Source: Rubrivivax sp. | GTDB lineage: Bacteria > Pseudomonadota > Gammaproteobacteria > Burkholderiales > Burkholderiaceae_C | DNA: 64,000 bases | NCBI GenBank assembly: GCA_040400915.1 | Contig: JBBAPI010000006.1 | Span: forward strand, 704 to 64,703 | Reading direction: 5' to 3' | Shown: piece by piece, positions 1 through 64,000 of the stretch | How the letters are laid out: every line of letters starts with the position of its first letter | How positions within the stretch are numbered: position 1 is the first letter of the stretch | Made by a program: the position numbers and the translations under genes | Notes under the pieces: model-generated | Database searches by the model: none | What the model saw: only the letters and a program-made list of their open reading frames with translations | What the model was told of the DNA's origin: nothing

Positions 1-1
1 G

Positions 2-538
2 GACGCTTCATCCGCCGGGGGTTGCCTGCCTCTGCAATTGGCAGCGGCAGGTTGGCATACGGTGGGCCTGCACGGTTTCACCGGCAATATGTTCGACAGG
101 CGTCATTGGTGGCCTCTGATGGGATTGCAACACCAGTTTTTTGGAGAAGATCTGCTGCAAGCTGCCACCCAACGGTGCGGATTGGTGTTCCGCGGAGTCT
201 GCGACGCGGACTTGCTCGACCGCGCGATGCAGGAACTGTCCGGGCCCGGTCGCTTCGTTTATGCGCTGACCTTGAATACGCATATTCCGCTGCCTGCCAT
301 ATCGATTCCGGACGACCTGCTGCCCTTGTGCAAAGTGGCCAAGACCGGAACAACAGTCTGCGAGATGGTTGCAGCGCACGGCGCGCTGCTGGCGCACCTG
401 GCCACCCGATTACGTGAATCGCAGCTCAAGCCATTGGTTGTGGTTGTCGGCGATCATGCGCCGCCCTTCAGCCGACGCGACCAGCGTGAGCAATTCGATC
501 AGCGCTATGTGCCGAGCTACATGCTCCTGCCCAACTGA
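2..538 (+). CDS. Sulfatase/LTA-synthase (phosphoglycerol or phosphoethanolamine transferase)-like protein, C-terminal part, truncated by the window edge
   Basis: The frame is open from base 2 to TGA at 536-538. It has alkaline-phosphatase-superfamily motifs HGFTGNMFDR, TLNTHIP and VVVGDHAPPF and lies beside polysaccharide genes. Confidence 0.65.
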   Translation, partial: DASSAGGCLPLQLAAAGWHTVGLHGFTGNMFDRRHWWPLMGLQHQFFGEDLLQAATQRCGLVFRGVCDADLLDRAMQELSGPGRFVYALTLNTHIPLPAISIPDDLLPLCKVAKTGTTVCEMVAAHGALLAHLATRLRESQLKPLVVVVGDHAPPFSRRDQREQFDQRYVPSYMLLPN

Positions 539-571
539 TCGTTGCCAGTTCATGTGAAGTGGATGCCGGCC

Positions 572-1399
572 TCAAAGCGGGCTATCACGCAGGTAGTTGC
601 GTATCGATGTGAATTCGAAACGCTCTGCCAGATTGGCGACCTTGCGCGGCGTGGTGTAGGTCCAGGAGGCTTGCGCCAACGACTGCAGCATCCCGACCTT
701 TCGGCGGGGCTGGTCTCGATTGAACTCCCATGCGTGACAGTAGATCATGGGGCATCCCTTGAACGAGGTCGACGTTTCGAGCACCTTGGCGAAGAGTGCC
801 TGTGGCGCCAGCCGCAGTACGCTCCCGCCGCAGACCGTGACCCGCCGACCCGCGAATTGCGCCGTGCTGATTGGAATCTCCAGGAATGGATGTTCCGGCA
901 GCCGCCGTGGCACTGTGGATGCCTGGCCGGTAATCGCCCGGAATTCCGTATCCGTGAGGCTCGAATCGAACTCGATGCCGTTCCTGGCGAGCACGTCCAA
1001 AGCCCAAGGGGTCGCTCGCGTGATCGAAAAGGATCGTGCTCGGTAGCCGACGACCTTCTTGCCGGAGATTCCCTCGATCGCGCCCAGCGAGCGCTTGAGG
1101 TCGTCCTCGAAGGAGGCCTCGTTCATCCGGGGGACCAGCTCGTGTGCGTAGCCGTGACTGGCGATCTCGAAGCCGGCGCGGGCTATGCACCTGACAACCT
1201 CGGGGCGACGCGCTGCAACCTTGCCGAGCACAAAGAAGGTCGCATCGGCCTTCAACGCCTGCAGCATGGCGACGATCTTTTCCGTGTTCGGTACGACCTG
1301 ACCCTCATAGGCATCCCAGTCGGCATCCCGGCGAAGCTCGTCCCGCGCGAAATTGTCCTCGATGTCAAAGGTCATCATCAGGCGGGGCTTAGACGACAT
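572..1399 (-). CDS. Polysaccharide deacetylase (NodB-like, DUF3473 / XrtA-system type)
   Basis: Motifs MTFDIED, ATFFVLG, EIASHGYAHE, GYRARSFS, DSS and YCHAWE. Start moved to ATG 1399 (MSSKPRL), which overlaps the GNAT stop. Confidence 0.85.
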   Translation of the reverse strand: MSSKPRLMMTFDIEDNFARDELRRDADWDAYEGQVVPNTEKIVAMLQALKADATFFVLGKVAARRPEVVRCIARAGFEIASHGYAHELVPRMNEASFEDDLKRSLGAIEGISGKKVVGYRARSFSITRATPWALDVLARNGIEFDSSLTDTEFRAITGQASTVPRRLPEHPFLEIPISTAQFAGRRVTVCGGSVLRLAPQALFAKVLETSTSFKGCPMIYCHAWEFNRDQPRRKVGMLQSLAQASWTYTTPRKVANLAERFEFTSIRNYLRDSPL

Positions 1400-2489
1400 C
1401 GAGATCACCCCAGCTGATGTACCAGTTGCTGTCCTGGCGCAGATATTCCTGATCGATGTCGGCGCTGTTGACCATCGCGCCGAAGTAGATGTCCTGCGGA
1501 AACAGCTTGCGCGGAATGCGAATGAAACCAAATCGCCGGTAAATGCCTTGGTTGGGGTCGCCGGGAAGCACGAGCATGCTGATCGCATCGACTGCATGCT
1601 GGCGGGCCAAACCGTTCAGATGCTGGCACAGGTCTCGGGTTGCCGCGGCGTCGCTGTTGCCAACGACCAACTCCATCACGTACATCATCCGCAAACCCAG
1701 CTTCTTGTCGACGCAATAGATGGCGTAAGCGATGCATTTGCCAGCCGATTTCGCCATCACAAATTTGTATTGGAAGCCCGGCTTGCGCAGATAGCGCCAG
1801 TCGAGGTAGCGCTTGTCACGCAGAAGGGCAATTCGCGACGCGCCAAAGGTGCTGGACCAGAGCGCCGCAGCTTCTTCCCCAACAGCGTCGACCTCTTCAA
1901 ATTCCAACACCCCGTTGCGTGCGGCGGGCGTGCTGATCGTTGACCACAGACCCAGCGCCGCGTCGGTGACCGGTGCGAGAACGCTCGAAATCCAGCTGCG
2001 ACCCAACTTTCGCTCGATGAAGGGCTGCGACTTGAGCAGCTTGATATGCACCGGAAACTGGCCGGGCTCCAGCCAATTGAGCTTGGTGACGAAGCCGTGT
2101 ATGGACTGCGAATTGGGAAATCCGAAGACCAGCTTGCAGCCGTCGGCGGCGAGGTTCTCGTAGGCTTTGCGCGCGAGCGCGACGAAAATTCCCCGTCCTC
2201 GCACGGACTTGTCGGTGACGGTGGCGGTCGAAATGGCACCCGCGATCCGTCGGCCGCGATAGGTCATGTCCAGCCACATCACCGCGTAGTGGCCGACGAT
2301 CCGCGCGTTCATTTCGGCAACGACAACGCAACTGTCGCGGGATATCTCGTTGCGAAACTGCCAGGTCCACATCTCGCGGATCTTCGCAACGTCGGGTGTG
2401 TTGGGGTAGTTGTCGCGCAGGAGTTCCGCAATGGCCAGCTCATCGCCGGCTCGGTGAACGCGTATGGTGATCTCGGCGCTTTCAGACAT
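1389..2489 (-). CDS. GNAT-family acyltransferase, two-domain
   Basis: Acetyl-CoA-binding motif TDKSVRGRGIF, then FGFPN; the C-terminal half has RDKRYLDWRY and ends WYISWGDLD. Confidence 0.8.
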   Translation of the reverse strand: MSESAEITIRVHRAGDELAIAELLRDNYPNTPDVAKIREMWTWQFRNEISRDSCVVVAEMNARIVGHYAVMWLDMTYRGRRIAGAISTATVTDKSVRGRGIFVALARKAYENLAADGCKLVFGFPNSQSIHGFVTKLNWLEPGQFPVHIKLLKSQPFIERKLGRSWISSVLAPVTDAALGLWSTISTPAARNGVLEFEEVDAVGEEAAALWSSTFGASRIALLRDKRYLDWRYLRKPGFQYKFVMAKSAGKCIAYAIYCVDKKLGLRMMYVMELVVGNSDAAATRDLCQHLNGLARQHAVDAISMLVLPGDPNQGIYRRFGFIRIPRKLFPQDIYFGAMVNSADIDQEYLRQDSNWYISWGDLDVV

Positions 2490-2722
2490 GGCGCAAGAGC
2501 AAGAATGGGTTTTGCATCGACGTGGGGACCGTGGCGTATCGGTTGGGTATTATGATCTGAGGTGATCTCACGCCGGTCGAGCCTGCACCGGCCACGGCGG
2601 AAGCATCGCGCTTGCTGGGGAGCCGCCCAGCCCAAGCCGTGGCGCTCCCCTTGCCCACCATCCACGTCGCGTCGGTCGACGGCGTTGCCCGCCGCTGGAC
2701 GATTCGACACGTCTGCCGGAAC

Positions 2723-3877
2723 ATGAAAGCTGCAATCCAAGTCCAGATCATCGACGGCATCGGTGCCCACTCGGGCATGCAGGCTTACAACTCGGCACTG
2801 GCCCGCGCGCTGGAAGCGGGCGGCCTGCGTGCCTCGATCTACTCGAACTACCTGGATGACCGGTTTGCCAACCGCCTGGGGTGGATCTTGCCTAACTTCT
2901 ATGTCGGCAGCATCTGGGGCAACATCCGGCGGATGCTGGCTTGCGGCCGCGAAGTCTTCCGGTACGTCAAACGCGTTGATGACGAGGAAACCTGGTGGCT
3001 GCTGCATTTCCATGGCGCCACGCTCGGCAACTTGGTCTTTTTTCTGGCTTTGTCTCTGGCCACCAGGCGAAGACGGATTGGTCTCATCGTGCACGACGTG
3101 ACCTCGGTTCACCGTCGCGAGAACGCCTTCTTTCGCAGGATCAAGACCCTGTTTTACCGCCACGCGCCCCGCGTGGTGATCGTGCACTCCGAAATTGCCG
3201 GACAGCAGTTGCGGGCCATGGGCTACCGCCGAGCTCTGATGCAAACGGAGATCTTCCGCAGTTCGGATGCCGTCGTTCTGCCGGTGCATCCTATTCAGGA
3301 CGGTGAACTGAGCGCGGTCTTGCAGTCGACCCGTCGCCGCTTCCTGTTGTTCGGCTCGATACGGGAATCCAAGGGATTGGACACGGTCCTGGCGGCCCTG
3401 CGCCTGCTGCCGCCGGAGGCTCGAAACGCAACGATGGTGGTGGTTGCCGGGCGGGATTCCGGCGGTGTCATCGGAACGCCCGGACATGAGATACCGGACG
3501 ACGGCTCGGTCGTCTTGCTGAATCGCTTCATCTCGAACGAGGAGCGTGGCGCGCTCTTTGCCTCGACCGACATCGTCTTGCTGCCCTATCGAAGCATCTA
3601 CCAGAGTGGGGTTCTCGACGTGGCGGCGGCACACCGTGTGCCGGTGATCGCTTCGGACCTGCCCAGCTTTCGACACTTTTTCGCGGACTTTCCATCATTC
3701 GGCCGTGTCTATGGGCACGATGCCGGTCAACTGGCGCAAGCCATGATGGATGTGTTGGCATCAGATGCCAGTACCCGTCCGGTCTACACCGAAAGTGACG
3801 TCGCTCGTTACGAGGCCAGTGACCCGGTCTTGTCCTTCGGCGAAGAACTTCGTACCGTGATGCAATCGGCAGGCTGA
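2723..3877 (+). CDS. Glycosyltransferase family 4 (GT-B)
   Basis: Motifs LIVHDV, FLLFGSIRESKGLD and LLPYRSIYQSGVLDVAAAHRVPVIASDLP. Start taken at ATG 2723 (MKAAIQ). Confidence 0.85.
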   Translation: MKAAIQVQIIDGIGAHSGMQAYNSALARALEAGGLRASIYSNYLDDRFANRLGWILPNFYVGSIWGNIRRMLACGREVFRYVKRVDDEETWWLLHFHGATLGNLVFFLALSLATRRRRIGLIVHDVTSVHRRENAFFRRIKTLFYRHAPRVVIVHSEIAGQQLRAMGYRRALMQTEIFRSSDAVVLPVHPIQDGELSAVLQSTRRRFLLFGSIRESKGLDTVLAALRLLPPEARNATMVVVAGRDSGGVIGTPGHEIPDDGSVVLLNRFISNEERGALFASTDIVLLPYRSIYQSGVLDVAAAHRVPVIASDLPSFRHFFADFPSFGRVYGHDAGQLAQAMMDVLASDASTRPVYTESDVARYEASDPVLSFGEELRTVMQSAG

Positions 3878-3900
3878 GCAGCCGGATCCAGCTGTTCAGC

Positions 3901-4995
3901 TCAACGCTGGCAAGCGGCCGACAGGATGGCGTCGTAACGGTCCCAAATCGTCTGCCAGCGGTACTCGGCCCGTGCGATGTCGCCCATGCGTTGCCCCAGT
4001 GCTGCCAAGGCACCAACATCAGTCTTGCCGAGGACAGCGATCAAGGTGTCGGCGCTGTCGAAGTACAGGGCTTGGCCTTGCGTGGTCTCGCGGTTGGTGG
4101 CCACGTCGAAGCAGACGGTGGGCAGCCCCAGATACATGGCCTCGACCAAGGATGGCGCAGTGCCACATCGTGAGTGCGTGTGCACATAGACGGCCGCATT
4201 GGCACGCAGATAGTCCAACTCGCGCGGGTCGTAGATCGCTGGCAGCAGGCGCACGTTGGGCAGGGCCGAGCGCTCTTCGAACAGAGCGCGCCCGTAGGCG
4301 GAGACGTTCCAGTTCGAGACCACCACGAGTTGCCGTTCCGGCATGCGTTCGTACGCTTCAATCAGCAGATGGATGTTGTTGTCCGGCTGCGCCCTTGCCA
4401 CCGCAAGATGGTAGGGCTTGCCGACGAACGCGTACTTGGCGTCGAGGTCGGGCTGGCGGCCGGACTGGGGCTGCACATGGTCACCGCCATAGCGCACCAC
4501 TTCGGCGTCGGCGCCGAAATTGCGCATCAGACTGTCGCGAAGCAGGGTGTTGTCGGCGATATTGGTTGTCGACCAGCGTGACGCGAAGCGCGACGACCAG
4601 AACAGCACCTGGCGCTGGAACCAAGGGAACTTCTCGCGCGTCCATTCGTCGAGGCCGCCGTGGTTGACGACCAGGCCACGCCGCGCCAGCACATTGGCCG
4701 GCAGCGCGAAGCCCACGCCCGGGCCGAGCATGAGCAGCACGTCGGCCGTCATCATGGCGTGCCAGGTGGTCAGCAGGTCGTAGGGCAAAGACTGCCAGCC
4801 ATTGGCGCGCAAGGGCACATGGAGCAGGCGCGCACCGAGGTATTCGTCTTTCCGCTGCTCGGGCGGCACGCCCGAACAGTAGACCGTGATGTCCCAGCGG
4901 CCCGCCAACCCGCGCACCAAGTTTTCAGCCAGTGTCTCGAAGCCGCCGTAGCGAGCGGGGATCCCGTTCGTGCCGACGATCGCCAGCCGCTTCAT
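3901..4995 (-). CDS. GT4 glycosyltransferase with DUF1972 N-terminus (WchF/RgpA-like, probable 6-deoxyhexosyltransferase)
   Basis: N-terminus MKRLAIVGTNGIPARYGGFET, plus ARAQPDNN and GTAPSLVEAM. Start ATG 4995 overlaps the upstream stop. Confidence 0.88.
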   Translation of the reverse strand: MKRLAIVGTNGIPARYGGFETLAENLVRGLAGRWDITVYCSGVPPEQRKDEYLGARLLHVPLRANGWQSLPYDLLTTWHAMMTADVLLMLGPGVGFALPANVLARRGLVVNHGGLDEWTREKFPWFQRQVLFWSSRFASRWSTTNIADNTLLRDSLMRNFGADAEVVRYGGDHVQPQSGRQPDLDAKYAFVGKPYHLAVARAQPDNNIHLLIEAYERMPERQLVVVSNWNVSAYGRALFEERSALPNVRLLPAIYDPRELDYLRANAAVYVHTHSRCGTAPSLVEAMYLGLPTVCFDVATNRETTQGQALYFDSADTLIAVLGKTDVGALAALGQRMGDIARAEYRWQTIWDRYDAILSAACQR

Positions 4996-5891
4996 CCCAG
5001 ATAGCCGGCGTAGTAGTCGCGCAGATACTGAGCCAGGGCGACACGCCAGTCTTGCATCAGGTTCAGCTCGCGGAGGTCGAGCTTGGTGTTGAGAAGACGT
5101 TCGCAATCGGGGCGCGGGGCGAAGTATTCCTTCGCGAAGTGGCTGCTTTCCACGGCGTGCAGCGCCACGCGGTCTTGCAGTCCCAACTGCTTCAGCAACT
5201 CCCCTGCGACCTCGAAGCGGCTGGTCTGTCCGCCGCACACCATGTTGTACAGACCCCAATACTGCTTCTCGATCAGCGCCTTCACATTGCGTGCGAAGTC
5301 GTGGGTGTAGGTGGGTGTGCCGTCCTTGTCGTTGACCACGTAGAGGTCGGTCGCGCCGCCCTTGAGCTGCGCCATCAGCTTCTGGATGAACTTCTTGTCC
5401 TTGCGCGGACCCGAGCCCATCATCCAGCCAGCGCGACAAACGAGGTAGCGGCGCGCGTTCTCGACCACGAAGCGCTCGCCCATGTATTTCGACCGTGCGT
5501 ACACGCCCAGTGGGTTGGGCTGCGCCCAGTCGTCGTAGGAAGACTGGGCGCCGTCGAAGATGCCGGCAGTGCTGATGTACAGCAGCGGGATGTCCAGTTC
5601 GTTGGCGATGTAGACCGCGTTCTCGACGGCCAGCGTATTCGTGCGGTAGGCGTCCTCGACGTTGCTCTCGCAGTACTCCAGGCTGGTGTGCGCGCCCAGG
5701 TGGAACAGGTAGTCGGGCGCGAAGGCGCGCACGTCAGCGAGATAGGCCGCGTGGTCACGGAAGTCCAGCAACTGCAGCCACGGCTCGTTGAGGTCGATGT
5801 CTGTGCAGCGCAGTTCGTGATCGGTGCCGAACTGGACGTGAAAGGCTTCGCCCAGCATGCCGCCGCTGCCGGCGATGTAAATCTTCTTCAT
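4992..5891 (-). CDS. RmlD-like NDP-4-keto-6-deoxyhexose reductase (SDR)
   Basis: Rossmann motif IAGSGGMLG, then HLGAHT, YISTAGIFDG, catalytic YARSK and GTPTY. Confidence 0.85.
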   Translation of the reverse strand: MKKIYIAGSGGMLGEAFHVQFGTDHELRCTDIDLNEPWLQLLDFRDHAAYLADVRAFAPDYLFHLGAHTSLEYCESNVEDAYRTNTLAVENAVYIANELDIPLLYISTAGIFDGAQSSYDDWAQPNPLGVYARSKYMGERFVVENARRYLVCRAGWMMGSGPRKDKKFIQKLMAQLKGGATDLYVVNDKDGTPTYTHDFARNVKALIEKQYWGLYNMVCGGQTSRFEVAGELLKQLGLQDRVALHAVESSHFAKEYFAPRPDCERLLNTKLDLRELNLMQDWRVALAQYLRDYYAGYLG

Positions 5892-5926
5892 GATCGATAC
5901 TCGAATAAGAGGTAGATGGATGACGG

Positions 5927-6868
5927 TCAGACGTTCTCGGTACGCCCCGTCAGCACGTCGATGACAGGCAGCCCGCGGATGATTTCAAGGCGGGCAGGGC
6001 CGCCGATGAGCGTGGGCCGGCCATCCGCGTCGCGGCTTTCACGCACCTTGGATGGTGTGTATCCCGCCGTGCGTGCAAGTGGCGCAATCTCGTCATTGAC
6101 GCAATCATTCCGCACGAAGAATGCATTGACGCCCGAAGTGGTCGTGCCCACGAATGTGTAGCCAAGTCGTTCAGCCAAATGACGGAACGCGGCCAGCGAA
6201 GCGCCGAAATACAGATTGGAGTGGTGGGCCGCGGTGCGAAAGAAATCGGCCCGGTACGGCACCGTGATCGCACGATCGGCGCCGAAAATCGCGTTGTACT
6301 CGACGATGAGGATGCGCGGCTTGAAGCCCGTGATGGCCTCCAGAACGTGGTAGTCCACGCCGTCGATGTCGACCGAAAGAACGCCCAGATCCTGGTCGAA
6401 CCCGCTGCGCGCCAACAACTCGTTGATGTTTTCGCGCGTGATGAAGGCCTGCGTGCTGCCCAGGTCGTAGCGCCAGTTGTCGTATGCTGCACGAAGGCGG
6501 CCGATGGCCACCGGCGAGCCATCGATCACGAATCCTGACCAGTAATCCTTGACCATCAGGAAACGGCAATTCGCCTGAGTGAAGTCTTCGACACCGAACT
6601 CGATGAAGGTACGGTTCGGGATCTCGATGGCCCGCGTGAGCTTTTGCAGGATGCCATCCTCGCCCCACTGAGAGAAGACGCGGAACTCGTAGTCCTGCAA
6701 ATTGGCAGAAATGCGATTGCGCTGGATTTCGGCCAGCGTGTGGCCTTGCAAGGCCTTGGCCTCGTCGAAGTGCTGGCCTATGTTGACGAGCGTGTGGAAC
6801 GAGGTGCGCAGTCGCGTCGAGATCTTCTCCAGGCGCGTCGGTCCTCTTGGGGCGATCGGAACATTCAC
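5927..6868 (-). CDS. Conserved hypothetical protein, FkbM-like SAM-methyltransferase fold
   Basis: Motifs FSQWGEDGI, FIEFGVED and LSVDIDGVDYHV resemble FkbM/Methyltransf_21-type proteins. GTG start at 6868 is uncertain (alternative GTG 6985). Confidence 0.6.
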   Translation of the reverse strand: MNVPIAPRGPTRLEKISTRLRTSFHTLVNIGQHFDEAKALQGHTLAEIQRNRISANLQDYEFRVFSQWGEDGILQKLTRAIEIPNRTFIEFGVEDFTQANCRFLMVKDYWSGFVIDGSPVAIGRLRAAYDNWRYDLGSTQAFITRENINELLARSGFDQDLGVLSVDIDGVDYHVLEAITGFKPRILIVEYNAIFGADRAITVPYRADFFRTAAHHSNLYFGASLAAFRHLAERLGYTFVGTTTSGVNAFFVRNDCVNDEIAPLARTAGYTPSKVRESRDADGRPTLIGGPARLEIIRGLPVIDVLTGRTENV

Positions 6869-7033
6869 GGGGTGGTGTGGGCAATGCCGTTGTTGTTGAC
6901 GGGCGCCGTGGGTGTGGCGCGGCGTTTGAGCCAACCCCGAACGGGGCGGCGGTCTTCGAAAGCGACTGGCTTGATTATCAGCCACTTGGTAGGTCTCGCC
7001 AGAACCCGGTCCACGGACGCGAAGTCTGCTGCG

Positions 7034-8368
7034 TCAGCGATGCGATTCATGGTGGGCAAGCAGCATGGCTACCAGCAGCAGGACGAATTCAGGAAACATC
7101 ACAAACGATCCGGTGACAATGGAGGAGATAGCCAGGTAGGCCAGGTAGGTCTCGCAGGTATCGCTGGTCGTACTGGAGCGTGCGCGCGTGATTCGCCGCG
7201 CATACCGCCACCCGAAGATGAACTGCACCGCGAAGGCAGCGGTACCGATCAGTCCGAACTGCACGGCCATGCCCACGATGCCGATGTCGTCCGGAAAGAA
7301 GTACGTGTCGAGCAAGCCGGCGTAGCCCTCTTCCACCCATTGACTGCTGATCCTGCCGTTGCCCATCCAGGGGTGCTCTTCGATCATCGGCAGCGCCACA
7401 AGGATCTGCAGGGCACGGCTTGCGGCGGACGCGTCGCCGATGAGATCGGCATCCAGCGAGACCACCGCAAAGGCGTCAGCGAACTTGTCGAGGCGCTCCG
7501 ATGTCGCTTCTGGGGCGATGACGGCTGCAACGCCGAACACCGCACCGAGCAACAGCGCAAGCCCGGCGGCACCACGCCACACGCGTGCCCACCCGCCCCA
7601 ATGCAACAACACGACCAGAACGGCGAGGATCACGGATACGGCGAGCGTCCGGCCGCCTGCCGAGCCGAACAGAAACAGAGCGAAAGGGGCAGATGCCAAA
7701 TACCACTGAGGACGTGATTCGCGCAGAGCGCGCACCGCGTAGTGGAACATCGCGTACAGCGTGAAAACGGCGTTGAACTTGAACCGGAAGCCTTCGGTGT
7801 GTCGGTCCTCGATGAAGCCTGGGCCATAGTCGATGTAGTTGACTGGATCCAGCGTCACTGTCATCAGGACGAAGAGCATCAACGTGATCCAGGCACAGGC
7901 GACGAAGGCTCGATCGACGTCGCCGGTGGTGATCAGGCGGGCTCGAACTGCATACAGCACGATCAGCGCGAAGGACGACAACCAATAGCCGCGCGAGGCC
8001 AGGATGCCGAAGACCAACGGTTGTCCATGTGCCCATAACGCCGCCAGGCCTGACCAAGCTGCCATCGCAATGGTCAGGAACAGCAGGTACAGCTCGAACC
8101 CGGGCGTTCGTCCCACCACCTTGGGGTGGCGGCGCATCAAGACAGCCAAAGCAACAGGAGCGGCGACGATCGCCGCTTCCTGCACGAGACCCATAGCCGG
8201 GAAGTACTGGAAGGTACGCGCCACCATCAACAGCCCAATGCTGAGCGCGACGACTGGCCACGGACCGGTCAGCCTTCTGCGCGAAACGGGCCTTTTGACC
8301 GAGCGCGGAACTTCCATGGCTGAAACGGGTAACCGCACGAGGCCGCTTCCGTTGTCATCCCCGTTCAT
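7034..8368 (-). CDS. wzy: Wzy polymerase / O-antigen ligase family membrane protein
   Basis: 444 aa with about 10 hydrophobic segments and a late loop (EEHPWMGNG...DDIGIVGMAVQFGLIG); lies in an operon with wzx and wzz. Confidence 0.7.
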   Translation of the reverse strand: MNGDDNGSGLVRLPVSAMEVPRSVKRPVSRRRLTGPWPVVALSIGLLMVARTFQYFPAMGLVQEAAIVAAPVALAVLMRRHPKVVGRTPGFELYLLFLTIAMAAWSGLAALWAHGQPLVFGILASRGYWLSSFALIVLYAVRARLITTGDVDRAFVACAWITLMLFVLMTVTLDPVNYIDYGPGFIEDRHTEGFRFKFNAVFTLYAMFHYAVRALRESRPQWYLASAPFALFLFGSAGGRTLAVSVILAVLVVLLHWGGWARVWRGAAGLALLLGAVFGVAAVIAPEATSERLDKFADAFAVVSLDADLIGDASAASRALQILVALPMIEEHPWMGNGRISSQWVEEGYAGLLDTYFFPDDIGIVGMAVQFGLIGTAAFAVQFIFGWRYARRITRARSSTTSDTCETYLAYLAISSIVTGSFVMFPEFVLLLVAMLLAHHESHR

Positions 8369-9489
8369 CGCAGCGATCCCTCAGGTTTGGCGGCCAGCCA
8401 ACCAACCTTTACAAGGGCTTTGATGATTCTCCCAGGGGGTGCATTCCCGTGAGAAATTCCGATTTCTGCAAGAACGCCGCGCCAGTCGAACTCCGGAGAC
8501 CGGCGGTTCCAGTCGTACGCGTCGATCTGGGCCTGATGGCGTGCCACCCAGTCGAGTACAGCTGCGCGCTGGCCTTGAACGCACAGTTGGCTGACGATGC
8601 TTTTTCGAAACTCGAAGCTGCGCTTCACCGACTGCGCCATCGTCGACAGCTTCAAACTCTCATTGTGTGAGAAGCGATAGCGCGCAAGCCGCTGGTCCGT
8701 GATGGTGATGCCATAGTGCAGGCAGTAGCGCGCGCTGAAAACGTAGTCGGCGATCGGCCAGAACTTGCTGTTGTAGCCGCCCAACGCGAGTGCAGCGTCG
8801 CGGTGCATCACCACCCCGAGGGATGCATGCACGGGGTTGCCGGCGAGCAGATCTGCAAGCTTGACGCGGTACTCCCCCCCGCGGCCGGCGATCCTGTCGC
8901 CCAAGGCCTTCAGCGCAGCATCAAGCCGGCTTCGGTGGTGCAGCCACGGCTGGTCACCAAAGAGCTCGACGCGACAGGCCCGCATCTCCTGCCCAGACCG
9001 CCGCCCGGCCACGGTGTCCAGCCAGTCGGGCTTCAGCAGATCATCGTCGTTGAGGATGCTGAGCCAGGGGGCGCGCGCCAACTCGATGCAGCGGTTCCAG
9101 TTGCCGAACATCCCGATGTTTTCGCGATTCCGATAGAGGCGCAGGCATGGTGATCGGAAACTGCTCACGACTGCATCGACAGCGCGCGCCCCTTCGAGAT
9201 CCGTATCGTTGTCAACCACGATGACTTCAAGGGCGCAGTCCGAACGTTGCGCAAGCGCAGAGGCGACGGCTTCGCGCAGTATGTCTGGGCGGCGAAACGT
9301 CGGGATGGCGATCGTCAATTCGGGCTGCGCCAGCGACGAGCCGGCTATGACCAAGTCCGATGGTATTTGGCGGTAGGCGGCGTAACAGTCTTCGGGATCG
9401 AAATAGCCGCCACCGATACCCTGCGCAGTCGCAGTCGCTGCCGCACCATCGATCGGCTGGCCATAGACCATGAGTCTTGGAGAGCTCAT
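8365..9489 (-). CDS. Glycosyltransferase family 2
   Basis: Motifs LTIAIPTFRRP, VIVVDND, NIGMFGNWNRCIE and LNDDD. Start ATG 9489 forms an ATGA overlap with the wzx stop. Confidence 0.85.
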   Translation of the reverse strand: MSSPRLMVYGQPIDGAAATATAQGIGGGYFDPEDCYAAYRQIPSDLVIAGSSLAQPELTIAIPTFRRPDILREAVASALAQRSDCALEVIVVDNDTDLEGARAVDAVVSSFRSPCLRLYRNRENIGMFGNWNRCIELARAPWLSILNDDDLLKPDWLDTVAGRRSGQEMRACRVELFGDQPWLHHRSRLDAALKALGDRIAGRGGEYRVKLADLLAGNPVHASLGVVMHRDAALALGGYNSKFWPIADYVFSARYCLHYGITITDQRLARYRFSHNESLKLSTMAQSVKRSFEFRKSIVSQLCVQGQRAAVLDWVARHQAQIDAYDWNRRSPEFDWRGVLAEIGISHGNAPPGRIIKALVKVGWLAAKPEGSLR

Positions 9490-10889
9490 CGTGGGACGAA
9501 AAGGTGCCGCAGTTCGCTGCACCCGATACGGAGCAGTTCGCCGACAGAAGTGTCGAGCTCTCTGAGCGCATCGCGCGGCCACTTCCAGTTGTTGTAAGCC
9601 AACTGAACCAGACCTTGAGCGATGACAACCCCCCAGATGCCAGAAGCTGTCCATGCACACAGCGCGTATCCCAGGCAGGCGATGGCCAAGCCCGAAACAA
9701 TAGCGGCGCCGGCAAACGGAACCTTGTTGAGCGTCGTCAGGTAGTGAGCAGCGATGGAGTGGTTCATCTCCAGGAATGCGATCGTAACCATGGCCAGCAG
9801 GACCGGCGTGTCGAGCAAGTGCACTTGCCGGCCCAAATGCGCCAGCAATTCGTGCCCGAAAGAGGCCAGCAAGAAAGCGCCGAAGGCAAAGATGATCCAG
9901 GAGGAGACGACAGATAGCCCGACCGCCTGCTTCAGCAGCGCCCTGTCGCCGCGCGCCTGCGCCGCGTTCATGCGCGGCAGTTGCAGGATCACCAGCAACG
10001 ACGCCACGCCGGAAATCAGCAGCAACAGTTGAAGCGTCAGGCCATATGACCCCGCGATTTTGAGCCCGAGGTACGAGGAGACCACCAAGGTATTCGCGCG
10101 AATGATCAGGAAGCCGCCCAGCTGCACAACGAACAGTCGCCAGGCGTTGGGCCACAGGGTCCGCATCACTTCGACCGTCGTGGGCCGGACGTCCGTCGGC
10201 GCGGTTGACGGCGGAACAAGACCCTTGAAGTAGTGATGGGCAAGCCATCGGCCGACAACGCACGAAACCAGAGAGGCGATGCCGAGCGCCATCAGTTGCT
10301 GCTCGAAGATCAGTCCCAGTGCAGCAAGCAGAACGAAGCTGCCCCGCGTCAGCACCGTGATTCTGCTGTTCTGCCCGACATTCCCGTGCCCGAGGATGAA
10401 GGCGCTGTAATAGCCGTAGAAGACGTTGATGGTTATTCCACTCGCGTAAACCACCCAAGCGAGAACGGCAGTTCCTGCGCCAGCCTCACTCTTGGACACC
10501 AGCGTGGCGACATAGGCGCTGCCGCCGAGCACCAGGCAGACCGCAACCAGTGCAGTGATGACCTTGTAGCTGGCCCGACCTCCTGCGATCAGCGCCGTCA
10601 GTAGGCCGACGCTGACCGACGAGTTGGGACGCGGGGCCTGCAGCCCGATGCCGCTCAGGCTGTCCGCGCCAGCGAAGACATATGCAGCGGTGCGCGATAG
10701 CGTCGGCTGCAGGGCCAGTTCGAACAACTGGGCCATGGCGACCAGCGTCAGGAAGACGAACCAGAGGCCAACCTGCTCAGGGGAAAGTGTCAGCAGCACC
10801 ACCGGTAACAGCAACACGCCGCTGCCGATGTTGACCAGCTGAGCTGCATAACCCCAGGCGATGTCGGCATGTCTGAGTGGCTGCGTCAT
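9486..10889 (-). CDS. wzx: Wzx O-unit flippase
   Basis: 467 aa, about 12 TM segments, N-terminus WGYAAQLVNIGSGVLLLP...GLWFVF; follows the sugar-pathway genes. Confidence 0.85.
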   Translation of the reverse strand: MTQPLRHADIAWGYAAQLVNIGSGVLLLPVVLLTLSPEQVGLWFVFLTLVAMAQLFELALQPTLSRTAAYVFAGADSLSGIGLQAPRPNSSVSVGLLTALIAGGRASYKVITALVAVCLVLGGSAYVATLVSKSEAGAGTAVLAWVVYASGITINVFYGYYSAFILGHGNVGQNSRITVLTRGSFVLLAALGLIFEQQLMALGIASLVSCVVGRWLAHHYFKGLVPPSTAPTDVRPTTVEVMRTLWPNAWRLFVVQLGGFLIIRANTLVVSSYLGLKIAGSYGLTLQLLLLISGVASLLVILQLPRMNAAQARGDRALLKQAVGLSVVSSWIIFAFGAFLLASFGHELLAHLGRQVHLLDTPVLLAMVTIAFLEMNHSIAAHYLTTLNKVPFAGAAIVSGLAIACLGYALCAWTASGIWGVVIAQGLVQLAYNNWKWPRDALRELDTSVGELLRIGCSELRHLFVPR

Positions 10890-11734
10890 TGCGGCTCGAC
10901 GGCGTCGAGCGCCGGCACGAGGCGCATGATCTCATTCGAACGGTAAGGCACAGCGCCGGCCATCAACTGGCCTTTCGCATCCCAACGTCGCCACCAGCTC
11001 TCGGCGAATTCCAGCAGGGTCTGCGGATGGCCGCTTGCAACATGGCGTACGCGAGGTTGACCTGGCGCTATGTCTCGGAAGTCGAGGGCCTCGGCGATCT
11101 GACGGGCCACTTCCCGAACATCGATGAAATCCCGTATCTGTTCCCCGGCACTCATCTTGAAGTCCCGACCCGAGAGCGCCGCTTCCCGCAGCGAGGGCCA
11201 GAACCTGGAGGCCTGCTCGCCCTCGCCATAAACCTGAAAGATGCGCAGCACTTCCAACACCAACCCCTGCTCTCTCGCCATCCCCATGAAGGCGATGGTT
11301 GCGGCTGCCTTGGAGGTCGGATACGAAAGTGAGGGCTCGAGAGGTGCGTTGGTGGGAATCCGTGCGAAGGTCTCGGCAGCTCGACCGTACTCGAAGCAGG
11401 AGCCCGCAACGAGAAATCGGTTGACGCCGGACGCGACAGCTTGTCGTGCCATCCGGGTTGCTGCATACACATTCCAGTACAGGCAACTCTCCAGCGTGTC
11501 ATACGGCGGGTTCGGTGTGTGCGACGCCAAGTGCACGACCGCGTCGACGCCGACGAAAGCCGACCCCAGATCGCTATCGATGGCCTGTTCGATCCAGGCG
11601 GGTTCTCGATCCAAGGGAATTCGCGGCCTGCTGCCAGGGCGCCGCAGGGCCACGACTTCGTGGCCGGCACCGTGACACTGGTTGATAACGTGCGATCCGA
11701 CAAAACCCGTTCCCCCGGTCACGAAGACTTTCAT
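10886..11734 (-). CDS. NAD-dependent SDR, probable CDP-4-keto-3,6-dideoxyhexose 4-reductase (AscF/RfbJ-like)
   Basis: MKVFVTGGTGFVG, AGSCFEYG, YPTSK and FQVYGEGE; last gene of the ddh block. Confidence 0.8.
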   Translation of the reverse strand: MKVFVTGGTGFVGSHVINQCHGAGHEVVALRRPGSRPRIPLDREPAWIEQAIDSDLGSAFVGVDAVVHLASHTPNPPYDTLESCLYWNVYAATRMARQAVASGVNRFLVAGSCFEYGRAAETFARIPTNAPLEPSLSYPTSKAAATIAFMGMAREQGLVLEVLRIFQVYGEGEQASRFWPSLREAALSGRDFKMSAGEQIRDFIDVREVARQIAEALDFRDIAPGQPRVRHVASGHPQTLLEFAESWWRRWDAKGQLMAGAVPYRSNEIMRLVPALDAVEPQ

Positions 11735-11742
11735 GGGCTGTG

Positions 11743-12282
11743 TCAGAAAGGAGAAGCGAAGTCGGCGAGTGCCGGATGCAGGGCGTCGCGTGCGGACAGC
11801 AGTGGCTGGGCGCACCCCCAGTCGAATCCGAAGCTGGCCCAATGCACGCCCGCATCGTGTTGAGGCGCGTGTTCGGAACTGGTCTTATAGACCATCAGCG
11901 TGTGGTCCTCCAGCGCCCGGAAGCCGTGCGCCACGCCGCGTGGCACCACAACGAGTGCGGGCTCGGCTGCATCCAGGTGCACGGCAGCTACACGGCCATA
12001 ACCTGGGCCGCGACGCAGATCCAGCAACACATCGTGGGCCGAGCCATTGGCGCAATACACCAGCTTGACGTGATCGTGCGGGGGCAACTGGAAATGCATG
12101 CCGCGCACCACGTCCCGGTGCGAGTACGAGTAGAACTCCTCGCGCAAGTCGAACGCCGGGACGCCCGGTATGGCTTCGAAGACGCTCTGCGCATAGGTTT
12201 TCACGAAGCTGCCGCGCGCATCGTCCAGGCGCTTCAGGCGCACAAGCCAGACGCCCGGCAGCAATTCATCGGTGAACTGCAT
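11743..12282 (-). CDS. RmlC-fold sugar epimerase, probable CDP-4-keto-3,6-dideoxyglucose 5-epimerase (AscE-like)
   Basis: Cupin motifs RGSFVKT, REEFYS, RGMHFQ, KLVYC and VAHGF; directly after rfbH. Confidence 0.82.
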   Translation of the reverse strand: MQFTDELLPGVWLVRLKRLDDARGSFVKTYAQSVFEAIPGVPAFDLREEFYSYSHRDVVRGMHFQLPPHDHVKLVYCANGSAHDVLLDLRRGPGYGRVAAVHLDAAEPALVVVPRGVAHGFRALEDHTLMVYKTSSEHAPQHDAGVHWASFGFDWGCAQPLLSARDALHPALADFASPF

Positions 12283-13631
12283 CAGAAGCCTATTCCCAGG
12301 AAGGTCTCGAGCTTTTCGACGATGTAATCCAGATGGGCCTCGGTCAGCGCAGGGAAGACACCAATCCAGAAAGTCTGGTTCATCACGATGTCCGTGTTCG
12401 TGAGTTCGCCGCTGATGCGGAAATTGCGACCGATCATGTACGGCTGGCGCACCAAGTTCCCCGCGAACAAAAGACGAGTCCCGATCTTGGACTGGTCAAG
12501 ATAGTTCAGCAGATCGACACGCCGTACGCCGCTTTCGGGTTTGAGCACCAAGGGGAAACCGAACCATGAGGGTTCGGAATTCGGCGTGGCCTCTGGCAGG
12601 TGCAAGAACTCTTTGCACGATTGCAAACGTTCCTTCAGGTATGCAAAGTTGTGGCGCCTGATTCGGATGAAATCATCCACGCGATCCATTTGTGCCAGTG
12701 CACAGGCCGCCTGCATGTCGGATATCTTCAGGTTGTAGCCGAGATGCGAATAGGTGTACTTGTGGTCGTAGCCCTCGGGCAGGTTGCCCAGCTTCCAGCA
12801 AAAGCGTTTGTTGCAGGTATTGTCCTTGCCGGGTGGGCAATAGCAGTCACGGCCCCAATCACGGAACGATTCGGCGATCAGCTTGAGTTCGGGGTTGTTC
12901 GTGAAGACAGCACCACCCTCGCCCATGGTGATGTGGTGCGCCGGATAGAAGCTCAGCGTACCGATGTCCCCGAACGTTCCGACCATCTGGCCGTTGTAGC
13001 GCGCACCCATGGCGTCGCAGCAATCCTCTATCAGCCACAGACCGTATTTCTTGCAGAGCGCCGTGACGACGTCCAGGTTGAAAGGGTTGCCCAGCGAATG
13101 CGCCAGCATGATGGCCCGCGTCTTGGGCGAGATGGCTGCTTCGATCAGGGAAGCGTCGATGTTGTGGGTTGCCAGATCGACGTCTACAAAGACCGGTACC
13201 GCGCCGAATTGCAGGATGGGATTGACCGTGGTCGGGAACCCTGCTGCAACACCGATGACCTCGTCTCCCGGTTTGATGGCGCGGTCACCCAGTCGAGGCG
13301 AAGTCAAGGTCGAAAAGGCCACCAGGTTGGCCGACGAACCCGAGTTGACAGTGATGAGATGTTTGACACCAAGAAACGCTGCCAATCTCGATTCGAACTC
13401 AGCATTGAATCGGCCGGTGGTGAGCCAGCCATCCAGCGAAGCCTCGACCATCAACTGCAATTCCTTGGTTCCGATGACCTTGCCGGACACAGGAACCACC
13501 GATTCGCCGGGCACGAAGGGTTGGGGTGCAAGCGTCAGCTCTGCATAGCGCCGCACCAGCTCTGCAATTTCGTTGCGCAATGCAGCGGCAGGGGGGGCCA
13601 CGTTGGCTGTTGTGGCGAAAACGGTACTCAT
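12282..13631 (-). CDS. rfbH: CDP-4-keto-6-deoxy-D-glucose 3-dehydrase E1 (DdhC/AscC/RfbH)
   Basis: [22 protein letters not shown] (His where aminotransferases have Lys), Fe-S Cys motif [13 protein letters not shown] and YDHKY. Confidence 0.95.
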
Positions 13632-14704
13632 TGAGGGTCCTTGTTGATCATGCAATGCGAATATTGGGCAATCTGCTCAAGGCACAGGGCGCGAACATCG
13701 TCGCCGGCCAACCAGGCGCGGTGCCAACGCACGATCTCGTGCAATGCCGTGTCGAGCGACCAGCGCGGCTGCCAGCCCAGACGGCTCGCGGCCTTGGAAA
13801 TGTCGAGCTTGAGGAAGTTGGCTTCGTGCGGCTGCGGCGCATCGTCGAGTTTCCAGCTGGCGCCCGCACCCCAGGCGTTGACCAGACGTTCGACGATCCA
13901 GTGCACGGGCCGAGCATCTTCGTCACGCGGGCCGAAATTCCAGCCTTCGGCGCAGGCCTGGCCTTCGGTGAAGAGTCGCTGCGCAAGCAAGAGATAGCCC
14001 GAGAGCGGTTCCAGAACGTGCTGCCAGGGCCGCGTGGCGTGTGGATTGCGAATGAGCACGGACTGACCGGCGCCCATGCCACGCAGGATGTCGGGCACCA
14101 GACGGTCCGCGGCCCAGTCGCCGCCGCCGATGACATTGCCTGCCCGGGCCGACGCCAGTGCTGCCCCCTGTTGGAAGAACGACTGGCGATAGGCCGCCGT
14201 CACGAGTTCCGAGCAACCCTTGCTGCTGCTGTACGGGTCGCGACCGCCCATCGGCTCGCTTTCACGGTAGCCCCAGACCCACTCCCTGTTTTCGTAGCAC
14301 TTGTCGGTGGTGACGTTGACGATCGCCCGCACAGTGCCTGCCCGGCGGGCTGCTTCGAGCACATGCACCGTCCCCATCACATTCGTGGCGTAGGTTTCCA
14401 CAGGCTCGGCGTACGAATACCGCACCAGCGGTTGAGCGGCCATGTGGATGACGATGTCAGGGCCGAAAGCCACCAGGCTGCTGCATACGGCCTCGAATTC
14501 GCGAATGTCGCCCAGTGTGGACACCATGCCTTCGGCGACCCGTGCTTGGGTAAAAAGCGCAGGCGTGGTCGGCGGTGACAAGGCGTAACCCTGCACTGAC
14601 GCGCCCAGCGATTGCAACCAAAGCGCGAGCCAACTGCCCTTGAAGCCGGTGTGGCCGGTCAGGAAAACGCGTTTGCCGCGCCAGAAATCGGCCTCGACGA
14701 CCAT
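13628..14704 (-). CDS. rfbG: CDP-glucose 4,6-dehydratase (DdhB)
   Basis: [43 protein letters not shown] and [13 protein letters not shown]. Confidence 0.95.
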
Positions 14705-14706
14705 GT

Positions 14707-15480
14707 TCAATCCCAATGCTTCCAGGGAGCCTTGCCGCTGGCCCACAGATCCTCAAGGTGGACCTTGTCGCGCAGCGTGTCCATCGGCTGCCAGAAACCG
14801 TTGTGTTCATAGGCCATCAATTCGCCCTGCGCCGCCAGGCCGACCAAGGGGGCTTGTTCCCAGATGCATGCGTCGCTGTCGATCAAGGTCAGCACCTTGG
14901 GTGAAAGCACGAAGAAACCGCCATTGATGCGACCACCGTCGCCGCGAGGCTTTTCCGTGAAGCTGCGCACCTGACTCTCGGCGATATCCAGCGCGCCGAA
15001 GCGGCCGGGTGGCAATGTGGCCGTCAGCGTGGCCTGCTTGCCGTGCTGGTGATGGAAGGCCAGCGTGGCCGCGATATCCAAATCGCTGACGCCGTCGCCA
15101 TAGGTGAAGAAGAAGGCCTCCTCGTCCTGCACATACTGCCGCACTCGGCCCAGCCGCCCGCCCGTCATCGACTGCTCGCCCGTGTCGACCAAGGTCACTT
15201 TCCAAGGCTCCGCGCGCTTGTGATGGACATCCATGCGGTTGGCCCGCATGTCGAAAGTCACGTCGGACGTGTGCAAGAAGTAGTTGGCAAAGTACTCCTT
15301 GATCATGTAGCCCTTGTACCCGCAGCAGATCACGAAGTCATTGCAGCCGTGGGCTGAATACATCTTCATGATGTGCCACAGGATCGGCTTGCCGCCGATT
15401 TCGACCATGGGCTTGGGCCGGCTCAGCGTTTCTTCGCTGAGCCTTGTGCCCAGGCCACCGGCAAGGATCACGGCTTTCAT
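14707..15480 (-). CDS. rfbF: Glucose-1-phosphate cytidylyltransferase (DdhA)
   Basis: [38 protein letters not shown] and [11 protein letters not shown]. Confidence 0.95.
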
Positions 15481-15511
15481 CGGCACGGTACTTTCTTCAG
15501 GAATATGAATG

Positions 15512-16501
15512 TCAAGATGAACTCACGAAAGCGTCTGAGAAGAATCGCCCTTTGGGTAACCCGGCAGTTTGCAGGACGACACGGGCTGACTGGATCATGG
15601 CATCGGAGCCGCAAGCGTAAACCACGGCCCGTTCGATGTCGGGTGCTGTTCGCATGAGCGCGTCTTGCACGTGGCCGCGTTCGCCAACCCACTCCCCGCC
15701 CGCTCGGGACAGAACGGGCGTGTGGTTCAGCCCAGGCAGGGCGCGGCCGGGGCTCCAGTAAAGATCGGCCTCCAAACGCCCCCCCCAAAACAATGCGACC
15801 GAGCGAGGTGCGCGCTCGGGTCCGTACGTTGCCAATTCGGCCAACATCGATTTGACTGGCGCAATGCCGGTACCGGTCGCCAGAAACACCAGGTCGAGAC
15901 CAGCCACGTTGCGCAGGAAGAAGGTGCCGAGCGGTCCACGCAGTCTCAGCAGGTCGTTGGGTTTCGCGCTGCCGAACCAGTAGTCACTCATCAGGCCGCC
16001 GGGCACTTGGCGGATTTGTATTTCCAGCTTTTCCGGCGCAGCCGAATCGCTGGCTACGGAATAACTGCGGGACACCCCTCCATGGCCGACGACGTCGATG
16101 TATTGGCCAGCACGGAATTTGAATCCTGATCCGGGCGGCAACCGCAGCGTCACGATCATGACGTCGGGGGCCGGTCTAGACAGGCCGTCGATGCGGCAAG
16201 GCAGCGTCTTGACGCTGATGCCGGCCAGACCGCTGAGGTCCTCGATGTCCAAACTCAGATCGGATGTGGCTTCGCGCGCGCAAGTGAGGATCATCCCGCC
16301 GGCGATCTCGTCTTCTCGCAGAGAGACCTCGGGCCGCAGTGGACGGGATTGGCCCGCAGTCACCTGGGCTTTGCAACTGCCGCACCGCCCAGTGCGGCAG
16401 CTGTGTTCGATGGCGAGAGAAGCCCGTTCTGCCGCTTCCAGGATCGAGGCACCCACCTCCGCTTGGAAGGTCTTGCCGTTCGATAGGGTCACGATACTCA
16501 T
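15512..16501 (-). CDS. rfbI: CDP-6-deoxy-delta3,4-glucoseen reductase E3 (DdhD/AscD): 2Fe-2S ferredoxin plus FAD/NAD reductase
   Basis: CRTGRCGSC...LTC ferredoxin motif, [15 protein letters not shown] and YACGS; first gene of the ddh block. Confidence 0.85.
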
Positions 16502-16623
16502 CGCAGTCTTCGGGTGTACTGAGGAAAAAGCAGCGTAGGTCCAGACTCTCCGAAAGCCTCTGCGCCGACGGACATGAAGTGCCGCATTCCCGGCTGACCA
16601 ACCTCATCCTGCACCACGGGCCT

Positions 16624-17781
16624 TCAGTCGATGGCCGTCTGGATGGCCGGCTTGTGCCGCTGCCCTCGCGTCACGACCCAGATCAGCAGCAGCACGAAGG
16701 CACCGGCCGTCACACCGAGGGCGGTCAGGGCCCGCTTGGGCCGGCTCTTCTTTTCGGGCGGCGTTGCGGGGTCGATCACCTGTATCAGTGCGCCTTCACG
16801 GGTTTCATCCAATCGCGCCAATTCGTATTGGCGCGAAAACAATTCGAACAAAGTTTCCTGATACTTGAATTCGCGGTATTTGCCGACGTAGTTCGGGCCT
16901 GCTCCCGTGTCGGGTGTCGCATCTTCTACCTTTGCCAACTCGCCCCGCAGCGCACCCAGAGTGGCCATTTGTTGCTGGACTTCGGGCGCGCTGTCGGTGA
17001 GGTTGCGACGCAGGGTCTGAACCTTCACCTCGGCGGCGGTGGCCTCGGCTTTGAGCTTGGCGTAGCCCTCGGCCGCGGCCTTCGGCTCGGCTTTCAATGC
17101 CCCTGTGCTGAAGCCGCTGTCCTGCAATGCCTGTTGTGCGCGAGCCAACTGATCGCGCGTCTGTTTCAGTTGAGCCTCGAAGAACACGCGCCGTTGCTGC
17201 GATTCGGACAGCGCCAGTCTTGCGGTCATGCGACGCAATTCATCGACATGCCGATTGGCCATGTCTGCGGCGCGCTGGGGGCTGACGTCGTCGACCTCGA
17301 TGGTGATCAGCCCGTCCTTCTTGCCAGCGCCGATGCGCACGTTCTTCGCCAACTCCTTGCGCGCTTCCACCCGGTACTTTTCGTCGTAGACCTTCAGCAG
17401 GTCGAACTGATCCACGATGCGGTCTGCCACCGTCGTGCTTTGCATCAGCGCCACGTACTGGTCGGCAGGACTCTTGATGCCAGCCGCTGCACCGGCCAGG
17501 CTCGACAGCGCACCCAGCGACGACAAGGCTGTTGCTGCAAGGCTCTGCTGCTGCTGAGGCGGCAGGAAGACCGTGCGTGCCGTGAAGGTGGGTGGGATCA
17601 GGTACGTGGCCGCCAGGCCCACAAGCCCGGCCAGCAAGGACCCTAAGACCAGCAGGATCCATCGCTCTCGCATGGGCCCCAGAACCTCGAGTGCTGCTCG
17701 CGCAGGTTCCTGGTCCGCCAAATCATCGCTCGGATGGGTCGCGGCATCCACCCTCGAGTCCGACGCATCGACCCTCGTCAT
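16624..17781 (-). CDS. wzz: Wzz-type chain-length determinant (polysaccharide co-polymerase)
   Basis: Two TM segments flank a coiled-coil region; C-terminal IQVIDPATPPEKKSRPKR; no tyrosine-kinase domain. Confidence 0.85.
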   Translation of the reverse strand: MTRVDASDSRVDAATHPSDDLADQEPARAALEVLGPMRERWILLVLGSLLAGLVGLAATYLIPPTFTARTVFLPPQQQQSLAATALSSLGALSSLAGAAAGIKSPADQYVALMQSTTVADRIVDQFDLLKVYDEKYRVEARKELAKNVRIGAGKKDGLITIEVDDVSPQRAADMANRHVDELRRMTARLALSESQQRRVFFEAQLKQTRDQLARAQQALQDSGFSTGALKAEPKAAAEGYAKLKAEATAAEVKVQTLRRNLTDSAPEVQQQMATLGALRGELAKVEDATPDTGAGPNYVGKYREFKYQETLFELFSRQYELARLDETREGALIQVIDPATPPEKKSRPKRALTALGVTAGAFVLLLIWVVTRGQRHKPAIQTAID

Positions 17782-17887
17782 GGGCAGCCCGCCGAAACAT
17801 CATCCCGTGGATGGAGGTCGGTTCGGATCGCTGCCAAACACGGCCTCATCGAGCCACTCGCATTTGCCTGCGCAGTCATGACCCGCA

Positions 17888-19738
17888 TCATCGGATGGCC
17901 GCTGTGGACTTGATGCCTGCGGCGCCCAGGCCCAACTGGTACAGGATCAGAGTCCAATCTCTGGCCGTCTGAAGTGCTGTCGACTTGTCCATTTCCTCGG
18001 GCACGAATACGCTGTCTCCGGGCAGTGCTGACATGGCCAGGGTGGACGCATCCCTGGAGAACCAGCCCGTGTTGTTCTGGCGGTTGCTGACAACCTGACC
18101 ATTGGCTCGAACAACGAACAGGCTGGCCTCGTCGGCGCCTTTGGTCGGTCCCCCGGCCAATCGAACGTAGTCGCTCAACGGCCGTGAACCCTGGTAGAGG
18201 TAACTGCCCGCGTTGAAGACGCTGCCGAAGACCCCGACGGCTGAGGGTTTGGGCGGAACGAAGACCTTGTCGCCGTCCTCCAGCAGCAGTTCCGGCAAAT
18301 CGCGCGCTTCGGGTGCGACTTGCAACACCACACGACCGGACGGCTGCAGGGCGCGCAGCCGGTCGACCAGGCGCGCGTTCGTCGCTGCCCGGGTCTGGGC
18401 GTTCAGCGCATCCTCCTGCGAGGTGACGCGTTGAGATGCACTGCTCTTGATCAGATCCGTCTCGAGGTCGCGCAGAGCCCGTTCGTAGTTTTCCTGCTGG
18501 GAAGCGCGCACGCTCACGCGCGTGAAGTTCGTGCCGAAGACGAACGCCGTCGTCGACAAGCCGCCGGCAGCCCGTATCGCATCGGCCAGGGTGCTTTCAG
18601 GCGGCAGCAGATACTCGCCCGGAACGGCGATCTCACCCTCGACACGGATGCGCTTGTTCTGGCGTTGCACGGACAGCGAAGAGTCGACCGCGCTGAAGAC
18701 GCGCACGACATCACCACTTTGCAAGGTCATGTTCTCGCTGGCCGGCAGCTTCAATTGCACGACACGCTGGTCGTTGCGGTTCTCCAGGCGCTCCAGCGAA
18801 AAGCGCGTTCGGTCAGCGACCTCCGTGAAGCCTCCGGCCATGCGCAGGACATCCTTGAGGACTTCGCCCTGCTTCAGCTCGAAAATGGCCTGTCGGTTGA
18901 CGCTGCCGCGCAGCGCGACTTGCGTACCGACGGGCAACACGTGGATCACATCGTCAGGTTCAACCAGCCGGTCGGACGTGCGGTCGCCGCGTTGCAACAG
19001 GTCGTAGAGGTCGAAGCTGGCAACCGTCTTGCCTTGACGCCGCAATTCGATTTGGCGGAAGCTGCCGGCGGCGGACGGGCCGCCTGCACGCATCGCAGCA
19101 CTCATGACCGTGGAAAGCCCTGCGACGGCGTAGGCACCGGGCCGCTGCACGAAGCCGGTGACGTACACCCGCACACCGCGTAACTTGCCCAGCGAGGCGC
19201 TGAGCTCGAAATTCTTGAACACCTGGGCCACCCGCCGGGTCAGCGTTTCGCGCAGGTCAGCGAAGCGCACGCCGGCCACCAAGGTTGGACCCACGCGAGG
19301 AATCGTCACCCGCCCGGCGCGGTCGACGGTCAGGCGCATGTCCGCATCCACCGAGCCCCACAGCGACACCTGTATCTCGTCGCCAGGCTGTATCACGTAT
19401 TCCGGCGGCACCAGCGGGCTGAAGTCGGCAGCGCCCGCAGCGAGTTCGTTGACCAGGTCCGAGCCGTAGCGCTGCAGACCGACGAAAGTTTCAAATTCAC
19501 CGGGCTTGGCCGCAGTTTGAACCGGCGCTGCGATGGTCGTGACGACGGGTTCTGCCAGCGGCTGGCGCAGCCGTACGGGCCCCCCAGTGGTGGTTGCGGC
19601 GTCTGCCGTACCGCTTGCCGACGAATTCGTCGACTGGGCCAGGGAAGCCAGAGTCGTCACGCACAGCGCGGCCGCGATGCAAAGGCGGCTGACGCTCGAT
19701 CGGCGGCCTGACAGGCGTGGCAGGGAAAACAGATGCAT
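17888..19738 (-). CDS. Multi-SLBB polysaccharide export protein (Wza/KpsD/OtnA-like)
   Basis: Signal-like N-terminus, EYVIQPGDEIQV...WG poly-export motif, repeated SLBB motifs (VYVTGFVQRPG, VEGEIAVPGEY, GVFGSVFNAG). Start ATG 19738 is uncertain. Confidence 0.85.
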   Translation of the reverse strand: MHLFSLPRLSGRRSSVSRLCIAAALCVTTLASLAQSTNSSASGTADAATTTGGPVRLRQPLAEPVVTTIAAPVQTAAKPGEFETFVGLQRYGSDLVNELAAGAADFSPLVPPEYVIQPGDEIQVSLWGSVDADMRLTVDRAGRVTIPRVGPTLVAGVRFADLRETLTRRVAQVFKNFELSASLGKLRGVRVYVTGFVQRPGAYAVAGLSTVMSAAMRAGGPSAAGSFRQIELRRQGKTVASFDLYDLLQRGDRTSDRLVEPDDVIHVLPVGTQVALRGSVNRQAIFELKQGEVLKDVLRMAGGFTEVADRTRFSLERLENRNDQRVVQLKLPASENMTLQSGDVVRVFSAVDSSLSVQRQNKRIRVEGEIAVPGEYLLPPESTLADAIRAAGGLSTTAFVFGTNFTRVSVRASQQENYERALRDLETDLIKSSASQRVTSQEDALNAQTRAATNARLVDRLRALQPSGRVVLQVAPEARDLPELLLEDGDKVFVPPKPSAVGVFGSVFNAGSYLYQGSRPLSDYVRLAGGPTKGADEASLFVVRANGQVVSNRQNNTGWFSRDASTLAMSALPGDSVFVPEEMDKSTALQTARDWTLILYQLGLGAAGIKSTAAIR

Positions 19739-19789
19739 CGGAAGATATGGCTCGTGGCCCTGAAGCGCGTGAGCAAACAAAAGACCACC

Positions 19790-19795
19790 ATTCTA
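19790..19795 (-). promoter_or_regulatory. Candidate -10 (TAGAAT) for the leftward SLBB-wzz-ddh transcript
   Basis: ATTCTA on +, about 50 bp upstream of the SLBB start; no clear -35. Confidence 0.35.
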
Positions 19796-19872
19796 CCGGC
19801 CGCCTTCTGCGCCTCGGAGCCTCATCAGGATGTACGAGCCATCACCTGATGATCATTGGTTAGACTTCATCC

Positions 19873-20991
19873 GTGCAATCCCTGATTTTCGCCTTCTTCG
19901 TCTCCATCCTGCTGACCGGCTGGGTCGTCCACGCCGCACGCCACGGCAAGGGCTCCGTGCTCGATCACGACACCTCCGGCCCGCAGAAATTTCACACACA
20001 GCCTGTGCCTCGCGTCGGCGGCATCGGCATCGTAGGCGGTGCCATCGCCGGGGCGGCCCTGCTGGCTTGGCTGAACCGCCCGGCCGGCGAACTGGCCGCG
20101 ATGCTGCTGCTCTGCGCCGCGCCGGCTTTCGCCGCCGGCTTGATCGAAGACCTGACCAAGCGCGTGAGCCCCGGCAAGCGGCTGCTGGCCACCGCGGTAT
20201 CGGCAGGGCTGGCGTTCTGGTTCCTGGGCGCGCAGATCACGCGCACCGACATTCCCGGCCTGGACACCCTGGTTTCCTTCGCTGCCGGCGCCTTGCTGGT
20301 CACGGTCTTTGCCGTGGCGGGCATCGCCAATTCGGTCAACATCATCGACGGCTTCAACGGCCTGTCTTCGATGTGCGTGATGATCATGCTGTCGGCTCTG
20401 GCCTATGTGGGCTTCCAGGTGAATGACGTTGCCGTCGCCACCCTGGCGCTGATGGGCATCGGCGCCGTGCTGGGCTTCTTCCTGTGGAATTTCCCGGCCG
20501 GGTTGATCTTTCTGGGCGATGGCGGCGCCTACTTTCTGGGCTTCTACGTGGCCGAGGTCTCCATCCTGCTGCTGGTGCGCAACCCCGGCATCTCGCCGCT
20601 GTTTCCGCTGCTGGTGTGCGTCTACCCCGTTTTCGAGACGCTGTTTTCCATCTACCGCCGACGTTTCCTGCGTTCGGTGCCGCCCAGCATGCCCGACGGT
20701 ATCCACCTGCATTCGCTGATCTACCGCCGCCTGCTGCGCTTGGCGGTCGGCGACCGCAACGCCCGCACGCTGACCCGGCGCAACTCGATGACCTCGCCTT
20801 TCCTGTGGCTGCTGTGCATGCTGTCGGTGGTGCCAGCCATCCTGTTTTGGGACAACACGGCGCTGATCGCCGGCGCGCTGGGCGTGTTCGCGCTGTCCTA
20901 CGTGGCGCTCTACTGGCGCATCGTGCGTTTCAAGTCGCCACGCTGGATGCGCATCCTGGCCAGCCGCCCGATGCCGCTGGGCAAGCGATAA
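19873..20991 (+). CDS. WecA/WbpL-type undecaprenyl-phosphate HexNAc-1-P transferase (MraY/GT4 family)
   Basis: PRVGGIGI, GLIEDL, NSVNIIDGFNGL, FLGDGGAY and HLH; polytopic; GTG start. Confidence 0.9.
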   Translation: MQSLIFAFFVSILLTGWVVHAARHGKGSVLDHDTSGPQKFHTQPVPRVGGIGIVGGAIAGAALLAWLNRPAGELAAMLLLCAAPAFAAGLIEDLTKRVSPGKRLLATAVSAGLAFWFLGAQITRTDIPGLDTLVSFAAGALLVTVFAVAGIANSVNIIDGFNGLSSMCVMIMLSALAYVGFQVNDVAVATLALMGIGAVLGFFLWNFPAGLIFLGDGGAYFLGFYVAEVSILLLVRNPGISPLFPLLVCVYPVFETLFSIYRRRFLRSVPPSMPDGIHLHSLIYRRLLRLAVGDRNARTLTRRNSMTSPFLWLLCMLSVVPAILFWDNTALIAGALGVFALSYVALYWRIVRFKSPRWMRILASRPMPLGKR

Positions 20992-21000
20992 TCGGGTGAC

Positions 21001-22506
<1,506 letters not shown>

Positions 22507-22607
22507 GCCCGGACGCAAGGGCGCGGAAGCGGCCTTGCGCCTGACGGAGGCCATCGGGCGATTTCACGCCCCAGGGCAGCAGGCGCCGGCTGCGGGTGGT
22601 CGGCGCC

Positions 22608-23363
22608 TCAGCTGGCCAGCAGGCTGAACACCGCCGGCCAGCGGTCGGGCATGGGCTGTGGCCGGGCGCGCCAGCCGACCACCGTGTCGGTGCGCGACCA
22701 GCCGGTCGGCAAGGTCAGCCCGCAACTGACGGCCACGCCGGTCTGCGGCGCCAAGGCGGCCAGCATCGCGTCCAGCACAGCGGCGTTGCGGTAGGGCGTC
22801 TCGATGACGATCTGCGTCTGCTGCAGCCGCCGCGACAGCGTTTCCAGTTCACGCAGCCGCGCCAGCCGCGCTGCGGCGTCTTGCGGCAGGTAGCCGACGA
22901 AGGCGAAGCTCTGGCCGTTCAGGCCGCTGGCGGCCAGCGCCAGCAGCAGCGAACTGGGGCCGGCCAGCGGCAGCACCGTCACGCCCGCAGCGTGGGCCGC
23001 GCGCACCAGCGCCGCGCCCGGGTCGGCCACTGCGGGCAGGCCGGCTTCCGACAGCAGGCCCAGGTCGTGCCCGTCCAGCGCCGGCTGCAGCAAGGCCTGC
23101 CACTGCGCGGGTGGAACGGGTTCGCGGCTGCCTTTGCGCGGTCGCGGCAGTTCGGTGATGGCGACGCTTTGCAGCGCCACGCCCAGCGGTGCGATGGCGT
23201 CGACGCGCTTCAGGAAGGCCCGCGCGCTGCGCGCGTCTTCGGCCGCCCAGTGGCGCAGCGCCGCCGCGCGGCGGATCACGCCCAGCGGCAGCACCTCTTG
23301 CAGGTCGACGGTCTCGGTGCCCAGGTCCAGGGCATTGGGCATCAGCACCAGCGTGCCCTTCAT
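22608..23363 (-). CDS. rsmI: Tetrapyrrole-methylase family SAM methyltransferase (RsmI-like)
   Basis: LLSEAGLPAVADPG, GPSSLLLALAASGLNGQSFAFVGYLP and IETPYRN. Start ATG 23363 forms an ATGA overlap with maf. Confidence 0.82.
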   Translation of the reverse strand: MKGTLVLMPNALDLGTETVDLQEVLPLGVIRRAAALRHWAAEDARSARAFLKRVDAIAPLGVALQSVAITELPRPRKGSREPVPPAQWQALLQPALDGHDLGLLSEAGLPAVADPGAALVRAAHAAGVTVLPLAGPSSLLLALAASGLNGQSFAFVGYLPQDAAARLARLRELETLSRRLQQTQIVIETPYRNAAVLDAMLAALAPQTGVAVSCGLTLPTGWSRTDTVVGWRARPQPMPDRWPAVFSLLAS

Positions 23364-23965
23364 GGCTGCAGCGCGTCCAGGCCGGCGGCGCGCAGCAGCG
23401 CGCAGGTGCGGATCAGCGGCAGGCCGATCAGCGCCGTGGGGTCGTCGCTCTCGATGCCGTCGAGCAGCGCGATGCCCAGGGTCTCGCATTTGGCGCTGCC
23501 GGCGCAGTCGTAGGGCTCTTCCAGCCGCAGGTAGCGCTCGATCTCGGCGTCGCTGAGCGAGCGGAAGTGCACGGTGACCGGGGCCAGCAGCGCCTGTTCG
23601 AAGCCGACGTCGGCGCGCACCACGGCCACTGCGGTCTGGAAGACCACGCGCCGCCCGCTCAGTTGGCGCAGCTGGGCGGTCGCCTTTTCGTGGTCGCCCG
23701 GTTTGCCGATGGGCAGGCCGTCGAGGTCGGCCACCTGGTCGGACCCGATCACCACGGCCTCGGGCCGGCCTTGCGCCACCGCTCTGGCCTTGGCCAGCGC
23801 CAGGCGCAGGGCCAAGGCGGGCGGTGCTTCGCCGGGCAGCGGGGTCTCGTCCACCTGCGGCGCCATCACCTCGAAGGGCAGATGGAGCCGTTCCAGCAGT
23901 TCGCGGCGGTAGCGTGAGGTCGAGGCCAGGATCAGGGGCGGGCGCGTGGGCAGGGCGGAGTTCAT
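23360..23965 (-). CDS. maf: Maf-family nucleotide pyrophosphatase (YceF-like)
   Basis: LILASTSRYRRELL, VDETP, VIGSDQV, GKPG and IGLPL. Confidence 0.92.
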   Translation of the reverse strand: MNSALPTRPPLILASTSRYRRELLERLHLPFEVMAPQVDETPLPGEAPPALALRLALAKARAVAQGRPEAVVIGSDQVADLDGLPIGKPGDHEKATAQLRQLSGRRVVFQTAVAVVRADVGFEQALLAPVTVHFRSLSDAEIERYLRLEEPYDCAGSAKCETLGIALLDGIESDDPTALIGLPLIRTCALLRAAGLDALQP

Positions 23966-24001
23966 GGGGAGTGATTTTCGTCGCAACGGCAGGTGTGCCC
24001 G

Positions 24002-24030
24002 TTGCATGGTTGTAGCTCTTGAGCGACACT
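24002..24030 (+). promoter_or_regulatory. sigma70-like promoter with overlapping palindromic operator for the TA operon
   Basis: TTGCAT(24002-07)-N17-GACACT(24025-30). Imperfect palindrome TGTAGCTC-TT-GAGCGACA at 24011-24028. ATG lies 7 nt after the -10. Confidence 0.55.
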
Positions 24031-24036
24031 CGGCCG

Positions 24037-24336
24037 ATGCGAGTCGAGAAGACCGACAGCTACAGCAGATGGATCGATGGTCTGAAGGACAGCGCCGGAC
24101 GAGCGCGAGTGCTGATGCGTGTTGATCGCCTCATCCATGGCAATCCTGGCGCACACCGTAACCTGACGGAAGGCGTATCCGAACTCAAGGTCGATGTTGG
24201 ACCCGGCTATCGGGTGTACTACTCGCAGCGCGGGGACCGGCTGATCTTGCTGATTGCAGGCGGTGACAAGTCAACGCAGGCCCAGGATATCGCCAAGGCA
24301 CTGGCGCTCAACCGGAATTTCGAGGATTCGTCATGA
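24037..24336 (+). CDS. Type II TA toxin, RelE/HigB-like addiction-module killer (HI1419 type)
   Basis: 99 aa with GVSELKVDVGPGYRVYY and LLIAGGDKSTQ..DI; overlaps the antitoxin start (ATGA). Confidence 0.9.
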   Translation: MRVEKTDSYSRWIDGLKDSAGRARVLMRVDRLIHGNPGAHRNLTEGVSELKVDVGPGYRVYYSQRGDRLILLIAGGDKSTQAQDIAKALALNRNFEDSS

Positions 24337-24662
24337 CCAAGGTTGCCACGATCAAGTCGTCAAAGACCAAGACCACGGCATACGACGTGTCGGAGCATCT
24401 GCGCACGCCTGAAGAGATGGCTGCTTATCTGGATGCTTGGCTTGCGGAGGCGCCAGAAGATACGGCGGGCATTGCCCGCGCGTTGGGCGATATCGCTCGG
24501 GCCAAAGGCATGTCGCAGGTGGCCAAAGACGCTGGCCTGAGCCGCGAAAGTCTCTACCGGGCCCTGAGCGCGGAAGGCAATCCAAGCTTTGCCACGGTCC
24601 TGAAGGTGGCCAAGGCGCTTGGCGTCAGGCTGCATGCGCAGGCCGTTCCAGGCGGCGCCTGA
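24333..24662 (+). CDS. Addiction-module antidote, HTH antitoxin (HI1420 type)
   Basis: YDVSEHL..PEEMAAYL and ALGDIARAKGMSQVAKDAGLSRESLYRALSAEGNPSFAT. Confidence 0.9.
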   Translation: MTKVATIKSSKTKTTAYDVSEHLRTPEEMAAYLDAWLAEAPEDTAGIARALGDIARAKGMSQVAKDAGLSRESLYRALSAEGNPSFATVLKVAKALGVRLHAQAVPGGA

Positions 24663-24668
24663 CCCTTT

Positions 24669-24701
24669 TGGCCGATCTCTTGCCAGTCAAGAGATCGGCC
24701 A
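24669..24701. repeat. Perfect 14-bp inverted repeat
   Basis: TGGCCGATCTCTTG-CCAGT-CAAGAGATCGGCCA. Confidence 0.9.
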
Positions 24702-24743
24702 GGTCCCGCTGGCTACACTCAGCCCCCGCTTTCGAAGATACCC

Positions 24744-25298
24744 ATGACCGACACCACCACCGATGCCCATGCCCTGGAGGTGCTGGCTTTCTGCCGGCAG
24801 GGCGGCAGCCTGCAAGGGCGCTGGCCGCTGGCCAGGATGACGCGCCTGGGCGACAGCCTGCAAGCCGCCGGCGACGACGCGGTGGTGGACTGGCAGGTCA
24901 CGGGCAGCCTGCTGCCGGTGACCGGTGGCGAGGCGGAGGTCTGGTTGCACCTGCAGGCCAGCGCCACGGTGAGCCTGCAATGCCAGCGCTGCCTGAAGGC
25001 CATGGACGAGGCCATCGCCGTCGACCGTCGCTTCCGCTTCGTGCGCACCGAGGCCGAGGCCCTGAAGCTGGACGAAGTCTCGGAAGACGACGTGCTGGTG
25101 CTGGAGCCGCGGCTGGACCTGGGCACCCTGCTGGAAGACGAGTTGATCCTGGGCCTGCCCATCGTGCCCATGCACACGGCCTGCCCCGAACCGCTGCGCC
25201 CACAGCGCGACGACACCGTGCTCGAAGACGAGGTGCCCCACCCCTTTGCCGCGCTGGCGGCGCTGCGCGGCAAGACGCCGCGGGACGGCGACGCCTGA
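24744..25298 (+). CDS. yceD: YceD/DUF177 family protein
   Basis: LQCQRCL and LLEDELILGLPIVPMH..C, ending HPFAALAAL; upstream of rpmF. Confidence 0.9.
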   Translation: MTDTTTDAHALEVLAFCRQGGSLQGRWPLARMTRLGDSLQAAGDDAVVDWQVTGSLLPVTGGEAEVWLHLQASATVSLQCQRCLKAMDEAIAVDRRFRFVRTEAEALKLDEVSEDDVLVLEPRLDLGTLLEDELILGLPIVPMHTACPEPLRPQRDDTVLEDEVPHPFAALAALRGKTPRDGDA

Positions 25299-25322
25299 GG
25301 CGCCGTCAGGCCAGCCCCGCAG

Positions 25323-25350
25323 TTGCTGAGCCGGGGCTGGGTGCTATACT
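25323..25350 (+). promoter_or_regulatory. sigma70 promoter of rpmF-plsX-fab
   Basis: TTGCTG-N16-TATACT with extended -10 TG (TGCTATACT, 25342-25350); AGGAGA RBS before rpmF. Confidence 0.6.
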
Positions 25351-25443
25351 GGAAGGCTTTGCGAGGGCTAGCCCCTCTTCGAGTCGAGTTATTGACTCTG
25401 GCGTGGGCCTGTCGGTCCAGCACGCCGATCCCAGGAGAATTTC

Positions 25444-25626
25444 ATGGCCGTTCAGCAGAACAAGAAGTCGCCTTCCAAGCGCGGCATGCACCGCTCACAC
25501 AACGCCGTCGCGGCGCCGGGTACGGCGGTCGAGTCGACCACGGGCGAGGTGCATCTGCGCCACCACATCAGCCCGACGGGTTTCTACCGGGGCCGCAAGG
25601 TCCTGAAGACCAAGGCCGACGCCTGA
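25444..25626 (+). CDS. rpmF: 50S ribosomal protein L32
   Basis: [19 protein letters not shown]...[15 protein letters not shown]. Confidence 0.98.
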
Positions 25627-25742
25627 TCAACGGCGTGGGCCGGTCCCGGTCCACCGCCGTGTTCCTCGGCATCCGATACCCCGGGCGGCAACGTTCGACC
25701 GGGAGCGTCGGCATGCCTTGTGACGCAGCCCTAGCCTGAGCC

Positions 25743-26825
25743 GTGTCGACGTCTGCCGCGCCCGCCCCGCTGGACCGTGTCCGCATTGCCGTGGACTGTA
25801 TGGGCGGCGACCATGGGCCCGCCGTCACGCTGCCGGCCTGCCGGTCCTTCCTTGACGCGCACCCCCATGCGGAGCTGATCCTGGTCGGGCAGCCGCAGGC
25901 CCTGGCCGGCGCCCGGGATTGGCCACGCTGTTCGGTGGTTGCGGCCAGTGAAGTCGTCACCATGGACGACGCCATCGAAGTGGCCCTGCGCCGCAAGCGC
26001 GATTCGTCGATGCGTGTGGCCATCGCCCAGGTCAAGGATGGCGCGCACGCCTGCGTCTCGGCCGGCAACACCGGGGCCTTGATGGCGCTGGCGCGTTTCC
26101 TGCTGAAGACGCTGGACGGCATCGACCGCCCGGCCATCGCCACCGTCATGCCCAACCGCCAGGACGGCTACACGACCGTGTTGGACCTCGGCGCCAACGT
26201 CGACTGCACGCCCGAACACCTGCTGCAGTTCGCGGTGATGGGCAGCGCGCTGGTGTCGGCGGTGGACGGCACGGCCGAGCCGACGGTGGGCCTGCTGAAC
26301 ATCGGCGAAGAAGCCATCAAGGGCAGCGAAACCATCAAGCGCGCCGGTGAATTGCTGCGTGCGGCCGGCGCTGCCGGGCAGATCCGCTTCGTCGGCAATG
26401 TCGAAGGCAACGACATCTTCAAGGGCACCGTGGACGTGGTCGTCTGCGACGGCTTCGTCGGCAATGTCCTGTTGAAGACCAGCGAAGGCCTGGCGTCGAT
26501 GCTGGGCGAATTCATCAAGCAGGAATTCACCCGCGGCCCCTACGCCAAGCTGGCTGCGCTGGTCGCCCTGCCCGTGTTGAAGCGCTTCAAGCACCGGGTC
26601 GACCCACGCCGCTACAACGGTGCGGCTTTGCTGGGCTTGCGCGGCCTGGTCTTCAAGAGCCACGGTTCGGCCGACGCCTACGCTTTCGAACAAGCGCTGG
26701 CCCGGGCTTATGATGCTTCGCGCAACCGGCTGCTGGACCGCGTGCACGACCGCCTGGGCGGCGCTGCACCCAGCCTGCAGCCGGCCCTGCCGGTCGGCGA
26801 TGTCGGCCTGGAACCCGCTGCATGA
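25743..26825 (+). CDS. plsX: Phosphate acyltransferase PlsX
   Basis: [37 protein letters not shown] and KSHGS. Confidence 0.96.
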
Positions 26826-27829
26826 ACCCACAGGCACCCGCTACCCCATCCGCGCCGCGCTACGCCCGCATCACCGGCACCGGCAGCCACCTGCCGCCGC
26901 GCCGCTTGAGCAATGCCGACATGGCCGCCATGCTGGCCGAGCGCGGCCTGGAGACCAGCGACGCCTGGATCGTCGAGCGCACCGGCATCCGCGCCCGCCA
27001 CTTCGCCGATGACGGCGTGTATGCCAGCGACCTGGCGCTGCTGGCCGCGCGCGCGGCCCTGGAAGCGGCCGGCCGCCGGGCCGATGAACTCGACCTGATC
27101 ATTGTCGCCACCTCGACGCCGGACATGGTCTTCCCGTCCACCGCCTGCATCCTGCAGAACAAGCTGGGTGCCAACGGCTGCGCGGCCTTCGACCTGCAGG
27201 CGGTGTGCTCGGGCTTCGTCTATGCGCTGGCCGTGGCCGACGCCATGATCCGCGCCGGCGGCGCGCGCTGTGCGCTGGTGGTCGGCGCCGAAGTCTTCTC
27301 GCGCATCCTCGACTTCAACGACCGCACCACCTGCGTGCTATTCGGCGATGGCGCCGGCGCCGTGGTGCTGGAAGCCAGCGAAGAAGCCGGCATCCTGGCC
27401 ACCGATCTGCATGCCGACGGCAAGCACGTGGGCATCCTGTGCGTGCCGGGCACCGTGGCCGGCGGCGAGGTGCTGGGCGACCCGCTGCTGAAGATGGACG
27501 GCCCGGCGGTGTTCAAGCTGGCCGTGGGTGTGCTGGACAGCGCGGCGCGCGCGGTGCTGGCCAAGGCCGGCCTGACCGAAGCCGATGTCGACTGGCTGAT
27601 CCCGCACCAGGCCAATATCCGCATCATGCTGGGCACGGCCAAGAAGCTGAAGCTGTCGCCGGACAAGGTCATCGTCACCGTCGACGAACACGGCAACACC
27701 TCGGCCGCTTCGGTGCCGCTGGCGCTGGATGTGGCCGTGCGCAGCGGCCGCGTGAAGCGCGGCGACACGCTGCTGCTCGAAGGCGTCGGCGGCGGCTTCA
27801 CCTGGGGTGCCGTGCTGCTGCGCTACTAG
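26822..27829 (+). CDS. fabH: 3-oxoacyl-ACP synthase III
   Basis: ERTGI, catalytic AVCSGF, FGDGAGA, PHQAN and HGNTSAAS. Confidence 0.97.
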
Positions 27830-27874
27830 CGCCTGCGCACCCCGCTCATCCGACTCTGCTGCCCGCCTCATCCG

Positions 27875-28813
27875 ATGCCTGAATTTGCTTTCGTCTTCCC
27901 CGGCCAGGGCTCGCAGTCCGTCGGCATGCTCGACGCCTGGGGCGACCACCCGGCGGTGCAGGCCACGCTGGCCGAAGCCTCGGACGCGCTGGGTGAAGAC
28001 CTGGGCCGCTTGATCCACGCCGGCCCCAAAGAGGCGCTGGAACTGACCACCAACACGCAACCGGTGATGCTGGCCTCGGCCATCGCCTGCTACCGCGCCT
28101 GGCGTGCTGAAGGCGGTGCCGAACCGGCTGCGGTGGCCGGCCATTCGCTGGGTGAATACAGCGCCCTGGTGGTCGCTGAAGCGCTCAGCCTGGCCGATGC
28201 GCTGCCGCTGGTGCGCCTGCGTGCGCAGGCCATGCAGCAGGCCGTGCCGGTGGGCGCTGGGGCGATGGCCGCCATCCTGGGCCTGGACGCCGCCGTGGTG
28301 GCCGCCGCCTGCGCCGAGGTGGCTGCGGCCAGCGGGCAAGCCGTCGCGCCGGCCAACTTCAACGACCCCAAACAGACCGTCATCGCCGGCACCAAGGCCG
28401 GCGTCGACCTGGCCTGCGAGAAGCTGAAAAGCCTGGGCGCCAAGCGCGCCTTGCTGCTGGCCGTGTCGGCACCTTTCCATTCGGCGTTGATGAAGCCGGC
28501 GGCCGAAGTGCTGCGCGACGGGCTGGCCAGCGTGGCCATCCGCTCGCCGCGGATTCCGGTGGTCAACAACATCGACGTGGCCGTGCAGACCGAGCCCGAC
28601 GCCATCCGCGACGCGCTCTACCGCCAGGCTTTCGGGCCGGTGCGCTGGGTCGAGGTGACGCAGGCCCTGAAGGCCCGCGGTCTGCAGCACATCTTCGAAT
28701 GCGGGCCGGGCAAGGTGCTGGCCGGCCTGGTCAAGCGCATCGACGCCGACCTCGTCACCACCACCGTGCTGGACCCGGCCAGCCTGGCCCACGCCCAAGG
28801 CCTGCTGGCATGA
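27875..28813 (+). CDS. fabD: Malonyl-CoA:ACP transacylase
   Basis: FPGQGSQ, GHSLGEY and SAPFHS. Confidence 0.97.
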   Translation: MPEFAFVFPGQGSQSVGMLDAWGDHPAVQATLAEASDALGEDLGRLIHAGPKEALELTTNTQPVMLASAIACYRAWRAEGGAEPAAVAGHSLGEYSALVVAEALSLADALPLVRLRAQAMQQAVPVGAGAMAAILGLDAAVVAAACAEVAAASGQAVAPANFNDPKQTVIAGTKAGVDLACEKLKSLGAKRALLLAVSAPFHSALMKPAAEVLRDGLASVAIRSPRIPVVNNIDVAVQTEPDAIRDALYRQAFGPVRWVEVTQALKARGLQHIFECGPGKVLAGLVKRIDADLVTTTVLDPASLAHAQGLLA

Positions 28814-29562
28814 GCGACGACACGAACACAGCCGCCCAGGTCGCGCTGGTCACCGGCGCCACGCGCGGCATCGGCCGGGCCATCGCGCTGGCGCTGGCCG
28901 GCGCGGGCTACCGGGTCACCGGCACGGCCACATCCGCCGCCGGCGCGGCCTCGATCAGCGCAGCGCTGGCCGCCCATCCCGGCTGCCAGGGCATCGTGCT
29001 CGACGTCACCGACGGCGCGGCGCTCGAAGCCGCCATCGACAGCCTGGTGAAGACGCAGGGCGGCCTGCACGTGCTGGTCAACAACGCCGGCATCACGCGC
29101 GACGGCCTGTCCATGCGCATGAAGGACGACGACTGGGACGCGGTGCACGACACCAACCTCAAGGCCGTCTTCCGCGCCTGTCGCGCCGCCACCCGGCCGA
29201 TGATGAAGCAGCGCTATGGCCGGCTGATCAACATCACGTCGGTGGTGGGCGCCATCGGCAACGCGGGCCAGGCCAACTACGCAGCGGCCAAGGCCGGCGT
29301 GGCCGGGCTGACACGTGCGCTGGCCCGTGAACTGGGCGGCCGCAACATCACCGCCAACTGCGTCGCGCCGGGCTTCATCGCCACCGACATGACCCACGGT
29401 CTGCCCGAAGCCGTGAAGACGGCCTTGCTGGCGCAGATCCCGCTGGGCCGCCTGGGTGCGGCCGAAGACGTGGCCCACGCGGTGCTGTTCCTGGCCAGCC
29501 CTGAGGCCGGCTACATCACGGGCACCGAACTGGCCGTCAATGGCGGCATGCACATGGGCTGA
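28810..29562 (+). CDS. fabG: 3-oxoacyl-ACP reductase
   Basis: TGATRGIG, NNAGITRD and NYAAAK; start ATG 28810. Confidence 0.96.
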   Translation: MSDDTNTAAQVALVTGATRGIGRAIALALAGAGYRVTGTATSAAGAASISAALAAHPGCQGIVLDVTDGAALEAAIDSLVKTQGGLHVLVNNAGITRDGLSMRMKDDDWDAVHDTNLKAVFRACRAATRPMMKQRYGRLINITSVVGAIGNAGQANYAAAKAGVAGLTRALARELGGRNITANCVAPGFIATDMTHGLPEAVKTALLAQIPLGRLGAAEDVAHAVLFLASPEAGYITGTELAVNGGMHMG

Positions 29563-29617
29563 GCCGCAGCGCGGCGCACATCGAAGATCACTGAAAATCC
29601 GGGTCGAGCCCCGCCGG

Positions 29618-29623
29618 TAGAAT
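29618..29623 (+). promoter_or_regulatory. Candidate -10 (TAGAAT) of the acpP promoter
   Basis: Sits in the 99-bp fabG-acpP gap with a GGAGGA RBS downstream. Confidence 0.45.
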
Positions 29624-29661
29624 CGTGGGCTGTGTGAACCGTCCCCACTCCTGGAGGAGTC

Positions 29662-29901
29662 ATGAGCGATATTGAAGCGCGAGTCAAGAAGATCATTGCC
29701 GAGCAACTCGGCGTACCCGAATCCGACGTCACCAACGAGAAGGCCTTCGTGGCCGACCTCGGTGCCGACTCGCTGGACACCGTTGAACTGGTGATGGCCT
29801 TGGAGGACGAGTTCGGGATCGAGATCCCCGACGAAGAGGCCGAGAAGATCACCACGGTTCAGTTGGCCATCGACTACGCCTCGACCCATCAGAAGGGCTG
29901 A
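29662..29901 (+). CDS. acpP: Acyl carrier protein
   Basis: [20 protein letters not shown]. Confidence 0.99.
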
Positions 29902-29907
29902 GCGCGG

Positions 29908-31152
29908 ATGACCCGTCGCCGCGTTGTCGTCACGGGCCTGGGGCTCGTGAGCCCGGTGGGCAATTCGGTGTCCGAAGGCTGGGCCAATCTGGTGGCCGGC
30001 CGCACGGGCATCGCGAACATCACGAAGTTCGACGCGTCGAACTTCGCCTGCCGGTTCGCGGGTGAGGTCAAGGGTTTCCGGATCGAGGATTACATCCCCG
30101 CCAAGGAAGCCCGCCACATGGACACCTTCATCCATTTCGGCATGGCTGCGGCCATGCAGGCGGTGCAGGATGCGGGCTTGCCGCACGGCGAAACGCTGAG
30201 CGAAGACCAGGCCGAACGCATCGGCTGTCTGGTCGGTTCGGGCATCGGCGGTTTGCCGATGATCGAGCTGACCGACGGCGAATACCGGGAACGCGGCCCG
30301 CGCCGCATTTCGCCCTTCTTCGTGCCGGCCTCGATCATCAACATGATCTCGGGGCATGTCTCCATCCTGTACGGCTACACGGGGCCGAACCTGGCCATCG
30401 TGACGGCCTGCACGACGGGCCTGCACGCCATCGGGCAAGCCGGAAGGCTCATCGAGTACGGCGACGCCGACGTGATGATCGCCGGCGGTGCCGAAAGCAC
30501 GGTCTCGCCGCTGGGCGTGGGCGGCTTCGCCGCGGCGCGTGCGCTGTCCACGCGCAACGACGACCCCCAGACGGCCTCGCGCCCCTGGGACCGCGACCGC
30601 GACGGTTTCGTGCTGGGCGAAGGCGCGGGCGTGGTGGTGCTCGAAGAATACGAACACGCCAGGAAGCGCGGCGCCAAGATCTACGCCGAGCTGGCCGGTT
30701 TCGGCATGGGTGCTGACGCCCACCACATGACGGCGCCCAACGTCGACGGCCCCAAGCGCAGCATGAAGGCGGCGCTGCGCAATGCCGGTGTCAACGCGTC
30801 CGAGGTGCAGTACCTGAACGCGCACGGCACCAGCACGCCGCTGGGCGATGCCAACGAGACGAATGCCATCAAGCTGGCCTTCGGCGACCATGCCCGGCAA
30901 CTGGTGGTCAATTCGACCAAGTCGATGACCGGCCACCTGCTGGGCGGCGCCGGCGGCATTGAGGCTGTCTTCACGGTGCTGGCACTGCACCATCAGGTCT
31001 CGCCGCCGACCATCAACATCTTCAACCAGGACCCCGAGTGCGACCTGGACTACTGCGCCAACGAGGCGCGGCAGATGAAGATCGAGGTGGCCGTGAAGAA
31101 CAACTTCGGCTTCGGCGGCACCAACGGCACGCTGGTGTTCCGGCGCGCCTGA
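29908..31152 (+). CDS. fabF: 3-oxoacyl-ACP synthase II
   Basis: TACTTG, NAHGTST, KSMTGHLLG and NNFGFGGTN. Confidence 0.97.
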   Translation: MTRRRVVVTGLGLVSPVGNSVSEGWANLVAGRTGIANITKFDASNFACRFAGEVKGFRIEDYIPAKEARHMDTFIHFGMAAAMQAVQDAGLPHGETLSEDQAERIGCLVGSGIGGLPMIELTDGEYRERGPRRISPFFVPASIINMISGHVSILYGYTGPNLAIVTACTTGLHAIGQAGRLIEYGDADVMIAGGAESTVSPLGVGGFAAARALSTRNDDPQTASRPWDRDRDGFVLGEGAGVVVLEEYEHARKRGAKIYAELAGFGMGADAHHMTAPNVDGPKRSMKAALRNAGVNASEVQYLNAHGTSTPLGDANETNAIKLAFGDHARQLVVNSTKSMTGHLLGGAGGIEAVFTVLALHHQVSPPTINIFNQDPECDLDYCANEARQMKIEVAVKNNFGFGGTNGTLVFRRA

Positions 31153-31158
31153 TCCGGC

Positions 31159-31626
31159 ATGCGCGCCGCGCCCCCCGTCAGCCTGCGCTGCTCGGGCGGG
31201 CGCTGGTGGCGCGGCTTGCAAACCGTCTTGCCGACCCTGGCGGCGGCAGCCTGCGGCGTCTGGGCCCTGCAATGGATGCAGCAGGCAGCGGGCTGGGCCG
31301 CCGTGCCGGCTGTGGGGGTGGCGCTGTTGTGCTGGCGCCTGGCTGCGCCGGTCCCCGTTGACTTGGCCTGGGACGGCCAGCTTTGGACGGCCGACGGCCT
31401 GCCAGGGCGGCTGGATGTGATGCTGGACGTCAGCGGTGCCTTGCTGCTGTGCCTGCGGCCCGACCCGCCAGCCGGCCGCCGACGCCGCTGGATCGCCGTC
31501 AGCGCAGCCGAAGCCGGCCCGGCGATGCAGGCCCTGCGCGTGGCCGTCTACCACCGCCCGGCTGCGGCGCCCCCGGGCGCCGTGCCGGCCGGTCCCGCCA
31601 AGCCGGATCGGCCGGTCAGCCGCTGA
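31159..31626 (+). CDS. Small hypothetical membrane protein between fabF and rpoE
   Basis: Fills the gap exactly; two N-terminal hydrophobic segments; LAWDGQLW...LDVSGALLLCL...ALRVAVY. Confidence 0.65.
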   Translation: MRAAPPVSLRCSGGRWWRGLQTVLPTLAAAACGVWALQWMQQAAGWAAVPAVGVALLCWRLAAPVPVDLAWDGQLWTADGLPGRLDVMLDVSGALLLCLRPDPPAGRRRRWIAVSAAEAGPAMQALRVAVYHRPAAAPPGAVPAGPAKPDRPVSR

Positions 31627-32235
31627 ATGGCCGACACCGATGTCGACGCCGGGCTGGTCGAGCGGGCCCAGCGGGGCGACGTCCGCGCCTTCGAGATGCT
31701 GGTGGTCAAGTACCAGCGTCGGGTCGAAAGGCTGATCGGCCGCATGGTGCGCGACAGCGACCTGGTGCAGGACATCGCGCAGGAAAGCTTCATCCGCGCC
31801 TACCGCGCCCTGCCGCAGTTTCGCGGCGAGGCCGCCTTCTACACCTGGCTGTACCGCATCGCCGTCAACACCGCCAGGCAAGCCCTGGGCGACATGAAGC
31901 GCGACCCGCTGCTCTTCGAGTCGGCGCGCGGCGCCGTCGAAGAGGGCGATGAAACTTTCCGGCCTGAAAATGAACCAATCGACAACGCGACACCCGAAGC
32001 GGAGTTGGCGAGCAAAGAGATCGCTGCGGCGGTGAATGCCGCGATCGAAGCCTTGACCGAAGACCTGCGTGTGGCCATCACCCTGCGCGAGATCGAAGGC
32101 CTCAGTTACGAGGACATCGCCGAAGTCATGAACTGCCCCATCGGTACCGTGCGCTCGCGCATCTTCCGCGCCCGCGAGGCCATCGCCACCCGTCTGCGGC
32201 CTTTGCTCGACACGCGCGACGGCGAGCGCTGGTAG
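31627..32235 (+). CDS. rpoE: ECF sigma factor RpoE
   Basis: AFEMLVVKYQRR, FYTWLYRIAVNTA and LSYEDIAEVMNCPIGTVRSRIFRAR. Confidence 0.97.
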   Translation: MADTDVDAGLVERAQRGDVRAFEMLVVKYQRRVERLIGRMVRDSDLVQDIAQESFIRAYRALPQFRGEAAFYTWLYRIAVNTARQALGDMKRDPLLFESARGAVEEGDETFRPENEPIDNATPEAELASKEIAAAVNAAIEALTEDLRVAITLREIEGLSYEDIAEVMNCPIGTVRSRIFRAREAIATRLRPLLDTRDGERW

Positions 32236-32300
32236 CGTTGCGGCCACCCGCTGCTCGCCGACCGCCCCGAACCACCTGACCGACCTGCTCCACCCCTTCC

Positions 32301-32918
32301 ATGCACGCCGAACCCGACCCCCGTTCCACGGCCCTCAGCGACGACGAACAGCGTGGCCTGTGGCTCTCGGCCTGCGCCGATGGCGAAGCGCAGGCCCTCG
32401 ACCCGGCCTGCCGCCTGTGGCGCGATGACGCCGCTGCACGCCAGACCTGGCACCGCTACCACCTGATCGGCGATGTGATGCGCTCAGCCGATCTGGCCTT
32501 CACACCGGCGCGCGATGCCGCCCTGATGGCCGGCCTGCGCCGCCGCCTGGCGGCCGAGCCCGTGGTGCTGGCGCCAGCGGCCCTGCCTGCGCCGCGGGCA
32601 GCGGCTGCGCCGCGCCCGGCGTGGCGCCTGCCGGCGGCGCTGGCCGCCAGCTTCGTGCTCGTGGCGGGTGCCTTCACGGTGGCCCGCCTGGGCCCGGTTC
32701 CAGTGGGCGGCGACTTGGCGGACGGCAGCGGCGCAGCGGCCTTGGTGGCTCAAGCCAACACGCACCCCGGCAACGCTGTCGGCGCCCTGATCACCGACCC
32801 GCGGCTGGACGAATTCCTGCGCGCCCACCAGGCCATGGGCGGCGGCATGCAGGCCGCAGCGCCGGGCAGCAGCCTGCGGCGGGTCGAAGGCATCGTTCCC
32901 GCCGTCGCCCGCCCTTGA
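32301..32918 (+). CDS. rseA: Anti-sigma factor RseA/MucA
   Basis: LSACADGE...WHRYHLIGDVMR, one TM segment, DPRLDEFLRAH. Confidence 0.88.
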   Translation: MHAEPDPRSTALSDDEQRGLWLSACADGEAQALDPACRLWRDDAAARQTWHRYHLIGDVMRSADLAFTPARDAALMAGLRRRLAAEPVVLAPAALPAPRAAAAPRPAWRLPAALAASFVLVAGAFTVARLGPVPVGGDLADGSGAAALVAQANTHPGNAVGALITDPRLDEFLRAHQAMGGGMQAAAPGSSLRRVEGIVPAVARP

Positions 32919-33988
32919 TGGTGCTGTCGCGTTCGCGCTGGCGGCCGCGGTGGGCGGTCGCCGTGGTTCTGGCCTGGGCCTGGGCCACCTGGCCGGCGCT
33001 GGCGCTGGCCGCGCCCGACGCGCCAGCCAGCAGCCCGACGCTGGATGCCCGGGCCTGGATCCACCGCATCCACGCCGCGGCCAACGCCGGCAACTACCAG
33101 GGCACGCTGGTGTTCAGTGCGGGCGGCACGCTGTCGAGCTCGCGGGTCGCGCACTACGCCGTGGGCGACCAGGTCTACGAGCAGCTCGAAGCACTCGACG
33201 GCCGCGAGCAGCGCATCCTGCGCCACAACGATGTAGTCCAGACGCTGTGGCCGCAGACGCGCACGGCGGTGGTCGAAAAGCGCGAAACGTTGCCCGGCTG
33301 GTCGACCACGCCGCAGGCCGTCGAGCCGCAGGCGCTGGAGCACTACGACCTGCGCCGGGAAGCCGACAGCCGCGTGGCCGGGCGCGATGCCGCCGTCTTT
33401 GTGCTCGAACCGCGCGACGGCCTGCGCTATGCCCAGCGCTTCTGGGCCGACCTGGCCACCGGCTTGATGTTGCGGGCCGACCTGCTGGGCCTGGCGGCGC
33501 CGGCTGCAGGCGGCGCACCCGTGCCACGCCCGGTGCTGGAATCGACGGCTTTTTCTGAAGTGGCCATCGCCGTCAAGCCGCAGCCCGAGAGCGTCACGCA
33601 GGCGATGCAGAACCTGGGCAAGCAGGGCGGCTGGCGCATCGTCAAACCGCAGCAGCAGCGCAGCACGCTGGACAGCGAAGGCTGGGTGCTGGCCAACCCG
33701 GTGGCGGGTTACAAGCTGGCCGGTTGCGTGCGCCGCGGCATGGACGCCACCGGTGACGACCAGCCGGTGCTGCAAGCGGTGTTCACCGATGGCCTGACGC
33801 ATGTCTCGGTGTTTGCCGAGAGCTACAAGCCGCAGCGCCACCAGAGCGAGACGCAGATGCAGGCCCAGCACGGCGCCACGGCGATGCTGACGCAGCGCCG
33901 GGGCGGCCACTGGCTGACGGCGGTGGGCGATGTGCCGCTGGCCACGCTCAAGCTCTTCGCCGCCGCGCTGGAGCGGCGGCGGCCTTGA
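32918..33988 (+). CDS. rseB: Periplasmic RseB/MucB
   Basis: Signal peptide, NYQGTLVF, LEALDG, RVAGR and VFTDGLTHVSVF; TGATG coupling at 32916-32920. Confidence 0.9.
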   Translation: MVLSRSRWRPRWAVAVVLAWAWATWPALALAAPDAPASSPTLDARAWIHRIHAAANAGNYQGTLVFSAGGTLSSSRVAHYAVGDQVYEQLEALDGREQRILRHNDVVQTLWPQTRTAVVEKRETLPGWSTTPQAVEPQALEHYDLRREADSRVAGRDAAVFVLEPRDGLRYAQRFWADLATGLMLRADLLGLAAPAAGGAPVPRPVLESTAFSEVAIAVKPQPESVTQAMQNLGKQGGWRIVKPQQQRSTLDSEGWVLANPVAGYKLAGCVRRGMDATGDDQPVLQAVFTDGLTHVSVFAESYKPQRHQSETQMQAQHGATAMLTQRRGGHWLTAVGDVPLATLKLFAAALERRRP

Positions 33989-34103
33989 ACTGGCGCCACC
34001 AGACCCCCAACTGCGGCCAGCCGCGCCCAGGAATAGCCCTTCGCCGCAGGCCCTCCGCCCGCAGCGGTTCCAATTCGTCCCCCCGTTCCAGGAAATTCAT
34101 CGC

Positions 34104-35576
34104 ATGAACGCACTTCGCCCGACTTCCACCCGCAGCGGGTCCGGCCGCCTGGCAGCCGTCGCAGCGGTCTGTCTGCTGACCTTGACGGCCCTGCCGCCGG
34201 GCATCAGCCACGCCCAGGCCGCGCCGTCGCTGCAACTGCCCGACTTCACCGAACTGGTCGAGCGCGTGGGGCCTTCGGTGGTCAACATCCGCACGACCGA
34301 GAAGCGCGGCGGCGCTGCGGCCAATGGCGAGGTCGATCCCAACATGGAAGAGTTCCTCCGCCGTTTCGGTATCCCCATGCCCAACCGGCCGAACCCGCGC
34401 CAGGCGCCGCGCAACGAGGAAGAGCCGCAGCCACGTGGCGTCGGCTCGGGCTTCATCCTCAGCGCCGACGGCTACATCATGACCAATGCCCACGTCGTCG
34501 AAGGCGCCGAAGAAGTCATCGTCCGGCTGACCGACAAGCGCGAGTTCAAGGCCCGCATCGTCGGCGCCGACAAGCGCAGCGACGTCGCCGTGGTCAAGGT
34601 CGAAGCCACGGGCCTGCCCTTCGTGAAGATCGGTGACGTGAACCGGCTGAAGGTCGGTGAATGGGTGATGGCCATCGGCTCGCCCTTCGATCTCGACAAC
34701 ACCGTCACCGCCGGCATCGTCAGCGCCAAGCAGCGCGACACCGGTGACAGCTATCTGCCCCTGATCCAGACCGATGTGGCCATCAACCCCGGCAACTCGG
34801 GCGGCCCGCTGATCAACCTGCGCGGCGAGGTGGTGGGCATCAACTCGCAGATCTACAGCCGCTCGGGCGGCTACATGGGCATCAGCTTCGCCATCCCCAT
34901 CGACGAGGCCACGCGCGTGGCCGAGCAGCTGCGCGCCAGCGGGCGCGTCAGCCGCGGGCGCATCGGTGTCGGCATCACGCAGGTCAGCAAGGAGGTGGCC
35001 GAGTCCATCGGCCTGGGCGCGCCGCGCGGCGCACTGGTCACCAGCGTCGAGAAGGACGGGCCGGCCGACAAGGCCGGCATCGAGGCCGGCGACATCCTGT
35101 TGAAGGTCGATGGCAAGGGGGTCGAGAAATCGGCCGATCTGCCGCGTCTGATCGGCAGCATCAAGCCCGGGGCCAAGGCCACGCTGCAGTTGTTCCGCCG
35201 CGGCAGCATGCGGGACGTGGGCGTGACGGTGGTCGAGTTCGAACCCGAGAAGCCCGTCAAGCGCGCTGCCGCCGAAGCCGGCAGTGCCCCGCAGGCCGCC
35301 AAGAGCGTGCTGGGCATCACGGCCTCGGACATCACCGAGGCGCAGAAGAAGGAACTGCGCGTGCGCGGCGGCGTGAAGGTCGATGCGGTGGAAGGCGCCG
35401 CAGCCCGCGCCGGCCTGCGTGACGGCGACGTCATCCTGTCCCTCGACAACACCGAGATCAGCGATGGCAAGCAGTTCGCCGCCGTGGCCAGCAAGGCCGA
35501 AAAATCCAAGACCGTGACCTTGCTGGTTCGGCGCGGCGACTGGACCAACTACATCGTCATCCGCCCCGGCCGCTGA
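34104..35576 (+). CDS. degP: DegP/MucD HtrA-family serine protease with two PDZ domains
   Basis: GVGSGFI, TNAHVV, SDVAVVK and AINPGNSGGPL; start ATG 34104. Confidence 0.93.
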   Translation: MNALRPTSTRSGSGRLAAVAAVCLLTLTALPPGISHAQAAPSLQLPDFTELVERVGPSVVNIRTTEKRGGAAANGEVDPNMEEFLRRFGIPMPNRPNPRQAPRNEEEPQPRGVGSGFILSADGYIMTNAHVVEGAEEVIVRLTDKREFKARIVGADKRSDVAVVKVEATGLPFVKIGDVNRLKVGEWVMAIGSPFDLDNTVTAGIVSAKQRDTGDSYLPLIQTDVAINPGNSGGPLINLRGEVVGINSQIYSRSGGYMGISFAIPIDEATRVAEQLRASGRVSRGRIGVGITQVSKEVAESIGLGAPRGALVTSVEKDGPADKAGIEAGDILLKVDGKGVEKSADLPRLIGSIKPGAKATLQLFRRGSMRDVGVTVVEFEPEKPVKRAAAEAGSAPQAAKSVLGITASDITEAQKKELRVRGGVKVDAVEGAAARAGLRDGDVILSLDNTEISDGKQFAAVASKAEKSKTVTLLVRRGDWTNYIVIRPGR

Positions 35577-35607
35577 GACCCCGGCGGTGCCGATGGCGCT
35601 GCTTCGG

Positions 35608-35645
35608 AGACCCGGCCGCTACTTGACCAGGGCGGCGGGTCTTTC
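35608..35645 (+). terminator. Probable terminator after degP
   Basis: AGACCC(G)GCCGC / GCGGCGGGTCT stem followed by a short T run. Confidence 0.55.
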
Positions 35646-35983
35646 CGCATCGTGAAGTGAAGGGTGATTTCCTTCCCGGCTGCTTCGGCGTCTGCTGACA
35701 CCTGCAAGTTAGTGACCTTTCACTTCAAGTGAGGGCGGTCCGTGATTAACACGGTGGCCGATTAGAATATCGCCCAATAGCGGCTTGATTTAGGCGCTTG
35801 AGGGGCCCAAAGACCGCGCTCAAGCCCCGCAGTCGATCTGCTGACAAACCTGTTGATGACTTGTGGACAACTTTGGCTGTCGGATCGCTGCAACGACCGG
35901 AACCCGAGCACTGACGCGGGTTCCCGCTTGATCGTTTTGGCTACAATGGTTTCCCAACAAGCAGTTGCCAAACGTTCTGTTGG

Positions 35984-36018
35984 AAGGCGCGTCATCCGAT
36001 TCGACGCGCCTTTTTTTT
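35984..36018 (+). terminator. Intrinsic terminator-like hairpin upstream of lepA
   Basis: AAGGCGCGTC-ATCCGATTC-GACGCGCC followed by T8. Confidence 0.75.
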
Positions 36019-36136
36019 GGCCTCAGCAAGGCGCCGAGTGCCCCAAATTCGGCCTTCACATCGCGCCGCGATCTGAGCTCACGCTGAGGCGGCTTGCGCC
36101 ACTTTGCCTCTCACGCAAAGCCTGCACCCGAAGTCC

Positions 36137-37945
36137 ATGAACCACATCCGAAACTTCTCCATCATTGCCCACATCGACCACGGCAAGAGCACGCTGGCCG
36201 ATCGCATCATCCAGCGCTGCGGCGGCCTGTCCGACCGCGAGATGGAAGCGCAGGTGCTCGACTCGATGGACATCGAGCGCGAGCGTGGCATCACCATCAA
36301 GGCGCAGACCGCCGCGCTGGAATACAAGGCCCGCGACGGCCAGATCTACCAGCTGAACCTGATCGACACGCCGGGGCACGTCGACTTCTCTTACGAAGTC
36401 AGCCGCTCGCTGTCGGCCTGCGAAGGCGCGCTGCTGGTGGTCGACGCGTCGCAGGGCGTCGAAGCGCAGACGGTGGCCAACTGCTACACCGCGCTGGACC
36501 TCGGCGTGACCGTGGTGCCCGTGCTCAACAAGATGGACCTGCCGAACGCCGACCCCGACAACGCCAAGAGCGAGATCGAGGACGTGATCGGCATCGACGC
36601 CGACGACGCCATCCCGTGTTCGGCCAAGACCGGCATGGGCCTGGACGACATCCTGGAAGCCGTGATCACGCGCATGCCGCCGCCGCGCGGCAACCCCGAC
36701 GGCCCGCCGCGGGCCATGATCGTCGACAGCTGGTTCGACAACTACGTCGGCGTGGTGATGCTGGTGCGCGTGGTGGACGGCATCCTGAAGAAGGGTGAGC
36801 GCATCCGCATGATGGCCACCAACTCGGTCTACCCGATCGAGCAGATGGGCGTTTTCACGCCCAAGAACGTGTCGCGCGACGCGCTGAAGGCTGGCGAGGT
36901 CGGCTTCATCATCTGCGGTATCAAGGAACTTCAGGCCGCCAAGGTGGGCGACACCGTGACGGTGGACAAGAAGCTGCCCAACAACGCCGGCCCGGCGCTG
37001 CAAGCGCTGCCCGGTTTCAAGGAAATCCAGCCCCAGGTTTTCGCCGGTCTGTACCCCACCGAGGCGAGCGAATACGACCAGCTGCGCGACGCGCTGGAAA
37101 AGCTCAAGCTCAACGACTCTTCGCTGCGCTACGAACCCGAAGTCAGCCAGGCGCTGGGCTTCGGTTTTCGCTGCGGCTTCCTGGGCCTGCTGCACATGGA
37201 AATCGTGCAGGAGCGCCTGGAGCGCGAGTTCGACCAGGACCTGATCACGACCGCGCCCAGCGTGGTCTACGAAGTCGAGTTGAACGACGGCACCGTGATC
37301 TCGGTCGAGAACCCCAGCAAGATGCCCGACCTGGGCCGCATCCGCGAGATCCGCGAGCCCATCGTCACCGTGCACCTCTACATGCCGCAAGACAGCGTAG
37401 GCCCGGTGATGACGCTGGCCAACGCCAAGCGCGGCCTGCAGATGAACATGGCCTACCACGGCCGCCAGGTGATGCTGACCTATGAGCTGCCGCTGGCCGA
37501 AATCGTGCTGGACTTCTTCGACAAGCTGAAGAGCGTGTCGCGCGGCTACGCCTCGATGGACTACGAGTTCAAGGAATACCGCGCCGCCGATGTCGTGAAG
37601 GTCGACCTGATGATCAACGGCGACCGGGTCGATGCGCTGTCCATCATCGTGCACCGTGCGCAGAGCCTGTACCGCGGCCGCGCGGTGGCGTCCAAGATGC
37701 GCCAGCAGATCCCGCGCCAGATGTACGACGTGGCCATCCAGGCGTCCATCGGCGCGAACATCATCGCCCGCGAAGACATCAAGGCGCTGCGCAAGAACGT
37801 GCTGGCAAAATGCTATGGCGGCGACATCAGCCGCAAGAAGAAGCTGCTCGAAAAACAAAAGGCCGGCAAGAAACGCATGAAACAGATCGGCACCGTCGAA
37901 GTGCCGCAGGAAGCGTTCCTGGCCATCTTGCAAGTCGACGATTGA
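36137..37945 (+). CDS. lepA: Translation elongation factor 4 (LepA)
   Basis: [31 protein letters not shown] and [14 protein letters not shown]. Confidence 0.99.
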
Positions 37946-37962
37946 TCACCTCCGCCCGCCCA

Positions 37963-38940
37963 ATGTCATCCATGGCTACCCTGACCGCCGCCCTCTACGG
38001 CGCCCTGATCGTCTACCTCGGTGGTTGGTTCCTCGGGCAATGGAGCGGCAACTTCTCGTTGTTGCTGTTCATGTTGACGATGGTGACGCTGTGCTTCTGG
38101 CTGGCCGAGCGCTTCGTCTTCCAGCCCAAGCGGGTGGCCGCCGCGATCACCCTGGAACAGCAGGACGCTGCGCGCCGTGCGCAACTGGCCAAGCAGGGCA
38201 TCGCCCGTGTCGACGGCGACATCGAAGAGGCCAAGCACAAGCTGCTGATGCAGCCCTGGTGGCTGGACTGGACGGCCGGTCTGTTCCCGGTGATCCTGAT
38301 CGTCTTCCTGCTGCGGTCTTTCCTGTTCGAGCCGTTCAAGATTCCGTCGGGTTCCATGGTGCCCACGCTGCTGGTCGGTGACCTGATCCTGGTCAGCAAG
38401 TTCCACTACGGCGTGCGCCTGCCGGTGATCAACAAGAAGATCATCGACAACCACCCGGTGGCGCGCGGCGACGTCATGGTCTTCCGCTACCCGGTGGACC
38501 CGCGGCTGGACTACATCAAGCGGGTCGTCGGGCTGCCGGGTGACGAGATTGCCTACCTGGGGCAGAAGCTGACGGTGAATGGTGTGCTGGTGCCCACCGT
38601 GGCCCAGGGCGAGCACTACGATGAGGACAGCATGAGCTACTCGCCGATGTACACCGAGAAGTTCGGCGAACAAGTGCACAAGATCCGCGTCGACCTGCGG
38701 CGATCGGCTTACTATGGGCCCGAGCCGCACGGCTTTCCCAACGCCCAGAACTGCCGCTACAGCCCTGAGGGCGTGGTTTGCAAAGTGCCGCCGGGGCACT
38801 ATTTTATGATGGGCGACAACCGCGACAACTCGCAGGATTCGCGCTACTGGGGTTTCGTGCCGGACGCCAACATCGTCGGCAAGGCCTTTCTGGTGTGGAT
38901 GAACTTCGGCAATCTGGGGCGTATCGGCGCCTTCCAATGA
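37963..38940 (+). CDS. lepB: Signal peptidase I
   Basis: IPSGSMVPTL, DYIKRVVGLPGD and GDNRDNSQDSRYWG. Confidence 0.97.
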   Translation: MSSMATLTAALYGALIVYLGGWFLGQWSGNFSLLLFMLTMVTLCFWLAERFVFQPKRVAAAITLEQQDAARRAQLAKQGIARVDGDIEEAKHKLLMQPWWLDWTAGLFPVILIVFLLRSFLFEPFKIPSGSMVPTLLVGDLILVSKFHYGVRLPVINKKIIDNHPVARGDVMVFRYPVDPRLDYIKRVVGLPGDEIAYLGQKLTVNGVLVPTVAQGEHYDEDSMSYSPMYTEKFGEQVHKIRVDLRRSAYYGPEPHGFPNAQNCRYSPEGVVCKVPPGHYFMMGDNRDNSQDSRYWGFVPDANIVGKAFLVWMNFGNLGRIGAFQ

Positions 38941-38977
38941 GCCCTGCGCGGGCTGGCAGGAGTGAGCAGCAGTGAGC

Positions 38978-39382
38978 ATGCGTTCAGGGCACCGGGTTCG
39001 CGCAGCACCGAACCCCGGTCAGCGATACGGCCGCCGCGCGCAGCAGCGTGGTATCACCTTGTTCGGCTTGTTGTTCTGGGTGGTGCTGATCGGCTTCGCT
39101 GCCTACCTGACGATTCGCACACTGCCCACGGTGAACGAGTACTACACCATCCAGAAGGCCGTCGACACCATCGCCAAGGCCCAGCCACCCACGGTACCGG
39201 AAGTCAGGCTGGCCTTTGAGCGGCAAAAGGAACTGGAGTATTCGATCAGTTCCATCACCAGCAAGGATCTGGCCATCACCAAGGAAAACGACAGGGTCGT
39301 GATTGCCTTTGCCTACGACAAGCTGATCCCGATCATGGGTCCGGTGTACTTGCTGATCAAGTACGAGGGTCGATCGAAATAG
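38978..39382 (+). CDS. DUF4845 family protein
   Basis: QRGITLFGLL pilin-like N-terminus; usual lepB-rnc position. Confidence 0.85.
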   Translation: MRSGHRVRAAPNPGQRYGRRAQQRGITLFGLLFWVVLIGFAAYLTIRTLPTVNEYYTIQKAVDTIAKAQPPTVPEVRLAFERQKELEYSISSITSKDLAITKENDRVVIAFAYDKLIPIMGPVYLLIKYEGRSK

Positions 39383-39387
39383 GCGCC

Positions 39388-40104
39388 ATGGAAGGCGGCA
39401 CAGCCCCGGCCCTGCAGACGCTGCAAACGCGCCTGGGCTACCGCTACACCCGCGCCGACCTGCTGCGCCGGGCCCTGACCCACCGCAGTTGGGGCGCCGA
39501 GCACAACGAGCGGCTGGAATTTCTGGGTGACGCGGTGCTGAGCCTGGCCGTGTCGCGGCTGCTCTACGAACGCCATGCCGACAGCGACGAAGGCGACCTG
39601 ACCCGCGTGCGGGCCCACCTCGTGCGTGAAGACAGCCTGCACCGCGTGGCGCTGGGCCTGGGCCTGCCCGAGGTGATGCGCCTGTCCGAAGGCGAAGCAC
39701 GGGGCGGCGGCGCGCAACGGCCGTCGATCCTGGCCGACGCGGTGGAGGCGCTGATCGGCGCGGTCTTCCTCGAAGGCGGCTACGAGGCCGCGCATGCCGT
39801 GGTGCAGCGCCTGTTCGGCGAGATCATCTCCGCCACCGAGGCCGAAAGCTGGGGCAAGGACGCCAAGACCGAATTGCAGGAATGGTTGCAGGCCCGCCGC
39901 GTGCCGGTACCGGCCTACCGCATCACCGCCACGCGGGGGCAGGCGCACGCGCAGACCTTTGAAGTCGAGTGTGCCGTGCCCACGCTGGGCCTGGCCGAGC
40001 GTGGCGAAGGCCGATCGCGCCGCGTGGCCGAACAAGAAGCGGCCCGGCTCCTGCTGGCCAGCCTGAAAGCGAGCGACCGCCCTGGTGGCCCGCTGAGATC
40101 ATGA
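39388..40104 (+). CDS. rnc: Ribonuclease III
   Basis: [12 protein letters not shown] signature plus dsRBD (DAKTELQE). Confidence 0.98.
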
Positions 40105-40114
40105 AACGGACCCT

Positions 40115-41062
40115 GTGAACGACACCCCTGAGACCCCCCCCGACGCTGCCACTGAACCCGCTGACGAACCGGCATCCGGCACGCCGCGCCGTTGCGGCCT
40201 GGTGGCCATCGTCGGCCGCCCCAACGTCGGCAAGAGCACGCTGCTGAACGCGCTGGTGGGGCAGAAGATCAGCATCACCAGCAACAAGGCGCAGACCACG
40301 CGCCACCGCATCACCGGCATCCGCACCGAAGGCGTGGCGCAGTTCGTCTTCGTCGACACGCCAGGCTTCCAGACCAAGCACGGCACGGCGCTGAACCGCA
40401 CGCTGAACCGCACGGTGCTGTCCTCGCTGGGCGATGTCGACGTGGTGCTCTTCGTCGTCGAAGCCGGCAAGTTCGGCGCGCCCGACGCCAAGGTGCTGGG
40501 CCTGCTGCCGGTGGGCAAGCCGGCCTTGCTGATCGCCAACAAGCTCGACGAACTTCAGCGCCGGCAGGACGTGCTGCCCTGGCTGCAGCAGATGCAGGGC
40601 CGCCACGCCTTCGCCGAATTCGTGCCCATGTCGGCCACGCGCGAGGCCGACGTGACGCGGCTGCTGAACATCGTGCAGCCCTACCTGCCCGAGCAGCCCT
40701 GGCTCTACGAAGAAGACGCGCTGACCGACCGCAGCGAGCGCTTCCTGGCCGGCGAGATGGTGCGCGAAAAGCTGTTCCGTCTGACCGGGGACGAGTTGCC
40801 CTACAACGCCACGGTGGTCATCGATTCCTTCGTCGAAGAAGGCAATTTGCGGCGCATCGCGGCCACCATCGTGGTCGAGCGCGATGCCCACAAGGGCATG
40901 ATCATCGGTGAGGGCGGCGAACGCCTGAAGCGCATCGGCAGCGAGACCCGGCAAGACCTGGAACGCCTGTGGGACGCCAAGGTCTTCCTGGAACTGTGGG
41001 TCAAGGTGCGTTCGGGCTGGGCCGACGACGAAGCGCATCTGCGCAGTTATGGCTACGAGTAA
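40115..41062 (+). CDS. era: GTPase Era
   Basis: [24 protein letters not shown] and a KH domain. Confidence 0.98.
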
Positions 41063-41819
41063 GGCCTCAGTCCCGCTGCTCAGCTACGTCCTGCACCGCT
41101 ACGACTGGAGCGAAACCAGCCTGATCGTGGAGCTCTACACCCGCGCGCAAGGCCGGGTGGTGGTGATCGCCAAAGGCGCCAAGCGCCCGACCTCGCAGCT
41201 GCGGCCCGTGCTGCTCCCCTTCCAGCCCCTGCACGCCTTGCTGGGCAAGACGCCAGCCGACGCCCAGAACGAGGTGCACGTGCTGCGCAGCGCCGAGTGG
41301 GCCGGCGGGCAGCCGCTGCTGGCGGCGGCGGCGATGTTCTCGGGTTTCTACCTCAACGAGCTGTTGCTGAAACTCCTGGCGCGACAGGACCCGCACCCGG
41401 CCCTGTTCGACGCCTACGCCGCGACGCTGGCGGCCCTGGCCACCGAGGCCGATGAAGCCGCCGCGCTGCGCGCTTTCGAGCTGGTTTTGCTGCGCGAACT
41501 GGGCTGGCTGCCCGAGCTGAACGCGGTGACGCTGACCGCCGAGGACCTGCAGCCCGAGCAGCACTACACCTTGCAGGCCGAGGCCGGCATCGTGCCGGCC
41601 GGCAAGGGGCCCCGTGGCCGCGCCTGGGTGGCACTGGAAGCCGCGCTGACCCACGGCAGCATGGCCGCGCTGCGGGCCGCCTGTGCACCCGAAGCCGCGG
41701 CCTTGCGGGTGCCGCTGCGCGCGCTGCTTCACTATCATCTGGGTCCCGCGCCGCTGCGCACGCGCCAGGTCTGGCAAGGCGTGCAGCGACTGGCGCAGAC
41801 TGCACCCAACAGCCCATGA
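41049..41819 (+). CDS. recO: DNA repair protein RecO
   Basis: [21 protein letters not shown] and GFYLNELL. Confidence 0.95.
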
Positions 41820-42613
41820 ACCCCCTGATCGCCGCCGCCGCCGAACGCCATTCGACCGATTTGACCGCCTTGTCGGTCAACGTCAACAAGGTGGCCCAGT
41901 TGCGCAACACGCGCCACCTGGGCATTCCCAGTGTCGTGCGGGCGGCCACGCTGTGCCTGCAGGCGGGGGCAGACGGCATCACCGTGCACCCGCGGCCCGA
42001 CGAGCGCCACATCCGCGCGCAGGACGTGCACGACCTCGCTGCGCTGCTGCAGGACTGGCCCCAGGCCGAATACAACATCGAAGGCAACCCCTTCCAGAAC
42101 CTGCTGGGTTTCATCCGCGCGGTGAAACCGGACCAGGCCACGTTCGTGCCCGACAGCGAAGACCAGTTCACCAGCGACCACGGCTGGGACTTGGCCGTGG
42201 ACGGCGAACGGCTGCGCCCGCTGATCCAGGAATGCCATGACCTGGGCGTGCGCGTCAGCCTGTTCATGGACCCGACGCCCGGGGCCATGGCCCTGGCGCG
42301 GGCGGTGGGCGCCGACCGCGTCGAGCTCTACACCGAGCCCTATGCCGCGGCCTATGGCCGCGCAGGGCAGGGCGCCCAGCTCGACCGCTTCGCGGCTGCC
42401 GCCATGGCTGCGCAAGCCCAAGGACTGGGCGTCAACGCTGGCCACGATCTGAACCGCGACAACCTGGCGGCTTTCCTGGGCGCGTTGCCCGGCGTGCTCG
42501 AGGTTTCCATCGGCCATGCGCTGATCGCTGACGCGCTGGAGCTGGGTCTGCCCGAGACCGTGCGCGCCTACCTGCGCGCCATCCGCCTGGGCCACGGCAA
42601 ACCGTCGGCATGA
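41816..42613 (+). CDS. pdxJ: Pyridoxine 5'-phosphate synthase
   Basis: [30 protein letters not shown] and EVSIGHA. Confidence 0.96.
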
Positions 42614-43014
42614 TCGTCGGCATCGGCACCGATGTGTGCGATATCCGCCGCATCACCGCCACGCTGCAACGGCGCGGTGAACGTTTCGCCGAACGCGTGC
42701 TGGGCCCGGCCGAGTTGCCGGTTTTCCACGCCCGCCGCGCGCGGGTCGAAGCGCGCGGTATCCGCTACCTGGCGACGCGTTTCTCGGCCAAGGAAGCCTT
42801 CTCCAAGGCCATCGGCCTGGGCATCCGCAGCCCCATGACCTGGCGCGCCTGCCAGATCGTCAACGAGCCCAGCGGCAAGCCCGTGCTGCGTCTGTCGGGC
42901 GAACTGGCGGCGTGGTTCGAAGCCCAGGGCTGGGTCGGCCACGTCACCCTCACCGACGAGAGCGACTACGCGGCCTCTTTCGTCGTCGTCGAAAAGAAAG
43001 CGGCCCTGCCATGA
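42610..43014 (+). CDS. acpS: Holo-ACP synthase
   Basis: [16 protein letters not shown] and HVTLTDE. Confidence 0.96.
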
Positions 43015-44087
43015 CCTCCCACGCTCTCCCTGCACCCCACGCCCCGGTCGTGCTCGACATCGCCGGCACGGCGCTGACCGCCGCCGACAAGAAGCGCCTG
43101 AAGCACCCGCTGACCGGCGGCCTGATCCTCTTCGCGCGCAATTTCGAAAGCCGTTTGCAACTGACCGAGTTGACCGCTTCGATCAAGAAGCTGCGGCCCG
43201 ACCTGCTGATCGGCGTCGACCACGAAGGCGGCCGCGTCCAGCGTTTCCGCACCGACGGCTTCACCGCCTTGCCAGCCATGCGCGTGCTGGGCGAACAGTG
43301 GATGCACGACGCCATGACGGCCACCGACAGCGCCACCGCGCTGGGCACCGTGCTGGCCAGCGAACTGCGCGCCTGCGGGGTCGACCTGAGCTTCGCGCCG
43401 GTGCTCGACCTGGACCACGGCGGCAGCGCCGTGATCGGCGAACGCGCCTTCCACCGCGACCCGCGCGTGACCACGGTGCTGGCGCAAAGCGTCATCCACG
43501 GCCTGCTGCGTGCCGGTATGGCGCATTGCGGCAAGCACTTCCCCGGCCACGGCTTCGTCAAGGCCGACAGCCACGTCGCCGTGCCGGTGGACCGGCGCAG
43601 CCTGAAGGCGATATTGGCCGACGACGCGCGGCCCTACGAATGGCTCAGCGCCACGCTGACGGCGGTGATGCCCGCGCACGTCATCTACCCCAAGGTCGAC
43701 CGCCACCCGGCCGGCTTTTCCGAACGCTGGCTGAAGGACATCCTGCGCGGCCGCTTCGGCTTCACCGGCGCCATCTTCAGCGACGACCTGAGCATGGAAG
43801 GCGCGCGCCATCTGGATGGCGGTGACCTCAGCTACGCCGAGGCCGCTGCGCTGGCCTTGAATGCCGGCTGCGACCTGGTGCTGCTGTGCAACCAGTCGGT
43901 GGACGGCGGCAGCGCCGTGGACGCGCTGCTGGCCGGCCTGGAAGAGCAGGCCGCTTCAGGCCACTGGCACCCCGACCCCGACAGCGAACAACGCCGCCTG
44001 GCGCTGCTGCCGCAGACCCCGCCGCTGACCTGGGACGAGCTGATGCACGACGCGGTTTACCAGCGCGCGCTGGAACGCTTGCCCTGA
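43011..44087 (+). CDS. nagZ: Beta-N-acetylhexosaminidase (GH3)
   Basis: [28 protein letters not shown] and SDDLSM. Confidence 0.96.
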
Positions 44088-44098
44088 GCGTGCCCATG

Positions 44099-44132
44099 AA
44101 AAACGCCGCCGGGCGCGAGCCACGGCGGCGTT
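44099..44132 (-). terminator. Terminator between convergent nagZ and rne (U-tract on the - strand)
   Basis: AACGCCGCCG / CGGCGGCGTT 10-bp stem preceded by an A run on +. Confidence 0.7.
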
Positions 44133-44152
44133 GAACCCGCGGCGACCTGGGT

Positions 44153-47100
44153 TCAGGCAGTCGGGGCTTGCGCGCTGTCGAAGGGCAGCTTGATCTGCGA
44201 CAAGTCCTTGCGCGTCTCGACCAGCACCAGCGGGCCCTCGTCGGCCAGCACATGGCGCTTGGGCTCGCGCGGCACGCGGATGGGCTGCGGTTCGGCGGCC
44301 ATCGCAGCCTGCACGGCGCGGATCTTCTCGGCATCCGAATTGACCCACTCCAGCCCGGCGGTCTGCGCCAGGCTGTGCAAGCTGTCCATCGGCAGTGCGT
44401 AGGGTTCGGTGCGCGCGGGTGCAGCCGCGGCGACGGCCGGCGCGACTTCGGCAGCCGGTGGCGCAACGGGCGCTGCGATCACCGCAGTCGCAACGGGCGC
44501 CGACGTCACCGCAGGCGCAGCGGGCTCGGGCCGTGGCTCGGGCTGTGGCTGTGCCGCTTCAACGGCTGCTGCTTCGACCGGCGGCAGCGTTTCGGCAGCC
44601 GGCTCGGCAGCCGCTGTGGCGCCATCGTCGAAGGTGGCCACGGCCAGCGGTGCGACGGCTGACACTTCACCCTCGCCCTGGCCCGCCTCGGCGGCGCGCG
44701 GCAGGCCTTCCTCACGGCCCTCGCGGTCGCGCCCCCGGCCGCCACGGCCGCGGCGACGGCCGCGTTCGCGTTCGCCGCCTTCGACGGTTTCCTCGCTGCC
44801 TTCGGCGGTGGTCATGGGCTGGGCTGCATCGGTGCCGCTGCCCTCGGCTTGCGCGGCTGAACCGCTTTCGCTGGCCACGCCGTCCTGGCGCGGCACGCCG
44901 GCTTCGTCGACCCGGCCTTCGCCGCGGTCACGACCGCCACGCCGACGGCGGCGGCGGCCGTCGCGTTCGCCATCGGCAGCCGGTGTTTCGGCGCCGGCTG
45001 CGGTGTCGACCAAGGCCTGCACGCCGGCTTCGGCAGTGCTGCCTTCGGCGCTCGGTGCGGCATCGCGCTCGGGGCGCGGTCCGCGCCGGCCCTCACCCCG
45101 TTCACCGCGTTCACTGCGGGGGGCACGCTCTTCACGTTCGGGCGTCGGCACGCCGTCCACGGCGGGCAGGTCCAAGCGCGGCGGGCGCGGTTCGCGCGGC
45201 TCGCGGCCTTCCGGGCGGGCCTCGTTGCGGGCTTCGGCGCTGCGCTCAGCGCCCCGTTCGCCGCGTTCGCCACCCCGGCCGCCACGGCCTTCCTTGTTGT
45301 CGCGGTCGCGGCCATTGCGCGAACCGCCGCGATCGCCACCCCGGCCACCGCGCTCACCGCGGCGGCCATCGCCGCGCTTCTCGGGCGCGGCAGCAACCGG
45401 CGTTGCGGCCGTTGCGGCCACGGCCGGCGCCGCCACGGGGGCGGGTGCCGGCGCGGCGCCACCGCCGAACAGCTTGGCGACCCAACCGAAGAAGCCGCTG
45501 CCAGCCGCCGCTGCGGGCGCCGGCGCCGGCACGGGGGCCGGACGCGGCGCCACCACGGCCACCGGTGCTGCCACCACAGGCGCGGGCGCCGGTGCCGGCG
45601 GGGCCGGCATGTCGGGCAGCACGCCCTTGATCAGCGGTTCCTGCTTGGGCTTGGTGGCCTTCTCGCGGCGCGTGACGCTTTCCTCTTCGGTCGGCTCCTC
45701 GATCATCGTGTAGCTGGCCTGCAGGTTTTCCAGACGCGGGTCGTCGTGGCGCAGGCGTTCGAGCTTGTAGTTCGGCGTCTCGATGTGGCGGTTGGGCACC
45801 AGCAGCACGGTCACGCGCTGCTTCATCTCGATCTTGGTGATCTCGGTGCGCTTCTCGTTGAGCAGGAAGCTGGTCACTTCGACCGGCACCTGCACGTGGA
45901 CGGCGGCGGTGTTCTCCTTCAGCGCTTCTTCCTGGATGATGCGCAGGATCTGCAGCGCCGACGATTCGGTGTCGCGGATGTGGCCGGTGCCGTTGCAGCG
46001 CGGGCAGGTGATGTGGTTGCCCTCGCTCAGCGCCGGGCGCAGGCGCTGGCGGCTCAGTTCGAGCAGGCCGAACTTGCTGATCGACGAGAACTGCACGCGG
46101 GCACGGTCCGAGCGCAGCGCGTCGCGCAGCCGGGTCTCGACCTCGCGGCGGTTCTTGCTCTCTTCCATGTCGATGAAGTCGACGACGATCAGCCCGCCCA
46201 GGTCGCGCAGGCGCATCTGGCGCGCCACTTCGTCGGCGGCTTCCAGGTTGGTGCGGGTGGCGGTTTCCTCGATGTCGCTGCCGCGCGTGCTGCGCGCCGA
46301 GTTGACGTCGACGCTGACCAGCGCTTCGGTGTGGTCGATGACGATGGCGCCGCCCGAAGGCAGGTTCACCGTTCGGCTGAAGGCTGTTTCGATCTGGTGT
46401 TCGATCTGGAAGCGGCTGAACAGCGCCGCGTCGTCGCGGTAGCGCTTCACGCGATTGGCCGTTTCCGGCATCACGTGGTTCATGAACTGCTGGGCCTGAT
46501 CGAAGATGTCGTCGGTGTCGATCAGGATCTCGCCGATGTCCGCCGTGAAGTAGTCGCGGATGGCGCGGATGACCAGGCTGCTTTCCTGGTAGATCAGGTA
46601 GGCACCCTTGCCGCCCTTGGACGCGCCGTCGATGGCGGTCCACAGCTTGAGCATGTAGTTCAGGTCCCACTGCAGCTCTTCGGCGCTGCGGCCGATGCCG
46701 GCGGTGCGCGCGATCAGCGACATGCCCTTGGGGTAGTCGAGCTGGTCGAGGTTTTCCTTCAGCTCTTCGCGCTGCTCGCCCTCGATGCGGCGGCTGACGC
46801 CACCGCCGCGCGGGTTGTTGGGCATCAGCACCAGGTAACGGCCGGCCAGGCTGACGAAGGTGGTCAGCGCCGCGCCCTTGTTGCCGCGCTCTTCCTTGTC
46901 GACCTGCACCAGCAGGCTGTCGCCTTCCTTGACGGCGTCCTGGATGCGCGCGTCGCGGGCGGTCACGCCTTCGCGGAAGTAGTTCTTGCTGATTTCCTTG
47001 AACGGCAGGAAGCCGTGGCGGTCTTCGCCGTAGTCGACGAAACAGGCTTCCAGCGACGGTTCGACCCGGGTGATGACGGCCTTGTAGATGTTGCCCTTGC

Positions 47101-47209
47101 GCTGTTCGCGCCCTTCGATTTCGGTTTCGAAGTCGAGCAGTTTCTGGCCATCGACGATCGCCAGCCGCCGCTCTTCAGGCTGCGTGGCGTTGATCAACAT
47201 GCGTTTCAT
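44153..47209 (-). CDS. rne: Ribonuclease E
   Basis: [20 protein letters not shown]1 domain, DFIDM and CPRC Zn-link; amphipathic [10 protein letters not shown] segment; long disordered C-terminal scaffold. Confidence 0.98.
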
Positions 47210-47830
47210 GTGCGCTCCCGCGGGCCCTGTGGACCCGCTCTATCCATGGTCGGCAACCCGCTCAGGCGGGCTGCCCTTCTTCACACAGATGCACGAAAAA
47301 CGCTGTCGAACCGAAGTCGCGAGTGCCCTGGACTGCGATCACGCCGCCTTGTGGCGGTCAGTGGCGCAGCGTTGGCGCGTGCGTGTCGGCGGGTGCTGCG
47401 GCAGGGTGGGTCGCTGTCTGCCAGGGCCGCTGCGGATCGCGCAGTGGCTGCCCCAGGCCTGCGGCAACCCGGGTGTCGGCAGGACGCCGAGACCGGGTGG
47501 GGCAGAGACTGGGAGTGGCTGGAGACGGGAACGACATGGACTGCTGCTGGCGCGCCGGACGCTGGATGCAAGACGGCGGCGGACCGGGTCTTGCACCATG
47601 GGATTCACGGTGGCCTCGCTGGCTATCTCTGTAGCAGCGAGGGTGGGGTTCTTTGCGTTCTTCTGCCGCCTGCCGTTGCACTCTGCCGGGTCACTGGGGG
47701 TCCCCGGCCCGATTGCATCATCAGGCGTTGCATCACCTCTTTGCTTGCACGATGGTCGTGCAATGCTGCCCACGCCAGCGCCGGAACAGCCCGGGTAAAC
47801 TTCGGTAAATCAAGCACTTACGGCCCGAAC

Positions 47831-48805
47831 GTGGAGCTGAAGAGTATAGAGGGGAAAGTCGCGCTACCTGATCATCACGCCCAGCCTGCCGTACGCCATC
47901 TGACGGTGGATGCCGATTCGGCCGGCCAGCGCCTGGACAACTACCTGATGCGCATGCTCAAGGGCGTGCCCAAGACCCACGTCTACCGCGTCATCCGCTC
48001 GGGCGAGGTGCGCATCAACAAGGGCCGCGTCCATGCCGATACCCGTGTGGCCGAGGGCGACGACGTGCGCCTGCCGCCGGTGCGGGTGGCTGAAAAGCCG
48101 GCCGGCCCGCTGGCCCCGGCGCGTGAATTCCCGATCCTGCTGGAAGACGAGCACCTGCTGGCCATCGTCAAGCCGGCCGGCGTGGCGGTGCATGGCGGCA
48201 GCGGCGTCAGCTCCGGCGTCATCGAACAACTGCGCCGCTCAAGGCCGACGGCCAAGTTCCTGGAACTGGTGCACCGGCTGGACAAGGAAACCTCGGGCAT
48301 CCTGCTGCTGGCCAAGAAGCGCAGCGCGCTGACCCATCTGCAAGACCAGTTCCGCAGCCGCGACACCGGCAAGATCTACGCCGCCGCCGTGCTGGGCAAC
48401 TGGCCCGAGAACCTGAAGGTCATCGACCTGGCGCTGCACAAGGGCCTGGACGCTGCCGGCGAGCGCCATGTGCGCGTCGTGCCGGCCGACCATGCAGACG
48501 GCCGCCGTTCGATCACGCTGGTCAAGGTGCTGCAGCGCCGGCCCGACTTCACGCTGCTGGATGTGACCATCAAGACCGGTCGCACGCACCAGATCCGCGT
48601 GCACCTGGCGCACAGCGGACACCCCATCGTCGGCGACCCCAAGTACGGCGATTTCGCGCGCAACAGGCTGTTTGCCAAGCAGCACCGTTTCGAGCGCATG
48701 TTCCTGCACGCCCGGCAACTGGCTTTCGACCACCCCGCCACGGGCGAGCGCATCACCCTGCAAGCGCCGCTCCCGGGCGAGTGCGAGACACTGCTGAAGC
48801 CATGA
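47831..48805 (+). CDS. rluC: 23S rRNA pseudouridine synthase RluC
   Basis: S4 domain QRLDNYL...IRSGEVR, AVHGGSG, HRLDKETSG and GRTHQIRVH. GTG start at 47831 is inferred. Confidence 0.93.
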   Translation: MELKSIEGKVALPDHHAQPAVRHLTVDADSAGQRLDNYLMRMLKGVPKTHVYRVIRSGEVRINKGRVHADTRVAEGDDVRLPPVRVAEKPAGPLAPAREFPILLEDEHLLAIVKPAGVAVHGGSGVSSGVIEQLRRSRPTAKFLELVHRLDKETSGILLLAKKRSALTHLQDQFRSRDTGKIYAAAVLGNWPENLKVIDLALHKGLDAAGERHVRVVPADHADGRRSITLVKVLQRRPDFTLLDVTIKTGRTHQIRVHLAHSGHPIVGDPKYGDFARNRLFAKQHRFERMFLHARQLAFDHPATGERITLQAPLPGECETLLKP

Positions 48806-49461
48806 AAAAACGCCAATTCGACCTGATCGTCTTCGACTGGGACGGCACGCTGTTCGACAGCACGATGCTGATCGTGCGTTGCATACAGGCCGCCTGCCGC
48901 GATATCGCCGTCACCGTGCCCAGCGACGAAGCGGCCGCCTACGTCATCGGCCTGGGTCTGCATGACGCATTGCAGCACGCGGTGCCCGGCCTGCCGCCGG
49001 CCCGCTATCCCGAACTGGGCGCCCGCTACCGCCACCACTACATCGCCAAGCAGGACGAACTGGTCCTGTTCCCGGGCACGCTGGAGATGCTGCAGGCGCT
49101 GAAAGACCGCCAGCACTGGCTGGCCGTGGCCACTGGCAAGAACCGCAAGGGGCTGGACGACGCGCTGGCCCATTCGCAGCTGGGCGCGCTGTTCGACGCC
49201 ACGCGAACGGCCGACGAAACAGCCAGCAAGCCGCACCCGCTGATGCTGCAGCAGCTGATGGCCGAATTCGGCGTCCGGCCCGAACGCACGCTGATGATCG
49301 GCGACACCACGCACGACCTGCAGCTGGCCGCCAATGCCGGCACGCCGCGGGTGGCGGTCAGCTATGGTGCGCACGACAGCGCGGCCTTCGACGCGCACGG
49401 GCCGCTGCACATCGCGCACAGCACGGCCGACCTGCACGCCTGGCTGCTGGACCACGCTTGA
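48802..49461 (+). CDS. HAD-family phosphatase
   Basis: FDWDGTLFDS, ATGK, SKPHP and MIGDTTHD. Confidence 0.92.
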   Translation: MKKRQFDLIVFDWDGTLFDSTMLIVRCIQAACRDIAVTVPSDEAAAYVIGLGLHDALQHAVPGLPPARYPELGARYRHHYIAKQDELVLFPGTLEMLQALKDRQHWLAVATGKNRKGLDDALAHSQLGALFDATRTADETASKPHPLMLQQLMAEFGVRPERTLMIGDTTHDLQLAANAGTPRVAVSYGAHDSAAFDAHGPLHIAHSTADLHAWLLDHA

Positions 49462-49868
49462 GTTCCAGCGCTTCCAGCCCGGCGGCCGCCGACCCGGGCC
49501 TGCCCCTGTGCGATGTCCGGGCGCTCGAAGAGCGCGGCAAGGCATGGGGCTGGAACGTGCTGGAGTACGGCCGCCCGGTGCGTGCATTCGCCTTGCGTTT
49601 CGACGGCGTGGTGCGCGCCTACCTGAACCGCTGTGCCCATGTGCCGGTCGAGATGGACTGGCAGCCGGGTGAGTTCCTCGACAGCGAGCAGCGCGTCATC
49701 CTGTGTTCCATCCACGGCGCCGCCTACGAGCCTGCGGGGGGGCGCTGCGTCGGCGGCCCCTGCGGCCGCAACCGCCTCATCGCCCTGCGCACCGAAGAAC
49801 GCGCCGGGATGGTGTATTGGTATCCTTCTCCTGACATTCGGCCGGTGGCCTTCGATCCACCCGCCTGA
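49458..49868 (+). CDS. Rieske [2Fe-2S] protein
   Basis: NRCAH...CSIHG motif; TTG start overlaps the HAD stop. Confidence 0.88.
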   Translation: MSSSASSPAAADPGLPLCDVRALEERGKAWGWNVLEYGRPVRAFALRFDGVVRAYLNRCAHVPVEMDWQPGEFLDSEQRVILCSIHGAAYEPAGGRCVGGPCGRNRLIALRTEERAGMVYWYPSPDIRPVAFDPPA

Positions 49869-49880
49869 AGAAAGCCCGCG

Positions 49881-50924
49881 ATGAGCACCCCCGATCCGAC
49901 CCCGGCGTCCGCGCCTGTGGCCTCCCCTTTCGAAGCGCCAGCGCCGTACCCTGCGGCCGCTGAACGCGCCCCTGCGGCGGACAGCGCGCCGACGCCGGGC
50001 CGCCCCGGGCTGGAAGCCGCGCTGGAACGCGTGGCCGCCGAATTGCTGCACCAGCGCCAGAGCGAACGCCGCTGGCGCAACTTCTTTCGCCTGGCCTGGC
50101 TGGGTCTCGCCCTCACGGTGCTGGGGCTGGTCCTGGCGCGCAGCTACTCGCCCAGCGCGCCGCATTCGCCGCACACGGCCCTGGTGGAGGTGCACGGCGA
50201 GATCGGCGCCGACACCGAAGCCAGTGCCGAAGCCCTGGTCGGCGCCTTGAAGAACGCCTTCGAGGACGCCGGCGCGCAGGCCGTCGTGCTGCGCATCAAT
50301 TCGCCCGGCGGCAGCCCGGTGCAAAGCGGCATCGTCAATGACGAGATCCGGCGACTGAAAGCCAAGCATCACAAGAAGGTCTATGCCGTGGTCGAGGAAA
50401 TGTGCGCCTCGGGGGCCTACTACATCGCCGTGGCCGCCGACGAGATCTATGTCGACAAGGCCAGCATCGTCGGCAGCATCGGCGTGGTCATGGACGGCTT
50501 CGGCTTCACCGGCCTGATGGACAAGCTGGGTGTCGAACGCCGGCTCTACACAGCCGGCGACAACAAGGCCATGCTGGACCCCTTCAGCCCGGTCAAGGAA
50601 CGGCATCTGCGGCTGAATCAGGCGCTGCTCGACCAGGTCCACCGCCAGTTCATCGCCGTGGTGAAAGAAGGCCGCGGCGCACGGCTGAAGGAAACCCCGG
50701 ACACCTTTTCCGGTCTGTTCTGGAACGGTGAGGAAGCCATCAAACAGGGCCTGGCCGACAAGCTGGGCAACCTGGATTACGTGGCCCGCGAGGTCATCAA
50801 GGCCGAAGACATCATCGACTACACGCCGCGCGAGAACGTGGCCGAGCGGCTGGCCAAGCGCTTCGGCGCCAGCGTCGGCGCCGGCGCCGTGAAGGCGCTG
50901 CACGCGATGGCGCCGCTGCGGTGA
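49881..50924 (+). CDS. S49 family peptidase (SppA-like)
   Basis: INSPGGSPVQS, CASGAYY and GSIGV. Confidence 0.93.
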   Translation: MSTPDPTPASAPVASPFEAPAPYPAAAERAPAADSAPTPGRPGLEAALERVAAELLHQRQSERRWRNFFRLAWLGLALTVLGLVLARSYSPSAPHSPHTALVEVHGEIGADTEASAEALVGALKNAFEDAGAQAVVLRINSPGGSPVQSGIVNDEIRRLKAKHHKKVYAVVEEMCASGAYYIAVAADEIYVDKASIVGSIGVVMDGFGFTGLMDKLGVERRLYTAGDNKAMLDPFSPVKERHLRLNQALLDQVHRQFIAVVKEGRGARLKETPDTFSGLFWNGEEAIKQGLADKLGNLDYVAREVIKAEDIIDYTPRENVAERLAKRFGASVGAGAVKALHAMAPLR

Positions 50925-51790
50925 GCGGCCCGGTGGCCGTGCCCCTGGGCGAACGCGTGGCGGTGGCGGCACAGCACCTGCTGCCCCAGCAGGCCTTGAC
51001 GCAGTTCGCGGGTCTTGTGGCGGGGTGGCAAGGCGGTGCGGCCACCACCGCGATCATCCGCTGGTTCGTGGCCCGCTACGGCGTGAACATGGCCGAGGCC
51101 GCCCAGCCCGACCCCGCCCGTTACGCCAGCTTCAACGACTTCTTCACCCGCGCCCTGAAGCCCGATGCCCGGCCTCAGGCGCAGGCCGATCTGGTCTGCC
51201 CGGTGGACGGCGCGATCAGCCAGTTCGGCGCCATTGCAGGCGACCAGATCTTCCAGGCCAAGGGCCATGCCTACAGCACGACGGCGCTGCTGGGCGGCGA
51301 CGGCGCACTGGCCGCGCATTTCCATGGCGGCCATTTCGCCACGCTCTACCTCAGCCCCAAGGACTACCACCGCATCCACATGCCCTGCGCGGGTCGGCTG
51401 CTGCGCATGATCTACGTGCCGGGCGCCTTGTTCTCGGTGAACCCGGCCACCGCGCGCGGCGTGCCCGGTCTGTTCGCGCGCAACGAGCGCGTGGTCTGCG
51501 TGTTCGACGGCGAACACGGGCCGTGGGTCAACGTGCTGGTCGGTGCCACCATCGTCGGCAGCATGGCCACGGTGTGGCACGGCGTGGTCAATCCGCCGCG
51601 TCCGGGCGGGCTGCGCGAGTGGGCCTACGAGGCGGGTCAGGTCGATCTGCCGCAAGGCGCCGAGATGGGCCGCTTCCTGCTGGGCTCGACGGTGGTGATG
51701 CTGTTTCCGCGCGGACCGCTGCGCTTCAACCCGGCGTGGACGCCGGGGCGGGCGATCCGGCTCGGCGAGGCCATGGCGCAGCGCGCCTGA
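50921..51790 (+). CDS. psd: Phosphatidylserine decarboxylase proenzyme
   Basis: FNDFFTR, PVDG, YLSPKDYHRIH, RNER and the LGST autocleavage motif. Confidence 0.95.
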   Translation: MSGPVAVPLGERVAVAAQHLLPQQALTQFAGLVAGWQGGAATTAIIRWFVARYGVNMAEAAQPDPARYASFNDFFTRALKPDARPQAQADLVCPVDGAISQFGAIAGDQIFQAKGHAYSTTALLGGDGALAAHFHGGHFATLYLSPKDYHRIHMPCAGRLLRMIYVPGALFSVNPATARGVPGLFARNERVVCVFDGEHGPWVNVLVGATIVGSMATVWHGVVNPPRPGGLREWAYEAGQVDLPQGAEMGRFLLGSTVVMLFPRGPLRFNPAWTPGRAIRLGEAMAQRA

Positions 51791-51806
51791 AGCCACCCCC
51801 GGGCCT

Positions 51807-52400
51807 TCAACCGAACAGACCCGGCGCGTGCACCGGGTCGTCGACCTCGCTGTAGAAGCAGGACGGGCAGACCGCGCGGTAGCGCTCGTTGCCGCCGATG
51901 ACGACCTGCTCGCCCTGCTGCACGCGCCGGCCCTGGTCGTCGACCCGCAGGTTCATGCTGGCCTTGCGCGCGCAGGCGCAGATGGTCTTCATCTCTTCCA
52001 GGTCGTCGGCCAGCGTCAGCAGGGCCGCCGCACCGGGAAAGGCGTCGCCGCGGAAGTCGCTGCGCAGCCCGTAGCACAGCACGGGCCGGTGGGCGGCGTG
52101 GGCCAGGCGGTGCAGCTGCCGCACCTGCCCGGGCGTCAGGAACTGGGCTTCGTCGATCAGCACGCAGGCGTAACCCGTGCCCAGCCAGTCGGCGTCGAAG
52201 ACCGTCTGCGGGCCGAAGGTCTCGACCGGCCGCTGCAGGCCCAGGCGCGAGCCGATGATGCCGGGGCCGGCGCGGTCATCGTGCGCGGCGGTGAACAGGC
52301 GCACCTGCATGCCCCGTTCTTCGTAGTTGTGCGCCGCCTGCAGCAAGGCGGTGGACTTGCCGGCGTTCATCGCGGCGTAGCGGAAATACAGTTTGCTCAC
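51807..52400 (-). CDS. tdk: Thymidine kinase
   Basis: AAMNAGKST P-loop, LIDEAQFL, YGLRSDF and Zn ligands CAC...CPSC; GTG start 52400. Confidence 0.93.
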   Translation of the reverse strand: MSKLYFRYAAMNAGKSTALLQAAHNYEERGMQVRLFTAAHDDRAGPGIIGSRLGLQRPVETFGPQTVFDADWLGTGYACVLIDEAQFLTPGQVRQLHRLAHAAHRPVLCYGLRSDFRGDAFPGAAALLTLADDLEEMKTICACARKASMNLRVDDQGRRVQQGEQVVIGGNERYRAVCPSCFYSEVDDPVHAPGLFG

Positions 52401-52407
52401 GGCGGGC

Positions 52408-52435
52408 ACTCTACCCGCCAGCGCGGCCGGTCCAA
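52408..52435 (-). promoter_or_regulatory. Candidate sigma70 promoter of tdk (probably leaderless mRNA)
   Basis: TTGGAC-N16-TAGAGT on -, with GTG 8 nt downstream. The -35 lies within the palindrome GTCCAA-GCCGG-TTGGAC (52430-52446). Confidence 0.4.
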
Positions 52436-52482
52436 GCCGGTTGGACGCGCCGCTTGCGGGCCACGGCAAGCCGCCGGCGGCC

Positions 52483-53151
52483 TCAGGCCGTCAGCAGCCC
52501 CCGCTGCTCGATGAAGCGGATCACGGCGTCCAGGCCTTCGCGCGTGCGCAGGTTGGTCATCACGTAGGGCCGCTTGGCCTTGTCCCCGGCGTGGTCGGGC
52601 CGCATCCGCCGGGTGTCGGCTTCCATCACCTCCAGGCTGGCGCCCACATGGGGCGCGAGGTCGATCTTGTTGATCACCAGCAGGTCGCTCTTGGTGATGC
52701 CCGGGCCGCCCTTGCGCGGAATCTTCTCGCCGCCGGCCACGTCGATGACATACAGCGTCAGGTCGCTGAGTTCCGGGCTGAAGGTGGCCGCCAGGTTGTC
52801 GCCGCCGCTCTCGATGAAGACGATGTCGGCGTTGGGGAACTTCTCCAGCATCCGGTCCACCGCCTCGAGGTTGATCGAGGCGTCTTCGCGGATGGCGGTG
52901 TGCGGGCAGCCGCCCGTCTCGACGCCGACGATGCGCTCGGCGTCGAGCGCACCGGCCACGGTCAGCAGGCGCTGGTCTTCCTTGGTGTAGATGTCGTTGG
53001 TGACGACGACCAGGTCCCAGCGGTCGCGCAAGGTCTTGCAGAGCATCTCGACCAGGGTGGTCTTGCCCGAACCCACCGGGCCGCCCACGCCGACGCGCAG
53101 CGGGGGCAGTTTCTTGGTGCGGCCGACGATGTGGTGGAGGGGGCTGTTCAC
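52483..53151 (-). CDS. ureG: Urease accessory GTPase UreG
   Basis: [27 protein letters not shown] and NKID. Confidence 0.97.
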
Positions 53152-53205
53152 ACCGGGGATGATGCACGAAGCGTGCTCAGCCCCGGCTACAGCCCTGCAA
53201 GGCGG

Positions 53206-53793
53206 TCACTTTGAGGTGTAGCCGCGGGCGTCCATGCAGGCATCGACGGCGCGCATGAAGACCGAGGAATCGTTCAGCGCGGCAGGCTGCGTGGTCGCCC
53301 AGCGGTTGCACTCCTGGCGGTCGGCTTCCAGCTGTTGCGCCGACTGGCCGTTGCGCGGGTAGATCACCGGTTCAGGCCGGCTCGGCGCCGCCGCCGGCGC
53401 GGGCGCGGGCGGTGCCGCATACACCTGCGGCGGCTGCTCGACGATGACCGTGGTCGGGCCGGGGTAGACCCAGGGCGAGGCCAGCAGCAAGCCCGCGCCG
53501 AGGCCCACACCCACACCCCAGCCACAGCACCAGCCGCCGGGGTAGCCGCCGTAGTAACCGCCGTAGTAGCGACCGCTGCGGCCGCCGTAGCCGCCGCCAT
53601 GGCCACCGCGATAGCCGACGTTGACAACCCCGACGGGGCCGCCGGTGCGGTAGACGGCCGGGCTCAGCGTGAGCGGGGCGCCGGCGCTGACGGCTGCCGA
53701 TACGCCATCGGCATGCGCCGCAGCCGCGATAGCGGTCAACACGGCAACGACCGCGCCCCGACGAAGGGTCGTAGACAGTGAAACTTTCAGCAT
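53206..53793 (-). CDS. Hypothetical secreted Gly/Tyr/Pro-rich protein with a C-terminal two-Cys domain
   Basis: Signal peptide ending AHA, GGYYGGY repeats, PAPAPA linker, YPRNGQSAQQLEADRQEC..WA...ACMDARGY; GGAGG RBS. Confidence 0.75.
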   Translation of the reverse strand: MLKVSLSTTLRRGAVVAVLTAIAAAAHADGVSAAVSAGAPLTLSPAVYRTGGPVGVVNVGYRGGHGGGYGGRSGRYYGGYYGGYPGGWCCGWGVGVGLGAGLLLASPWVYPGPTTVIVEQPPQVYAAPPAPAPAAAPSRPEPVIYPRNGQSAQQLEADRQECNRWATTQPAALNDSSVFMRAVDACMDARGYTSK

Positions 53794-53941
53794 GGCAAGC
53801 ACCTCCGGCAATCAAGCCGCCATGATGCACCCGCGACCACCCGGCCGCTTGACGGGTCTGCAAAGTATCGTGAACGGTGGGTGACGCCGGTGTCAGACCG
53901 GCCGACGAAGACGGCTGGCCGGCCCGTGCCGGACCGGAGCT

Positions 53942-54649
53942 TCAGGACCGGAACAGCCGCGAATACTGGGTCTCGTGCTGGGCGCTCAGGATGGTCAGCA
54001 TCGGGCTGTGCGCCTGGCGTTCAGGCTCGGGCAGAACCAGCGCGCGTTCGACCGCCTCGGGTATCGCCGCCGCCAATCGGGCCAGGATGCGCTGCGCGGC
54101 CGACTGACCCAGCGGCACGGCCTTCATCGCCGCCTGCGCCATGTTTTCAGCCCAGCCCCAGGCGCAGGCCAGCAAGGCCCCGCGGGCGTCGCTGCCCGCC
54201 AGCACGGCCGCCAGCGCGAAGGCCATCGGCCACAGTGGTGCCGGTTGCAGGGCGGCCAGCGTGCCCAGGCGGGCGTCGGTGGCCTGCGGGCCATTGCGCA
54301 GCCATTCCAGCAGGCTGCGCCCCATCTGTTCGGACTGGGCGCGGAATTCGGCGCTTTCGCGGGTGCAGCGCAGCCAGTCGTTGAGTTCGGCCACGCGCGC
54401 TGCGTCCTGCGCCTGCCAGGCGGCGCAGGCCAGCGCCAGGGTCGGCAGGTCGGACCGGGCCAGCGTCAGCTCCAGCTGTGCCGTCAGCCAGTCGGCAGCC
54501 TGGGCTTCCGTGCTCACGCAGCCCGCCTCGACCGCCGCTTCCAGCCCCTCGGAATAACTGAAACCGCCCACCGGCAGGGCTGGCGAGGCCAGCCACATCA
54601 GCTGCAGCCGGGTGGCCGCTGTTTCAGTGTTCGTGGGGGCCGTGGTCAT
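53942..54649 (-). CDS. ureF: Urease accessory protein UreF
   Basis: [26 protein letters not shown] and [11 protein letters not shown]. Confidence 0.95.
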
Positions 54650-55283
54650 GACCGCAACCCGGGCCGTGCACATGGGGCGCGGCCTTCACGGCGATGCCCA
54701 GCGGCTTGCCGCGGGCCGGCACCGCCGCGGGCGCTGCGGCGCCGTGGCCGGCGGCGTGATCGGGTTCGGCCGCGGGCGCGTGGTCATGGCCGTGGTCCTG
54801 GCCTGCGCCATGCGCGTGCCCGACCGTGGCCGCTGCGTAGGCGCCCGACTCGGGTTCGAAGGCCGACTGTTCCTCGCTGACGATCAGGTGCATGGCGCGC
54901 AGCAGGTCGGCCAGCACGTGGTCGGGTTCCAGCAGCAGCCGGTCGGCTTGCAGTTCCAGCGGCACATGGCGGTTGCCCAGGTGGTAGGCGGCGCGCAGCA
55001 GGTCGAAAGCGCTGCCGTGCTCGGCGCAGGCGCGCACCACCAGCACGGGCTGCGGCGCGGCCAGCACGCGGATGATGGAACCGTCCTCGGCCACCAGCGC
55101 GTCACCGCCGCGCAGCACGCTGCCGCGCGGCAGGAAGATGCCCAGGGCGCGTCCGCCGCTGTCGGTGGCGTCGAGGCGGCTCTTCCGGCGTTCGTCCCAG
55201 CCCAGTTCGATGGTGGTGGCGCGCTTGAGCAGTGCGGTTGCGAGGCCCTGTGAGCGGGGCAGCAGTTTGTTGACGGTCAGCAT
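54624..55283 (-). CDS. ureE: Urease Ni-chaperone UreE with His-rich tail
   Basis: [26 protein letters not shown] and FEPESGAY, followed by a His-rich C-terminus. Confidence 0.95.
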
Positions 55284-55317
55284 GGGTGGATTGTCGCCTG
55301 GCGCTATGCGCGGGCCG

Positions 55318-55764
55318 TCAAGGCTTGGCGAAGTAGCGCACGCCGGGCAGGCCCTCGAAGTGGCTGTCCTGGGTCCAGAGTTCAGCATGGTGCAGTTGGG
55401 CGGTGGCGTAGATCAAGCTGTCGGCCAATGGCAGGCCGTTGACAGCGGCTGCCAGCGCCAGCGGCAAGTCGACAGACACCACTTGGCCGCGTTGCATCAG
55501 CGACAAAGCGGCGGCTGCCACCTCGTCACCCGCTTCACGCACCAGCTTCTTGGCCACTTCATAGACGGTGACGACAGGCACCACCAGGTGCTCGGGCTGC
55601 GCCAGCGCCTCGGCGTACAGGTCGGCCCGCGCGCTGTCGGTGAAGAATTCCAGCCAGCACGATGAGTCCAGTACGCGCAGGGTGGGCTGGGCGGCGGCCC
55701 TGGTCTTGGCCCTTGCCCGGGTCTGGGTGGGCGGCGCCATCGGCTTCGAGCCCGCCCCGGCCAT
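55318..55764 (-). CDS. vapC: VapC PIN-domain toxin (module 1)
   Basis: VLDSSCW, YEV, LADS and TQD acidic residues; TGATG coupling to the antitoxin. Confidence 0.9.
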   Translation of the reverse strand: MAGAGSKPMAPPTQTRARAKTRAAAQPTLRVLDSSCWLEFFTDSARADLYAEALAQPEHLVVPVVTVYEVAKKLVREAGDEVAAAALSLMQRGQVVSVDLPLALAAAVNGLPLADSLIYATAQLHHAELWTQDSHFEGLPGVRYFAKP

Positions 55765-55973
55765 CAGGCGATCCGATCGGCGTCGCGTGCGATGTCGGGG
55801 TTGATGCCCCGTGCGATGCCGCGCAATTCGGCTGCGCTGCGCAACGGCATCAGGCGCAGGCCGCCGTTGAAGTCCACCACCATCAACTTGGTGCCGGCCT
55901 GCAGCTTCAGCCGTTGGCGCACGGCCAGCGGGATGACGACCTGGAATTTCGGCGAAACGGTGACGGTGTCCAT
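55764..55973 (-). CDS. AbrB/MazE/SpoVT-family antitoxin (module 1)
   Basis: 69 aa; VTVSPKFQVVIPLAVRQRLKL.AG. Confidence 0.9.
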   Translation of the reverse strand: MDTVTVSPKFQVVIPLAVRQRLKLQAGTKLMVVDFNGGLRLMPLRSAAELRGIARGINPDIARDADRIA

Positions 55974-55974
55974 G

Positions 55975-56015
55975 TCGATCAATGTAGCGTATGCCGAGTA
56001 TTTGATCGATGTAAA
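55975..56015 (-). promoter_or_regulatory. Promoter/operator of TA module 1
   Basis: TTTACA(56015-56010)-N18-TACGCT(55991-55986) on -. Perfect 8-bp inverted repeat TCGATCAA(55975-82)/TTGATCGA(56002-09). Confidence 0.55.
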
Positions 56016-56028
56016 TTCGCTGGCCAAG

Positions 56029-57756
56029 CTAGAACAGGAAGTACTTCTGCGCCAGCGGCAGCACCGTCGCCGGCTCGCAGGTCAGCAACTGCCCGTCGGC
56101 CCGCACCTGGTAGGTCTGGGCGTCGATCTGCATCTTCGGCAGGTAGTCGTTCAGCACCATGTCGTGCTTCTTCACACTGCGGCAGCCGTGCACCACGCTC
56201 AGCCGCTTGCGCAGGCCCAAGGCATCCCCGATGTCGTTGTCCATCGCCGCCTTGCTCATGAAGGTCAGGCTGGTGGCCTGCACCAGGCGGCCGCAGCTGC
56301 CGAACATCGGCCGGTAGTGCACGGGTTGCGGTGTCGGGATGCTGGCGTTGGCGTCGCCCATCAGCGCCGCGGCAATGAAGCCGCCCTTCAGAATCAGGCT
56401 GGGCTTGACGCCGAAGAAGGCCGGGCGCCACAGCACCAGGTCGGCCCACTTGCCGACTTCGATGCTGCCCACGTCGTGCGAAATGCCGTTCGCGATCGCC
56501 GGGTTGATCGTGTACTTGGCGATGTAGCGCTTGACCCGGTTGTTGTCGTTGCGCTCAGAGTCACCGGCCAGCGCGCCACGCTGCGCCTTCATCTTGTGCG
56601 CCGTCTGCCAGGTGCGGATGATGACTTCGCCGACGCGGCCCATGGCCTGGCTGTCGCTGGACATCATGCTGATCGCGCCCAGGTCGTGCAGCACGTCTTC
56701 GGCGGCGATGGTTTCCCGGCGGATGCGGCTTTCGGCAAAGGCCAGGTCTTCGGCGATGGACGGGTCGAGGTGGTGGCAGACCATCAGCATGTCCAGGTGC
56801 TCGTCCACCGTGTTGGCGGTGTAGGGCATGGTCGGGTTGGTGCTGCTGGGCAGGAAATTGGCCTCGCCGACGACGCGCAGGATGTCCGGCGCGTGGCCGC
56901 CGCCGGCGCCTTCGGTGTGGAAGGCGCACAGGGTGCGCCCGCCGGTGGCGGCCACCGTGTCTTCGACGAAGCCGCTTTCGTTCAGCGTGTCGCTGTGGAT
57001 GCTGACCTGGGTGTCGGTGGCCTCGGCCACGTCCAGGCAGTTGCTGATGGCCGCCGGCGTGGTGCCCCAGTCTTCGTGCAGCTTCAGGCCGATGGCGCCA
57101 GCGGCGATCTGCTGGCTGAGCGCCGCGGCCTGCGTGGCGTTGCCCTTGCCCAGGAAGCCCAGGTTCATCGGGAAGGCCTCGGCCGCCTGCAGCATGCGGT
57201 GGATGTTCTCGGGGCCGGGCGTGCAGGTGGTGGCGAAGGTGCCGGTGGCCGGGCCGGTGCCGCCGCCCAGCATGGTGGTCACGCCGCTCATCAACGCTTC
57301 TTCGATCTGCTGCGGGCAGATGAAGTGGATGTGGCTGTCGATGCCGCCGGCGGTCAGGATCATCCCCTCGCCGGCAATGATCTCGGTGCCTGGGCCGATG
57401 ACGATGTCCACCCCCGGCTGCACGTCGGGGTTGCCGGCCTTGCCGATGGCCGCAATGCGGCAGCCCTTGAGGCCGACATCGGCCTTGACGATGCCCCAGG
57501 TGTCGATGATCAGCGCGTTGGCGATGACGCAGTCGGCGGCCTCGGCGTGGCCGGGGCCGTTGACAACCTGGCTCTGGCCCATGCCGTCGCGGATGGTCTT
57601 GCCGCCGCCGAATTTCACTTCCTCGCCGTAGCCGCCCGCGGCCAGCGTGTGGTCCTTTTCGACCTCGACGATCAGGCCCGTGTCGGCCAGGCGCAGGCGG
57701 TCGCCGGCCGTGGGGCCGAACATCTCGGCGTAGGCGCGTTTTCCGATCAGGGCCAT
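56029..57756 (-). CDS. ureC: Urease alpha subunit
   Basis: [44 protein letters not shown] and SSDSQAMGR. Confidence 0.99.
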
Positions 57757-58061
57757 CACAGTGCTCCGTTCACCAGACCGCGGAAGCCCCAGACCTGGCG
57801 CAAGCCGGCGTAGGCCACCAATTCGACGGTGCGTTGCTGCCCCGGCTCGAAGCGCACCGCGGTGCCGCTGGCGATGTTCAGGCGCATGCCCTTGGCGGCT
57901 TCGCGGTCGAAGCGCAGGGCCGCATTGGTTTCGGCGAAGTGGTAATGCGAACCCACCTGTATCGGGCGATCGCCGGTGTTGGCCACCACCACCGTGGCGG
58001 TGGCGCGGCTGGGGTTCAAGGTGTGGAAGCCGTCGTCGATCAGCAGTTCGCCGGGTGTCAT
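57756..58061 (-). CDS. ureB: Urease beta subunit
   Basis: [15 protein letters not shown] and GTAVRFEPG. Confidence 0.98.
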
Positions 58062-58087
58062 CGTGTGGTGTCCTTGGGTTCTTGAAA

Positions 58088-58513
58088 TCAGTTCATGGGC
58101 CAGGCTGACAGTGGCTGCAGCCGGCCCAGCGCTGCGGCCTTGCGGCAATAGGCTTCGTCGGCGGTGACCAGCACGGCGTCTTCGGTTTCCAGCGCCAGCG
58201 CGTGGTACAGCGTGTCGAACAGGTGGTGGTTCAGCTGCTGGCTGAGCTGCATGGCGCGCCAATAGACCCGGTCATCGTCCCGCGAACGCAGGCCCAAGGC
58301 GCGCAAATTCGCCAGGTGCCGTTCCATCCGATCCGGTGTCTCGCGCGCCAGCACGGCGCACACCTCGGCCTGGAAGTGCGGCGGTTGCAGCAACTGGTGT
58401 CGGCCGTCGACATGGCCCTGCAGGATGTCCAGCGCGGCGGCGCCATCGTCTTCGCCGGAGCGTTCATGAAAGAACCACTTCAGAGCGACGCTGGCGTCGA
58501 CCACCAGCTTCAC
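58088..58513 (-). CDS. vapC: VapC PIN-domain toxin (module 2)
   Basis: [23 protein letters not shown] and VTAD; GTG start overlaps the antitoxin stop. Confidence 0.88.
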
Positions 58514-58743
58514 GGACGCCCAGCCCGGCGCGCAGCGGCCAGTTGTCTCGAACTGCGGACCGGCGCCGTGCTGCGCATGTCCAGGATGCTGGCCAGGGCG
58601 GCCTCGCGCAGGCGCTGCTCCTGCGCCAGCGCGATGGCCGTGCGCAACAGTTGCGTCAATACCGCGCTCTTGTTCTGGCCCTCGAAGGTGGCGTTGAACG
58701 CTTGTTTCACATCCTCGGGGACACTGAAATTCATCGTGGCCAT
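58510..58743 (-). CDS. Ribbon-helix-helix type antitoxin (module 2)
   Basis: 77 aa; MATMNFSVPEDVKQAF...NKSAVLTQLL; directly upstream of the PIN gene. Confidence 0.8.
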   Translation of the reverse strand: MATMNFSVPEDVKQAFNATFEGQNKSAVLTQLLRTAIALAQEQRLREAALASILDMRSTAPVRSSRQLAAARRAGRP

Positions 58744-58755
58744 GTCACGACCCCA

Positions 58756-58801
58756 TTGTTGAAGAGTTCAACAACTTAGCCGATGCGTCCGACGCCGTCA
58801 A
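58756..58801 (-). promoter_or_regulatory. sigma70 promoter and perfect operator of TA module 2
   Basis: TTGACG(58801-58796)-N17-TAAGTT(58778-58773) on -. Palindrome TTGTTGAA-N3-TTCAACAA at 58756-58774. Confidence 0.75.
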
Positions 58802-58812
58802 GGCAGCCGGTT

Positions 58813-59115
58813 TCAGGTGATGGGTTGGTGCACGGTCACCAGTTTGGTGCCATCGGGGAAGGTGGCTTCGACCTGGATTTCGCTGACGATTTCCGGCACG
58901 CCGTCCATCACGTCGTCGCGGCCCAGGACGGTTTTGCCGTCGCTCATCAACTGGGCCACGGTCTTGCCGTCGCGGGCCCCTTCCAGGATGCCGCAGCTGA
59001 TGAAGGCGATGGCCTCGGGCACGTTCAGCTTCAAGCCGCGCGCCCGTCGGCGTTCGGCCAGCAGGCCGGCAGTGAAGAGCAGCAGTTTGTCTTTTTCGCG
59101 GGGTGTCAGGTCCAT
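58813..59115 (-). CDS. ureA: Urease gamma subunit
   Basis: [12 protein letters not shown]...RGLKLN.PEA...[14 protein letters not shown]. Confidence 0.99.
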
Positions 59116-59201
59116 GCTGGGGGCTCATTCACGTCGGGTGCCAGCATCCTAACCGTCGACCCTGGGCCGGTGGCGCAGTCCGTGCATCATCGCCACCCAG
59201 C

Positions 59202-62200
59202 ATGAGTGCCTTGCCCCTTTCGGCCCCAGCATCGAGCGACGCCCCGCCGGCGCCGCAGCAGCGCGTCATCAAGGTCCGCCGCGACTACAACGCCTGGGTC
59301 GCCAGCGAGAGCCTGGAAGACTACGCGCTGCGCTTCACGCCGCGCAGCTTCCGCAAGTGGAGCACTTGGCGTGTGGCCAACACCGCCATCGGCGGGGCGG
59401 CCTCCTTTCTGGTTCTGGAAGCCGTGGGCGCCACGCTGCTGCTGCAGTTCGGTTTCATCAACGCCTTCTGGGCCGTTCTGGCCACCGCGCTGATCATCTT
59501 CGCCGCCGGCCTGCCGATCAGCGTCTACGCCGCGCGCCACGGGCTGGACATGGACCTGCTGACGCGCGGCGCCGGCTTCGGCTACATCGGCAGCACCATC
59601 ACCAGCCTGATCTACGCCAGCTTCACCTTCATCTTTTTCGCGCTGGAAGCGGCCATCATGGCCTACGCGCTGGAACTGGCCTGGGGCATCCCGCCGACCT
59701 GGGGCTACCTGCTGTGCGCGCTGGTGGTCATCCCGCTGGTCACCCACGGCGTCACGGCCATCAGCCAGCTGCAGGTGTGGACGCAGCCGCTGTGGCTGGC
59801 GCTGCTGGTGTTGCCCTACGGCTACGTCTTCCAGGCGCATCCGGGCTTGGTCGGCGAACTGCGCGTCTACGCCGGTGCAAGCGGGCAGGGTGGTGGCTTC
59901 AACCCGCTGCTCTTCGGCGGCGCGCTGACGGTGGGCATCGCGCTGATCACGCAGATGGGTGAGCAGGCCGACTACCTGCGCTTCATGCCCGAGAAGACCG
60001 TGGCCACGCGCGGCCGCTGGTGGCTGGGCGTGTTGATCGGCGGCCCCGGCTGGGTCATCCCCGGCGTGTTGAAGATGCTGGGCGGCATGCTGCTGGCCTA
60101 CCTGGCGCTGACGCTGGCCGTGCCGGCCGACCGCGCGGTCGACCCCAACCAGATGTACCTGGCGGCCTACGAACTGGTCTTTCCGCACTACACCTGGGCG
60201 GTGGCGGCCACGGCTTTGCTGGTCATCGTCAGCCAGCTGAAGATCAACGTGACCAACGCCTACGCCGGCAGCCTGGCCTGGTCGAACTTCTTCGCCCGCG
60301 TCACGCACAGCCACCCCGGCCGCGTCGTCTGGGTGGTGTTCAACACCCTGATCGCGCTGATGCTGATGGAGCTGGAGGTCTTCAAGGCCATCGCCGGCGT
60401 GCTGGGCCTGTACAGCAACATCGCCATCAGCTGGATCATGGCCGTGGTGGCCGATCTGGTGGTCAACAAGCCGCTGGGCTGGTCGCCCAAGGGCATCGAA
60501 TTCAAGCGGGCGCACCTCTACGACATCAACCCGGTGGGCGTGGGTGCCATGGGCTTGGCTTCGGTGCTGTCCATTGCGGCCTACCTGGGCGTCTTCGGCG
60601 CGATGGCGCAGGCCTTCTCGGCGGTGATCGCGATGGCGGTGGCCTTCGTCACGTCGCCGCTGATCGCCTGGGCGACCCAGGGCCGCTACTACATCGCCAG
60701 AACATCCGTTGACCCCAAGGCCGCCGCAAGCGGCGACCGTCCCCCGAGGGGAGCGATGCATCCTTGGGGCGGCCCGGCGGATGCATCCGACGACGGCGCC
60801 TACCTGGGCGCGACCAGCGGCGTGCTGAAGCTGCGCCGCTGCGTGATCTGCGAGCGCGACTACGAAGGCGAAGACATGGCGCAGTGCCCGGCCTACGGCG
60901 GGCCGATCTGCAGCCTGTGCTGCGCGCTGGACGCCCGCTGCCACGACCTGTGCAAGCCCGAACCCGCGCGCGCGCCGTGGCAGCTGACGGCGCTGCTGCG
61001 CCGCCTGACGCCACGCGCCTGGTGGCCGCAGCTGGACACGGGGCTGGGCCGCTACCTGCTGCTGATGGCCGTCGTGGCGCCCGCGCTGGCCGGTCTGCTG
61101 AGCCTGCTCTACCAGGCCGAACTGCGCCACCTGGGCGATGCGGCCGGGGCGCTGGCCCCGGCACTGCGCGCCGGCTTCATCAAGGCCTGGTGCGGGCTGG
61201 TGCTGGTGGCCGGGGTGATCGGCTGGTGGGGGGTCCTGACGCAGATCAGCCGCCGCGTGGCGCAGGAGGAAAGCAACCGCCAGACCCAAGCCCTGATGCG
61301 CGAGATCGATGCCCACCACCGGACGGACGAAGCCCTGCAGCGCGCCAAGCAGGCTTCGGAGGCCGCCAACCAGGCCAAGACGCGCTACATCAGCGCCGTC
61401 AGCCACGAACTGCGCACACCGCTGAACAGCATCCTGGGCTATGCGCAACTGCTCGACGAAGACCCGACCTTGCCGGTGCACCGCAAGCAGGCGGTGGGCG
61501 TGATCCGGCGCGGCGGCGAACACCTGCTGAGCCTGATCGAAGGCACGCTGGACATCGCGCGCATCGAAGGCGGCAAGCTGGCGCTGGAGCCCAAGCCGAT
61601 GCGCCTGCACGAGGCGCTGCGCCAGATCGTGCAGATGTTCGAGCTGCAGGCGGCCAGCAAGGGCCTGCGCTTCGAGCACCACATCGAGGGCGCGCCCGCG
61701 CTGGTCAAGGCCGACGAGCGGCGGTTGACGCAGATCCTGATCAACGTGCTGGGCAATGCCGTCAAGTTCACGCCGGCCGGCCGCGTCAGCTTCCGCGCCC
61801 TGCCTGTGCGTGGCATGACCGTGTTCGAGATCGAGGACACCGGGCCGGGCATCGCCGCGCAGGACCTGGAACGCATCTTCGAACCCTTCTCGCGCGGCGG
61901 TGCTGCGGCCGGTGCGCCGAGTGGTGGCACGGGACTGGGCCTGACCATCGCCAAGATGCTGACCGACCTGATGGGCGGCGAGATGACGGTGTCGTCGCGC
62001 ACCGCGGCCGAGGGCGTCGGCATGTCCGGCACCTTGTTCCGCGTGCGCCTCTTCCTGCCCGAACTGCAAGGTGCAAGAGCCCCGCAGCCCTTGCCCTTGC
62101 GTGCCGGCTACGCGGGCGCGCGGCGCCGTGTGCTGGTGGTGGACAACGAAGAAATCGACCGCACGCTGCTGGCCGCCCGGCTGCAGGCTGTCGGCTTCGA

Positions 62201-62762
62201 CGTGCTGCAGGCCAGTTCCGGCCACGCCGCCCTGGCCCTGCTGCATGAACACGCCGTGAGCCTGACGGCCGTCGACGCCATCCTGATGGACCTGGCCATG
62301 CCCGGCATCGACGGCTGGGAAACCATCCGCACGCTGCGCCGCCAGCGGCTGAGCAGCGCGCCGGTGGCCATCGTTTCGGCCAACGCCTTCGACAAGGGGC
62401 TGGACAACGATGTCGGCACCACCCCGGCCGACTTCATCACCAAGCCGGTTCGCTTCGACGAACTGCTGGACTGGCTGGGCCGCGGCCTGGGGCTGCAATG
62501 GCTGGCCCAGCCGCCCGAACCGCCGCCCACGCCGACGCCGTCCGATGCGCCGCGCCCCACGCGCACCCAGTTGCTGGCGCTGCGCGAGGTGGTGAACCTG
62601 GGCTACCCGCGCGGCGTGCAGCGGCTGCTGGACCAGATCGAGGCCGAAAGCCCTGACTGCACGGCCTGGCTGGCGCCGCTGCGCGCGCTGGCCGCCGGCT
62701 TCCAGTTCGACCGCATCCCACCGCTGATCGACGCCGCGCTGGCGCAAGTCGATGTCCACTGA
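59202..62762 (+). CDS. Hybrid sensor histidine kinase with N-terminal permease-like (NCS1/APC-type) domain, Cys-rich linker, HisKA, HATPase and REC
   Basis: About 12 hydrophobic segments in the first ~490 aa; 8-Cys motif; H box SHELRTPL, N box GNAVKFT, G1 EDTGPGI, F box IFEPF, G2 GTGLGL; receiver LMDLAMP...TKP. Confidence 0.92.
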   Translation: MSALPLSAPASSDAPPAPQQRVIKVRRDYNAWVASESLEDYALRFTPRSFRKWSTWRVANTAIGGAASFLVLEAVGATLLLQFGFINAFWAVLATALIIFAAGLPISVYAARHGLDMDLLTRGAGFGYIGSTITSLIYASFTFIFFALEAAIMAYALELAWGIPPTWGYLLCALVVIPLVTHGVTAISQLQVWTQPLWLALLVLPYGYVFQAHPGLVGELRVYAGASGQGGGFNPLLFGGALTVGIALITQMGEQADYLRFMPEKTVATRGRWWLGVLIGGPGWVIPGVLKMLGGMLLAYLALTLAVPADRAVDPNQMYLAAYELVFPHYTWAVAATALLVIVSQLKINVTNAYAGSLAWSNFFARVTHSHPGRVVWVVFNTLIALMLMELEVFKAIAGVLGLYSNIAISWIMAVVADLVVNKPLGWSPKGIEFKRAHLYDINPVGVGAMGLASVLSIAAYLGVFGAMAQAFSAVIAMAVAFVTSPLIAWATQGRYYIARTSVDPKAAASGDRPPRGAMHPWGGPADASDDGAYLGATSGVLKLRRCVICERDYEGEDMAQCPAYGGPICSLCCALDARCHDLCKPEPARAPWQLTALLRRLTPRAWWPQLDTGLGRYLLLMAVVAPALAGLLSLLYQAELRHLGDAAGALAPALRAGFIKAWCGLVLVAGVIGWWGVLTQISRRVAQEESNRQTQALMREIDAHHRTDEALQRAKQASEAANQAKTRYISAVSHELRTPLNSILGYAQLLDEDPTLPVHRKQAVGVIRRGGEHLLSLIEGTLDIARIEGGKLALEPKPMRLHEALRQIVQMFELQAASKGLRFEHHIEGAPALVKADERRLTQILINVLGNAVKFTPAGRVSFRALPVRGMTVFEIEDTGPGIAAQDLERIFEPFSRGGAAAGAPSGGTGLGLTIAKMLTDLMGGEMTVSSRTAAEGVGMSGTLFRVRLFLPELQGARAPQPLPLRAGYAGARRRVLVVDNEEIDRTLLAARLQAVGFDVLQASSGHAALALLHEHAVSLTAVDAILMDLAMPGIDGWETIRTLRRQRLSSAPVAIVSANAFDKGLDNDVGTTPADFITKPVRFDELLDWLGRGLGLQWLAQPPEPPPTPTPSDAPRPTRTQLLALREVVNLGYPRGVQRLLDQIEAESPDCTAWLAPLRALAAGFQFDRIPPLIDAALAQVDVH

Positions 62763-63711
62763 AGGTTCGCCGCGCGCCGCGTTGGTTCCCGAACGCGCCA
62801 GCAGCGCCGGTCTGGTGCTGATCGTCGACGACGTGCCCGACAACCTGGCCGTGCTGCACGACGCGCTGGACGAAGCCGGCTACACCGTGCTGGTGGCCAC
62901 CGACGGCGCCACGGCGCTGCAGCGCGCCGCGCAGGCCGAACCCGACATCGTGCTGCTGGACGCGGTGATGCCGGGCATGGACGGCTTTGAAGTGGCGCGG
63001 CGCCTGAAGGCCGGGCCCGAGACGGCGCACATCCCCATCGTTTTCATGACCGGCCTGACCGAAACCGAACACGTGCTGGCGGCCTTCGAAGCCGGTGGCG
63101 TCGACTACGTCACCAAGCCCATACGCCCGCCCGAGGTGCTGGCCCGCATGGCCGCCCACATGCAGGCTGCGCGCCAGGCCCGGCAGGCGCGCAATGCGCT
63201 GGACGCCTACGGCCACGCCACCATCGCGGTGCGTGTGGAGGGTGATCGCGCGCGCTTGACCTGGCAGACGCCGCTGGCTCGGCGCTGGCTGCCGGCCTAC
63301 TTCGAGTGCGTGCCCGGCGAGGTGCCCGCCCCGCTGCTGGCGTGGTTGCAAGGCGTTGCGGCGGGGCGTGAGGCGCGGCCGCTGTCCAGCGCGCGGGGCG
63401 CCCAGCAACTGGTCTGCACCTTGCAAGGCCGCACGCCCGACGAAGACTGGCTGGTCGTGCTGCGCGAGGTCAGCGACGCCGCCACCGTGGAAGCCACGAT
63501 GCAGGCCCTGGGCCTGACGCTGCGCGAGAGCGAGGTGCTCTACTGGGTGGTCAAGGGCAAGACCAACCGCGACATCGGTGACATCCTGGGCAGCAGCCCG
63601 GCCACCGTGAAGAAGCACCTGGAACGGGTCTATGAGAAGTTGGGTGTCGAGACGCGCACCGCGGCCGCCGGCGTGGCCCTGCAGCGGGTACGGGCTCTGG
63701 CGCAGACCTGA
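62752..63711 (+). CDS. Response regulator, REC plus LuxR-type HTH
   Basis: LIVDD, LLDAVMP and VTKP; C-terminal LTLRESEVLYWVVKGKTNRDIG.IL..SPATVKKHLE; overlaps the kinase stop by 11 bp. Confidence 0.93.
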   Translation: MSTEGSPRAALVPERASSAGLVLIVDDVPDNLAVLHDALDEAGYTVLVATDGATALQRAAQAEPDIVLLDAVMPGMDGFEVARRLKAGPETAHIPIVFMTGLTETEHVLAAFEAGGVDYVTKPIRPPEVLARMAAHMQAARQARQARNALDAYGHATIAVRVEGDRARLTWQTPLARRWLPAYFECVPGEVPAPLLAWLQGVAAGREARPLSSARGAQQLVCTLQGRTPDEDWLVVLREVSDAATVEATMQALGLTLRESEVLYWVVKGKTNRDIGDILGSSPATVKKHLERVYEKLGVETRTAAAGVALQRVRALAQT

Positions 63712-63917
63712 GCCGCCGCCGCCCCGGTGCAAGCAGCACGAGAGTCGGCTGCCCGCCCGCCCGAGCGAAGCCGCGTGATGCTGCCGACCGGTGGGTCGCA
63801 CGGCGGGCGCGGCGGAGGCGCTATCGTCCGGCTCCGGCAGCCGCCTGCCCGCTGGGCGGTGGCCCCGAACGGCACCTTCTCTGCATCCAGGATTCGAATC
63901 GTCAGGGTGGCACCCTC

Positions 63918-64000
63918 ATGCACGTGGTGGAGATCAACGCGAGCAGCGACATCAAGGCCCTGCTGCTGACCGATGTGGTGGACAGCACCCAGCTGTCATC
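63918..64000 (+). CDS. N-terminal fragment of a probable class III nucleotide-cyclase-domain protein (truncated by the edge)
   Basis: Translates MHVVEINASSDIKALLLTDVVDSTQLS; LLTDVVDST resembles the cyclase F-x-D-I-x-x-S-T motif. Only 27 codons are visible. Confidence 0.5.
   Translation, partial: MHVVEINASSDIKALLLTDVVDSTQLS

Follow-up and report, generated by a model that had tools for sequence, protein, structure and literature searches.

Analysis of a 64,000-nucleotide stretch of DNA from Rubrivivax sp. (the whole stretch is hereafter called the window) suggests that it contains a surface-polysaccharide locus of the Wzx/Wzy-dependent type, whose nucleotide-sugar core is predicted to encode all steps towards a CDP-3,6-dideoxyhexose of the L series, most likely CDP-ascarylose, a reading to which we assign a probability of roughly 0.6. 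Ascarylose is 3,6-dideoxy-L-arabino-hexose, i.e. 3-deoxy-L-rhamnose. All eight genes from ddhD to the GT2 gene that the initial annotation had listed were found on the minus strand: ddhD, ddhA, ddhB, ddhC, an RmlC-fold epimerase, a short SDR, wzx and GT2, followed in the same orientation by wzy (Table 1). Their packing is as tight as had been claimed, most junctions being overlaps of 1 to 4 bases; the ATGA overlaps at ddhB/ddhC, reductase/wzx, wzx/GT2 and GT2/wzy and the TGATG overlap at ddhC/epimerase suggest translational coupling, and the remaining intergenic gaps in the ddhD-to-wzy run measure 2, 8 and 25 nt. A long ORF in the raw ORF list (8365-10458) was rejected as a high-GC artefact; the GT2 gene starts at 9489.

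Table 1. Features of the surface-polysaccharide locus (positions in the window)
Feature	Coordinates	Strand	Basis
RmlD-like reductase (4992-5891) overlapping DUF1972 GT4 (3901-5004)	3901..5891	-	PF04321, 174 bits; PF09314 + PF00534
Wzy/O-antigen-ligase-like polymerase	7034..8368	-	PF04932 Wzy_C, 31.1 bits, just below the 31.7 cut-off; multi-pass membrane protein
GT2 glycosyltransferase, candidate dideoxy-sugar transferase	8365..9489	-	PF00535
Wzx-like O-unit flippase	9486..10889	-	NF041503, 411 bits (cut-off 300)
Short extended SDR, predicted NADPH-dependent CDP-4-keto-3,6-dideoxy-L-hexose 4-reductase (AscF-like role)	10886..11734	-	PF01370
RmlC (cupin) fold CDP-sugar epimerase, predicted CDP-4-keto-3,6-dideoxyhexose 5-epimerase (AscE-like role)	11743..12282	-	PF00908, 153 bits
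ddhC (E1), CDP-6-deoxy-L-threo-D-glycero-4-hexulose 3-dehydrase	12282..13631	-	NF011936 RfbH, 749 bits (cut-off 423)
ddhB, CDP-glucose 4,6-dehydratase	13628..14704	-	TIGR02622, 504 bits (cut-off 278)
ddhA, glucose-1-phosphate cytidylyltransferase	14707..15486	-	TIGR02623, 469 bits (cut-off 300)
ddhD (E3), CDP-6-deoxy-delta-3,4-glucoseen reductase, [2Fe-2S] flavoprotein	15512..16501	-	Fer2 + FAD_binding_6 + NAD_binding_1; first gene of the ddh block
Wzz-type chain-length determinant	16624..17781	-	PF02706
Outer-membrane polysaccharide export (OPX) protein, Poly_export + SLBB	17888..19780	-	PF02563, PF10531, PF22461
WecA/MraY-family initiating transferase, divergent	19873..20991	+	PF00953

The claim that the core leading to CDP-4-keto-3,6-dideoxyglucose is complete holds, since DdhA, DdhB, DdhC and DdhD (RfbF/G/H/I or AscA/B/C/D in the alternative nomenclatures) are all encoded and agree with their families. 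DdhA and DdhB exceed the equivalog cut-offs and are 75% and 63% identical to their Yersinia counterparts, respectively. DdhD, for which NCBIfam has no curated equivalog model, comprises a plant-type ferredoxin domain, with the C-X4-C-X2-C motif in its translation, fused to an FNR-like FAD/NAD(P)H reductase; this in-cluster E3 is 39% identical to Yersinia DdhD over 324 aa, i.e. the full length (E = 5e-75). E1, a DegT-family protein likewise above its cut-off, aligns from terminus to terminus with the E1 of Y. pseudotuberculosis (PDB 3BCX, E = 1e-213), and both of its reported hallmarks are confirmed: the diagnostic His replaces the PLP lysine (HHITMGEGG, His232/233, with His232 equivalent to Yersinia His220), and the [2Fe-2S] cysteines Cys205, Cys263, Cys265 and Cys273 (C-X57-C-X-C-X7-C) match C193, C251, C253 and C261 of the Yersinia enzyme.

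The RmlC-fold protein is encoded directly downstream of ddhC. TIGR01221, the RmlC equivalog, is its sole NCBIfam match, but it is hit with 121.9 bits only, against a cut-off of 155.75. The best PDB match is WbcA (5BUV, 1.4e-38), with RmlC at 4e-25. The initial annotation had staked its reading on an epimerase that does not group with the dTDP-RmlCs, and in our tree four of these form a clade separate from the window protein (100/100 support, branch of ~1.6), which is placed in the CDP-sugar epimerase clade containing WbcA. Its nearest solved relative, WbcA, is itself a CDP-sugar epimerase (PMC9095892). The genome has an rmlB-rmlD-rmlA-rmlC operon of its own on another contig (C34), whose RmlC is 31% identical to the window epimerase; identification of the latter as the cell's RmlC was rejected on the TIGR01221 score, the separate operon and the tree. 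The occurrence of a canonical rmlC together with a CDP-type epimerase in a single locus (L116 and L117) likewise indicates that the two are not redundant.

Conservation of His63, Lys73, Tyr132 and Asp166 suggests that the epimerase has a competent active site. The motifs REEFYS, HVKLVYC, YKTSSEH and WASFGFDW are all present as quoted, but their proposed use as an AscE-like signature has to be abandoned: they recur in WbcA and AltA, two enzymes with 6-deoxy substrates, as well as in homologs from loci devoid of E1, and so mark the whole CDP-sugar epimerase clade. Since E1-linked and E1-free copies are intermixed in the tree, the sequence of the epimerase does not fix its substrate. The closest relatives (from L001, L002 and the Piscinibacter koreensis locus L116) all have ddhD-A-B-C directly upstream. 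In P. koreensis, a cultured carrier of the module (GCA_013366375.1), the epimerase is 67% and the SDR 46% identical to the respective window protein.

In the pathway that we propose, DdhA would form CDP-glucose, DdhB would convert it to CDP-4-keto-6-deoxy-D-glucose, and E1, with PMP and [2Fe-2S], would remove the 3-OH together with E3 to yield CDP-4-keto-3,6-dideoxy-D-glucose, these steps being predicted from strong homology. Genomic context and pathway logic suggest that the CDP-clade epimerase, with its intact His/Lys/Tyr/Asp set, would then invert C5, the sole stereocentre beside the 4-keto group, and that the adjacent short SDR would reduce the 4-keto group with NADPH. The claimed succession of an epimerase other than a dTDP-RmlC and a reductase-sized SDR after a complete ddh core is borne out, and since a 3-deoxy substrate can be inverted only at C5, pathway logic points to an L-series 3,6-dideoxyhexose. 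To our knowledge, ascarylose is the only natural L-series 3,6-dideoxyhexose reachable from the C5-epimerised intermediate. Of the original assignment, the L-series stands, with ascarylose as its known candidate; the configuration at C4 does not follow from the reductase, which has no close relative among the characterised enzymes compared. It is ~24% identical to AltB/WbcB-type reductases, the AltB-type being the one found in enterobacterial asc-like loci, and ~22% identical to Prt and to the Yersinia SDRs encoded directly downstream of ddhC (Par/Abe/Tyv-type loci), and with just these identities its C4 stereochemistry is one that we infer.

Analysis of the SDR reveals a TGGTGFVGS motif, a Ser112-Tyr138-Lys142 triad, and Arg31/Arg32 after beta-2, which are invariant in 37 homologs. 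The Foldseek matches of its AF2 model (pLDDT 93) are extended SDRs of a generic kind, with 20-25% identity, and structure therefore does not discriminate its function. In L001-L003, L008, L020, L025, L027 and L116 it is found in synteny with the epimerase, and in all of these except L001 and L002 the pair occurs without a nearby RmlD-like gene; we did not find a window-type SDR adjoining the epimerase in 36 loci that have only ddhA and ddhB. The reductases encoded after E1-linked epimerases fall into at least three families that are unrelated to one another (window-type, AltB-type and RmlD-type). The window-type SDR represents a large uncharacterised family (>120 clusters at 60% identity or more), unrelated to the AltB-type and located after E1-linked epimerases.

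In the remainder of the locus, Wzx shares 28-31% identity along its entire length with two other wzx products, encoded after the Alt module of Yersinia and in L117, GT2 shares 29% over ~298 aa with the GT2 enzyme encoded after wzx in L081 and L117, and Wzy is 80% identical to its counterpart in L001. In Yersinia, as a rule, wzx is followed by the dideoxyhexose transferase gene, and the position of the GT2 gene in the window agrees with this (PMC5399914). The GT2 would probably add the dideoxy sugar to the undecaprenyl-linked repeat unit, which Wzx would flip and Wzy polymerise; length control and export would fall to Wzz and OPX, whose genes open the locus. The pair of an RmlD-like reductase and a DUF1972 GT4 belongs to the same locus but lies outside the CDP module, and is conserved only in L001 and L002. 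The locus thus has a second reductase, an observation that counts against the ascarylose reading.

Among 400 sampled genomes of the same order (Burkholderiales), E1 is present in 11 of the 12 that possess this type of epimerase, usually adjacent to it, and in 36 of the 388 that lack it (Fisher p = 2e-10); it thus occurs in ~12% of the sampled species, and the epimerase in ~3%. E1-linked copies of the epimerase are found across several phyla, and metagenomes from freshwater and soil are rich in close homologs, with >120 metagenomic protein clusters at an identity of 61% or above. The description of the sugar as rare was accordingly overstated, and since many uncultured bacteria have the same module, its identification is a sound annotation rather than a rarity. 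The module is absent from each of 24 species of the same genus, and the locus looks horizontally acquired and variable, like typical surface-antigen loci.

We weighed three alternatives. In the first, which we consider unlikely, the genes are used in two branches: the SDR would act directly on what E1 and E3 form, yielding a sugar of the D series (paratose or abequose), and the epimerase would act on CDP-4-keto-6-deoxy-D-glucose, followed by the RmlD-like enzyme, to give a 6-deoxy-L-hexose transferred by the DUF1972 GT. The occurrence of epimerase relatives in ddhA-ddhB-only contexts (WbcA, AltA and 36 of 80 genome loci) would fit such a scheme, as would the coupling of the RmlD-like gene to a rhamnosyltransferase-like GT4, conserved in L001 and L002. 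However, the contiguous ddhC-epimerase-SDR trio is retained in loci devoid of any RmlD-like gene, the window-type SDR stands beside the epimerase in 0/36 ddhA/B-only loci and shows little identity to the SDRs that follow ddhC in Yersinia, and the DUF1972 transferase can be fed by the full rmlBDAC operon of the genome. The second alternative, to which we also give little credence, shares the route up to the 5-epimerised 4-keto intermediate, and then has hydride delivered to the opposite face, giving CDP-3,6-dideoxy-L-lyxo-hexose (3,6-dideoxy-L-talose). The dTDP pathway splits in the same manner, RmlD leading to rhamnose and Tll to 6-deoxy-L-talose, and both the multiplicity of reductase families after E1-linked epimerases and the low identity of the window-type SDR to the AltB-type enzyme of L117 (~24%) are consistent with a different outcome; yet reductases that are not orthologous often agree in stereochemistry, the sequence gives no reason to prefer the opposite face, and we know of no report of this sugar from nature. 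That the window-type SDR may reduce the opposite C4 face, with environmental bacteria displaying 3,6-dideoxy-L-lyxo-hexose as a sixth natural 3,6-dideoxyhexose, is a long shot. Finally, it is highly improbable that the RmlC-fold gene encodes a surplus dTDP-4-dehydrorhamnose 3,5-epimerase working with the RmlD-like enzyme, the CDP pathway then ending in a D-series sugar, because its PF00908 membership and sole NCBIfam match are outweighed by the score below the equivalog cut-off, the 100/100 separation from dTDP-RmlCs, the motifs in common with WbcA, the rmlC elsewhere in the genome and the strong association with E1 across the order.

Taken alone, the window offers a confident annotation and not a discovery. 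From the chemical side, 3,6-dideoxyhexoses are regarded as rare sugars of Salmonella and Yersinia (PMC10689435, PMC3715488). Genomes present a different picture, to judge from the above frequencies of E1 and of an L-type finishing epimerase among Burkholderiales. Should the product assignment be confirmed, environmental bacteria would fairly commonly bear ascarylose, or a sugar closely related to it, as a surface determinant. This would have a bearing on phage receptors and on serotype-like variation (cf. the 0/24 species of the same genus) and, as a more speculative point, on how such bacteria interact with nematodes, in which this sugar serves as a signal scaffold.

Comparison with known systems places the predicted CDP-ascarylose module among several related pathways. 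Like the dTDP-L-rhamnose pathway, it would employ a cupin epimerase and then an SDR 4-reductase on a 4-keto-6-deoxy sugar, but the nucleotide is CDP instead of dTDP, the epimerase misses the RmlC cut-off, and rmlBDAC forms a separate operon. WbcA and AltA belong to the same CDP-specific RmlC-fold clade, are ~42% identical to the window epimerase and share with it the EE(F/Y)YS, HxK(L/M)V(F/Y)C and WxSFGFxW motifs and the conserved His, Lys and Asp. They differ at the position of the classical catalytic Tyr, which is retained in the window enzyme and in all 80 environmental homologs but replaced by Cys in these two, and in that both WbcA and the AltA-type copy are encoded after ddhB in loci devoid of E1, so their substrate would keep its 3-OH. 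An enterobacterial asc-like O-antigen locus, L117 (JGI sample 3300066819; no match by megablast among complete E. coli genomes), has the arrangement rmlBDAC-ddhDABC-epimerase-SDR-wzx-GT2-...-DUF1972 GT-gnd, and thus shares with the window ddhDABC, a Tyr-type CDP epimerase (48% identical), an SDR, wzx (31%), GT2 (29%) and a DUF1972 GT4 (37%); its reductase, however, is AltB-type (50% identical to AltB) and not window-type, and its product is uncharacterised.

For Yersinia, exact look-ups of DdhA, two DdhC variants and two Wzx returned Tyv, Par/Abe and Alt modules only, a homolog search seeded with WbcA returned AltA- and WbcA-type proteins but no O:5a protein, and our literature search on AscE/AscF family relationships or on ascarylose outside Yersinia found nothing beyond reviews. 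The asc module of Y. pseudotuberculosis was reportedly described by Thorson et al. in 1994, and the O:5a version (GenBank KJ504356) reads ddhD-ddhA-ddhB-ddhC-ascE-ascF-wzx-GT. The window differs from it in belonging to a GC-rich betaproteobacterium, in a locus that starts with OPX and Wzz genes and lacks the hemH/gsk flanks, and in a reductase family distant from every Yersinia CDP-sugar reductase compared. The core enzymes are nevertheless 39-75% identical to Yersinia DdhD/A/B/C, the gene order is identical up to wzx and then GT2, and an epimerase and a reductase, likened to AscE and AscF by gene order and predicted role, come directly after ddhC. As the initial annotation had recognised, this is the general order of the Yersinia and Salmonella clusters, ddhDABC followed by the sugar-specific genes, wzx and a glycosyltransferase (PMC5399914, PMC3715488).

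The initial annotation proposed a co-oriented, tightly packed ddhD-ddhA-ddhB-ddhC-epimerase-SDR-wzx-GT2 block, and the ORF list and family scans bear this out on the minus strand, with five overlapping junctions (four ATGA, one TGATG) and gaps of 2, 8 and 25 nt at the others. DdhA, DdhB and DdhC widely exceed the NCBIfam equivalog cut-offs; DdhC (the E1 3-dehydrase) matches Y. pseudotuberculosis E1 over its entire length (3BCX, E = 1e-213) and retains the diagnostic His in place of the PLP lysine together with the C-X57-C-X-C-X7-C cysteines, as had been noted. DdhD (the E3 reductase) has the ferredoxin/FNR architecture and 39% identity to Yersinia DdhD. A functional CDP-3,6-dideoxyhexose pathway is very probably encoded in the window. 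With E3 present, the window differs from most E1-bearing loci outside Pseudomonadota (L008-L032 and others), where ddhD is absent beside E1 and the E1 iron-sulfur cysteines are nevertheless intact.

Features of the polysaccharide locus (GT2 to ddhD and wzy: ORF list and family scans)
Feature	Coordinates	Strand	Remark
ddhD	15512-16501	-	
ddhA	14707-15486	-	
ddhB	13628-14704	-	
ddhC	12282-13631	-	
RmlC-fold protein (epimerase)	11743-12282	-	
Extended SDR	10886-11734	-	282 aa
Wzx-like flippase	9486-10889	-	
GT2	8365-9489	-	
Wzy_C-like membrane protein	7034-8368	-	
No family assigned	5927-6985	-	between wzy and RmlD-like gene; start codon uncertain
RmlD-like reductase overlapping DUF1972 GT4	3901-5891	-	downstream of block
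Second GT4		+	downstream of block
GNAT and polysaccharide deacetylase			downstream of block
Wzz-type protein and OPX exporter with SLBB domains			upstream of ddh block
WecA-family initiating transferase			upstream side, divergently transcribed

The product of DdhABCD is CDP-4-keto-3,6-dideoxy-D-glucose (PMC5399914). An RmlC-type epimerase would invert this intermediate at C5 only, since C3 of the 3-deoxy substrate is a methylene, and C4 reduction by the adjacent SDR would then give the L-arabino (ascarylose, 3-deoxy-L-rhamnose) or the L-lyxo configuration. Colitose requires C2 inversion and the D-series 3,6-dideoxyhexoses require no epimerase; ascarylose is the sole natural 3,6-dideoxyhexose reachable from the C5-epimerised intermediate. 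An L-series product is likely, and we put ascarylose itself at roughly 0.6.

The possibility that the epimerase is a dTDP-sugar RmlC is rejected on the strength of its TIGR01221 score (121.9 bits, under the 155.75 cut-off), a separate genomic rmlC, the PDB matches, led by the CDP-sugar epimerase WbcA (5BUV, 1.4e-38) with RmlC structures beginning at 4e-25, and phylogeny. A canonical rmlB-rmlD-rmlA-rmlC operon lies on another contig of the genome (C34:7387-10813), and its RmlC shares just 31% identity with the window enzyme. In a maximum likelihood tree of 90 sequences, the four dTDP-type RmlCs (1DZR from S. enterica, the one from the C34 operon, and those beside the ddh blocks of Piscinibacter koreensis L116 and the enterobacterial asc-like locus L117) form one clade (100/100), set off from every CDP-linked epimerase by a branch of ~1.6 changes per site; the grouping with dTDP-RmlC that would have counted against ascarylose was not found. 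The window enzyme groups instead with those of L116 and two other homologous loci, L001 and L002 (99/88), in all of which ddhDABC precedes the epimerase. L116 and the enterobacterial-type L117 each contain both a canonical rmlC and a CDP-type epimerase.

The ascarylose interpretation had also invoked four AscE-like motifs. These are present, but they are common to WbcA, AltA-type and ddhA/ddhB-only homologues and define the CDP clade, not AscE; what stands is the L-series pathway logic, with the C4 stereochemistry of the reductase a prediction. His63, Lys73, Tyr132 and Asp166 are retained in the window enzyme and in 80/80 environmental homologues, and the replacement of Tyr132 by Cys, described for WbcA, is seen solely in the Yersinia WbcA/AltA lineage (L081, L084, PDB 5BUV). 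The L081 epimerase, from a hemH-ddhD-ddhA-ddhB-epimerase-SDR-wzx locus, is by its context the AltA type of Yersinia L-altrose modules; the E1-linked epimerase of L117 also keeps Tyr. Among the best 80 genome loci, 24 have a true E1 (His and cysteines) beside the epimerase and 36 have ddhA and ddhB only. Because E1-linked and E1-free epimerases are interspersed in the tree, whether the substrate carries a 3-OH does not mark a deep clade. The putative AscE-like role rests mainly on gene context.

The SDR is the expected 4-reductase, judging from its size, which matches known CDP-sugar 4-reductases, its Ser-Tyr-Lys triad, an invariant Arg-Arg (with no acidic residue) after beta-2, and its adjacency to the epimerase, seen also in loci without any other reductase. 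The Arg-Arg suggests NADPH as cofactor, but weakly, since Tyv also carries Arg after beta-2. Identity is ~24% to AltB/WbcB-type reductases and ~22% to Prt, and fold searches returned generic extended SDRs only. Elsewhere, AltB-type or RmlD-type reductases lie downstream of E1-linked epimerases instead; across the homologous loci (L001-L080), at least three unrelated SDR families (window-type, AltB-type, RmlD-type) follow them, which suggests repeated recruitment, possibly with different C4 outcomes. In P. koreensis (GCA_013366375.1, L116:2217-10402), rmlB-rmlA-rmlC, ddhD-A-B-C, a CDP-type epimerase and a window-type SDR follow one another in this order, and rmlD is not present in this stretch; the single SDR might reduce both dTDP-4-keto-L-rhamnose and the CDP-3-deoxy analogue, or rmlD might lie elsewhere in the genome.

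The locus (572-19780) is probably a variable, serotype-like region acquired horizontally, given its GC content (62.1% vs 68.7% for the genome) and the occurrence of the CDP-type epimerase in 0/24 and of E1 in just 1/24 same-genus species representatives. The protein without an assigned family has no match in Pfam or NCBIfam and is kept in L001 (88%), L002 (66%) and L004 (48%). The RmlD-like/DUF1972 GT4 pair, adjoined by no rmlA, rmlB or rmlC, is conserved in L001 and L002, and the L117 DUF1972 GT is 37% identical to the window's. As C34 already holds a full rml operon, the extra RmlD-like reductase may yield a different 6-deoxy-L-hexose, e.g. 6-deoxy-L-talose.

Among 400 genomes sampled evenly from the window's order, 47 carry E1 and 12 carry the CDP-type epimerase; 11 of these 12 possess E1 as well, usually next to the epimerase (Fisher p = 2e-10). 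Database searches at E <= 1e-10 gave 2340 relatives of the epimerase (the best 120 clusters are all >= 61% identical to it), the SDR is similarly rich in relatives, and E1-linked copies are spread over Pseudomonadota, Verrucomicrobiota, Acidobacteriota, Planctomycetota, Bacillota, Bacteroidota and others. In two Chthoniobacteraceae MAGs (L006, L007) the epimerase is paired with a window-type reductase (56-57% identical), and no ddh genes were detected within 8 kb on each side.

In Yersinia, a GT follows wzx as a rule (PMC5399914), and the window has the same order. Its GT2 aligns with the post-wzx GT2s of the Yersinia Alt locus and L117 at 29% over ~298 aa, whereas alignment with Tyv/Par-locus GT2s is limited to the N-terminal ~115 aa; order and alignment pattern together lend moderate support to this GT2 as the candidate transferase of the L-sugar. 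The module is of an already known type; what is unusual is that it is common in genomes while the sugar is seldom reported chemically.

Follow-up and report, generated by a model that had tools for sequence, protein, structure and literature searches.

Background

Toxin-antitoxin (TA) modules of the VapBC type, such as VapBC26 (5x3t) and VapBC11 (6a7v) of Mycobacterium tuberculosis, the VapBC modules of Shigella and Salmonella and VapBC2 of Rickettsia, consist of an overlapping antitoxin-toxin gene pair, in which the toxin is a PIN-domain protein with four acidic residues and the antitoxin a DNA-binding protein whose own promoter has a palindromic operator. FitAB (2bsq) pairs a ribbon-helix-helix (RHH) antitoxin with a PIN toxin, and NtrPR of Sinorhizobium meliloti is a VapBC-type module that affects nitrogen-regulated genes. 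TA cassettes are also known to stabilise chromosomal accessory DNA, as in the Vibrio superintegron and in the case of mosAT of SXT. Urease clusters accommodate additional genes as well, such as ureJ, which separates ureA from ureB in Bordetella bronchiseptica, and the interspersed open reading frames (ORFs) of the Rhizobium leguminosarum urease cluster. In our literature search, no precedent was found for TA cassettes inside a urease operon.

Here, we analyzed a 64,000-nt stretch of DNA from Rubrivivax sp., a freshwater Burkholderiales lineage (hereafter, the window), with a urease cluster that holds two modules resembling the known VapBC systems in the overlapping gene pair, the four-acidic PIN toxin and, at the level of motifs, the palindromic operator, but embedded in a metabolic operon, between its structural and accessory genes, instead of standing alone. 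As with embedded ORFs of the HupE/UreJ type, extra genes fill the ureA-ureB spacer and leave the cluster undisrupted; however, HupE/UreJ is a nickel permease tied to urease, whereas for the TA cassettes no connection with the chemistry of urease is evident. The likeness to the superintegron cassettes and mosAT lies in small TA modules being housed in a dispensable, horizontally mobile gene set, the deletion of which they would penalise, although no integron attC site, ICE or integrase was found at the window cassettes. NtrPR, likened here by its description and only as a lead, shares the AbrB-type antitoxin, the PIN toxin and a reported link to nitrogen metabolism with one of the modules, but is a stand-alone operon outside ure. 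We consider it probable that the window contains two autonomous VapBC-type cassettes resident in the urease spacers, selfish or addictive in nature and not built for urease control.

Organization of the urease cluster

On the minus strand, the cluster reads ureA, vapB1-vapC1, ureB-ureC, vapB2-vapC2, ureE-ureF-(201-aa gene)-ureG (ORF list and Pfam; Table 1). All six urease genes, structural (ureA, ureB, ureC) and accessory (ureE, ureF, ureG), are intact and have Pfam matches, the start of ureC overlaps the stop of ureB, and the spacers measure 69 nt (ureA/vapB1), 26 nt (vapC1 stop to ureB start), 55 nt (ureC/vapB2) and 34 nt (vapC2/ureE). Gene order and Pfam matches agree with the initial annotation, which had described two unrelated, intact and co-oriented VapBC modules splitting ureA from ureB and ureC from ureE. 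Its premise that ureABC are usually contiguous did not hold, however, as a ureA-ureB spacer of at least ~200 nt is the norm in this clade, with HupE/UreJ inside 16 of 75.

Table 1 Features of the urease cluster and its neighbours, with positions in the window
Feature	Position	Strand	Basis
ureA, urease gamma subunit, opens the cluster	58813..59115	-	Pfam Urease_gamma 4.1e-46
Cassette 1 promoter/operator (putative)	58756..58801	-	motif conservation
vapB1, 77-aa antitoxin, family without annotation	58510..58743	-	VapC1 pairing; no Pfam match
vapC1, PIN-domain toxin, 141 aa	58088..58513	-	Pfam PIN 1.7e-9
ureB, urease beta subunit	57756..58061	-	Pfam Urease_beta 2e-42
ureC, urease alpha subunit	56029..57759	-	Pfam Urease_alpha + Amidohydro_1
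Cassette 2 promoter/operator (putative)	55975..56015	-	motif conservation
vapB2, AbrB/MazE/SpoVT-type antitoxin, 69 aa	55764..55973	-	Pfam MazE_antitoxin 8.5e-7; TIGR01439 AbrB 6e-11
vapC2, PIN-domain toxin, 148 aa	55318..55764	-	Pfam PIN 3.6e-15
ureE, nickel metallochaperone	54624..55283	-	Pfam UreE_N + UreE_C
ureF	53942..54673	-	Pfam UreF 5.7e-39
Gly-rich 201-aa gene, ureF/ureG gap	53206..53811	-	no domain match
ureG, GTPase	52483..53151	-	Pfam cobW/HypB/UreG 3e-40
Hybrid histidine kinase, divergent from ureA	ORF 59103-62762	+	Pfam; true start uncertain
LuxR/GerE response regulator	62752-63711	+	Pfam

The cluster does not include ureD/ureH, the kinase lying 5' of ureA and tdk 3' of ureG, and when the ureA-upstream sequences of related loci were searched against the window, the kinase was the sole match, with no ureD; ureD must be located outside this cluster. 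Of 40 related loci, at least 18 have the same kinase N-terminus 5' of ureA, as does the closest relative, L003; the divergent kinase and response regulator are conserved neighbours of ureA and likely regulate the cluster. The 201-aa gene, for which no Pfam, NCBIfam or PADLOC match was found, is the third non-urease gene of the cluster and is not TA. A homologue occupies the equivalent position in L003, and in L187 ureF and ureG are also separated by an unnamed gene (183 aa).

The two toxin-antitoxin modules

The translational coupling of toxins to antitoxins that had been noted initially was confirmed, with the GTG start of vapC1 overlapping the vapB1 stop (GTGA) and the ATG of vapC2 sharing one base with the vapB2 stop (TGATG). 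Likewise, both toxins do keep the four acidic PIN residues, D6, E50 and D100 of VapC1 being invariant and D119 at least 90% conserved in the family alignment, while D33/E69/D115/D133 of VapC2 are all invariant. The top Foldseek matches of the VapC1 AF2 model (pLDDT 95) are VapC toxins, the model superposes on M. tuberculosis VapC structures (best match 5x3t_B, TM 0.73, E 6e-6), and its predicted fold is VapC-like. VapC2 weakly matches M. tuberculosis VapC11 among PDB sequences, is 47% identical to VapC from Leptospira plasmids, where the genes carry a type II toxin annotation, and differs from the described VapBC toxins by a basic, variable N-terminal tail of ~30 aa. Many of its homologues are called "toxin FitB" by JGI, but the antitoxin VapB2 is of the AbrB type and not RHH as in FitAB, and an AbrB gene was found upstream of VapC2 homologues in every context examined.

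In 80 genome loci with a VapC1 homologue, almost all of them outside ure clusters, VapB1 stands directly upstream in ~76. It has no match in Pfam, NCBIfam or PDB sequences, which sets its family apart from the known VapBC antitoxins. The AF2 monomer (pLDDT 88) displays an extended N-terminus and helices at residues 10-19, 25-58 and 65-74 (the last being C-terminal), its Foldseek matches to AtaR and FitA are full-length but non-significant (E 3-9), and some homologues were named CopG/Arc/MetJ by JGI; the RHH label given initially to VapB1 is probable at best. The cassette begins ~11 nt beyond the ureA stop and, by comparison with cassette-free loci, the native ribosome binding site of ureB (AAGGA, AAGGACAC) is retained, so that in this comparison cassette 1 is a clean replacement of the ureA/ureB spacer.

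Putative promoters, operators and read-through

Upstream of vapB1, a -35 element (TTGACG, 58801-58796) is followed, after a 17-nt spacer, by a -10-like TAAGTT (58778-58773), and a 19-nt palindrome, TTGTTGAA-CTC-TTCAACAA (58774-58756), overlaps both the -10 and the site at which transcription is expected to start. The TTGTTGAA-N3-TTCAACAA palindrome and the TTGAC...TAnnnT pattern are both conserved 5' of the vapB1 homologue in 17 loci, covering every ure and non-ure context looked at. Cassette 2 has a -35-like TTTACA (56015-56010), an 18-nt spacer and a -10-like TACGCT (55991-55986), together with the inverted boxes TCGATCAA (56009-56002) and TTGATCGA (55982-55975), and the arrangement (T)GATCGAT ... 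CATACGCTA ... TGATCGAC-ATG is conserved 5' of the vapB2 homologue both where the cassette follows ureC and where it lies outside ure, between TctC genes. No Shine-Dalgarno sequence precedes the vapB2 ATG, and its leader is therefore probably very short. A strict sigma-70 consensus scan found no strong promoter at the cassettes, the cassette 1 motif having 8/12 matches. Judging from motif conservation, each cassette would be self-contained, with its own promoter and operator, to which the antitoxin, by itself or together with the toxin, would bind and cause autorepression, besides neutralising the PIN-domain RNase.

Since a sequence scan found no terminator-like sites in the ure spacers, read-through of these spacers is plausible, as are urease transcripts spanning both toxin genes; transcripts from the ure promoter probably run through both cassettes, and ureBC and ureEFG probably receive a certain basal transcription of their own from the cassette promoters. 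At these junctions, every PIN or DUF6036 cassette has the same orientation as the ure genes and no terminators, a configuration that could equally be due to selection for co-expression.

The same junctions in related bacteria

Module 1 is not strain-specific, as it is shared between ureA and ureB by at least four other lineages, and in related freshwater populations it is present while module 2 is variable. Module 2 homologues were found 3' of ureC in four other lineages (L165, L166, L176, and L178), and VapBC2 trails ureC even in loci without ureEFG downstream. Other cargo at the two junctions includes a true FitA-like RHH protein paired with PIN inside the ureA-ureB spacer of L007 (ureA-[ABC transporter]-[FitA/PIN]-[VapBC1]-ureB), a DUF6036/AbiEii-like nucleotidyltransferase pair after ureC in L001, L165, and L187, a second AbrB-PIN pair, and AbrB-Doc cassettes adjoining ureE, oriented opposite to the ure genes. 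The hotspot suggested in the initial annotation is borne out by the at least six kinds of TA cassette found at these two junctions in related Burkholderiales. At the same time, cassettes of the window type, preceded by the same operators, are also found at unrelated loci (beside mutS; between TctC genes), for which reason a urease-dedicated function is disfavoured; these comparisons make the ure spacers look like places where cassettes land repeatedly, not like parts of urease regulation.

In a control sample of 80 metagenome loci picked only by UreB similarity, TA modules at ure junctions were more frequent than chance would give. A TA module was present in 5 of 39 ureC-ureE junctions (AbrB-Doc adjoins ureE in 5/39 of the UreB-selected loci) vs. 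none in the 263 kb flanking those clusters, where, with crude gene calling, 0/72 small ORFs matched and no TA-query match was obtained; more than spacer tolerance is needed to account for this difference. Most UreB-selected ure clusters are without any TA. Two cassettes could have landed independently and neutrally at an ordinary site of a TA-rich genome, TA modules being abundant and promiscuous (for each of VapC1 and VapC2, the protein collection contains > 1,600 relatives) and neither PIN subfamily having further members in the 64-kb window beyond the ure cluster, so that there is no local clustering outside it. We regard such a coincidence as very improbable, however, given both the junction-to-flank difference and the fact that many lineages carry TA cargo, of several families, at precisely these junctions. 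That the ure spacers are preferred landing or retention sites for adaptive reasons is unlikely in our estimate; TA cassettes would then stabilise an often lost or transferred accessory operon and could pass from species to species by homologous recombination on the highly conserved ure flanks, their autoregulated promoters and the complexes bound to their operators would reshape the ureA : ureBC : ureEFG balance, and toxin dosage would be tied to urease induction.

As for mobility, neither the ORF list nor Pfam revealed a transposase or integrase ORF in 51.6-64 kb, and no pair of terminal inverted or direct repeats brackets either cassette, in line with the lack of a transposase reported initially. 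The turnover of unrelated toxin families at the same junctions resembles known defence hotspots, and the spacers may be read as a small hotspot of modules with abortive-infection or anti-phage roles, the turnover of cargo being kept up by phage pressure and not by urease biology. The DUF6036 protein weakly matches AbiEii (Pfam, PADLOC), Doc matches PADLOC candidate-system models, and phage inhibition is proposed as a primary role of TA systems (PMC7438911). On the other hand, the four TA proteins of the window have no match among PADLOC models, larger defence systems, integrases and phage remnants are absent next to the cluster, and module 1 is stably inherited instead of turning over, which makes a defensive islet quite unlikely.

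Inheritance and selection

In the comparison of the window with L003, dS amounts to 0.44 for vapB1 and 0.49 for vapC1, to 0.45 and 0.43 for ureA and ureB, and to 0.36-0.43 for ureEFG, with similar values for L187; the synonymous divergence of module 1 thus equals that of the flanking ure genes. The dN/dS ratios are 0.13-0.18 for vapB1 and 0.35-0.38 for vapC1 (module 1 range 0.13-0.38), and 0.02-0.29 for vapB2 and 0.08-0.19 for vapC2 (module 2 range 0.02-0.29). These values show purifying selection on both modules and, for module 1, co-divergence with the ure genes. L003 has kept its ure genes but not module 2, and its "empty" ureC-ureE spacer retains TTTTCATCGATCAAA, corresponding to the 5' portion of the promoter of cassette 2, which implies that module 2 was lost by deletion.

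Long retention of module 1 (dS ~0.45-0.8) and very strong selection on VapB2 (omega 0.02-0.05) would also agree with functional co-option, whereby the dosage of co-transcribed VapC is tied to urease induction or nitrogen physiology, possibly through growth arrest on nitrogen starvation, ure-mRNA processing, or tuning of ureA/ureBC/ureEFG via a repressor roadblock or internal promoters. The co-orientation of the cassettes, their tight, terminator-free spacers, the position of VapBC2 behind ureC irrespective of ureEFG, and the nitrogen link of the VapBC-type NtrPR point the same way. Against these stand the identical cassette types and operators at unrelated loci, the loss of module 2 from L003 with its ure genes kept, the unrelated toxins at the same site in relatives (reversed Doc; DUF6036 nucleotidyltransferase), and the TA-free state of the majority of UreB-selected clusters. 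We do not favour a role dedicated to urease control and hold co-option to be decidedly unlikely.

If the modules are autonomous residents, as we favour, they would persist because addiction makes them hard to lose, in spacers that appear to tolerate insertions, the spacer being cleanly replaced, the downstream ribosome binding site kept and no terminator brought in. Module 1 would already have been present before the window, L003 and L187 lineages parted, and would since have been passed on by vertical descent, while the ureC 3' junction would have held a shifting TA set (VapBC2, the DUF6036 pair, the second AbrB/PIN) with differential loss. In a neighbor-joining tree of VapBC1, built without support values, the non-ure cassettes of L002, L006, and L008 nest within the ure-associated group, and the history of this module therefore includes relocation or repeated insertion.

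Organization of the urease cluster

The urease genes lie on the minus strand of the window and are interrupted twice, once by module 1 (vapB1-vapC1) between ureA and ureB and once by module 2 (vapB2-vapC2) between ureC and ureE. The presence of two VapBC modules inside the cluster, as described in the initial annotation, is borne out by the ORF list, the Pfam scan and the sequence. On the same strand, ureE is followed by ureF, a 201-aa Gly-rich gene, ureG and tdk (ORF list, Pfam scan). The spacers measure 69 nt (ureA-vapB1), 26 nt (vapC1-ureB), 55 nt (ureC-vapB2) and 34 nt (vapC2-ureE), and scanning them returned no terminator-like sites. The coupling of each antitoxin to its toxin was likewise found, as a GTGA overlap in module 1 and a one-base overlap (TGATG) in module 2. 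The ORF list of the window contains no transposase at either cassette, in line with the earlier description, and a repeat search detected no terminal repeats or target duplications bracketing them. No ureD/ureH gene accompanies the cluster in window 51637-64000, where a divergent kinase precedes ureA and a thymidine kinase comes after ureG.

Features of the urease cluster in the window and of related cassettes in comparison loci (L handles: other genomes or metagenomes)
Feature	Locus	Position	Strand	Evidence or arrangement
ureA	window	58813-59115	-	ORF list, Pfam scan, sequence
vapB1	window	58510-58743	-	ORF list, sequence
vapC1	window	58088-58513	-	ORF list, Pfam PIN, sequence
ureB	window	57756-58061	-	ORF list, Pfam scan, sequence
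ureC	window	56029-57759	-	ORF list, Pfam scan, sequence
vapB2	window	55764-55973	-	ORF list, Pfam AbrB/MazE, sequence
vapC2	window	55318-55764	-	ORF list, Pfam PIN, sequence
ureE	window	54624-55283	-	ORF list, Pfam scan, sequence
Cassette 1 putative promoter/operator block	window	58801-58756	-	19-bp palindrome; starts 11 nt after ureA stop
Cassette 2 putative promoter/operator block	window	56015-55975	-	conserved arrangement; boxes TCGATCAA/TTGATCGA
VapC2-family cassette	L165			ureC-[65 aa + DUF6036]-vapBC2-gmk
VapC2-family cassette	L166/L167			ureC-[AbrB/PIN]-vapBC2-LysR-ureE
VapC2-family cassette	L176			ureC-vapBC2
VapC2-family cassette	L178			ureC-vapBC2
~65 aa + DUF6036/AbiEii-like unit	L001	10553-11150		two-gene, conserved
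~65 aa + DUF6036/AbiEii-like unit	L165	~2090-2680		two-gene, conserved
~65 aa + DUF6036/AbiEii-like unit	L187	~9740-10339		two-gene, conserved
His-rich membrane peptide	L126	1263-1457
His-rich membrane peptide	L176	3388-3594
His-rich membrane peptide	L154 and many more loci

Toxin and antitoxin proteins

Both toxins keep the four acidic PIN residues previously attributed to them, the family alignments placing the tetrad at D6/E50/D100/D119 in VapC1 and at D33/E69/D115/D133 in VapC2. The predicted model of VapC1 (pLDDT 95) can be superposed on experimental VapC structures, best on 5x3t_B (TM 0.73). Family searches assigned VapB2 to the AbrB/MazE type, while profile searches gave no family match for VapB1; its model, an extended N-terminal stretch and then helices, resembles an RHH monomer. 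Foldseek aligned it with the RHH antitoxins AtaR and FitA without reaching significance, and VapB1 is therefore at most a probable RHH protein. Sequence searches of the PDB gave a single weak match, for VapC2, and none for either protein of module 1, and the PLSDB plasmid search returned no VapC1 relative and only distant VapC2 relatives (≤ 47% identity). Residues 1-32 of VapC2 (window 55660-55764) form a variable Lys/Arg/Ala/Pro-rich tail before the first PIN strand; a tail of 20-40 aa is present in nearly all members of the VapC2 family, and the window offers no alternative start codon that would remove it.

Cassette autonomy

VapC1 has more than 3,000 relatives. Among the 80 genome loci in the matches listed, the 77-aa VapB1 partner is almost always encoded directly 5' of the VapC1 homologue, and with few exceptions the loci lie away from ure clusters (e.g., adjoining mutS in Methylibium); the closest relatives were not among the matches listed from the genome collection, so ure-associated VapBC1 is under-sampled there. 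In every context examined, vapB1 is preceded by a TTGAC(G/C) hexamer, a TAnnnT hexamer ~17 nt further downstream and a palindrome (TTGTTGAA-N3-TTCAACAA) overlapping the latter. Cassette 2 has a conserved arrangement of its own, (T)GATCGAT ... CATACGCTA ... TGATCGAC-ATG, which recurs 5' of vapB2 homologues whether these follow ureC or lie between TctC genes. These upstream blocks appear to be the autoregulatory regions expected of type II TA operons, an activity that we infer from sequence; the promoter scan reported no site above the tool threshold, the conserved motifs reaching 8/12 matches.

Inheritance of module 1

The order ureA-vapB1-vapC1-ureB was also found in the closest relative of the window and its companions (L003/L179-L186, comprising two NCBI assemblies, one ENA assembly and several sequencing runs), in L187, in L001 and, expanded, in a Rubrivivax MAG (L007), and contigs from related freshwater populations span ureB-vapC1-vapB1-ureA. 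Between the window and L003, the dS values of vapB1/vapC1 (0.44/0.49) resemble those of ureA (0.45), ureB (0.43) and ureEFG (0.36-0.43), the comparison with L187 gives the same pattern, and dN/dS is low (0.13-0.18 for vapB1, 0.35-0.38 for vapC1), which indicates that module 1 predates the split of these lineages and has since diverged in step with the cluster, under purifying selection. The ureB ribosome-binding site (AAGGACAC) is identical in relatives lacking cassette 1. In the VapBC1 tree, non-ure cassettes nest among ure-associated ones, indicating that relocation or repeated insertion has occurred.

Module 2 and other cassettes following ureC

VapC2-family cassettes occur directly 3' of ureC in four other lineages, and two further VapC2 homologues lie between TctC genes. 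Module 2 is absent from L003 (UreC 95% identical to that of the window), where the ureC-ureE spacer is 76 nt long; this absence is likely due to deletion, since the spacer start (...TTTTCATCGATCAAA) agrees with the 5' portion of the putative promoter of cassette 2. In one related population, a contig joins ureE directly to ureC. VapB2 is under very strong constraint (omega 0.02-0.05 at dS 0.75-0.80). Its 97% identity in L178, vs. 80% for UreC, could be taken as a cue for recent horizontal transfer of cassette 2, which we rejected because dS is 0.75 and the similarity is explained by this constraint. A DUF6036/AbiEii-like nucleotidyltransferase with a small gene (~65 aa) directly follows ureC in three lineages and is probably another TA-like module. 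In the UreC tree, all these lineages group into a single clade whose members usually carry TA cargo.

Urease clusters in a wider sample

The wider sample consisted of 80 metagenome loci chosen solely by UreB similarity (76-84% identity). In these loci the ureA-ureB spacer is rarely short (median ~200 nt) and holds HupE/UreJ in 16/75 cases, ureB and ureC are contiguous in 72/75, and cargo separates ureC from ureE in 7/39. Five of these seven carry AbrB(doc_partner)-Doc, divergent from ureE, and the AbrB-Doc loci fall into three separate UreC clades. In all five (L112, 2890-3622; L114, L124, L127 and L155) the module lies on the strand opposite ureE and its antitoxin gene begins 45-70 nt from the ureE start, which implies a divergent promoter region common to ureE and the TA operon. 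As a control, 263 kb flanking the UreB-selected clusters gave no match to eleven TA queries, and none of 72 small predicted ORFs there matched TA Pfam families; the enrichment of TA genes at ure junctions is indicative rather than a proper statistic, as gene calling in the control was crude.

Many Burkholderiales ureA-ureB spacers of 190-400 nt encode a His-rich small membrane peptide (AHEGHGLxGxHWHxxD) with weak similarity only, to DUF6732 or the HupE C-terminus, which may be a nickel-related micro-protein. Other ureA-ureB spacers are filled by a GC-rich ~98-nt element (gcccccaagctcgct...ccccccagggggccgtccgcc...), in three tandem copies in L085 (5700-6000) and one copy in L166 (2732-2869), that looks like a REP/MITE-type repeat.

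Transcription and role of the cassettes

Seven metatranscriptome runs had only conserved ure words in common with the window; in the four that were mapped, depth was confined to ureA/B/C/E with essentially none on the TA genes, and the reads therefore belong to other organisms. As both cassettes point the same way as the ure genes and contain no terminators, ure transcripts would probably run through them. The putative cassette promoters should in turn feed ureBC and ureEFG, and read-through might be impeded by a complex bound to the operator between ureA and ureB.

The simplest account is that ordinary selfish/addictive TA cassettes entered tolerant ure spacers and were then retained, lost or replaced. 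A role dedicated to urease is argued against by the same cassettes at unrelated loci, by the loss of module 2 in the closest relative and by the occupation of the same place by unrelated toxins, including the opposite-strand Doc. The ure spacers could possibly constitute a defence islet, but this is unsupported for the proteins of the window, whose TA members had no PADLOC matches. Chromosomal TA systems are viewed as largely selfish in PMC7280312 and as defensive in PMC7438911, and both general views are consistent with the account given here. The observation made in the initial annotation is confirmed, and its interpretation is partly supported. The modules add new members to known TA families, and their setting is undescribed but mechanistically unremarkable. 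Full-text searches brought up no paper that places TA modules within urease operons (in two candidate papers the terms stand in unrelated passages), and the case alone reveals no new mechanism.

The interesting part is the recurrent TA-ure association. How chromosomal TA modules move and persist is poorly understood, and the ure junctions offer a compact, comparable case, in which cassettes of several TA families have come, gone and been replaced at two junctions of one conserved metabolic operon, without any transposase. With both 'filled' and 'scarred' alleles at hand, mechanisms of insertion and retention become testable, and so do the effects of promoters inside the operon, of roadblocks and of stabilisation of the locus. 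Annotators should note that interruptions are routine in the ure clusters of Burkholderiales from freshwater and soil and do not amount to pseudogenisation.

Neighbouring genes

Divergent from ureA, the window encodes a hybrid histidine kinase and a LuxR/GerE response regulator (59103-63711, plus strand), the former with a ~600-aa multi-pass membrane N-terminus without Pfam match, followed by HisKA/HATPase/REC. Of 40 related metagenome loci, at least 18 encode the same N-terminus (73-89% identity) 5' of ureA, as does L003, and the pair represents a conserved, apparently uncharacterised ure-adjacent two-component system. The 201-aa gene between ureF and ureG (53206-53811, minus strand) matches no family, and its N-terminus resembles a signal peptide. 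Most of the other ure clusters sampled lack it; L003 has a 184-aa homologue at the same place, and a 183-aa gene between ureF and ureG in L187 is comparable by position alone.

Follow-up and report, generated by a model that had tools for sequence, protein, structure and literature searches.

A probable autoregulated promoter and operator of a type II toxin–antitoxin pair inside a urease operon of Rubrivivax sp.

Introduction

In a Rubrivivax urease operon, a pair of toxin–antitoxin (TA) genes lies between ureA and ureB, and the sequence preceding the pair (58756-58801) combines promoter-like hexamers with a perfect palindrome. The question raised by this locus is what such a promoter serves, the TA pair itself or the urease genes that follow it; an earlier note on this DNA had favoured the latter, describing a promoter placed to drive ureB-ureC. 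The window, by which we mean the whole stretch of 64,000 nucleotides that was analysed, comes from a freshwater metagenome-assembled genome of 4.58 Mb, and the organism is known only from DNA metagenomes.

Organisation and assembly support of the locus

The genes were found on the minus strand in the order ureA, a 69-nt spacer, antitoxin, vapC, a 26-nt spacer, ureB, ureC, a second TA pair, ureE and ureF. The antitoxin/vapC pair at the ureA-ureB junction is referred to below as TA2, and the second pair, between ureC and ureE, as TA1. From its promoter through the vapC stop, the TA2 unit occupies about 0.74 kb within the ureA-ureB junction. The features of this region are:

59115-58813, minus strand: ureA, urease gamma subunit of 100 aa (Pfam Urease_gamma, E=4e-46)
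58801-58796, minus strand: -35 hexamer TTGACG, matching TTGACA at 5/6 positions and beginning after 11 nt past the ureA stop
58795-58779, minus strand: spacer of 17 nt between the -35 and -10 hexamers
58778-58773, minus strand: -10 hexamer TAAGTT, matching TATAAT at 3/6 positions (T1, A2, T6)
58774-58756: candidate operator, a perfect palindrome of 19 bp, TTGTTGAA-CTC-TTCAACAA, overlapping the last 2 nt of the -10 hexamer and the predicted +1
58768-58765, minus strand: predicted transcription start, inferred from the position of the -10 hexamer and giving a 5' UTR of ~22-25 nt
58743-58510, minus strand: antitoxin gene, 77 aa, predicted ribbon-helix-helix protein with the N-terminus MATMNFSVPEDVK
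58513-58088, minus strand: VapC-type PIN toxin gene, 141 aa (Pfam PF01850, PIN, E=1.7e-9)
58087-58062, minus strand: vapC-ureB spacer of 26 nt, with the ureB Shine-Dalgarno sequence AAGGA at 58075-58071 and no terminator
58061-57756, minus strand: ureB (NCBIfam urease beta, E=7e-48), with its ATG at 58061
57759-56029, minus strand: ureC (Pfam Urease_alpha and Amidohydro_1)
56027-55318, minus strand: TA1, an AbrB/MazE-type antitoxin and a PIN toxin unrelated to TA2, between ureC and ureE

The same ureA-TA-ureB layout was identified in six further loci. One of these, on the JGI contig L114, is related to the window at strain level; in the others the identity of VapC to that of the window was 88% (L112), 74% (L005/L006), 75% (L007), 75% (L008) and 72% (L110). 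An assembly artefact was ruled out as the source of the TA2 gene order, the junctions being bridged by independent contigs. A contig from the source sample matched exactly over 57583-59343, and a contig of 2206 bp from an independent study (run X4) covered 57256-59398 without gaps and with 51 differences (~2.4% divergence). In L114, the ureA-antitoxin spacer was nearly base-for-base the same as in the window. TA2 was intact in all contigs of related strains, among which no allele without it was seen.

TA1 is polymorphic among related strains, a kind of variation not seen for TA2 at the ureA-ureB junction. In one X4 contig, position 55295 was joined to 56031 via 33 other letters, leaving TA1 absent and ureE directly after ureC, and contigs from X4 and X7 skipped 55665-55984, an internal deletion of TA1 that fuses antitoxin to toxin. 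TA1 is also missing from L005. An 11-bp repeat, GCCTTGACGGC, was considered as a target-site duplication and rejected, as the repeat includes the -35 hexamer; the same 11-mer occurs within the conserved promoter of L005, a locus without TA1.

Upstream of ureA, the earlier note had reported a -10-like TAGGAT with no recognisable -35 hexamer. This was verified: TAGGAT occupies 59151-59146, and nothing resembling TTGACA lies 16-18 nt ahead of it. The region upstream of ureA also contains the motif TGGCAC-N5-GTGAA (59143-59128, minus strand), which is conserved in relatives, being identical in L114 and reading GTGCA instead of GTGAA in L005, L008 and L112. The motif resembles a sigma-54 -24/-12 element or, alternatively, a GCAC-N5-GTGC palindrome, and the genome contains rpoN. 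A sigma-54 promoter at this position would, oddly, have its start just 2-3 nt ahead of the ureA ATG, and the window has GA in place of the critical -12 GC. Within ureC, the Rfam model 5_ureB_sRNA (RF02514, 111 bits) matched 57297-57595 on the plus strand, antisense to the gene. The family describes an RNA antisense to the large-subunit gene of Helicobacter, and the match here is most likely due to the conservation of urease coding sequence and not to an sRNA.

The toxin–antitoxin pair

The TA2 toxin scored 38.7 bits against the PIN model (cut-off 23.6), with D6, E50 and D100 invariant and D119 at least 90% conserved. It did not reach the threshold of the NCBIfam VapC equivalog, and a toxin profile gave no matches by sequence in the PDB. 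The stop codon of the antitoxin gene and the GTG start of vapC overlap as GTGA, and the same gene order and overlap were present in 73 family loci. With a coupled antitoxin gene located upstream of a PIN toxin gene encoding conserved acidic residues, TA2 has the features of a type II TA system of the VapBC type. Toxin homologues numbered 2983 at E<1e-5. A search of plasmids returned no VapC homologues at E<=1e-10, and neither TA1 nor TA2 was matched by the defence-system models of PADLOC. In a crude ORF scan, vapC of L015, L016, L020, L026, L042 and L060 was followed by a co-oriented ORF (168-825 aa) whose start lies 4 nt ahead of the vapC stop, an ATGA-type overlap that hints at frequent operon fusion or a third partner.

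Almost all antitoxins of the family are 77 aa long, and they share the pattern MATVNFSVP[DE][DE]VK..FN..F.GQNKSAVIA.LMREAVE. Residues T3, N5 and S7 were invariant across the family alignment, an alternation expected where a ribbon-helix-helix beta-strand faces the DNA. An AlphaFold2 monomer model of the antitoxin (pLDDT 88) comprised an extended segment at residues 1-9 and helices at 10-19, 25-59 and 65-74. Searches of the window antitoxin against Pfam, NCBIfam and, by sequence, the PDB returned no matches. Sub-threshold matches to RHH_1, CcdA, RHH_5 and PSK_trans_fac were obtained for 2-8 of 49 family members (for Pfam RHH_1 seven, the window antitoxin not being among them). The top Foldseek matches of the model were the ribbon-helix-helix antitoxins AtaR and FitA, at E>1. 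The ribbon-helix-helix label that the earlier note had given this protein agrees with the model and with the T3/N5/S7 pattern but has no match at family thresholds behind it; we consider that the antitoxin probably belongs to this class. The antitoxin gene had dN/dS values of 0.06-0.25 and the toxin gene values of 0.19-0.38, indicating that both TA2 genes are under purifying selection.

The probable promoter

The arrangement TTGACG-N17-TAAGTT was present as described in the earlier note, but its designation as near-consensus was overstated, the two hexamers agreeing with the consensus at 8/12 positions overall. A sigma-70 consensus scan of 53000-60000, which required at least 4/6 matches in each hexamer and at least 9/12 in total, called no sites. 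The promoter was missed because of its 8/12 score, TAAGTT agreeing with TATAAT only at T1, A2 and T6. Sites with a -35 hexamer of at least 5/6, a TAnnnT -10 hexamer and a spacer of 16-18 nt occurred three times in the window, compared with 1.7 +/- 1.3 expected, and on the hexamers alone the site is not beyond chance frequency in the window. Two of these three sites directly precede the two antitoxin genes, those of TA2 and TA1. The one at TA1, TTTACA-N18-TACGCT (56015-55990, minus strand), is the only other minus-strand site of that quality in the window, and its position directly upstream of the TA1 antitoxin suggests that TA1 probably has its own promoter too.

Comparison with homologous loci revealed that TTGAC was invariant in the window and in the urease-embedded loci L114, L112, L005, L008, L007 and L110, and equally in L113 and L009. 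The -10 hexamer in the orthologues read TAAGTT, TAGCTT or TATCTT, at unchanged spacing. In the urease-embedded loci TTGAC, the 17-nt spacing, TAnnTT and both palindrome arms were invariant and most positions in the spacer, the loop and the 5' UTR varied. This phylogenetic footprint provides the strongest argument here for a real promoter. Across the wider family, the -35/-10 pair abutting the palindrome had a mean best score of 8.4/12, compared with 6.1 in shuffled upstream sequence. Its commonest form was TTGACn-N17-(C/T)A(C/T)AAT, and the -10 hexamer ended anywhere from 4 nt inside the palindrome to 6 nt before it. This conservation makes it very probable that both promoter and operator are genuine. 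Fewer than 10% of the sampled words were found in RNA runs, where coverage consisted of conserved ureA/ureB pieces of other organisms and was zero on TA2.

The probable palindromic operator

The earlier note had placed a perfect palindrome over the end of the -10 hexamer and the predicted start, and this was confirmed at 58774-58756. The palindrome consists of two arms of 8 bp each, with centres 11 bp apart; it lies 39-57 nt past the ureA stop, with 12 nt between it and the antitoxin ATG (58743). Allowing up to two mismatches, it matched the window once, compared with 0.00 matches expected from 100 shuffles. The 4.58-Mb genome contains a single perfect copy, the one at this site, and the lack of a second copy suggests that the antitoxin has no wider regulon.

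Scanning one genome per species for homologues of the toxin yielded 80 loci from Beta-, Gamma- and Alphaproteobacteria, a 'Deltaproteobacteria' MAG, Acidobacteriota, Nitrospirota and Chloroflexota (at least four phyla). The pattern TTGTTGAA-N3-TTCAACAA was present with up to two mismatches in 71 of these 80 loci and perfect in 45, always on the antitoxin side and 0-23 nt ahead of the antitoxin start, with the 3-nt loop free to vary. Deviations in one arm were uncompensated in the opposite arm in 28 of 29 cases (28:1), which argues for a protein-binding DNA site and not an RNA hairpin. The palindrome can be folded as RNA into a hairpin of 7-9 bp (z-score -1.1). An RNA hairpin or terminator was rejected as an explanation of the palindrome on the basis of the uncompensated arm changes, the absence of a T-run and this z-score. 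The site has the sequence properties expected of an autoregulated TA promoter-operator, namely a palindrome over the -10 hexamer and start, upstream of the antitoxin gene and conserved as DNA.

Genomic contexts and history of the insertion

The same promoter and operator were also identified outside urease operons, in L113 (VapC 73% identical), beside a DciA-like gene, in L009 from Methylibium sp. NZG (64%), between an inositol-phosphatase gene and mutS, and with close homologues in two same-genus genomes, beside an AmpG-like permease. Samples of 60 relatives and 400 same-family genomes contained no other urease-embedded pair; the only close homologue in those samples was a 64% match from another genus, probably the non-urease Methylibium locus. 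A metagenome pattern scan for the end of ureA plus the palindrome yielded one extra locus, related at strain level only. The earlier proposal that the promoter is placed to drive ureB-ureC is left unsupported, without being refuted, as promoter and operator accompany the TA pair from one context to another and urease genes adjoin it in none of the 80 species-representative loci.

In L008 (626-1760), ureA lacks 10 aa through an in-frame deletion, ureB breaks off after 38 codons and ureC is absent downstream; the TA genes and the promoter-operator beside these decayed genes are intact. L008 is a single metagenomic contig and possibly chimeric. The presence of the promoter in non-urease contexts and its integrity in the decayed L008 indicate that it belongs to the TA2 pair.

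In L005, UreB and UreC were 94-95% identical to those of the window (UreC 95%) and the antitoxin 86%; the corresponding values in L007 were 80% and 86% for UreB and UreC and 81% for the antitoxin. The dS of the TA2 genes was similar to that of ureA, the divergence within the embedded layout amounting to dS ~0.5-1. Together with purifying selection, this similarity suggests that TA2 has co-diverged in place with the urease genes. In same-genus relatives (L094-L109) the ureA-ureB gap took three forms. Gaps of 10-13 bp were one, gaps of 194-347 bp encoded a small His-rich membrane protein with the motif HxGHGxPGxxHWHATD, and those of 606-715 bp encoded a longer membrane protein that is HupE/UreJ-like by eye. 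These three forms point to the ureA-ureB junction as a recurrent slot for inserted genes.

Discussion

On the evidence of sequence and its conservation, we propose that 58756-58801 is probably an autoregulated sigma-70-type promoter with the operator of a type II TA pair, and that read-through into urease is a likely by-product. In the proposed mechanism the antitoxin, alone or complexed with toxin, would bind the 19-bp palindrome, the 8-bp arms of which, about one helical turn apart, would suit two dimers on one DNA face. As the palindrome spans the end of the -10 hexamer and the start site, such binding would shut the promoter, and loss of antitoxin or excess of toxin would reopen it. Transcripts from the ureA promoter would include the TA2 genes, and those from the TA2 promoter would extend into ureB-ureC, providing a low, self-limited and ureA-independent input. 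The gap of 26 nt between vapC and ureB given in the earlier note was verified in the sequence, and the scan for terminators (hairpin plus T-run) was negative there as well as between ureA and TA2. The absence of terminators makes read-through from TA2 into ureBC likely. The vapC-ureB gap had an RNA fold z-score of +0.30, and its motif CCCAAGGACAC is kept in L005 and L112. A crude scan of 64 family loci found a terminator-like site after vapC in one and a co-oriented ORF close behind in 21. The input into ureBC is most likely a side effect of where TA2 landed, not purpose-built urease control; the promoter may have been retained because the antitoxin has to be supplied continuously, also at times when the conditional promoter of ureA is silent.

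A more far-reaching interpretation, along the lines of the earlier note, is that the TA2 promoter was co-opted as a stress-released promoter for ureB-ureC and the accessory genes, so that full urease would need both inputs. We regard this as improbable. It would be favoured by the short, terminator-free passage from vapC to ureB and by the maintenance of embedded layout and promoter in at least six lineages at dS ~0.5-1, which could reflect a selected urease role rather than mere persistence, and the precedent of mazEF-sigB (PMC5308263) makes such a model possible. However, promoter and operator occur family-wide in non-urease contexts, TA2 and its promoter outlast the decay of urease in L008, and by the crude scan a vapC without a terminator is the family norm. 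The need of TA2 for an antitoxin supply independent of ureA suffices to explain why the promoter was kept, surplus ureBC without ureA cannot alone raise a 1:1:1 enzyme, and the genome offers no other copy of the operator. Equally doubtful is the broader idea that the state of TA2 gates a nitrogen-scavenging urease through a stress-released internal promoter, possibly with a roadblock, uncoupling ureBC from ureA; if true, such gating would explain the persistence of the embedded layout across several lineages. The roadblock itself, in which repressor on the operator would stop RNA polymerase that had started at the ureA promoter, leaving ureBC uncoupled from ureA and gated by TA2, appears very unlikely. 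DNA-bound repressors act as roadblocks in other systems, and the operator does sit inside the ureA-to-ureB transcription unit, but with TA2 in its usual repressed condition a strong block would cut off the supply of UreB and UreC and render the operon non-functional, which fits poorly with the good conservation of both proteins in the embedded lineages.

At the opposite extreme, the hexamers might be a chance occurrence; TA2 would then depend entirely on read-through from ureA for its expression, and the palindrome would act as an mRNA hairpin that governs stability or translation. The 8/12 score that left the site uncalled by the scan and the predicted 7-9-bp fold are in line with this. Nevertheless, it is extremely unlikely given that uncompensated deviations outnumber compensated ones 28:1, the opposite of the signature of an RNA structure, and that the -35 and -10 hexamers and their 17-nt spacing are conserved amid varying neighbouring bases. 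Moreover, the non-urease contexts offer no upstream operon as a source of read-through, and transcripts beginning at the predicted +1 would contain just half of the hairpin. Compatible with the promoter-operator reading that we prefer is a further possibility, rather unlikely in our estimation, that TA2 is kept by penalising loss of the urease cluster or of itself, in which case the promoter would matter only for addiction. Chromosomal TA loci reduce large deletions. No related strain seen lacked TA2 or had a damaged copy of it, the pair survives in the decayed urease locus L008, and a second, unrelated pair, TA1, lies between ureC and ureE. Against this, TA1 is itself polymorphic among strains and no link to plasmids or mobile elements was found, and the loss of urease around an intact TA2 in L008 implies that any protection of neighbours is weak at best.

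The proposed self-control of TA2 resembles that of FitAB from Neisseria gonorrhoeae, which consists of a small ribbon-helix-helix-type antitoxin, FitA, and a PIN toxin, FitB (PDB 2BSQ, on DNA). FitA reads DNA with an N-terminal ribbon and binds the toxin with a C-terminal helix, an organisation to which we liken that predicted for the TA2 antitoxin. As a complex, FitAB represses its own promoter, where it binds inverted repeats of 8 bp; for TA2 the corresponding binding is inferred. There is no significant sequence or fold-search similarity between the two systems (Foldseek E>1), and the operator sequences are unrelated. The arms of the FitAB operator are ~12-14 bp apart, whereas those of TA2 are 3 bp apart. 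The geometry of the TA2 operator is similar to that of Arc/CopG-type ribbon-helix-helix repressors, which use symmetric operators of 19-21 bp overlapping promoter hexamers, with half-sites about one helical turn apart that are read by alternating residues of the beta-ribbon; in TA2 the candidates for such residues are T3, N5 and S7. Unlike the TA2 protein, Arc and CopG are free-standing repressors, not antitoxins.

Inserts in the same ureA-ureB slot include a putative ureJ/hupE-type nickel permease or a small His-rich membrane ORF. These membrane proteins are plausibly nickel-related and have no recognisable promoter or operator of their own, whereas TA2 brings its own. In Staphylococcus aureus, the mazEF promoter is co-oriented upstream of the sigB operon and its transcripts run into that operon, acting as a conditional extra promoter (PMC5308263). 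The mazEF genes are located at the head of an operon, whereas TA2 lies between two subunit genes of one enzyme; furthermore, read-through from mazEF has been shown experimentally and that from TA2 is predicted, and the toxin and antitoxin families differ. A literature search returned no publication that deals with TA pairs within urease operons or with this operator sequence.

The promoter is probably an ordinary example of type II TA self-control in an unusual and conserved location. The VapC family is large and its 77-aa antitoxin uncharacterised, and the 19-bp operator is near-invariant from Betaproteobacteria to Nitrospirota and Chloroflexota. A near-invariant operator and its antitoxin form a testable protein-DNA recognition pair, with cross-regulation between copies being possible. 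A presumably self-repressed promoter between two subunit genes also constitutes a natural test case for the effects of TA pairs on their neighbours, and provides a clonable system in which to ask whether chromosomal TA pairs alter the expression of neighbouring genes or are merely tolerated.

Follow-up and report, generated by a model that had tools for sequence, protein, structure and literature searches.

The urease operon in the window (the whole 64-kb stretch of DNA analyzed here, from a Rubrivivax sp.) lies head-to-head with genes for a hybrid sensor histidine kinase, whose modeled input domain is a divergent NCS1-type permease fold, and for a LuxR-type response regulator. Our verdict is that this pair is an uncharacterized, NCS1-derived urea/amide sensor, and a newly seen variant among the transporter-fused kinases. 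On balance, we lean towards a two-component system dedicated to urea use, whose regulator would act at the urea uptake operon urtABCDE, and whose relatives in other lineages are tied to short-chain amides. We infer urea or an amide as the ligand from the neighboring genes only.

Organization of the locus

The genes, domains and sequence elements considered are the following:

58813-59115, minus strand: ureA, urease gamma subunit, head gene of the divergent urease operon (Pfam Urease_gamma, E 4e-46)
59116-59201, no strand: divergent intergenic region of 86 bp (sequence read directly)
59128-59143, minus strand: sigma54-type element facing ureA, TGGCACCCGACGTGAA (-24 half intact, -12 half degenerate)
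59171-59186, plus strand: sigma54-type -24/-12 element facing the kinase, TGGCGCAGTCCGTGCA (fits GG-N10-GC; position conserved in relatives)
59202-62762, plus strand: hybrid sensor histidine kinase, 1186 aa (ATG start consistent with homologs)
59268-60686, plus strand: NCS1-like (CodB/Mhp1-like) 12-helix permease-fold domain, aa 23-495 (AlphaFold and Foldseek)
60822-60971, plus strand: cysteine module, aa 541-590 (C-x2-C-x11-C-x7-C-x2-CC-x5-C-x3-C)
61041-61247, plus strand: two hydrophobic helices, aa 618-636 and 664-682, leading into a coiled coil before HisKA (hydropathy)
61377-61574, plus strand: HisKA, aa 726-791, H-box SHELRTP, His735 (Pfam E 5e-17; His from alignment)
61713-62057, plus strand: HATPase_c, aa 838-952 (Pfam E 3e-24)
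62130-62471, plus strand: fused REC, aa 977-1090, Asp1030 (Pfam E 2e-17; Asp from alignment)
62562-62759, plus strand: conserved C-terminal four-helix domain, aa 1121-1186 (AlphaFold helices 1121-1183)
62752-63711, plus strand: response regulator, 319 aa (Pfam REC and GerE)

The urease operon extends down to 52483 in the order ureA, a toxin-antitoxin pair, ureB, ureC, a second toxin-antitoxin pair, ureE, ureF, a Gly-rich ORF and ureG, with ureB, ureC, ureE, ureF and ureG each matched by Pfam. The two toxin-antitoxin pairs in its interior were missing from an earlier note on this DNA, whose measures of the 86-bp region shared by ureA and the kinase and of the 1186-aa kinase agree with ours. The kinase ORF opens upstream at a GTG (59103), and the ATG at 59202 is the start that agrees with the homologs. 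No RNA runs containing the window sequence were found.

The regulator gene starts within the kinase gene, overlapping its stop by 11 nt; a regulator follows the kinase in 57 of 65 loci, which supports a conserved pair and the coupling claimed earlier. It encodes an N-terminal REC domain (aa 22-132, Asp70; Pfam E 2e-27), with the acidic pocket D26/D27 as well as D70, T100 and K122 read from the translation, and a C-terminal GerE/LuxR helix-turn-helix (aa 255-308; Pfam E 5e-16), the architecture of NarL/FixJ (LuxR-type) regulators. It differs from these in an insert of ~120 aa between the two domains (aa 133-254), which had been missed before and has no Pfam or PDB match.

A permease fold as kinase input

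Residues 1-700 of the kinase have no match in Pfam or PDB sequence searches; the permease-like N-terminus of ~12 transmembrane segments proposed in the earlier note is visible by structure. Hydropathy and the AlphaFold model place ~12 helices within aa 55-491, and the domain, which includes the motifs KVRRDYNAWVASESLEDYALRF (aa 24-45) and NAYAGSLAWSNFF (aa 352-364), is modeled with a pLDDT of 88.8 and a pTM of 0.87. When the model was compared with known structures by Foldseek, the top five matches were all CodB or Mhp1 (E 4e-9 to 2e-6, TM 0.61-0.78), including CodB 7QOA (E 4e-9, TM 0.61/0.77) and Mhp1 2JLN (E 1e-8), at just 16-19% identity. Nramp/MntH metal transporters follow at rank 6 (E 5e-6), and SGLT and SiaT also score below the NCS1 proteins. 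An hhalign comparison of the family profile with E. coli CodB gives a probability of 60% (E 8.8e-5, 150 columns, 25% identity), with a shared signal that spans TM1-TM4 and includes an LL-x-R-x-x-FG-x-x-GS stretch. Pfam PF02133 (Transp_cyt_pur), the model for NCS1 (nucleobase-cation symporter-1, TC 2.A.39), does not match the window kinase even at E 10, and among 23 diverse homologs a single one reaches E 7e-4; neither SSF nor STAC is matched by Pfam in the kinase, and a profile search of PDB sequences found nothing. The predicted structure shows the kinase input to be a divergent NCS1-type permease fold. Its mean identity across 69 orthologs is 80%, compared with 84% for HisKA and 57% for HATPase, a constraint equal to that on HisKA and above that on HATPase.

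Family breadth and genomic context

Homologs of the kinase number more than 5580, and the permease domain joined to the cysteine module is found in 1712 representatives at 50% identity, with kinase, GGDEF/EAL or SpoIIE outputs or as stand-alone proteins of 546-576 aa. A literature search found no characterized member, just as the earlier note had known of none.

The family is strongly tied to urea and amide genes across a wide evolutionary distance. Among 80 Burkholderiales loci sampled for context, 59 keep the head-to-head arrangement, with the ureA start <=600 bp from the kinase; ureC is divergent and no more than 4 kb away in 49 of 54 related loci, and urtA lies within 10 kb of the kinase in 17 of 58. 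Distant members (36-47% identity) are found beside urtABCDE, urease or aliphatic amidases, in line with the recurrence of such kinases near urea/amide uptake genes stated in the earlier note. Divergent from the family gene are urtABCDE-ureABC in one member (P0205, 42% identity), urtABCDE in another (P0181, 47%), where ureDABC lies downstream, and an amide-type ABC system in a third (P0257, 36%), where a CN_hydrolase gene lies downstream; a fourth (P0175, 47%) adjoins two CN_hydrolases and an AmiB-like AAA protein. One stand-alone form adjoins Amidase and FmdA_AmdA genes. For family members with GGDEF/EAL or Hpt outputs, a urea context was not found. The recurrent neighbors are urease, urt and amidases, with no allantoin, purine or pyrimidine catabolic genes among them, and the gene-order strings show no recurrent nickel transporter or nikR-type gene. 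Of the signals suggested earlier (urea, ureides or amides), urea and amides agree with this context, whereas ureides do not.

The same context bears on an alternative that we consider unlikely, namely that the permease domain still transports urea or an amide, and that the kinase output follows flux or the transport cycle, as has been proposed for CbrA, instead of mere ligand binding by a transport-dead receptor. The stand-alone proteins sit in amidase/formamidase clusters, where a transporter would be expected, conservation of the permease core equals that of HisKA, and many invariant polar residues lie within the helices that form the LeuT-fold binding site. However, these genomes already have UrtABCDE for uptake.

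Sigma54-type promoters and a putative operator

The earlier note had looked for sigma54 sites without finding any, and this part of it is not confirmed. With TGGCAC-N5-TTGCA as consensus, GG and GC being ten bases apart, the kinase-side element in the 86-bp gap has both dinucleotides; its ureA-side counterpart keeps TGGCAC in the -24 half and lacks the GC of the -12 half, reading TGAA in the window vs. TGCT in 9 of 9 close relatives in the alignment. Across 60 orthologous gaps, a plus-strand site occurs in 51, a minus-strand site in 50 and both divergent sites in 43, vs. ~1, ~1 and ~0 of 60, respectively, in shuffles. The kinase-side element alone is not significant within the window (5 matches vs. 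3.6 expected), so its weight comes from its conserved position. As consensus matches, the two elements suggest that the window retains a kinase-side sigma54-type promoter and a degenerate ureA-side one. Both lie very near the start codons (the ureA-side element ends 12 nt before the ureA ATG), so that the transcripts would be nearly leaderless. Sigma54 promoters need an AAA+ enhancer-binding protein, and a LuxR-type regulator alone cannot drive them; no gene for a bacterial enhancer-binding protein recurs in the neighborhoods. One related locus (L093) has a sigma54-type element upstream of ureD, and none was found upstream of urtA.

All urtA-holding loci (18 of 18) carry a 16-bp palindrome, TACGCC-N4-GGCGTA, upstream of urtA, roughly at -43 of its promoter. 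It is the only operator-like palindrome to be conserved, and a -10-like hexamer, identified by eye, begins 24 nt past it in most of 24 aligned loci. In the reverse test, 46 of 80 metagenome loci chosen by the motif alone had urtA just downstream on the same strand, and the kinase-regulator pair was not adjacent in 10 of the 22 such urtA loci with >=3 kb of upstream sequence. TACG-N8-CGTA variants occur in the regulatory gaps of four loci (L088, L093, L091 and L085), and palindrome variants in distant members lie at amidase promoters. The palindrome is an inverted repeat whose half-site begins with TAC, which we take to resemble the 7-2-7 sites of NarL; this look and the association with urtA make it likely to be the regulator's site, though a putative one. 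The regulator's DNA target is likely the urea-uptake operon and not the adjacent urease promoter. The palindrome, expected 0.1 times per 64 kb, has no copy across the whole window, so the regulator's target in this genome is unseen.

In the model of the earlier note, the regulator binds 59116-59201 and, in response to urea, ureides or amides, directly activates a sigma70-type ureA promoter that lacks a -35, independently of sigma54. We regard this as improbable. The head-to-head arrangement with ureA would fit such control, and no sigma70-type promoter was found in the gap, which is consistent with a promoter without a -35; in addition, the gaps of ~11 related loci (Acidovorax and Ramlibacter types) hold a one-mismatch palindrome, which in Acidovorax-type loci is 5 bp away from the -24 element on the ureA side. 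However, the window gap lacks the palindrome even with two mismatches allowed, the gaps of its nearest relatives have none either, the orthologous gaps hold divergent promoters of a type that needs an enhancer-binding protein, and the well-conserved operator is at urtA. We find no support here for direct control of ureA via the 86-bp gap, which is probably not where the regulator acts in this genome; given the ~11 gaps with a near-palindrome, direct input at ureA may exist in some lineages.

Cysteine module and kinase core

The cysteine module described in the earlier note comprises eight cysteines (C547, 550, 562, 570, 573, 574, 580 and 584), all invariant in 28 homologous sequences, and its motif is found in 73 of 82 long family representatives, stand-alone permease forms included. 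It has no Pfam or PDB match, and AlphaFold models it with four short strands (pLDDT 83-90), a predicted small beta-rich fold. The module is presumably cytoplasmic and metal-binding, and would most simply be read as a structural zinc site. The two additional transmembrane segments proposed earlier correspond to the hydrophobic stretches that follow it; since the AlphaFold monomer draws aa 614-753 as one helix with no hairpin, a hairpin topology for them is presumed.

HisKA with His735, HATPase and a fused REC with Asp1030, identified by Pfam and alignment in the order already given in the earlier note, make the protein a hybrid histidine kinase. No Hpt domain was matched by Pfam in the kinase and no Hpt gene was seen among the neighborhoods inspected, and Hpt domains are carried by other family branches (5 of 30). 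The C-terminal four-helix domain, which the earlier note had missed, has no Pfam match; its identification as an Hpt was ruled out because the alignment shows no conserved histidine.

The eight invariant cysteines, together with the Nramp-like metal path suggested by the rank 6 Foldseek match, raise the possibility that the signal is a metal or redox cue, e.g., the supply of nickel, which urease requires. We give this very little credence, as NCS1 proteins match better than Nramp, the family also occurs next to amidases that need no nickel, CN_hydrolases and urea/amide ABC importers, nickel genes do not recur, and the module would more simply be a structural zinc site. Least probable of all is that the kinase senses nucleobases or ureides (allantoin, hydantoin, cytosine), like the substrates of classical NCS1 proteins, and that urea use is a downstream consequence. 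This idea draws on structural matches that carry cytosine and hydantoins and on the label "purine-cytosine permease family" that annotation pipelines give to homologs, and is set against the low identity to CodB/Mhp1, the unmatched PF02133 and recurrent neighbors that serve urea and amides.

Proposed mechanism

In the urea-dedicated system that we favor, nitrogen limitation would turn on both the urease operon and the kinase-regulator operon through the two sigma54-type promoters that face outwards from their common gap. The enhancer-binding protein acting there would be encoded outside the genes seen, NtrC being the obvious candidate. Urea would then bind in, or pass through, the permease-like domain, and a conformational change would reach the kinase core by way of the cytoplasmic cysteine module and the helices. 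Phosphate would move from His735 to Asp70 of the regulator, and, as there is no Hpt domain, the fused receiver is probably a competing or modulating sink. The phosphorylated regulator dimer is predicted to bind the 16-bp palindrome, centered near -43 of sigma70-type promoters without a -35. Its main target in this clade would be urtABCDE, for high-affinity urea uptake, which lies outside the window, and its targets in distant members would be amide-transporter and amidase genes.

Comparison with known systems

CrbS/CrbR (also MxtR/ErdR and MctS/MctR) pairs an SLC5-fused hybrid kinase with a LuxR-type regulator and controls acetate use. The window system is similar in combining a LeuT-fold secondary-transporter domain with HisKA-HATPase-REC in one polypeptide, in its REC-LuxR partner, which scores against NCBIfam MctR, and in its link to the use of a small nutrient. 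It differs in that the input is NCS1-like and not SLC5/SSS, in that no STAC or PAS domain was found and the kinase has instead a module of eight cysteines, two additional hydrophobic helices and a C-terminal domain without a conserved histidine, and in its association with urea and amide genes. The kinase thus has the secondary-transporter fold and HisKA-HATPase of the CbrA/CrbS type in a single polypeptide, without the SLC5/SSS-then-STAC arrangement. CbrA/CbrB of Pseudomonas, with its transporter-fused sensor kinase, is the textbook case of a possible bacterial transceptor, but there an SLC5 domain is coupled to an NtrC-type sigma54 activator, whereas the partner here is LuxR-type, and sigma54 promoters seem to control the window system instead of being controlled by it.

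CodB and Mhp1 are the best structural matches to the input domain, but the window protein is fused to signaling domains and its gene context is urea and amides, not nucleobases. The reuse of a nitrogen-compound transporter fold as kinase input is shared with Ks-Amt5 (PDB 6EU6), in which a histidine kinase is joined to the fold of an ammonium transporter (PMC12918730). Ks-Amt5, however, has an Amt and not a LeuT/NCS1 fold, responds to ammonium as its ligand, and has no known partner regulator.

Substrate-responsive control of urea and amide catabolism is also exerted by UreR, an AraC-family, urea-binding activator of plasmid and Proteus urease operons, and by AmiC/AmiR in the amide control of Pseudomonas. 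UreR is a soluble one-component activator and AmiC/AmiR a binding-protein/antiterminator pair, neither being a membrane two-component system; they have only this general logic, and no homologous domains, in common with the window pair.

Implications for urea sensing

In soils, waters, fertilized fields and animal hosts, urea is one of the main forms in which nitrogen is exchanged. To our knowledge, the AraC-type UreR is the only well-understood bacterial urea-responsive regulator, and urease elsewhere has been ascribed to general nitrogen control. We tentatively suggest that the permease domain and eight-Cys module together form a receptor of NCS1 descent, not described before, that recognizes urea and short-chain amides. 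The pair in the window would then be the first dedicated bacterial urea-sensing two-component system, with a predictable operator at urtABCDE. In thousands of proteins, kinase, c-di-GMP (GGDEF/EAL) and SpoIIE-phosphatase outputs would all be driven by this one module, and the stand-alone forms would be an unrecognized class of urea/amide permeases. If this is true, the transporter folds of the bacterial transceptor theme, SLC5 and Amt, would be joined by a third, and a sensor module present in more than 1700 sequence clusters would gain a name and a ligand that can be tested. The kinase, the regulator and the 16-bp operator would make a ready-made urea/amide biosensor. Sensing of urea or amides at the membrane by a transporter fold would also explain how many Betaproteobacteria and distant lineages decide on a costly high-affinity urea importer atop NtrC/sigma54 control.

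Kinase, regulator, and urease genes

The earlier note described a hybrid sensor histidine kinase that is coupled to a REC-LuxR response regulator and shares a short divergent region with ureA, and Pfam searches and ORF reading recovered all of these features with the coordinates listed here.

Features of the kinase-urease locus (positions in the window; domains in residues)
58813-59115, minus strand: ureA (Pfam Urease_gamma, E 4e-46)
59116-59201: 86-bp gap between ureA and the kinase gene, read directly
59128-59143: ureA-side place homologous to a sigma54-type element, TGGCACCCGACGTGAA, aligned with nine close relatives
59171-59186: kinase-facing sigma54-type element, TGGCGCAGTCCGTGCA, a consensus match
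59202-62762, plus strand: kinase gene; the ORF opens with GTG at 59103, and the ATG at 59202 gives the 1186 aa of the earlier note and the 86-bp gap
Kinase aa 726-791: HisKA (Pfam)
Kinase aa 838-952: HATPase_c (Pfam)
Kinase aa 977-1090: REC (Pfam)
62752-63711, plus strand: regulator, 319 aa, with REC (aa 22-132) and GerE/LuxR (aa 255-308) domains (Pfam)

The regulator ATG at 62752 gives an 11-nt overlap with the kinase stop, and ureB, ureC, ureE, ureF, and ureG of the urease operon were also confirmed by Pfam. Two toxin-antitoxin pairs of the VapC PIN type are inserted in this operon on the minus strand, one between ureA and ureB (PIN 58088-58513 and a 77-aa ORF, 58510-58743) and one between ureC and ureE (PIN 55318-55764 and a MazE/AbrB-type antitoxin, 55764-56027); the gene-order strings of relatives as a rule lack both. 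Between ureF and ureG is a 201-aa ORF (53206-53811, minus strand) without a Pfam match; its N-terminus is signal-like, and one stretch (GYRGGHGGGYGGRSGRYYGGYYGGYPGGWCCGWG) is rich in Gly and Tyr. No ureD belongs to the ureABCEFG cluster next to the kinase, either in the window or in 80 related loci; distant loci, and Dechloromonas, have the gene downstream of the regulator or of urtE. Over its first 20 kb the window has a G+C content of 0.59-0.64, vs. 0.64-0.74 beyond. All public runs that contain the sequence are DNA metagenomes (freshwater), and none is RNA.

Architecture of the kinase and regulator

Residues 1-700 of the kinase had no match in Pfam, NCBIfam, or PDB sequence searches; no Pfam match to residues 1-533 appeared even at E 10, the PDB sequence search was negative for the single protein and for the family profile, and PF02133 was touched by just one of 23 diverse homologues (E 7e-4). 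The fold of this region became visible only through structure prediction and profile comparison. AlphaFold, given residues 1-520 and a 23-sequence alignment, predicted twelve membrane helices (pLDDT 88.8, pTM 0.87), thus bearing out the N-terminal ~12-TM permease-like domain of the earlier note. In a Foldseek search against PDB, NCS1 transporters ranked first, namely CodB (7QOA, E 3.8e-9, TM 0.61/0.77) and Mhp1 (2JLN, 4D1A, and 2X79, E 1e-8 to 2e-6), above the other LeuT-fold families (Nramp, SGLT, SiaT, AdiC, and DUR3). Profile comparison with E. coli CodB gave a modest signal at the sequence level, covering TM1-TM4 (probability 60%, E 8.8e-5). The input domain, as modeled, is a divergent NCS1-type fold; because Pfam did not assign it to the family, we refer to it as "NCS1-like" rather than as an NCS1 member. 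Its invariant polar residues include E73, E149, Q251, E254, Q255, D257, Q345, K347, N349, N352, S357, and N362.

The remaining parts that the earlier note had listed, a Cys module, two more TM segments, HisKA, HATPase, and REC, are all present. A disordered linker (aa 502-540) leads into a small beta-rich module, whose eight cysteines (C547, 550, 562, 570, 573, 574, 580, and 584) are invariant in 28 sequences. NCS1 proteins have their C-terminal end in the cytoplasm, and the Cys module is therefore likely cytoplasmic. It is followed by two hydrophobic segments (aa 618-636 and 664-682), which from topology may form a hairpin, while the AlphaFold monomer draws aa 614-753 as a single helix. After the fused receiver comes a conserved four-helix C-terminal domain (aa 1121-1186, window 62562-62759), which was considered as an Hpt for its size and rejected, as the alignment shows no conserved histidine in it; the kinase contains no Hpt domain. 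The regulator has a ~120-aa segment (aa 133-254, window 63148-63513) between REC and the LuxR helix-turn-helix, which gave no match by Pfam or PDB sequence search; homologous regulators are likewise long (300-312 aa).

A family of permease-plus-Cys proteins

Searching with aa 1-583 returned more than 5580 proteins, and an exhaustive search with aa 1-520 gave 1712 when representatives were taken at 50% identity. Of 82 long representatives, 73 carry the Cys motif, stand-alone forms included. Among 30 long representatives not picked by architecture, the output domains are HATPase (18), REC (13), Hpt (5), GGDEF (4), EAL (3), and SpoIIE (3), besides PAS/GAF, and forms of 546-576 aa contain nothing beyond the permease and the Cys module. 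Given these varied outputs and stand-alone forms, the permease-plus-Cys unit is a modular sensor. One 1554-aa protein (P0130, locus L081) has this unit fused to PAS/GAF-GGDEF-EAL, and in other representatives it is fused to SpoIIE phosphatase domains; neither fusion has an obvious urea context, and the neighborhoods of members with GGDEF-EAL or Hpt outputs showed no urea/amide genes.

Gene neighborhoods

We compared 80 loci from Burkholderiales genomes, in which the recurrent order is ureG-ureF-ureE-ureC-ureB-ureA followed by the divergent kinase-regulator pair. The ureA start is no more than 600 bp away from the kinase in 59/80 loci, a divergent ureC is within 4 kb in 49 of the 54 with sufficient flank, the regulator follows the kinase in 57/65, and Pfam-confirmed urtABCDE genes are at most 10 kb downstream in 17/58. 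More distant members (percentages are sequence identities) point the same way. One is divergent from urtABCDE-ureAB-ureC (P0205, 42%), and another from urtABCDE with ureDABC downstream (P0181, 47%); a third has an amide-type ABC importer as its divergent neighbor and a CN_hydrolase downstream (P0257, 36%), and a fourth adjoins two CN_hydrolases and an AAA protein in a layout like amiE-amiB (P0175, 47%). One stand-alone form is surrounded by Amidase, FmdA_AmdA, and CN_hydrolase genes. Taken together, the Burkholderiales loci and the distant members make a link of the kinase-plus-LuxR branch to urea and short-chain amides well supported; in the clade of the window itself, the link is to urea.

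A candidate operator upstream of urtA

Each of the 18 loci with a called urtA has the palindrome TACGCC-N4-GGCGTA upstream of this gene. In most of 24 aligned loci, a -10-like hexamer (CAGAAT, TAGCCT, TACAGT, or similar), read by eye, begins 24 nt past it. The palindrome center would then be near -43, where a class II activator sits at promoters without a -35. For urtA, a sigma54 promoter was rejected, with just ~2 borderline matches upstream in the 18 loci. Variants keeping TACG-N8-CGTA, a loose pattern expected 0.1 times per 64 kb, sit in regulatory gaps of four distant systems: between urtA and the kinase in L088 (ATACGCA-N4-TGCGTAT) and L093, between transporter and kinase and again upstream of an amidase in L091, and upstream of amidase genes in L085. 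None of these gaps has a sigma54 match; L093 has one upstream of ureD.

As a test in the opposite direction, the motif alone was used to pick 80 metagenome loci. In 46/80, urtA begins 44-232 nt past the motif, in the same orientation, and of the 22 with 3 kb or more upstream, 12 have the kinase-regulator pair there. Most of the other hits matched by chance in unrelated genomes; such hits, together with loci that end before the downstream gene, make up about 30 of the 80. Since the palindrome travels with the regulator family over 36-88% sensor identity, we infer that it is the best candidate for the operator of the regulator. In L096 (2-22), one of the motif-selected metagenome loci, the palindrome and a normally spaced CAGAAT hexamer precede not urtA but a gene for a 565-aa protein whose start is signal-like, which may be another regulon member.

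In the window, neither the palindrome (up to two mismatches) nor TACG-N8-CGTA has a copy in the gap (59116-59201), in the 290 bp past the regulator where the window ends, or anywhere else in the 64 kb. The gaps of its nearest relatives lack the palindrome too, and in close relatives urtA is a few kb further on; the target of the regulator therefore likely lies outside the window.

Sigma54-type elements in the ureA-kinase gap

The earlier note reported no sigma54 sites, a reading to be revised in view of the orthologous gaps. They carry two divergent matches to TGGCAC-N5-TTGCA, kinase-facing in 51/60, ureA-facing in 50/60, and both in 43/60, vs. ~1/60 in shuffled sequences. The window keeps the kinase-facing element at 59171-59186; on the ureA side, the -12 half reads TGAA vs. 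TGCT in the nine close relatives. Sigma54 promoters require an AAA+ enhancer-binding protein, for which, to our knowledge, a LuxR-type regulator is no substitute.

In about a dozen loci (L002, L007, L008, L016, L026, L060, L063, and others), the -12 elements end 11-14 nt from the ureA ATG, and the kinase-side element of the window ends 15 nt ahead of ATG 59202. With elements so near the start codons, the ureA and kinase transcripts would have almost no leader, or none. In locus L060 the two elements directly abut (14-29 and 30-45), which leaves an enhancer no space in between.

Proposed model and comparison with known systems

We lean, by a modest margin of belief, toward a model in which nitrogen limitation would switch on urease and the sensor pair via sigma54, urea would be sensed in the NCS1-like domain and activate the kinase, and the phosphorylated regulator would turn on urtABCDE. 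Continued transport by the domain, as in a true transceptor, is a sub-question, and we consider it doubtful, though a real possibility. Over 69 orthologues the permease domain averages 80% identity, near the 84% of HisKA and far above the 57% of HATPase, a conservation that argues for a working ligand site over a relic.

The earlier note proposed, from a -35-less promoter, that the regulator activates ureA directly through the gap. This is unlikely: no sigma70-type promoter was indeed found in the gap, but it has no palindrome either, and the orthologous gaps have sigma54-type elements. Elsewhere, the regulator may act directly at ureA or control its own operon, since one-mismatch copies of the palindrome occur inside the ureA-kinase gap of ~11 loci from other genera. 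In four Acidovorax-type loci (L019, L020, L024, and L034), such a copy, TACGCCAGAGGGCGAA, precedes the -24 element of the sigma54-type promoter on the ureA side by 5 bp, with identical spacing in 4/4.

Metal or redox sensing by the invariant cysteines is improbable, and their module probably binds zinc. Sensing of nucleobases or ureides, which would suit the CodB-like fold and the "purine-cytosine permease family" label that homologues already bear in NCBI and JGI annotations, is about as improbable, the recurrent neighbors being urease, urt, and amidase genes.

By logic, the urea-sensing model is closest to CrbS/CrbR, CbrA/CbrB, and Ks-Amt5, and by fold the input domain is closest to CodB and Mhp1. 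GrtK/GrtR of Burkholderia glumae was rejected as a relative, its kinase being PilS-like and unrelated. Our literature search found no characterized family member; the genome papers of Ectopseudomonas guguanensis and Dechloromonas aromatica just list, without study, a hybrid kinase and a LuxR or CheY-like regulator adjoining urtABCDE. Whereas the kinases of CrbS/CrbR and CbrA/CbrB are fused to SLC5 domains and that of Ks-Amt5 to Amt, the kinase described here joins an NCS1-like input to a Cys module, and thus adds a new form to the known range of transporter-fused kinases.
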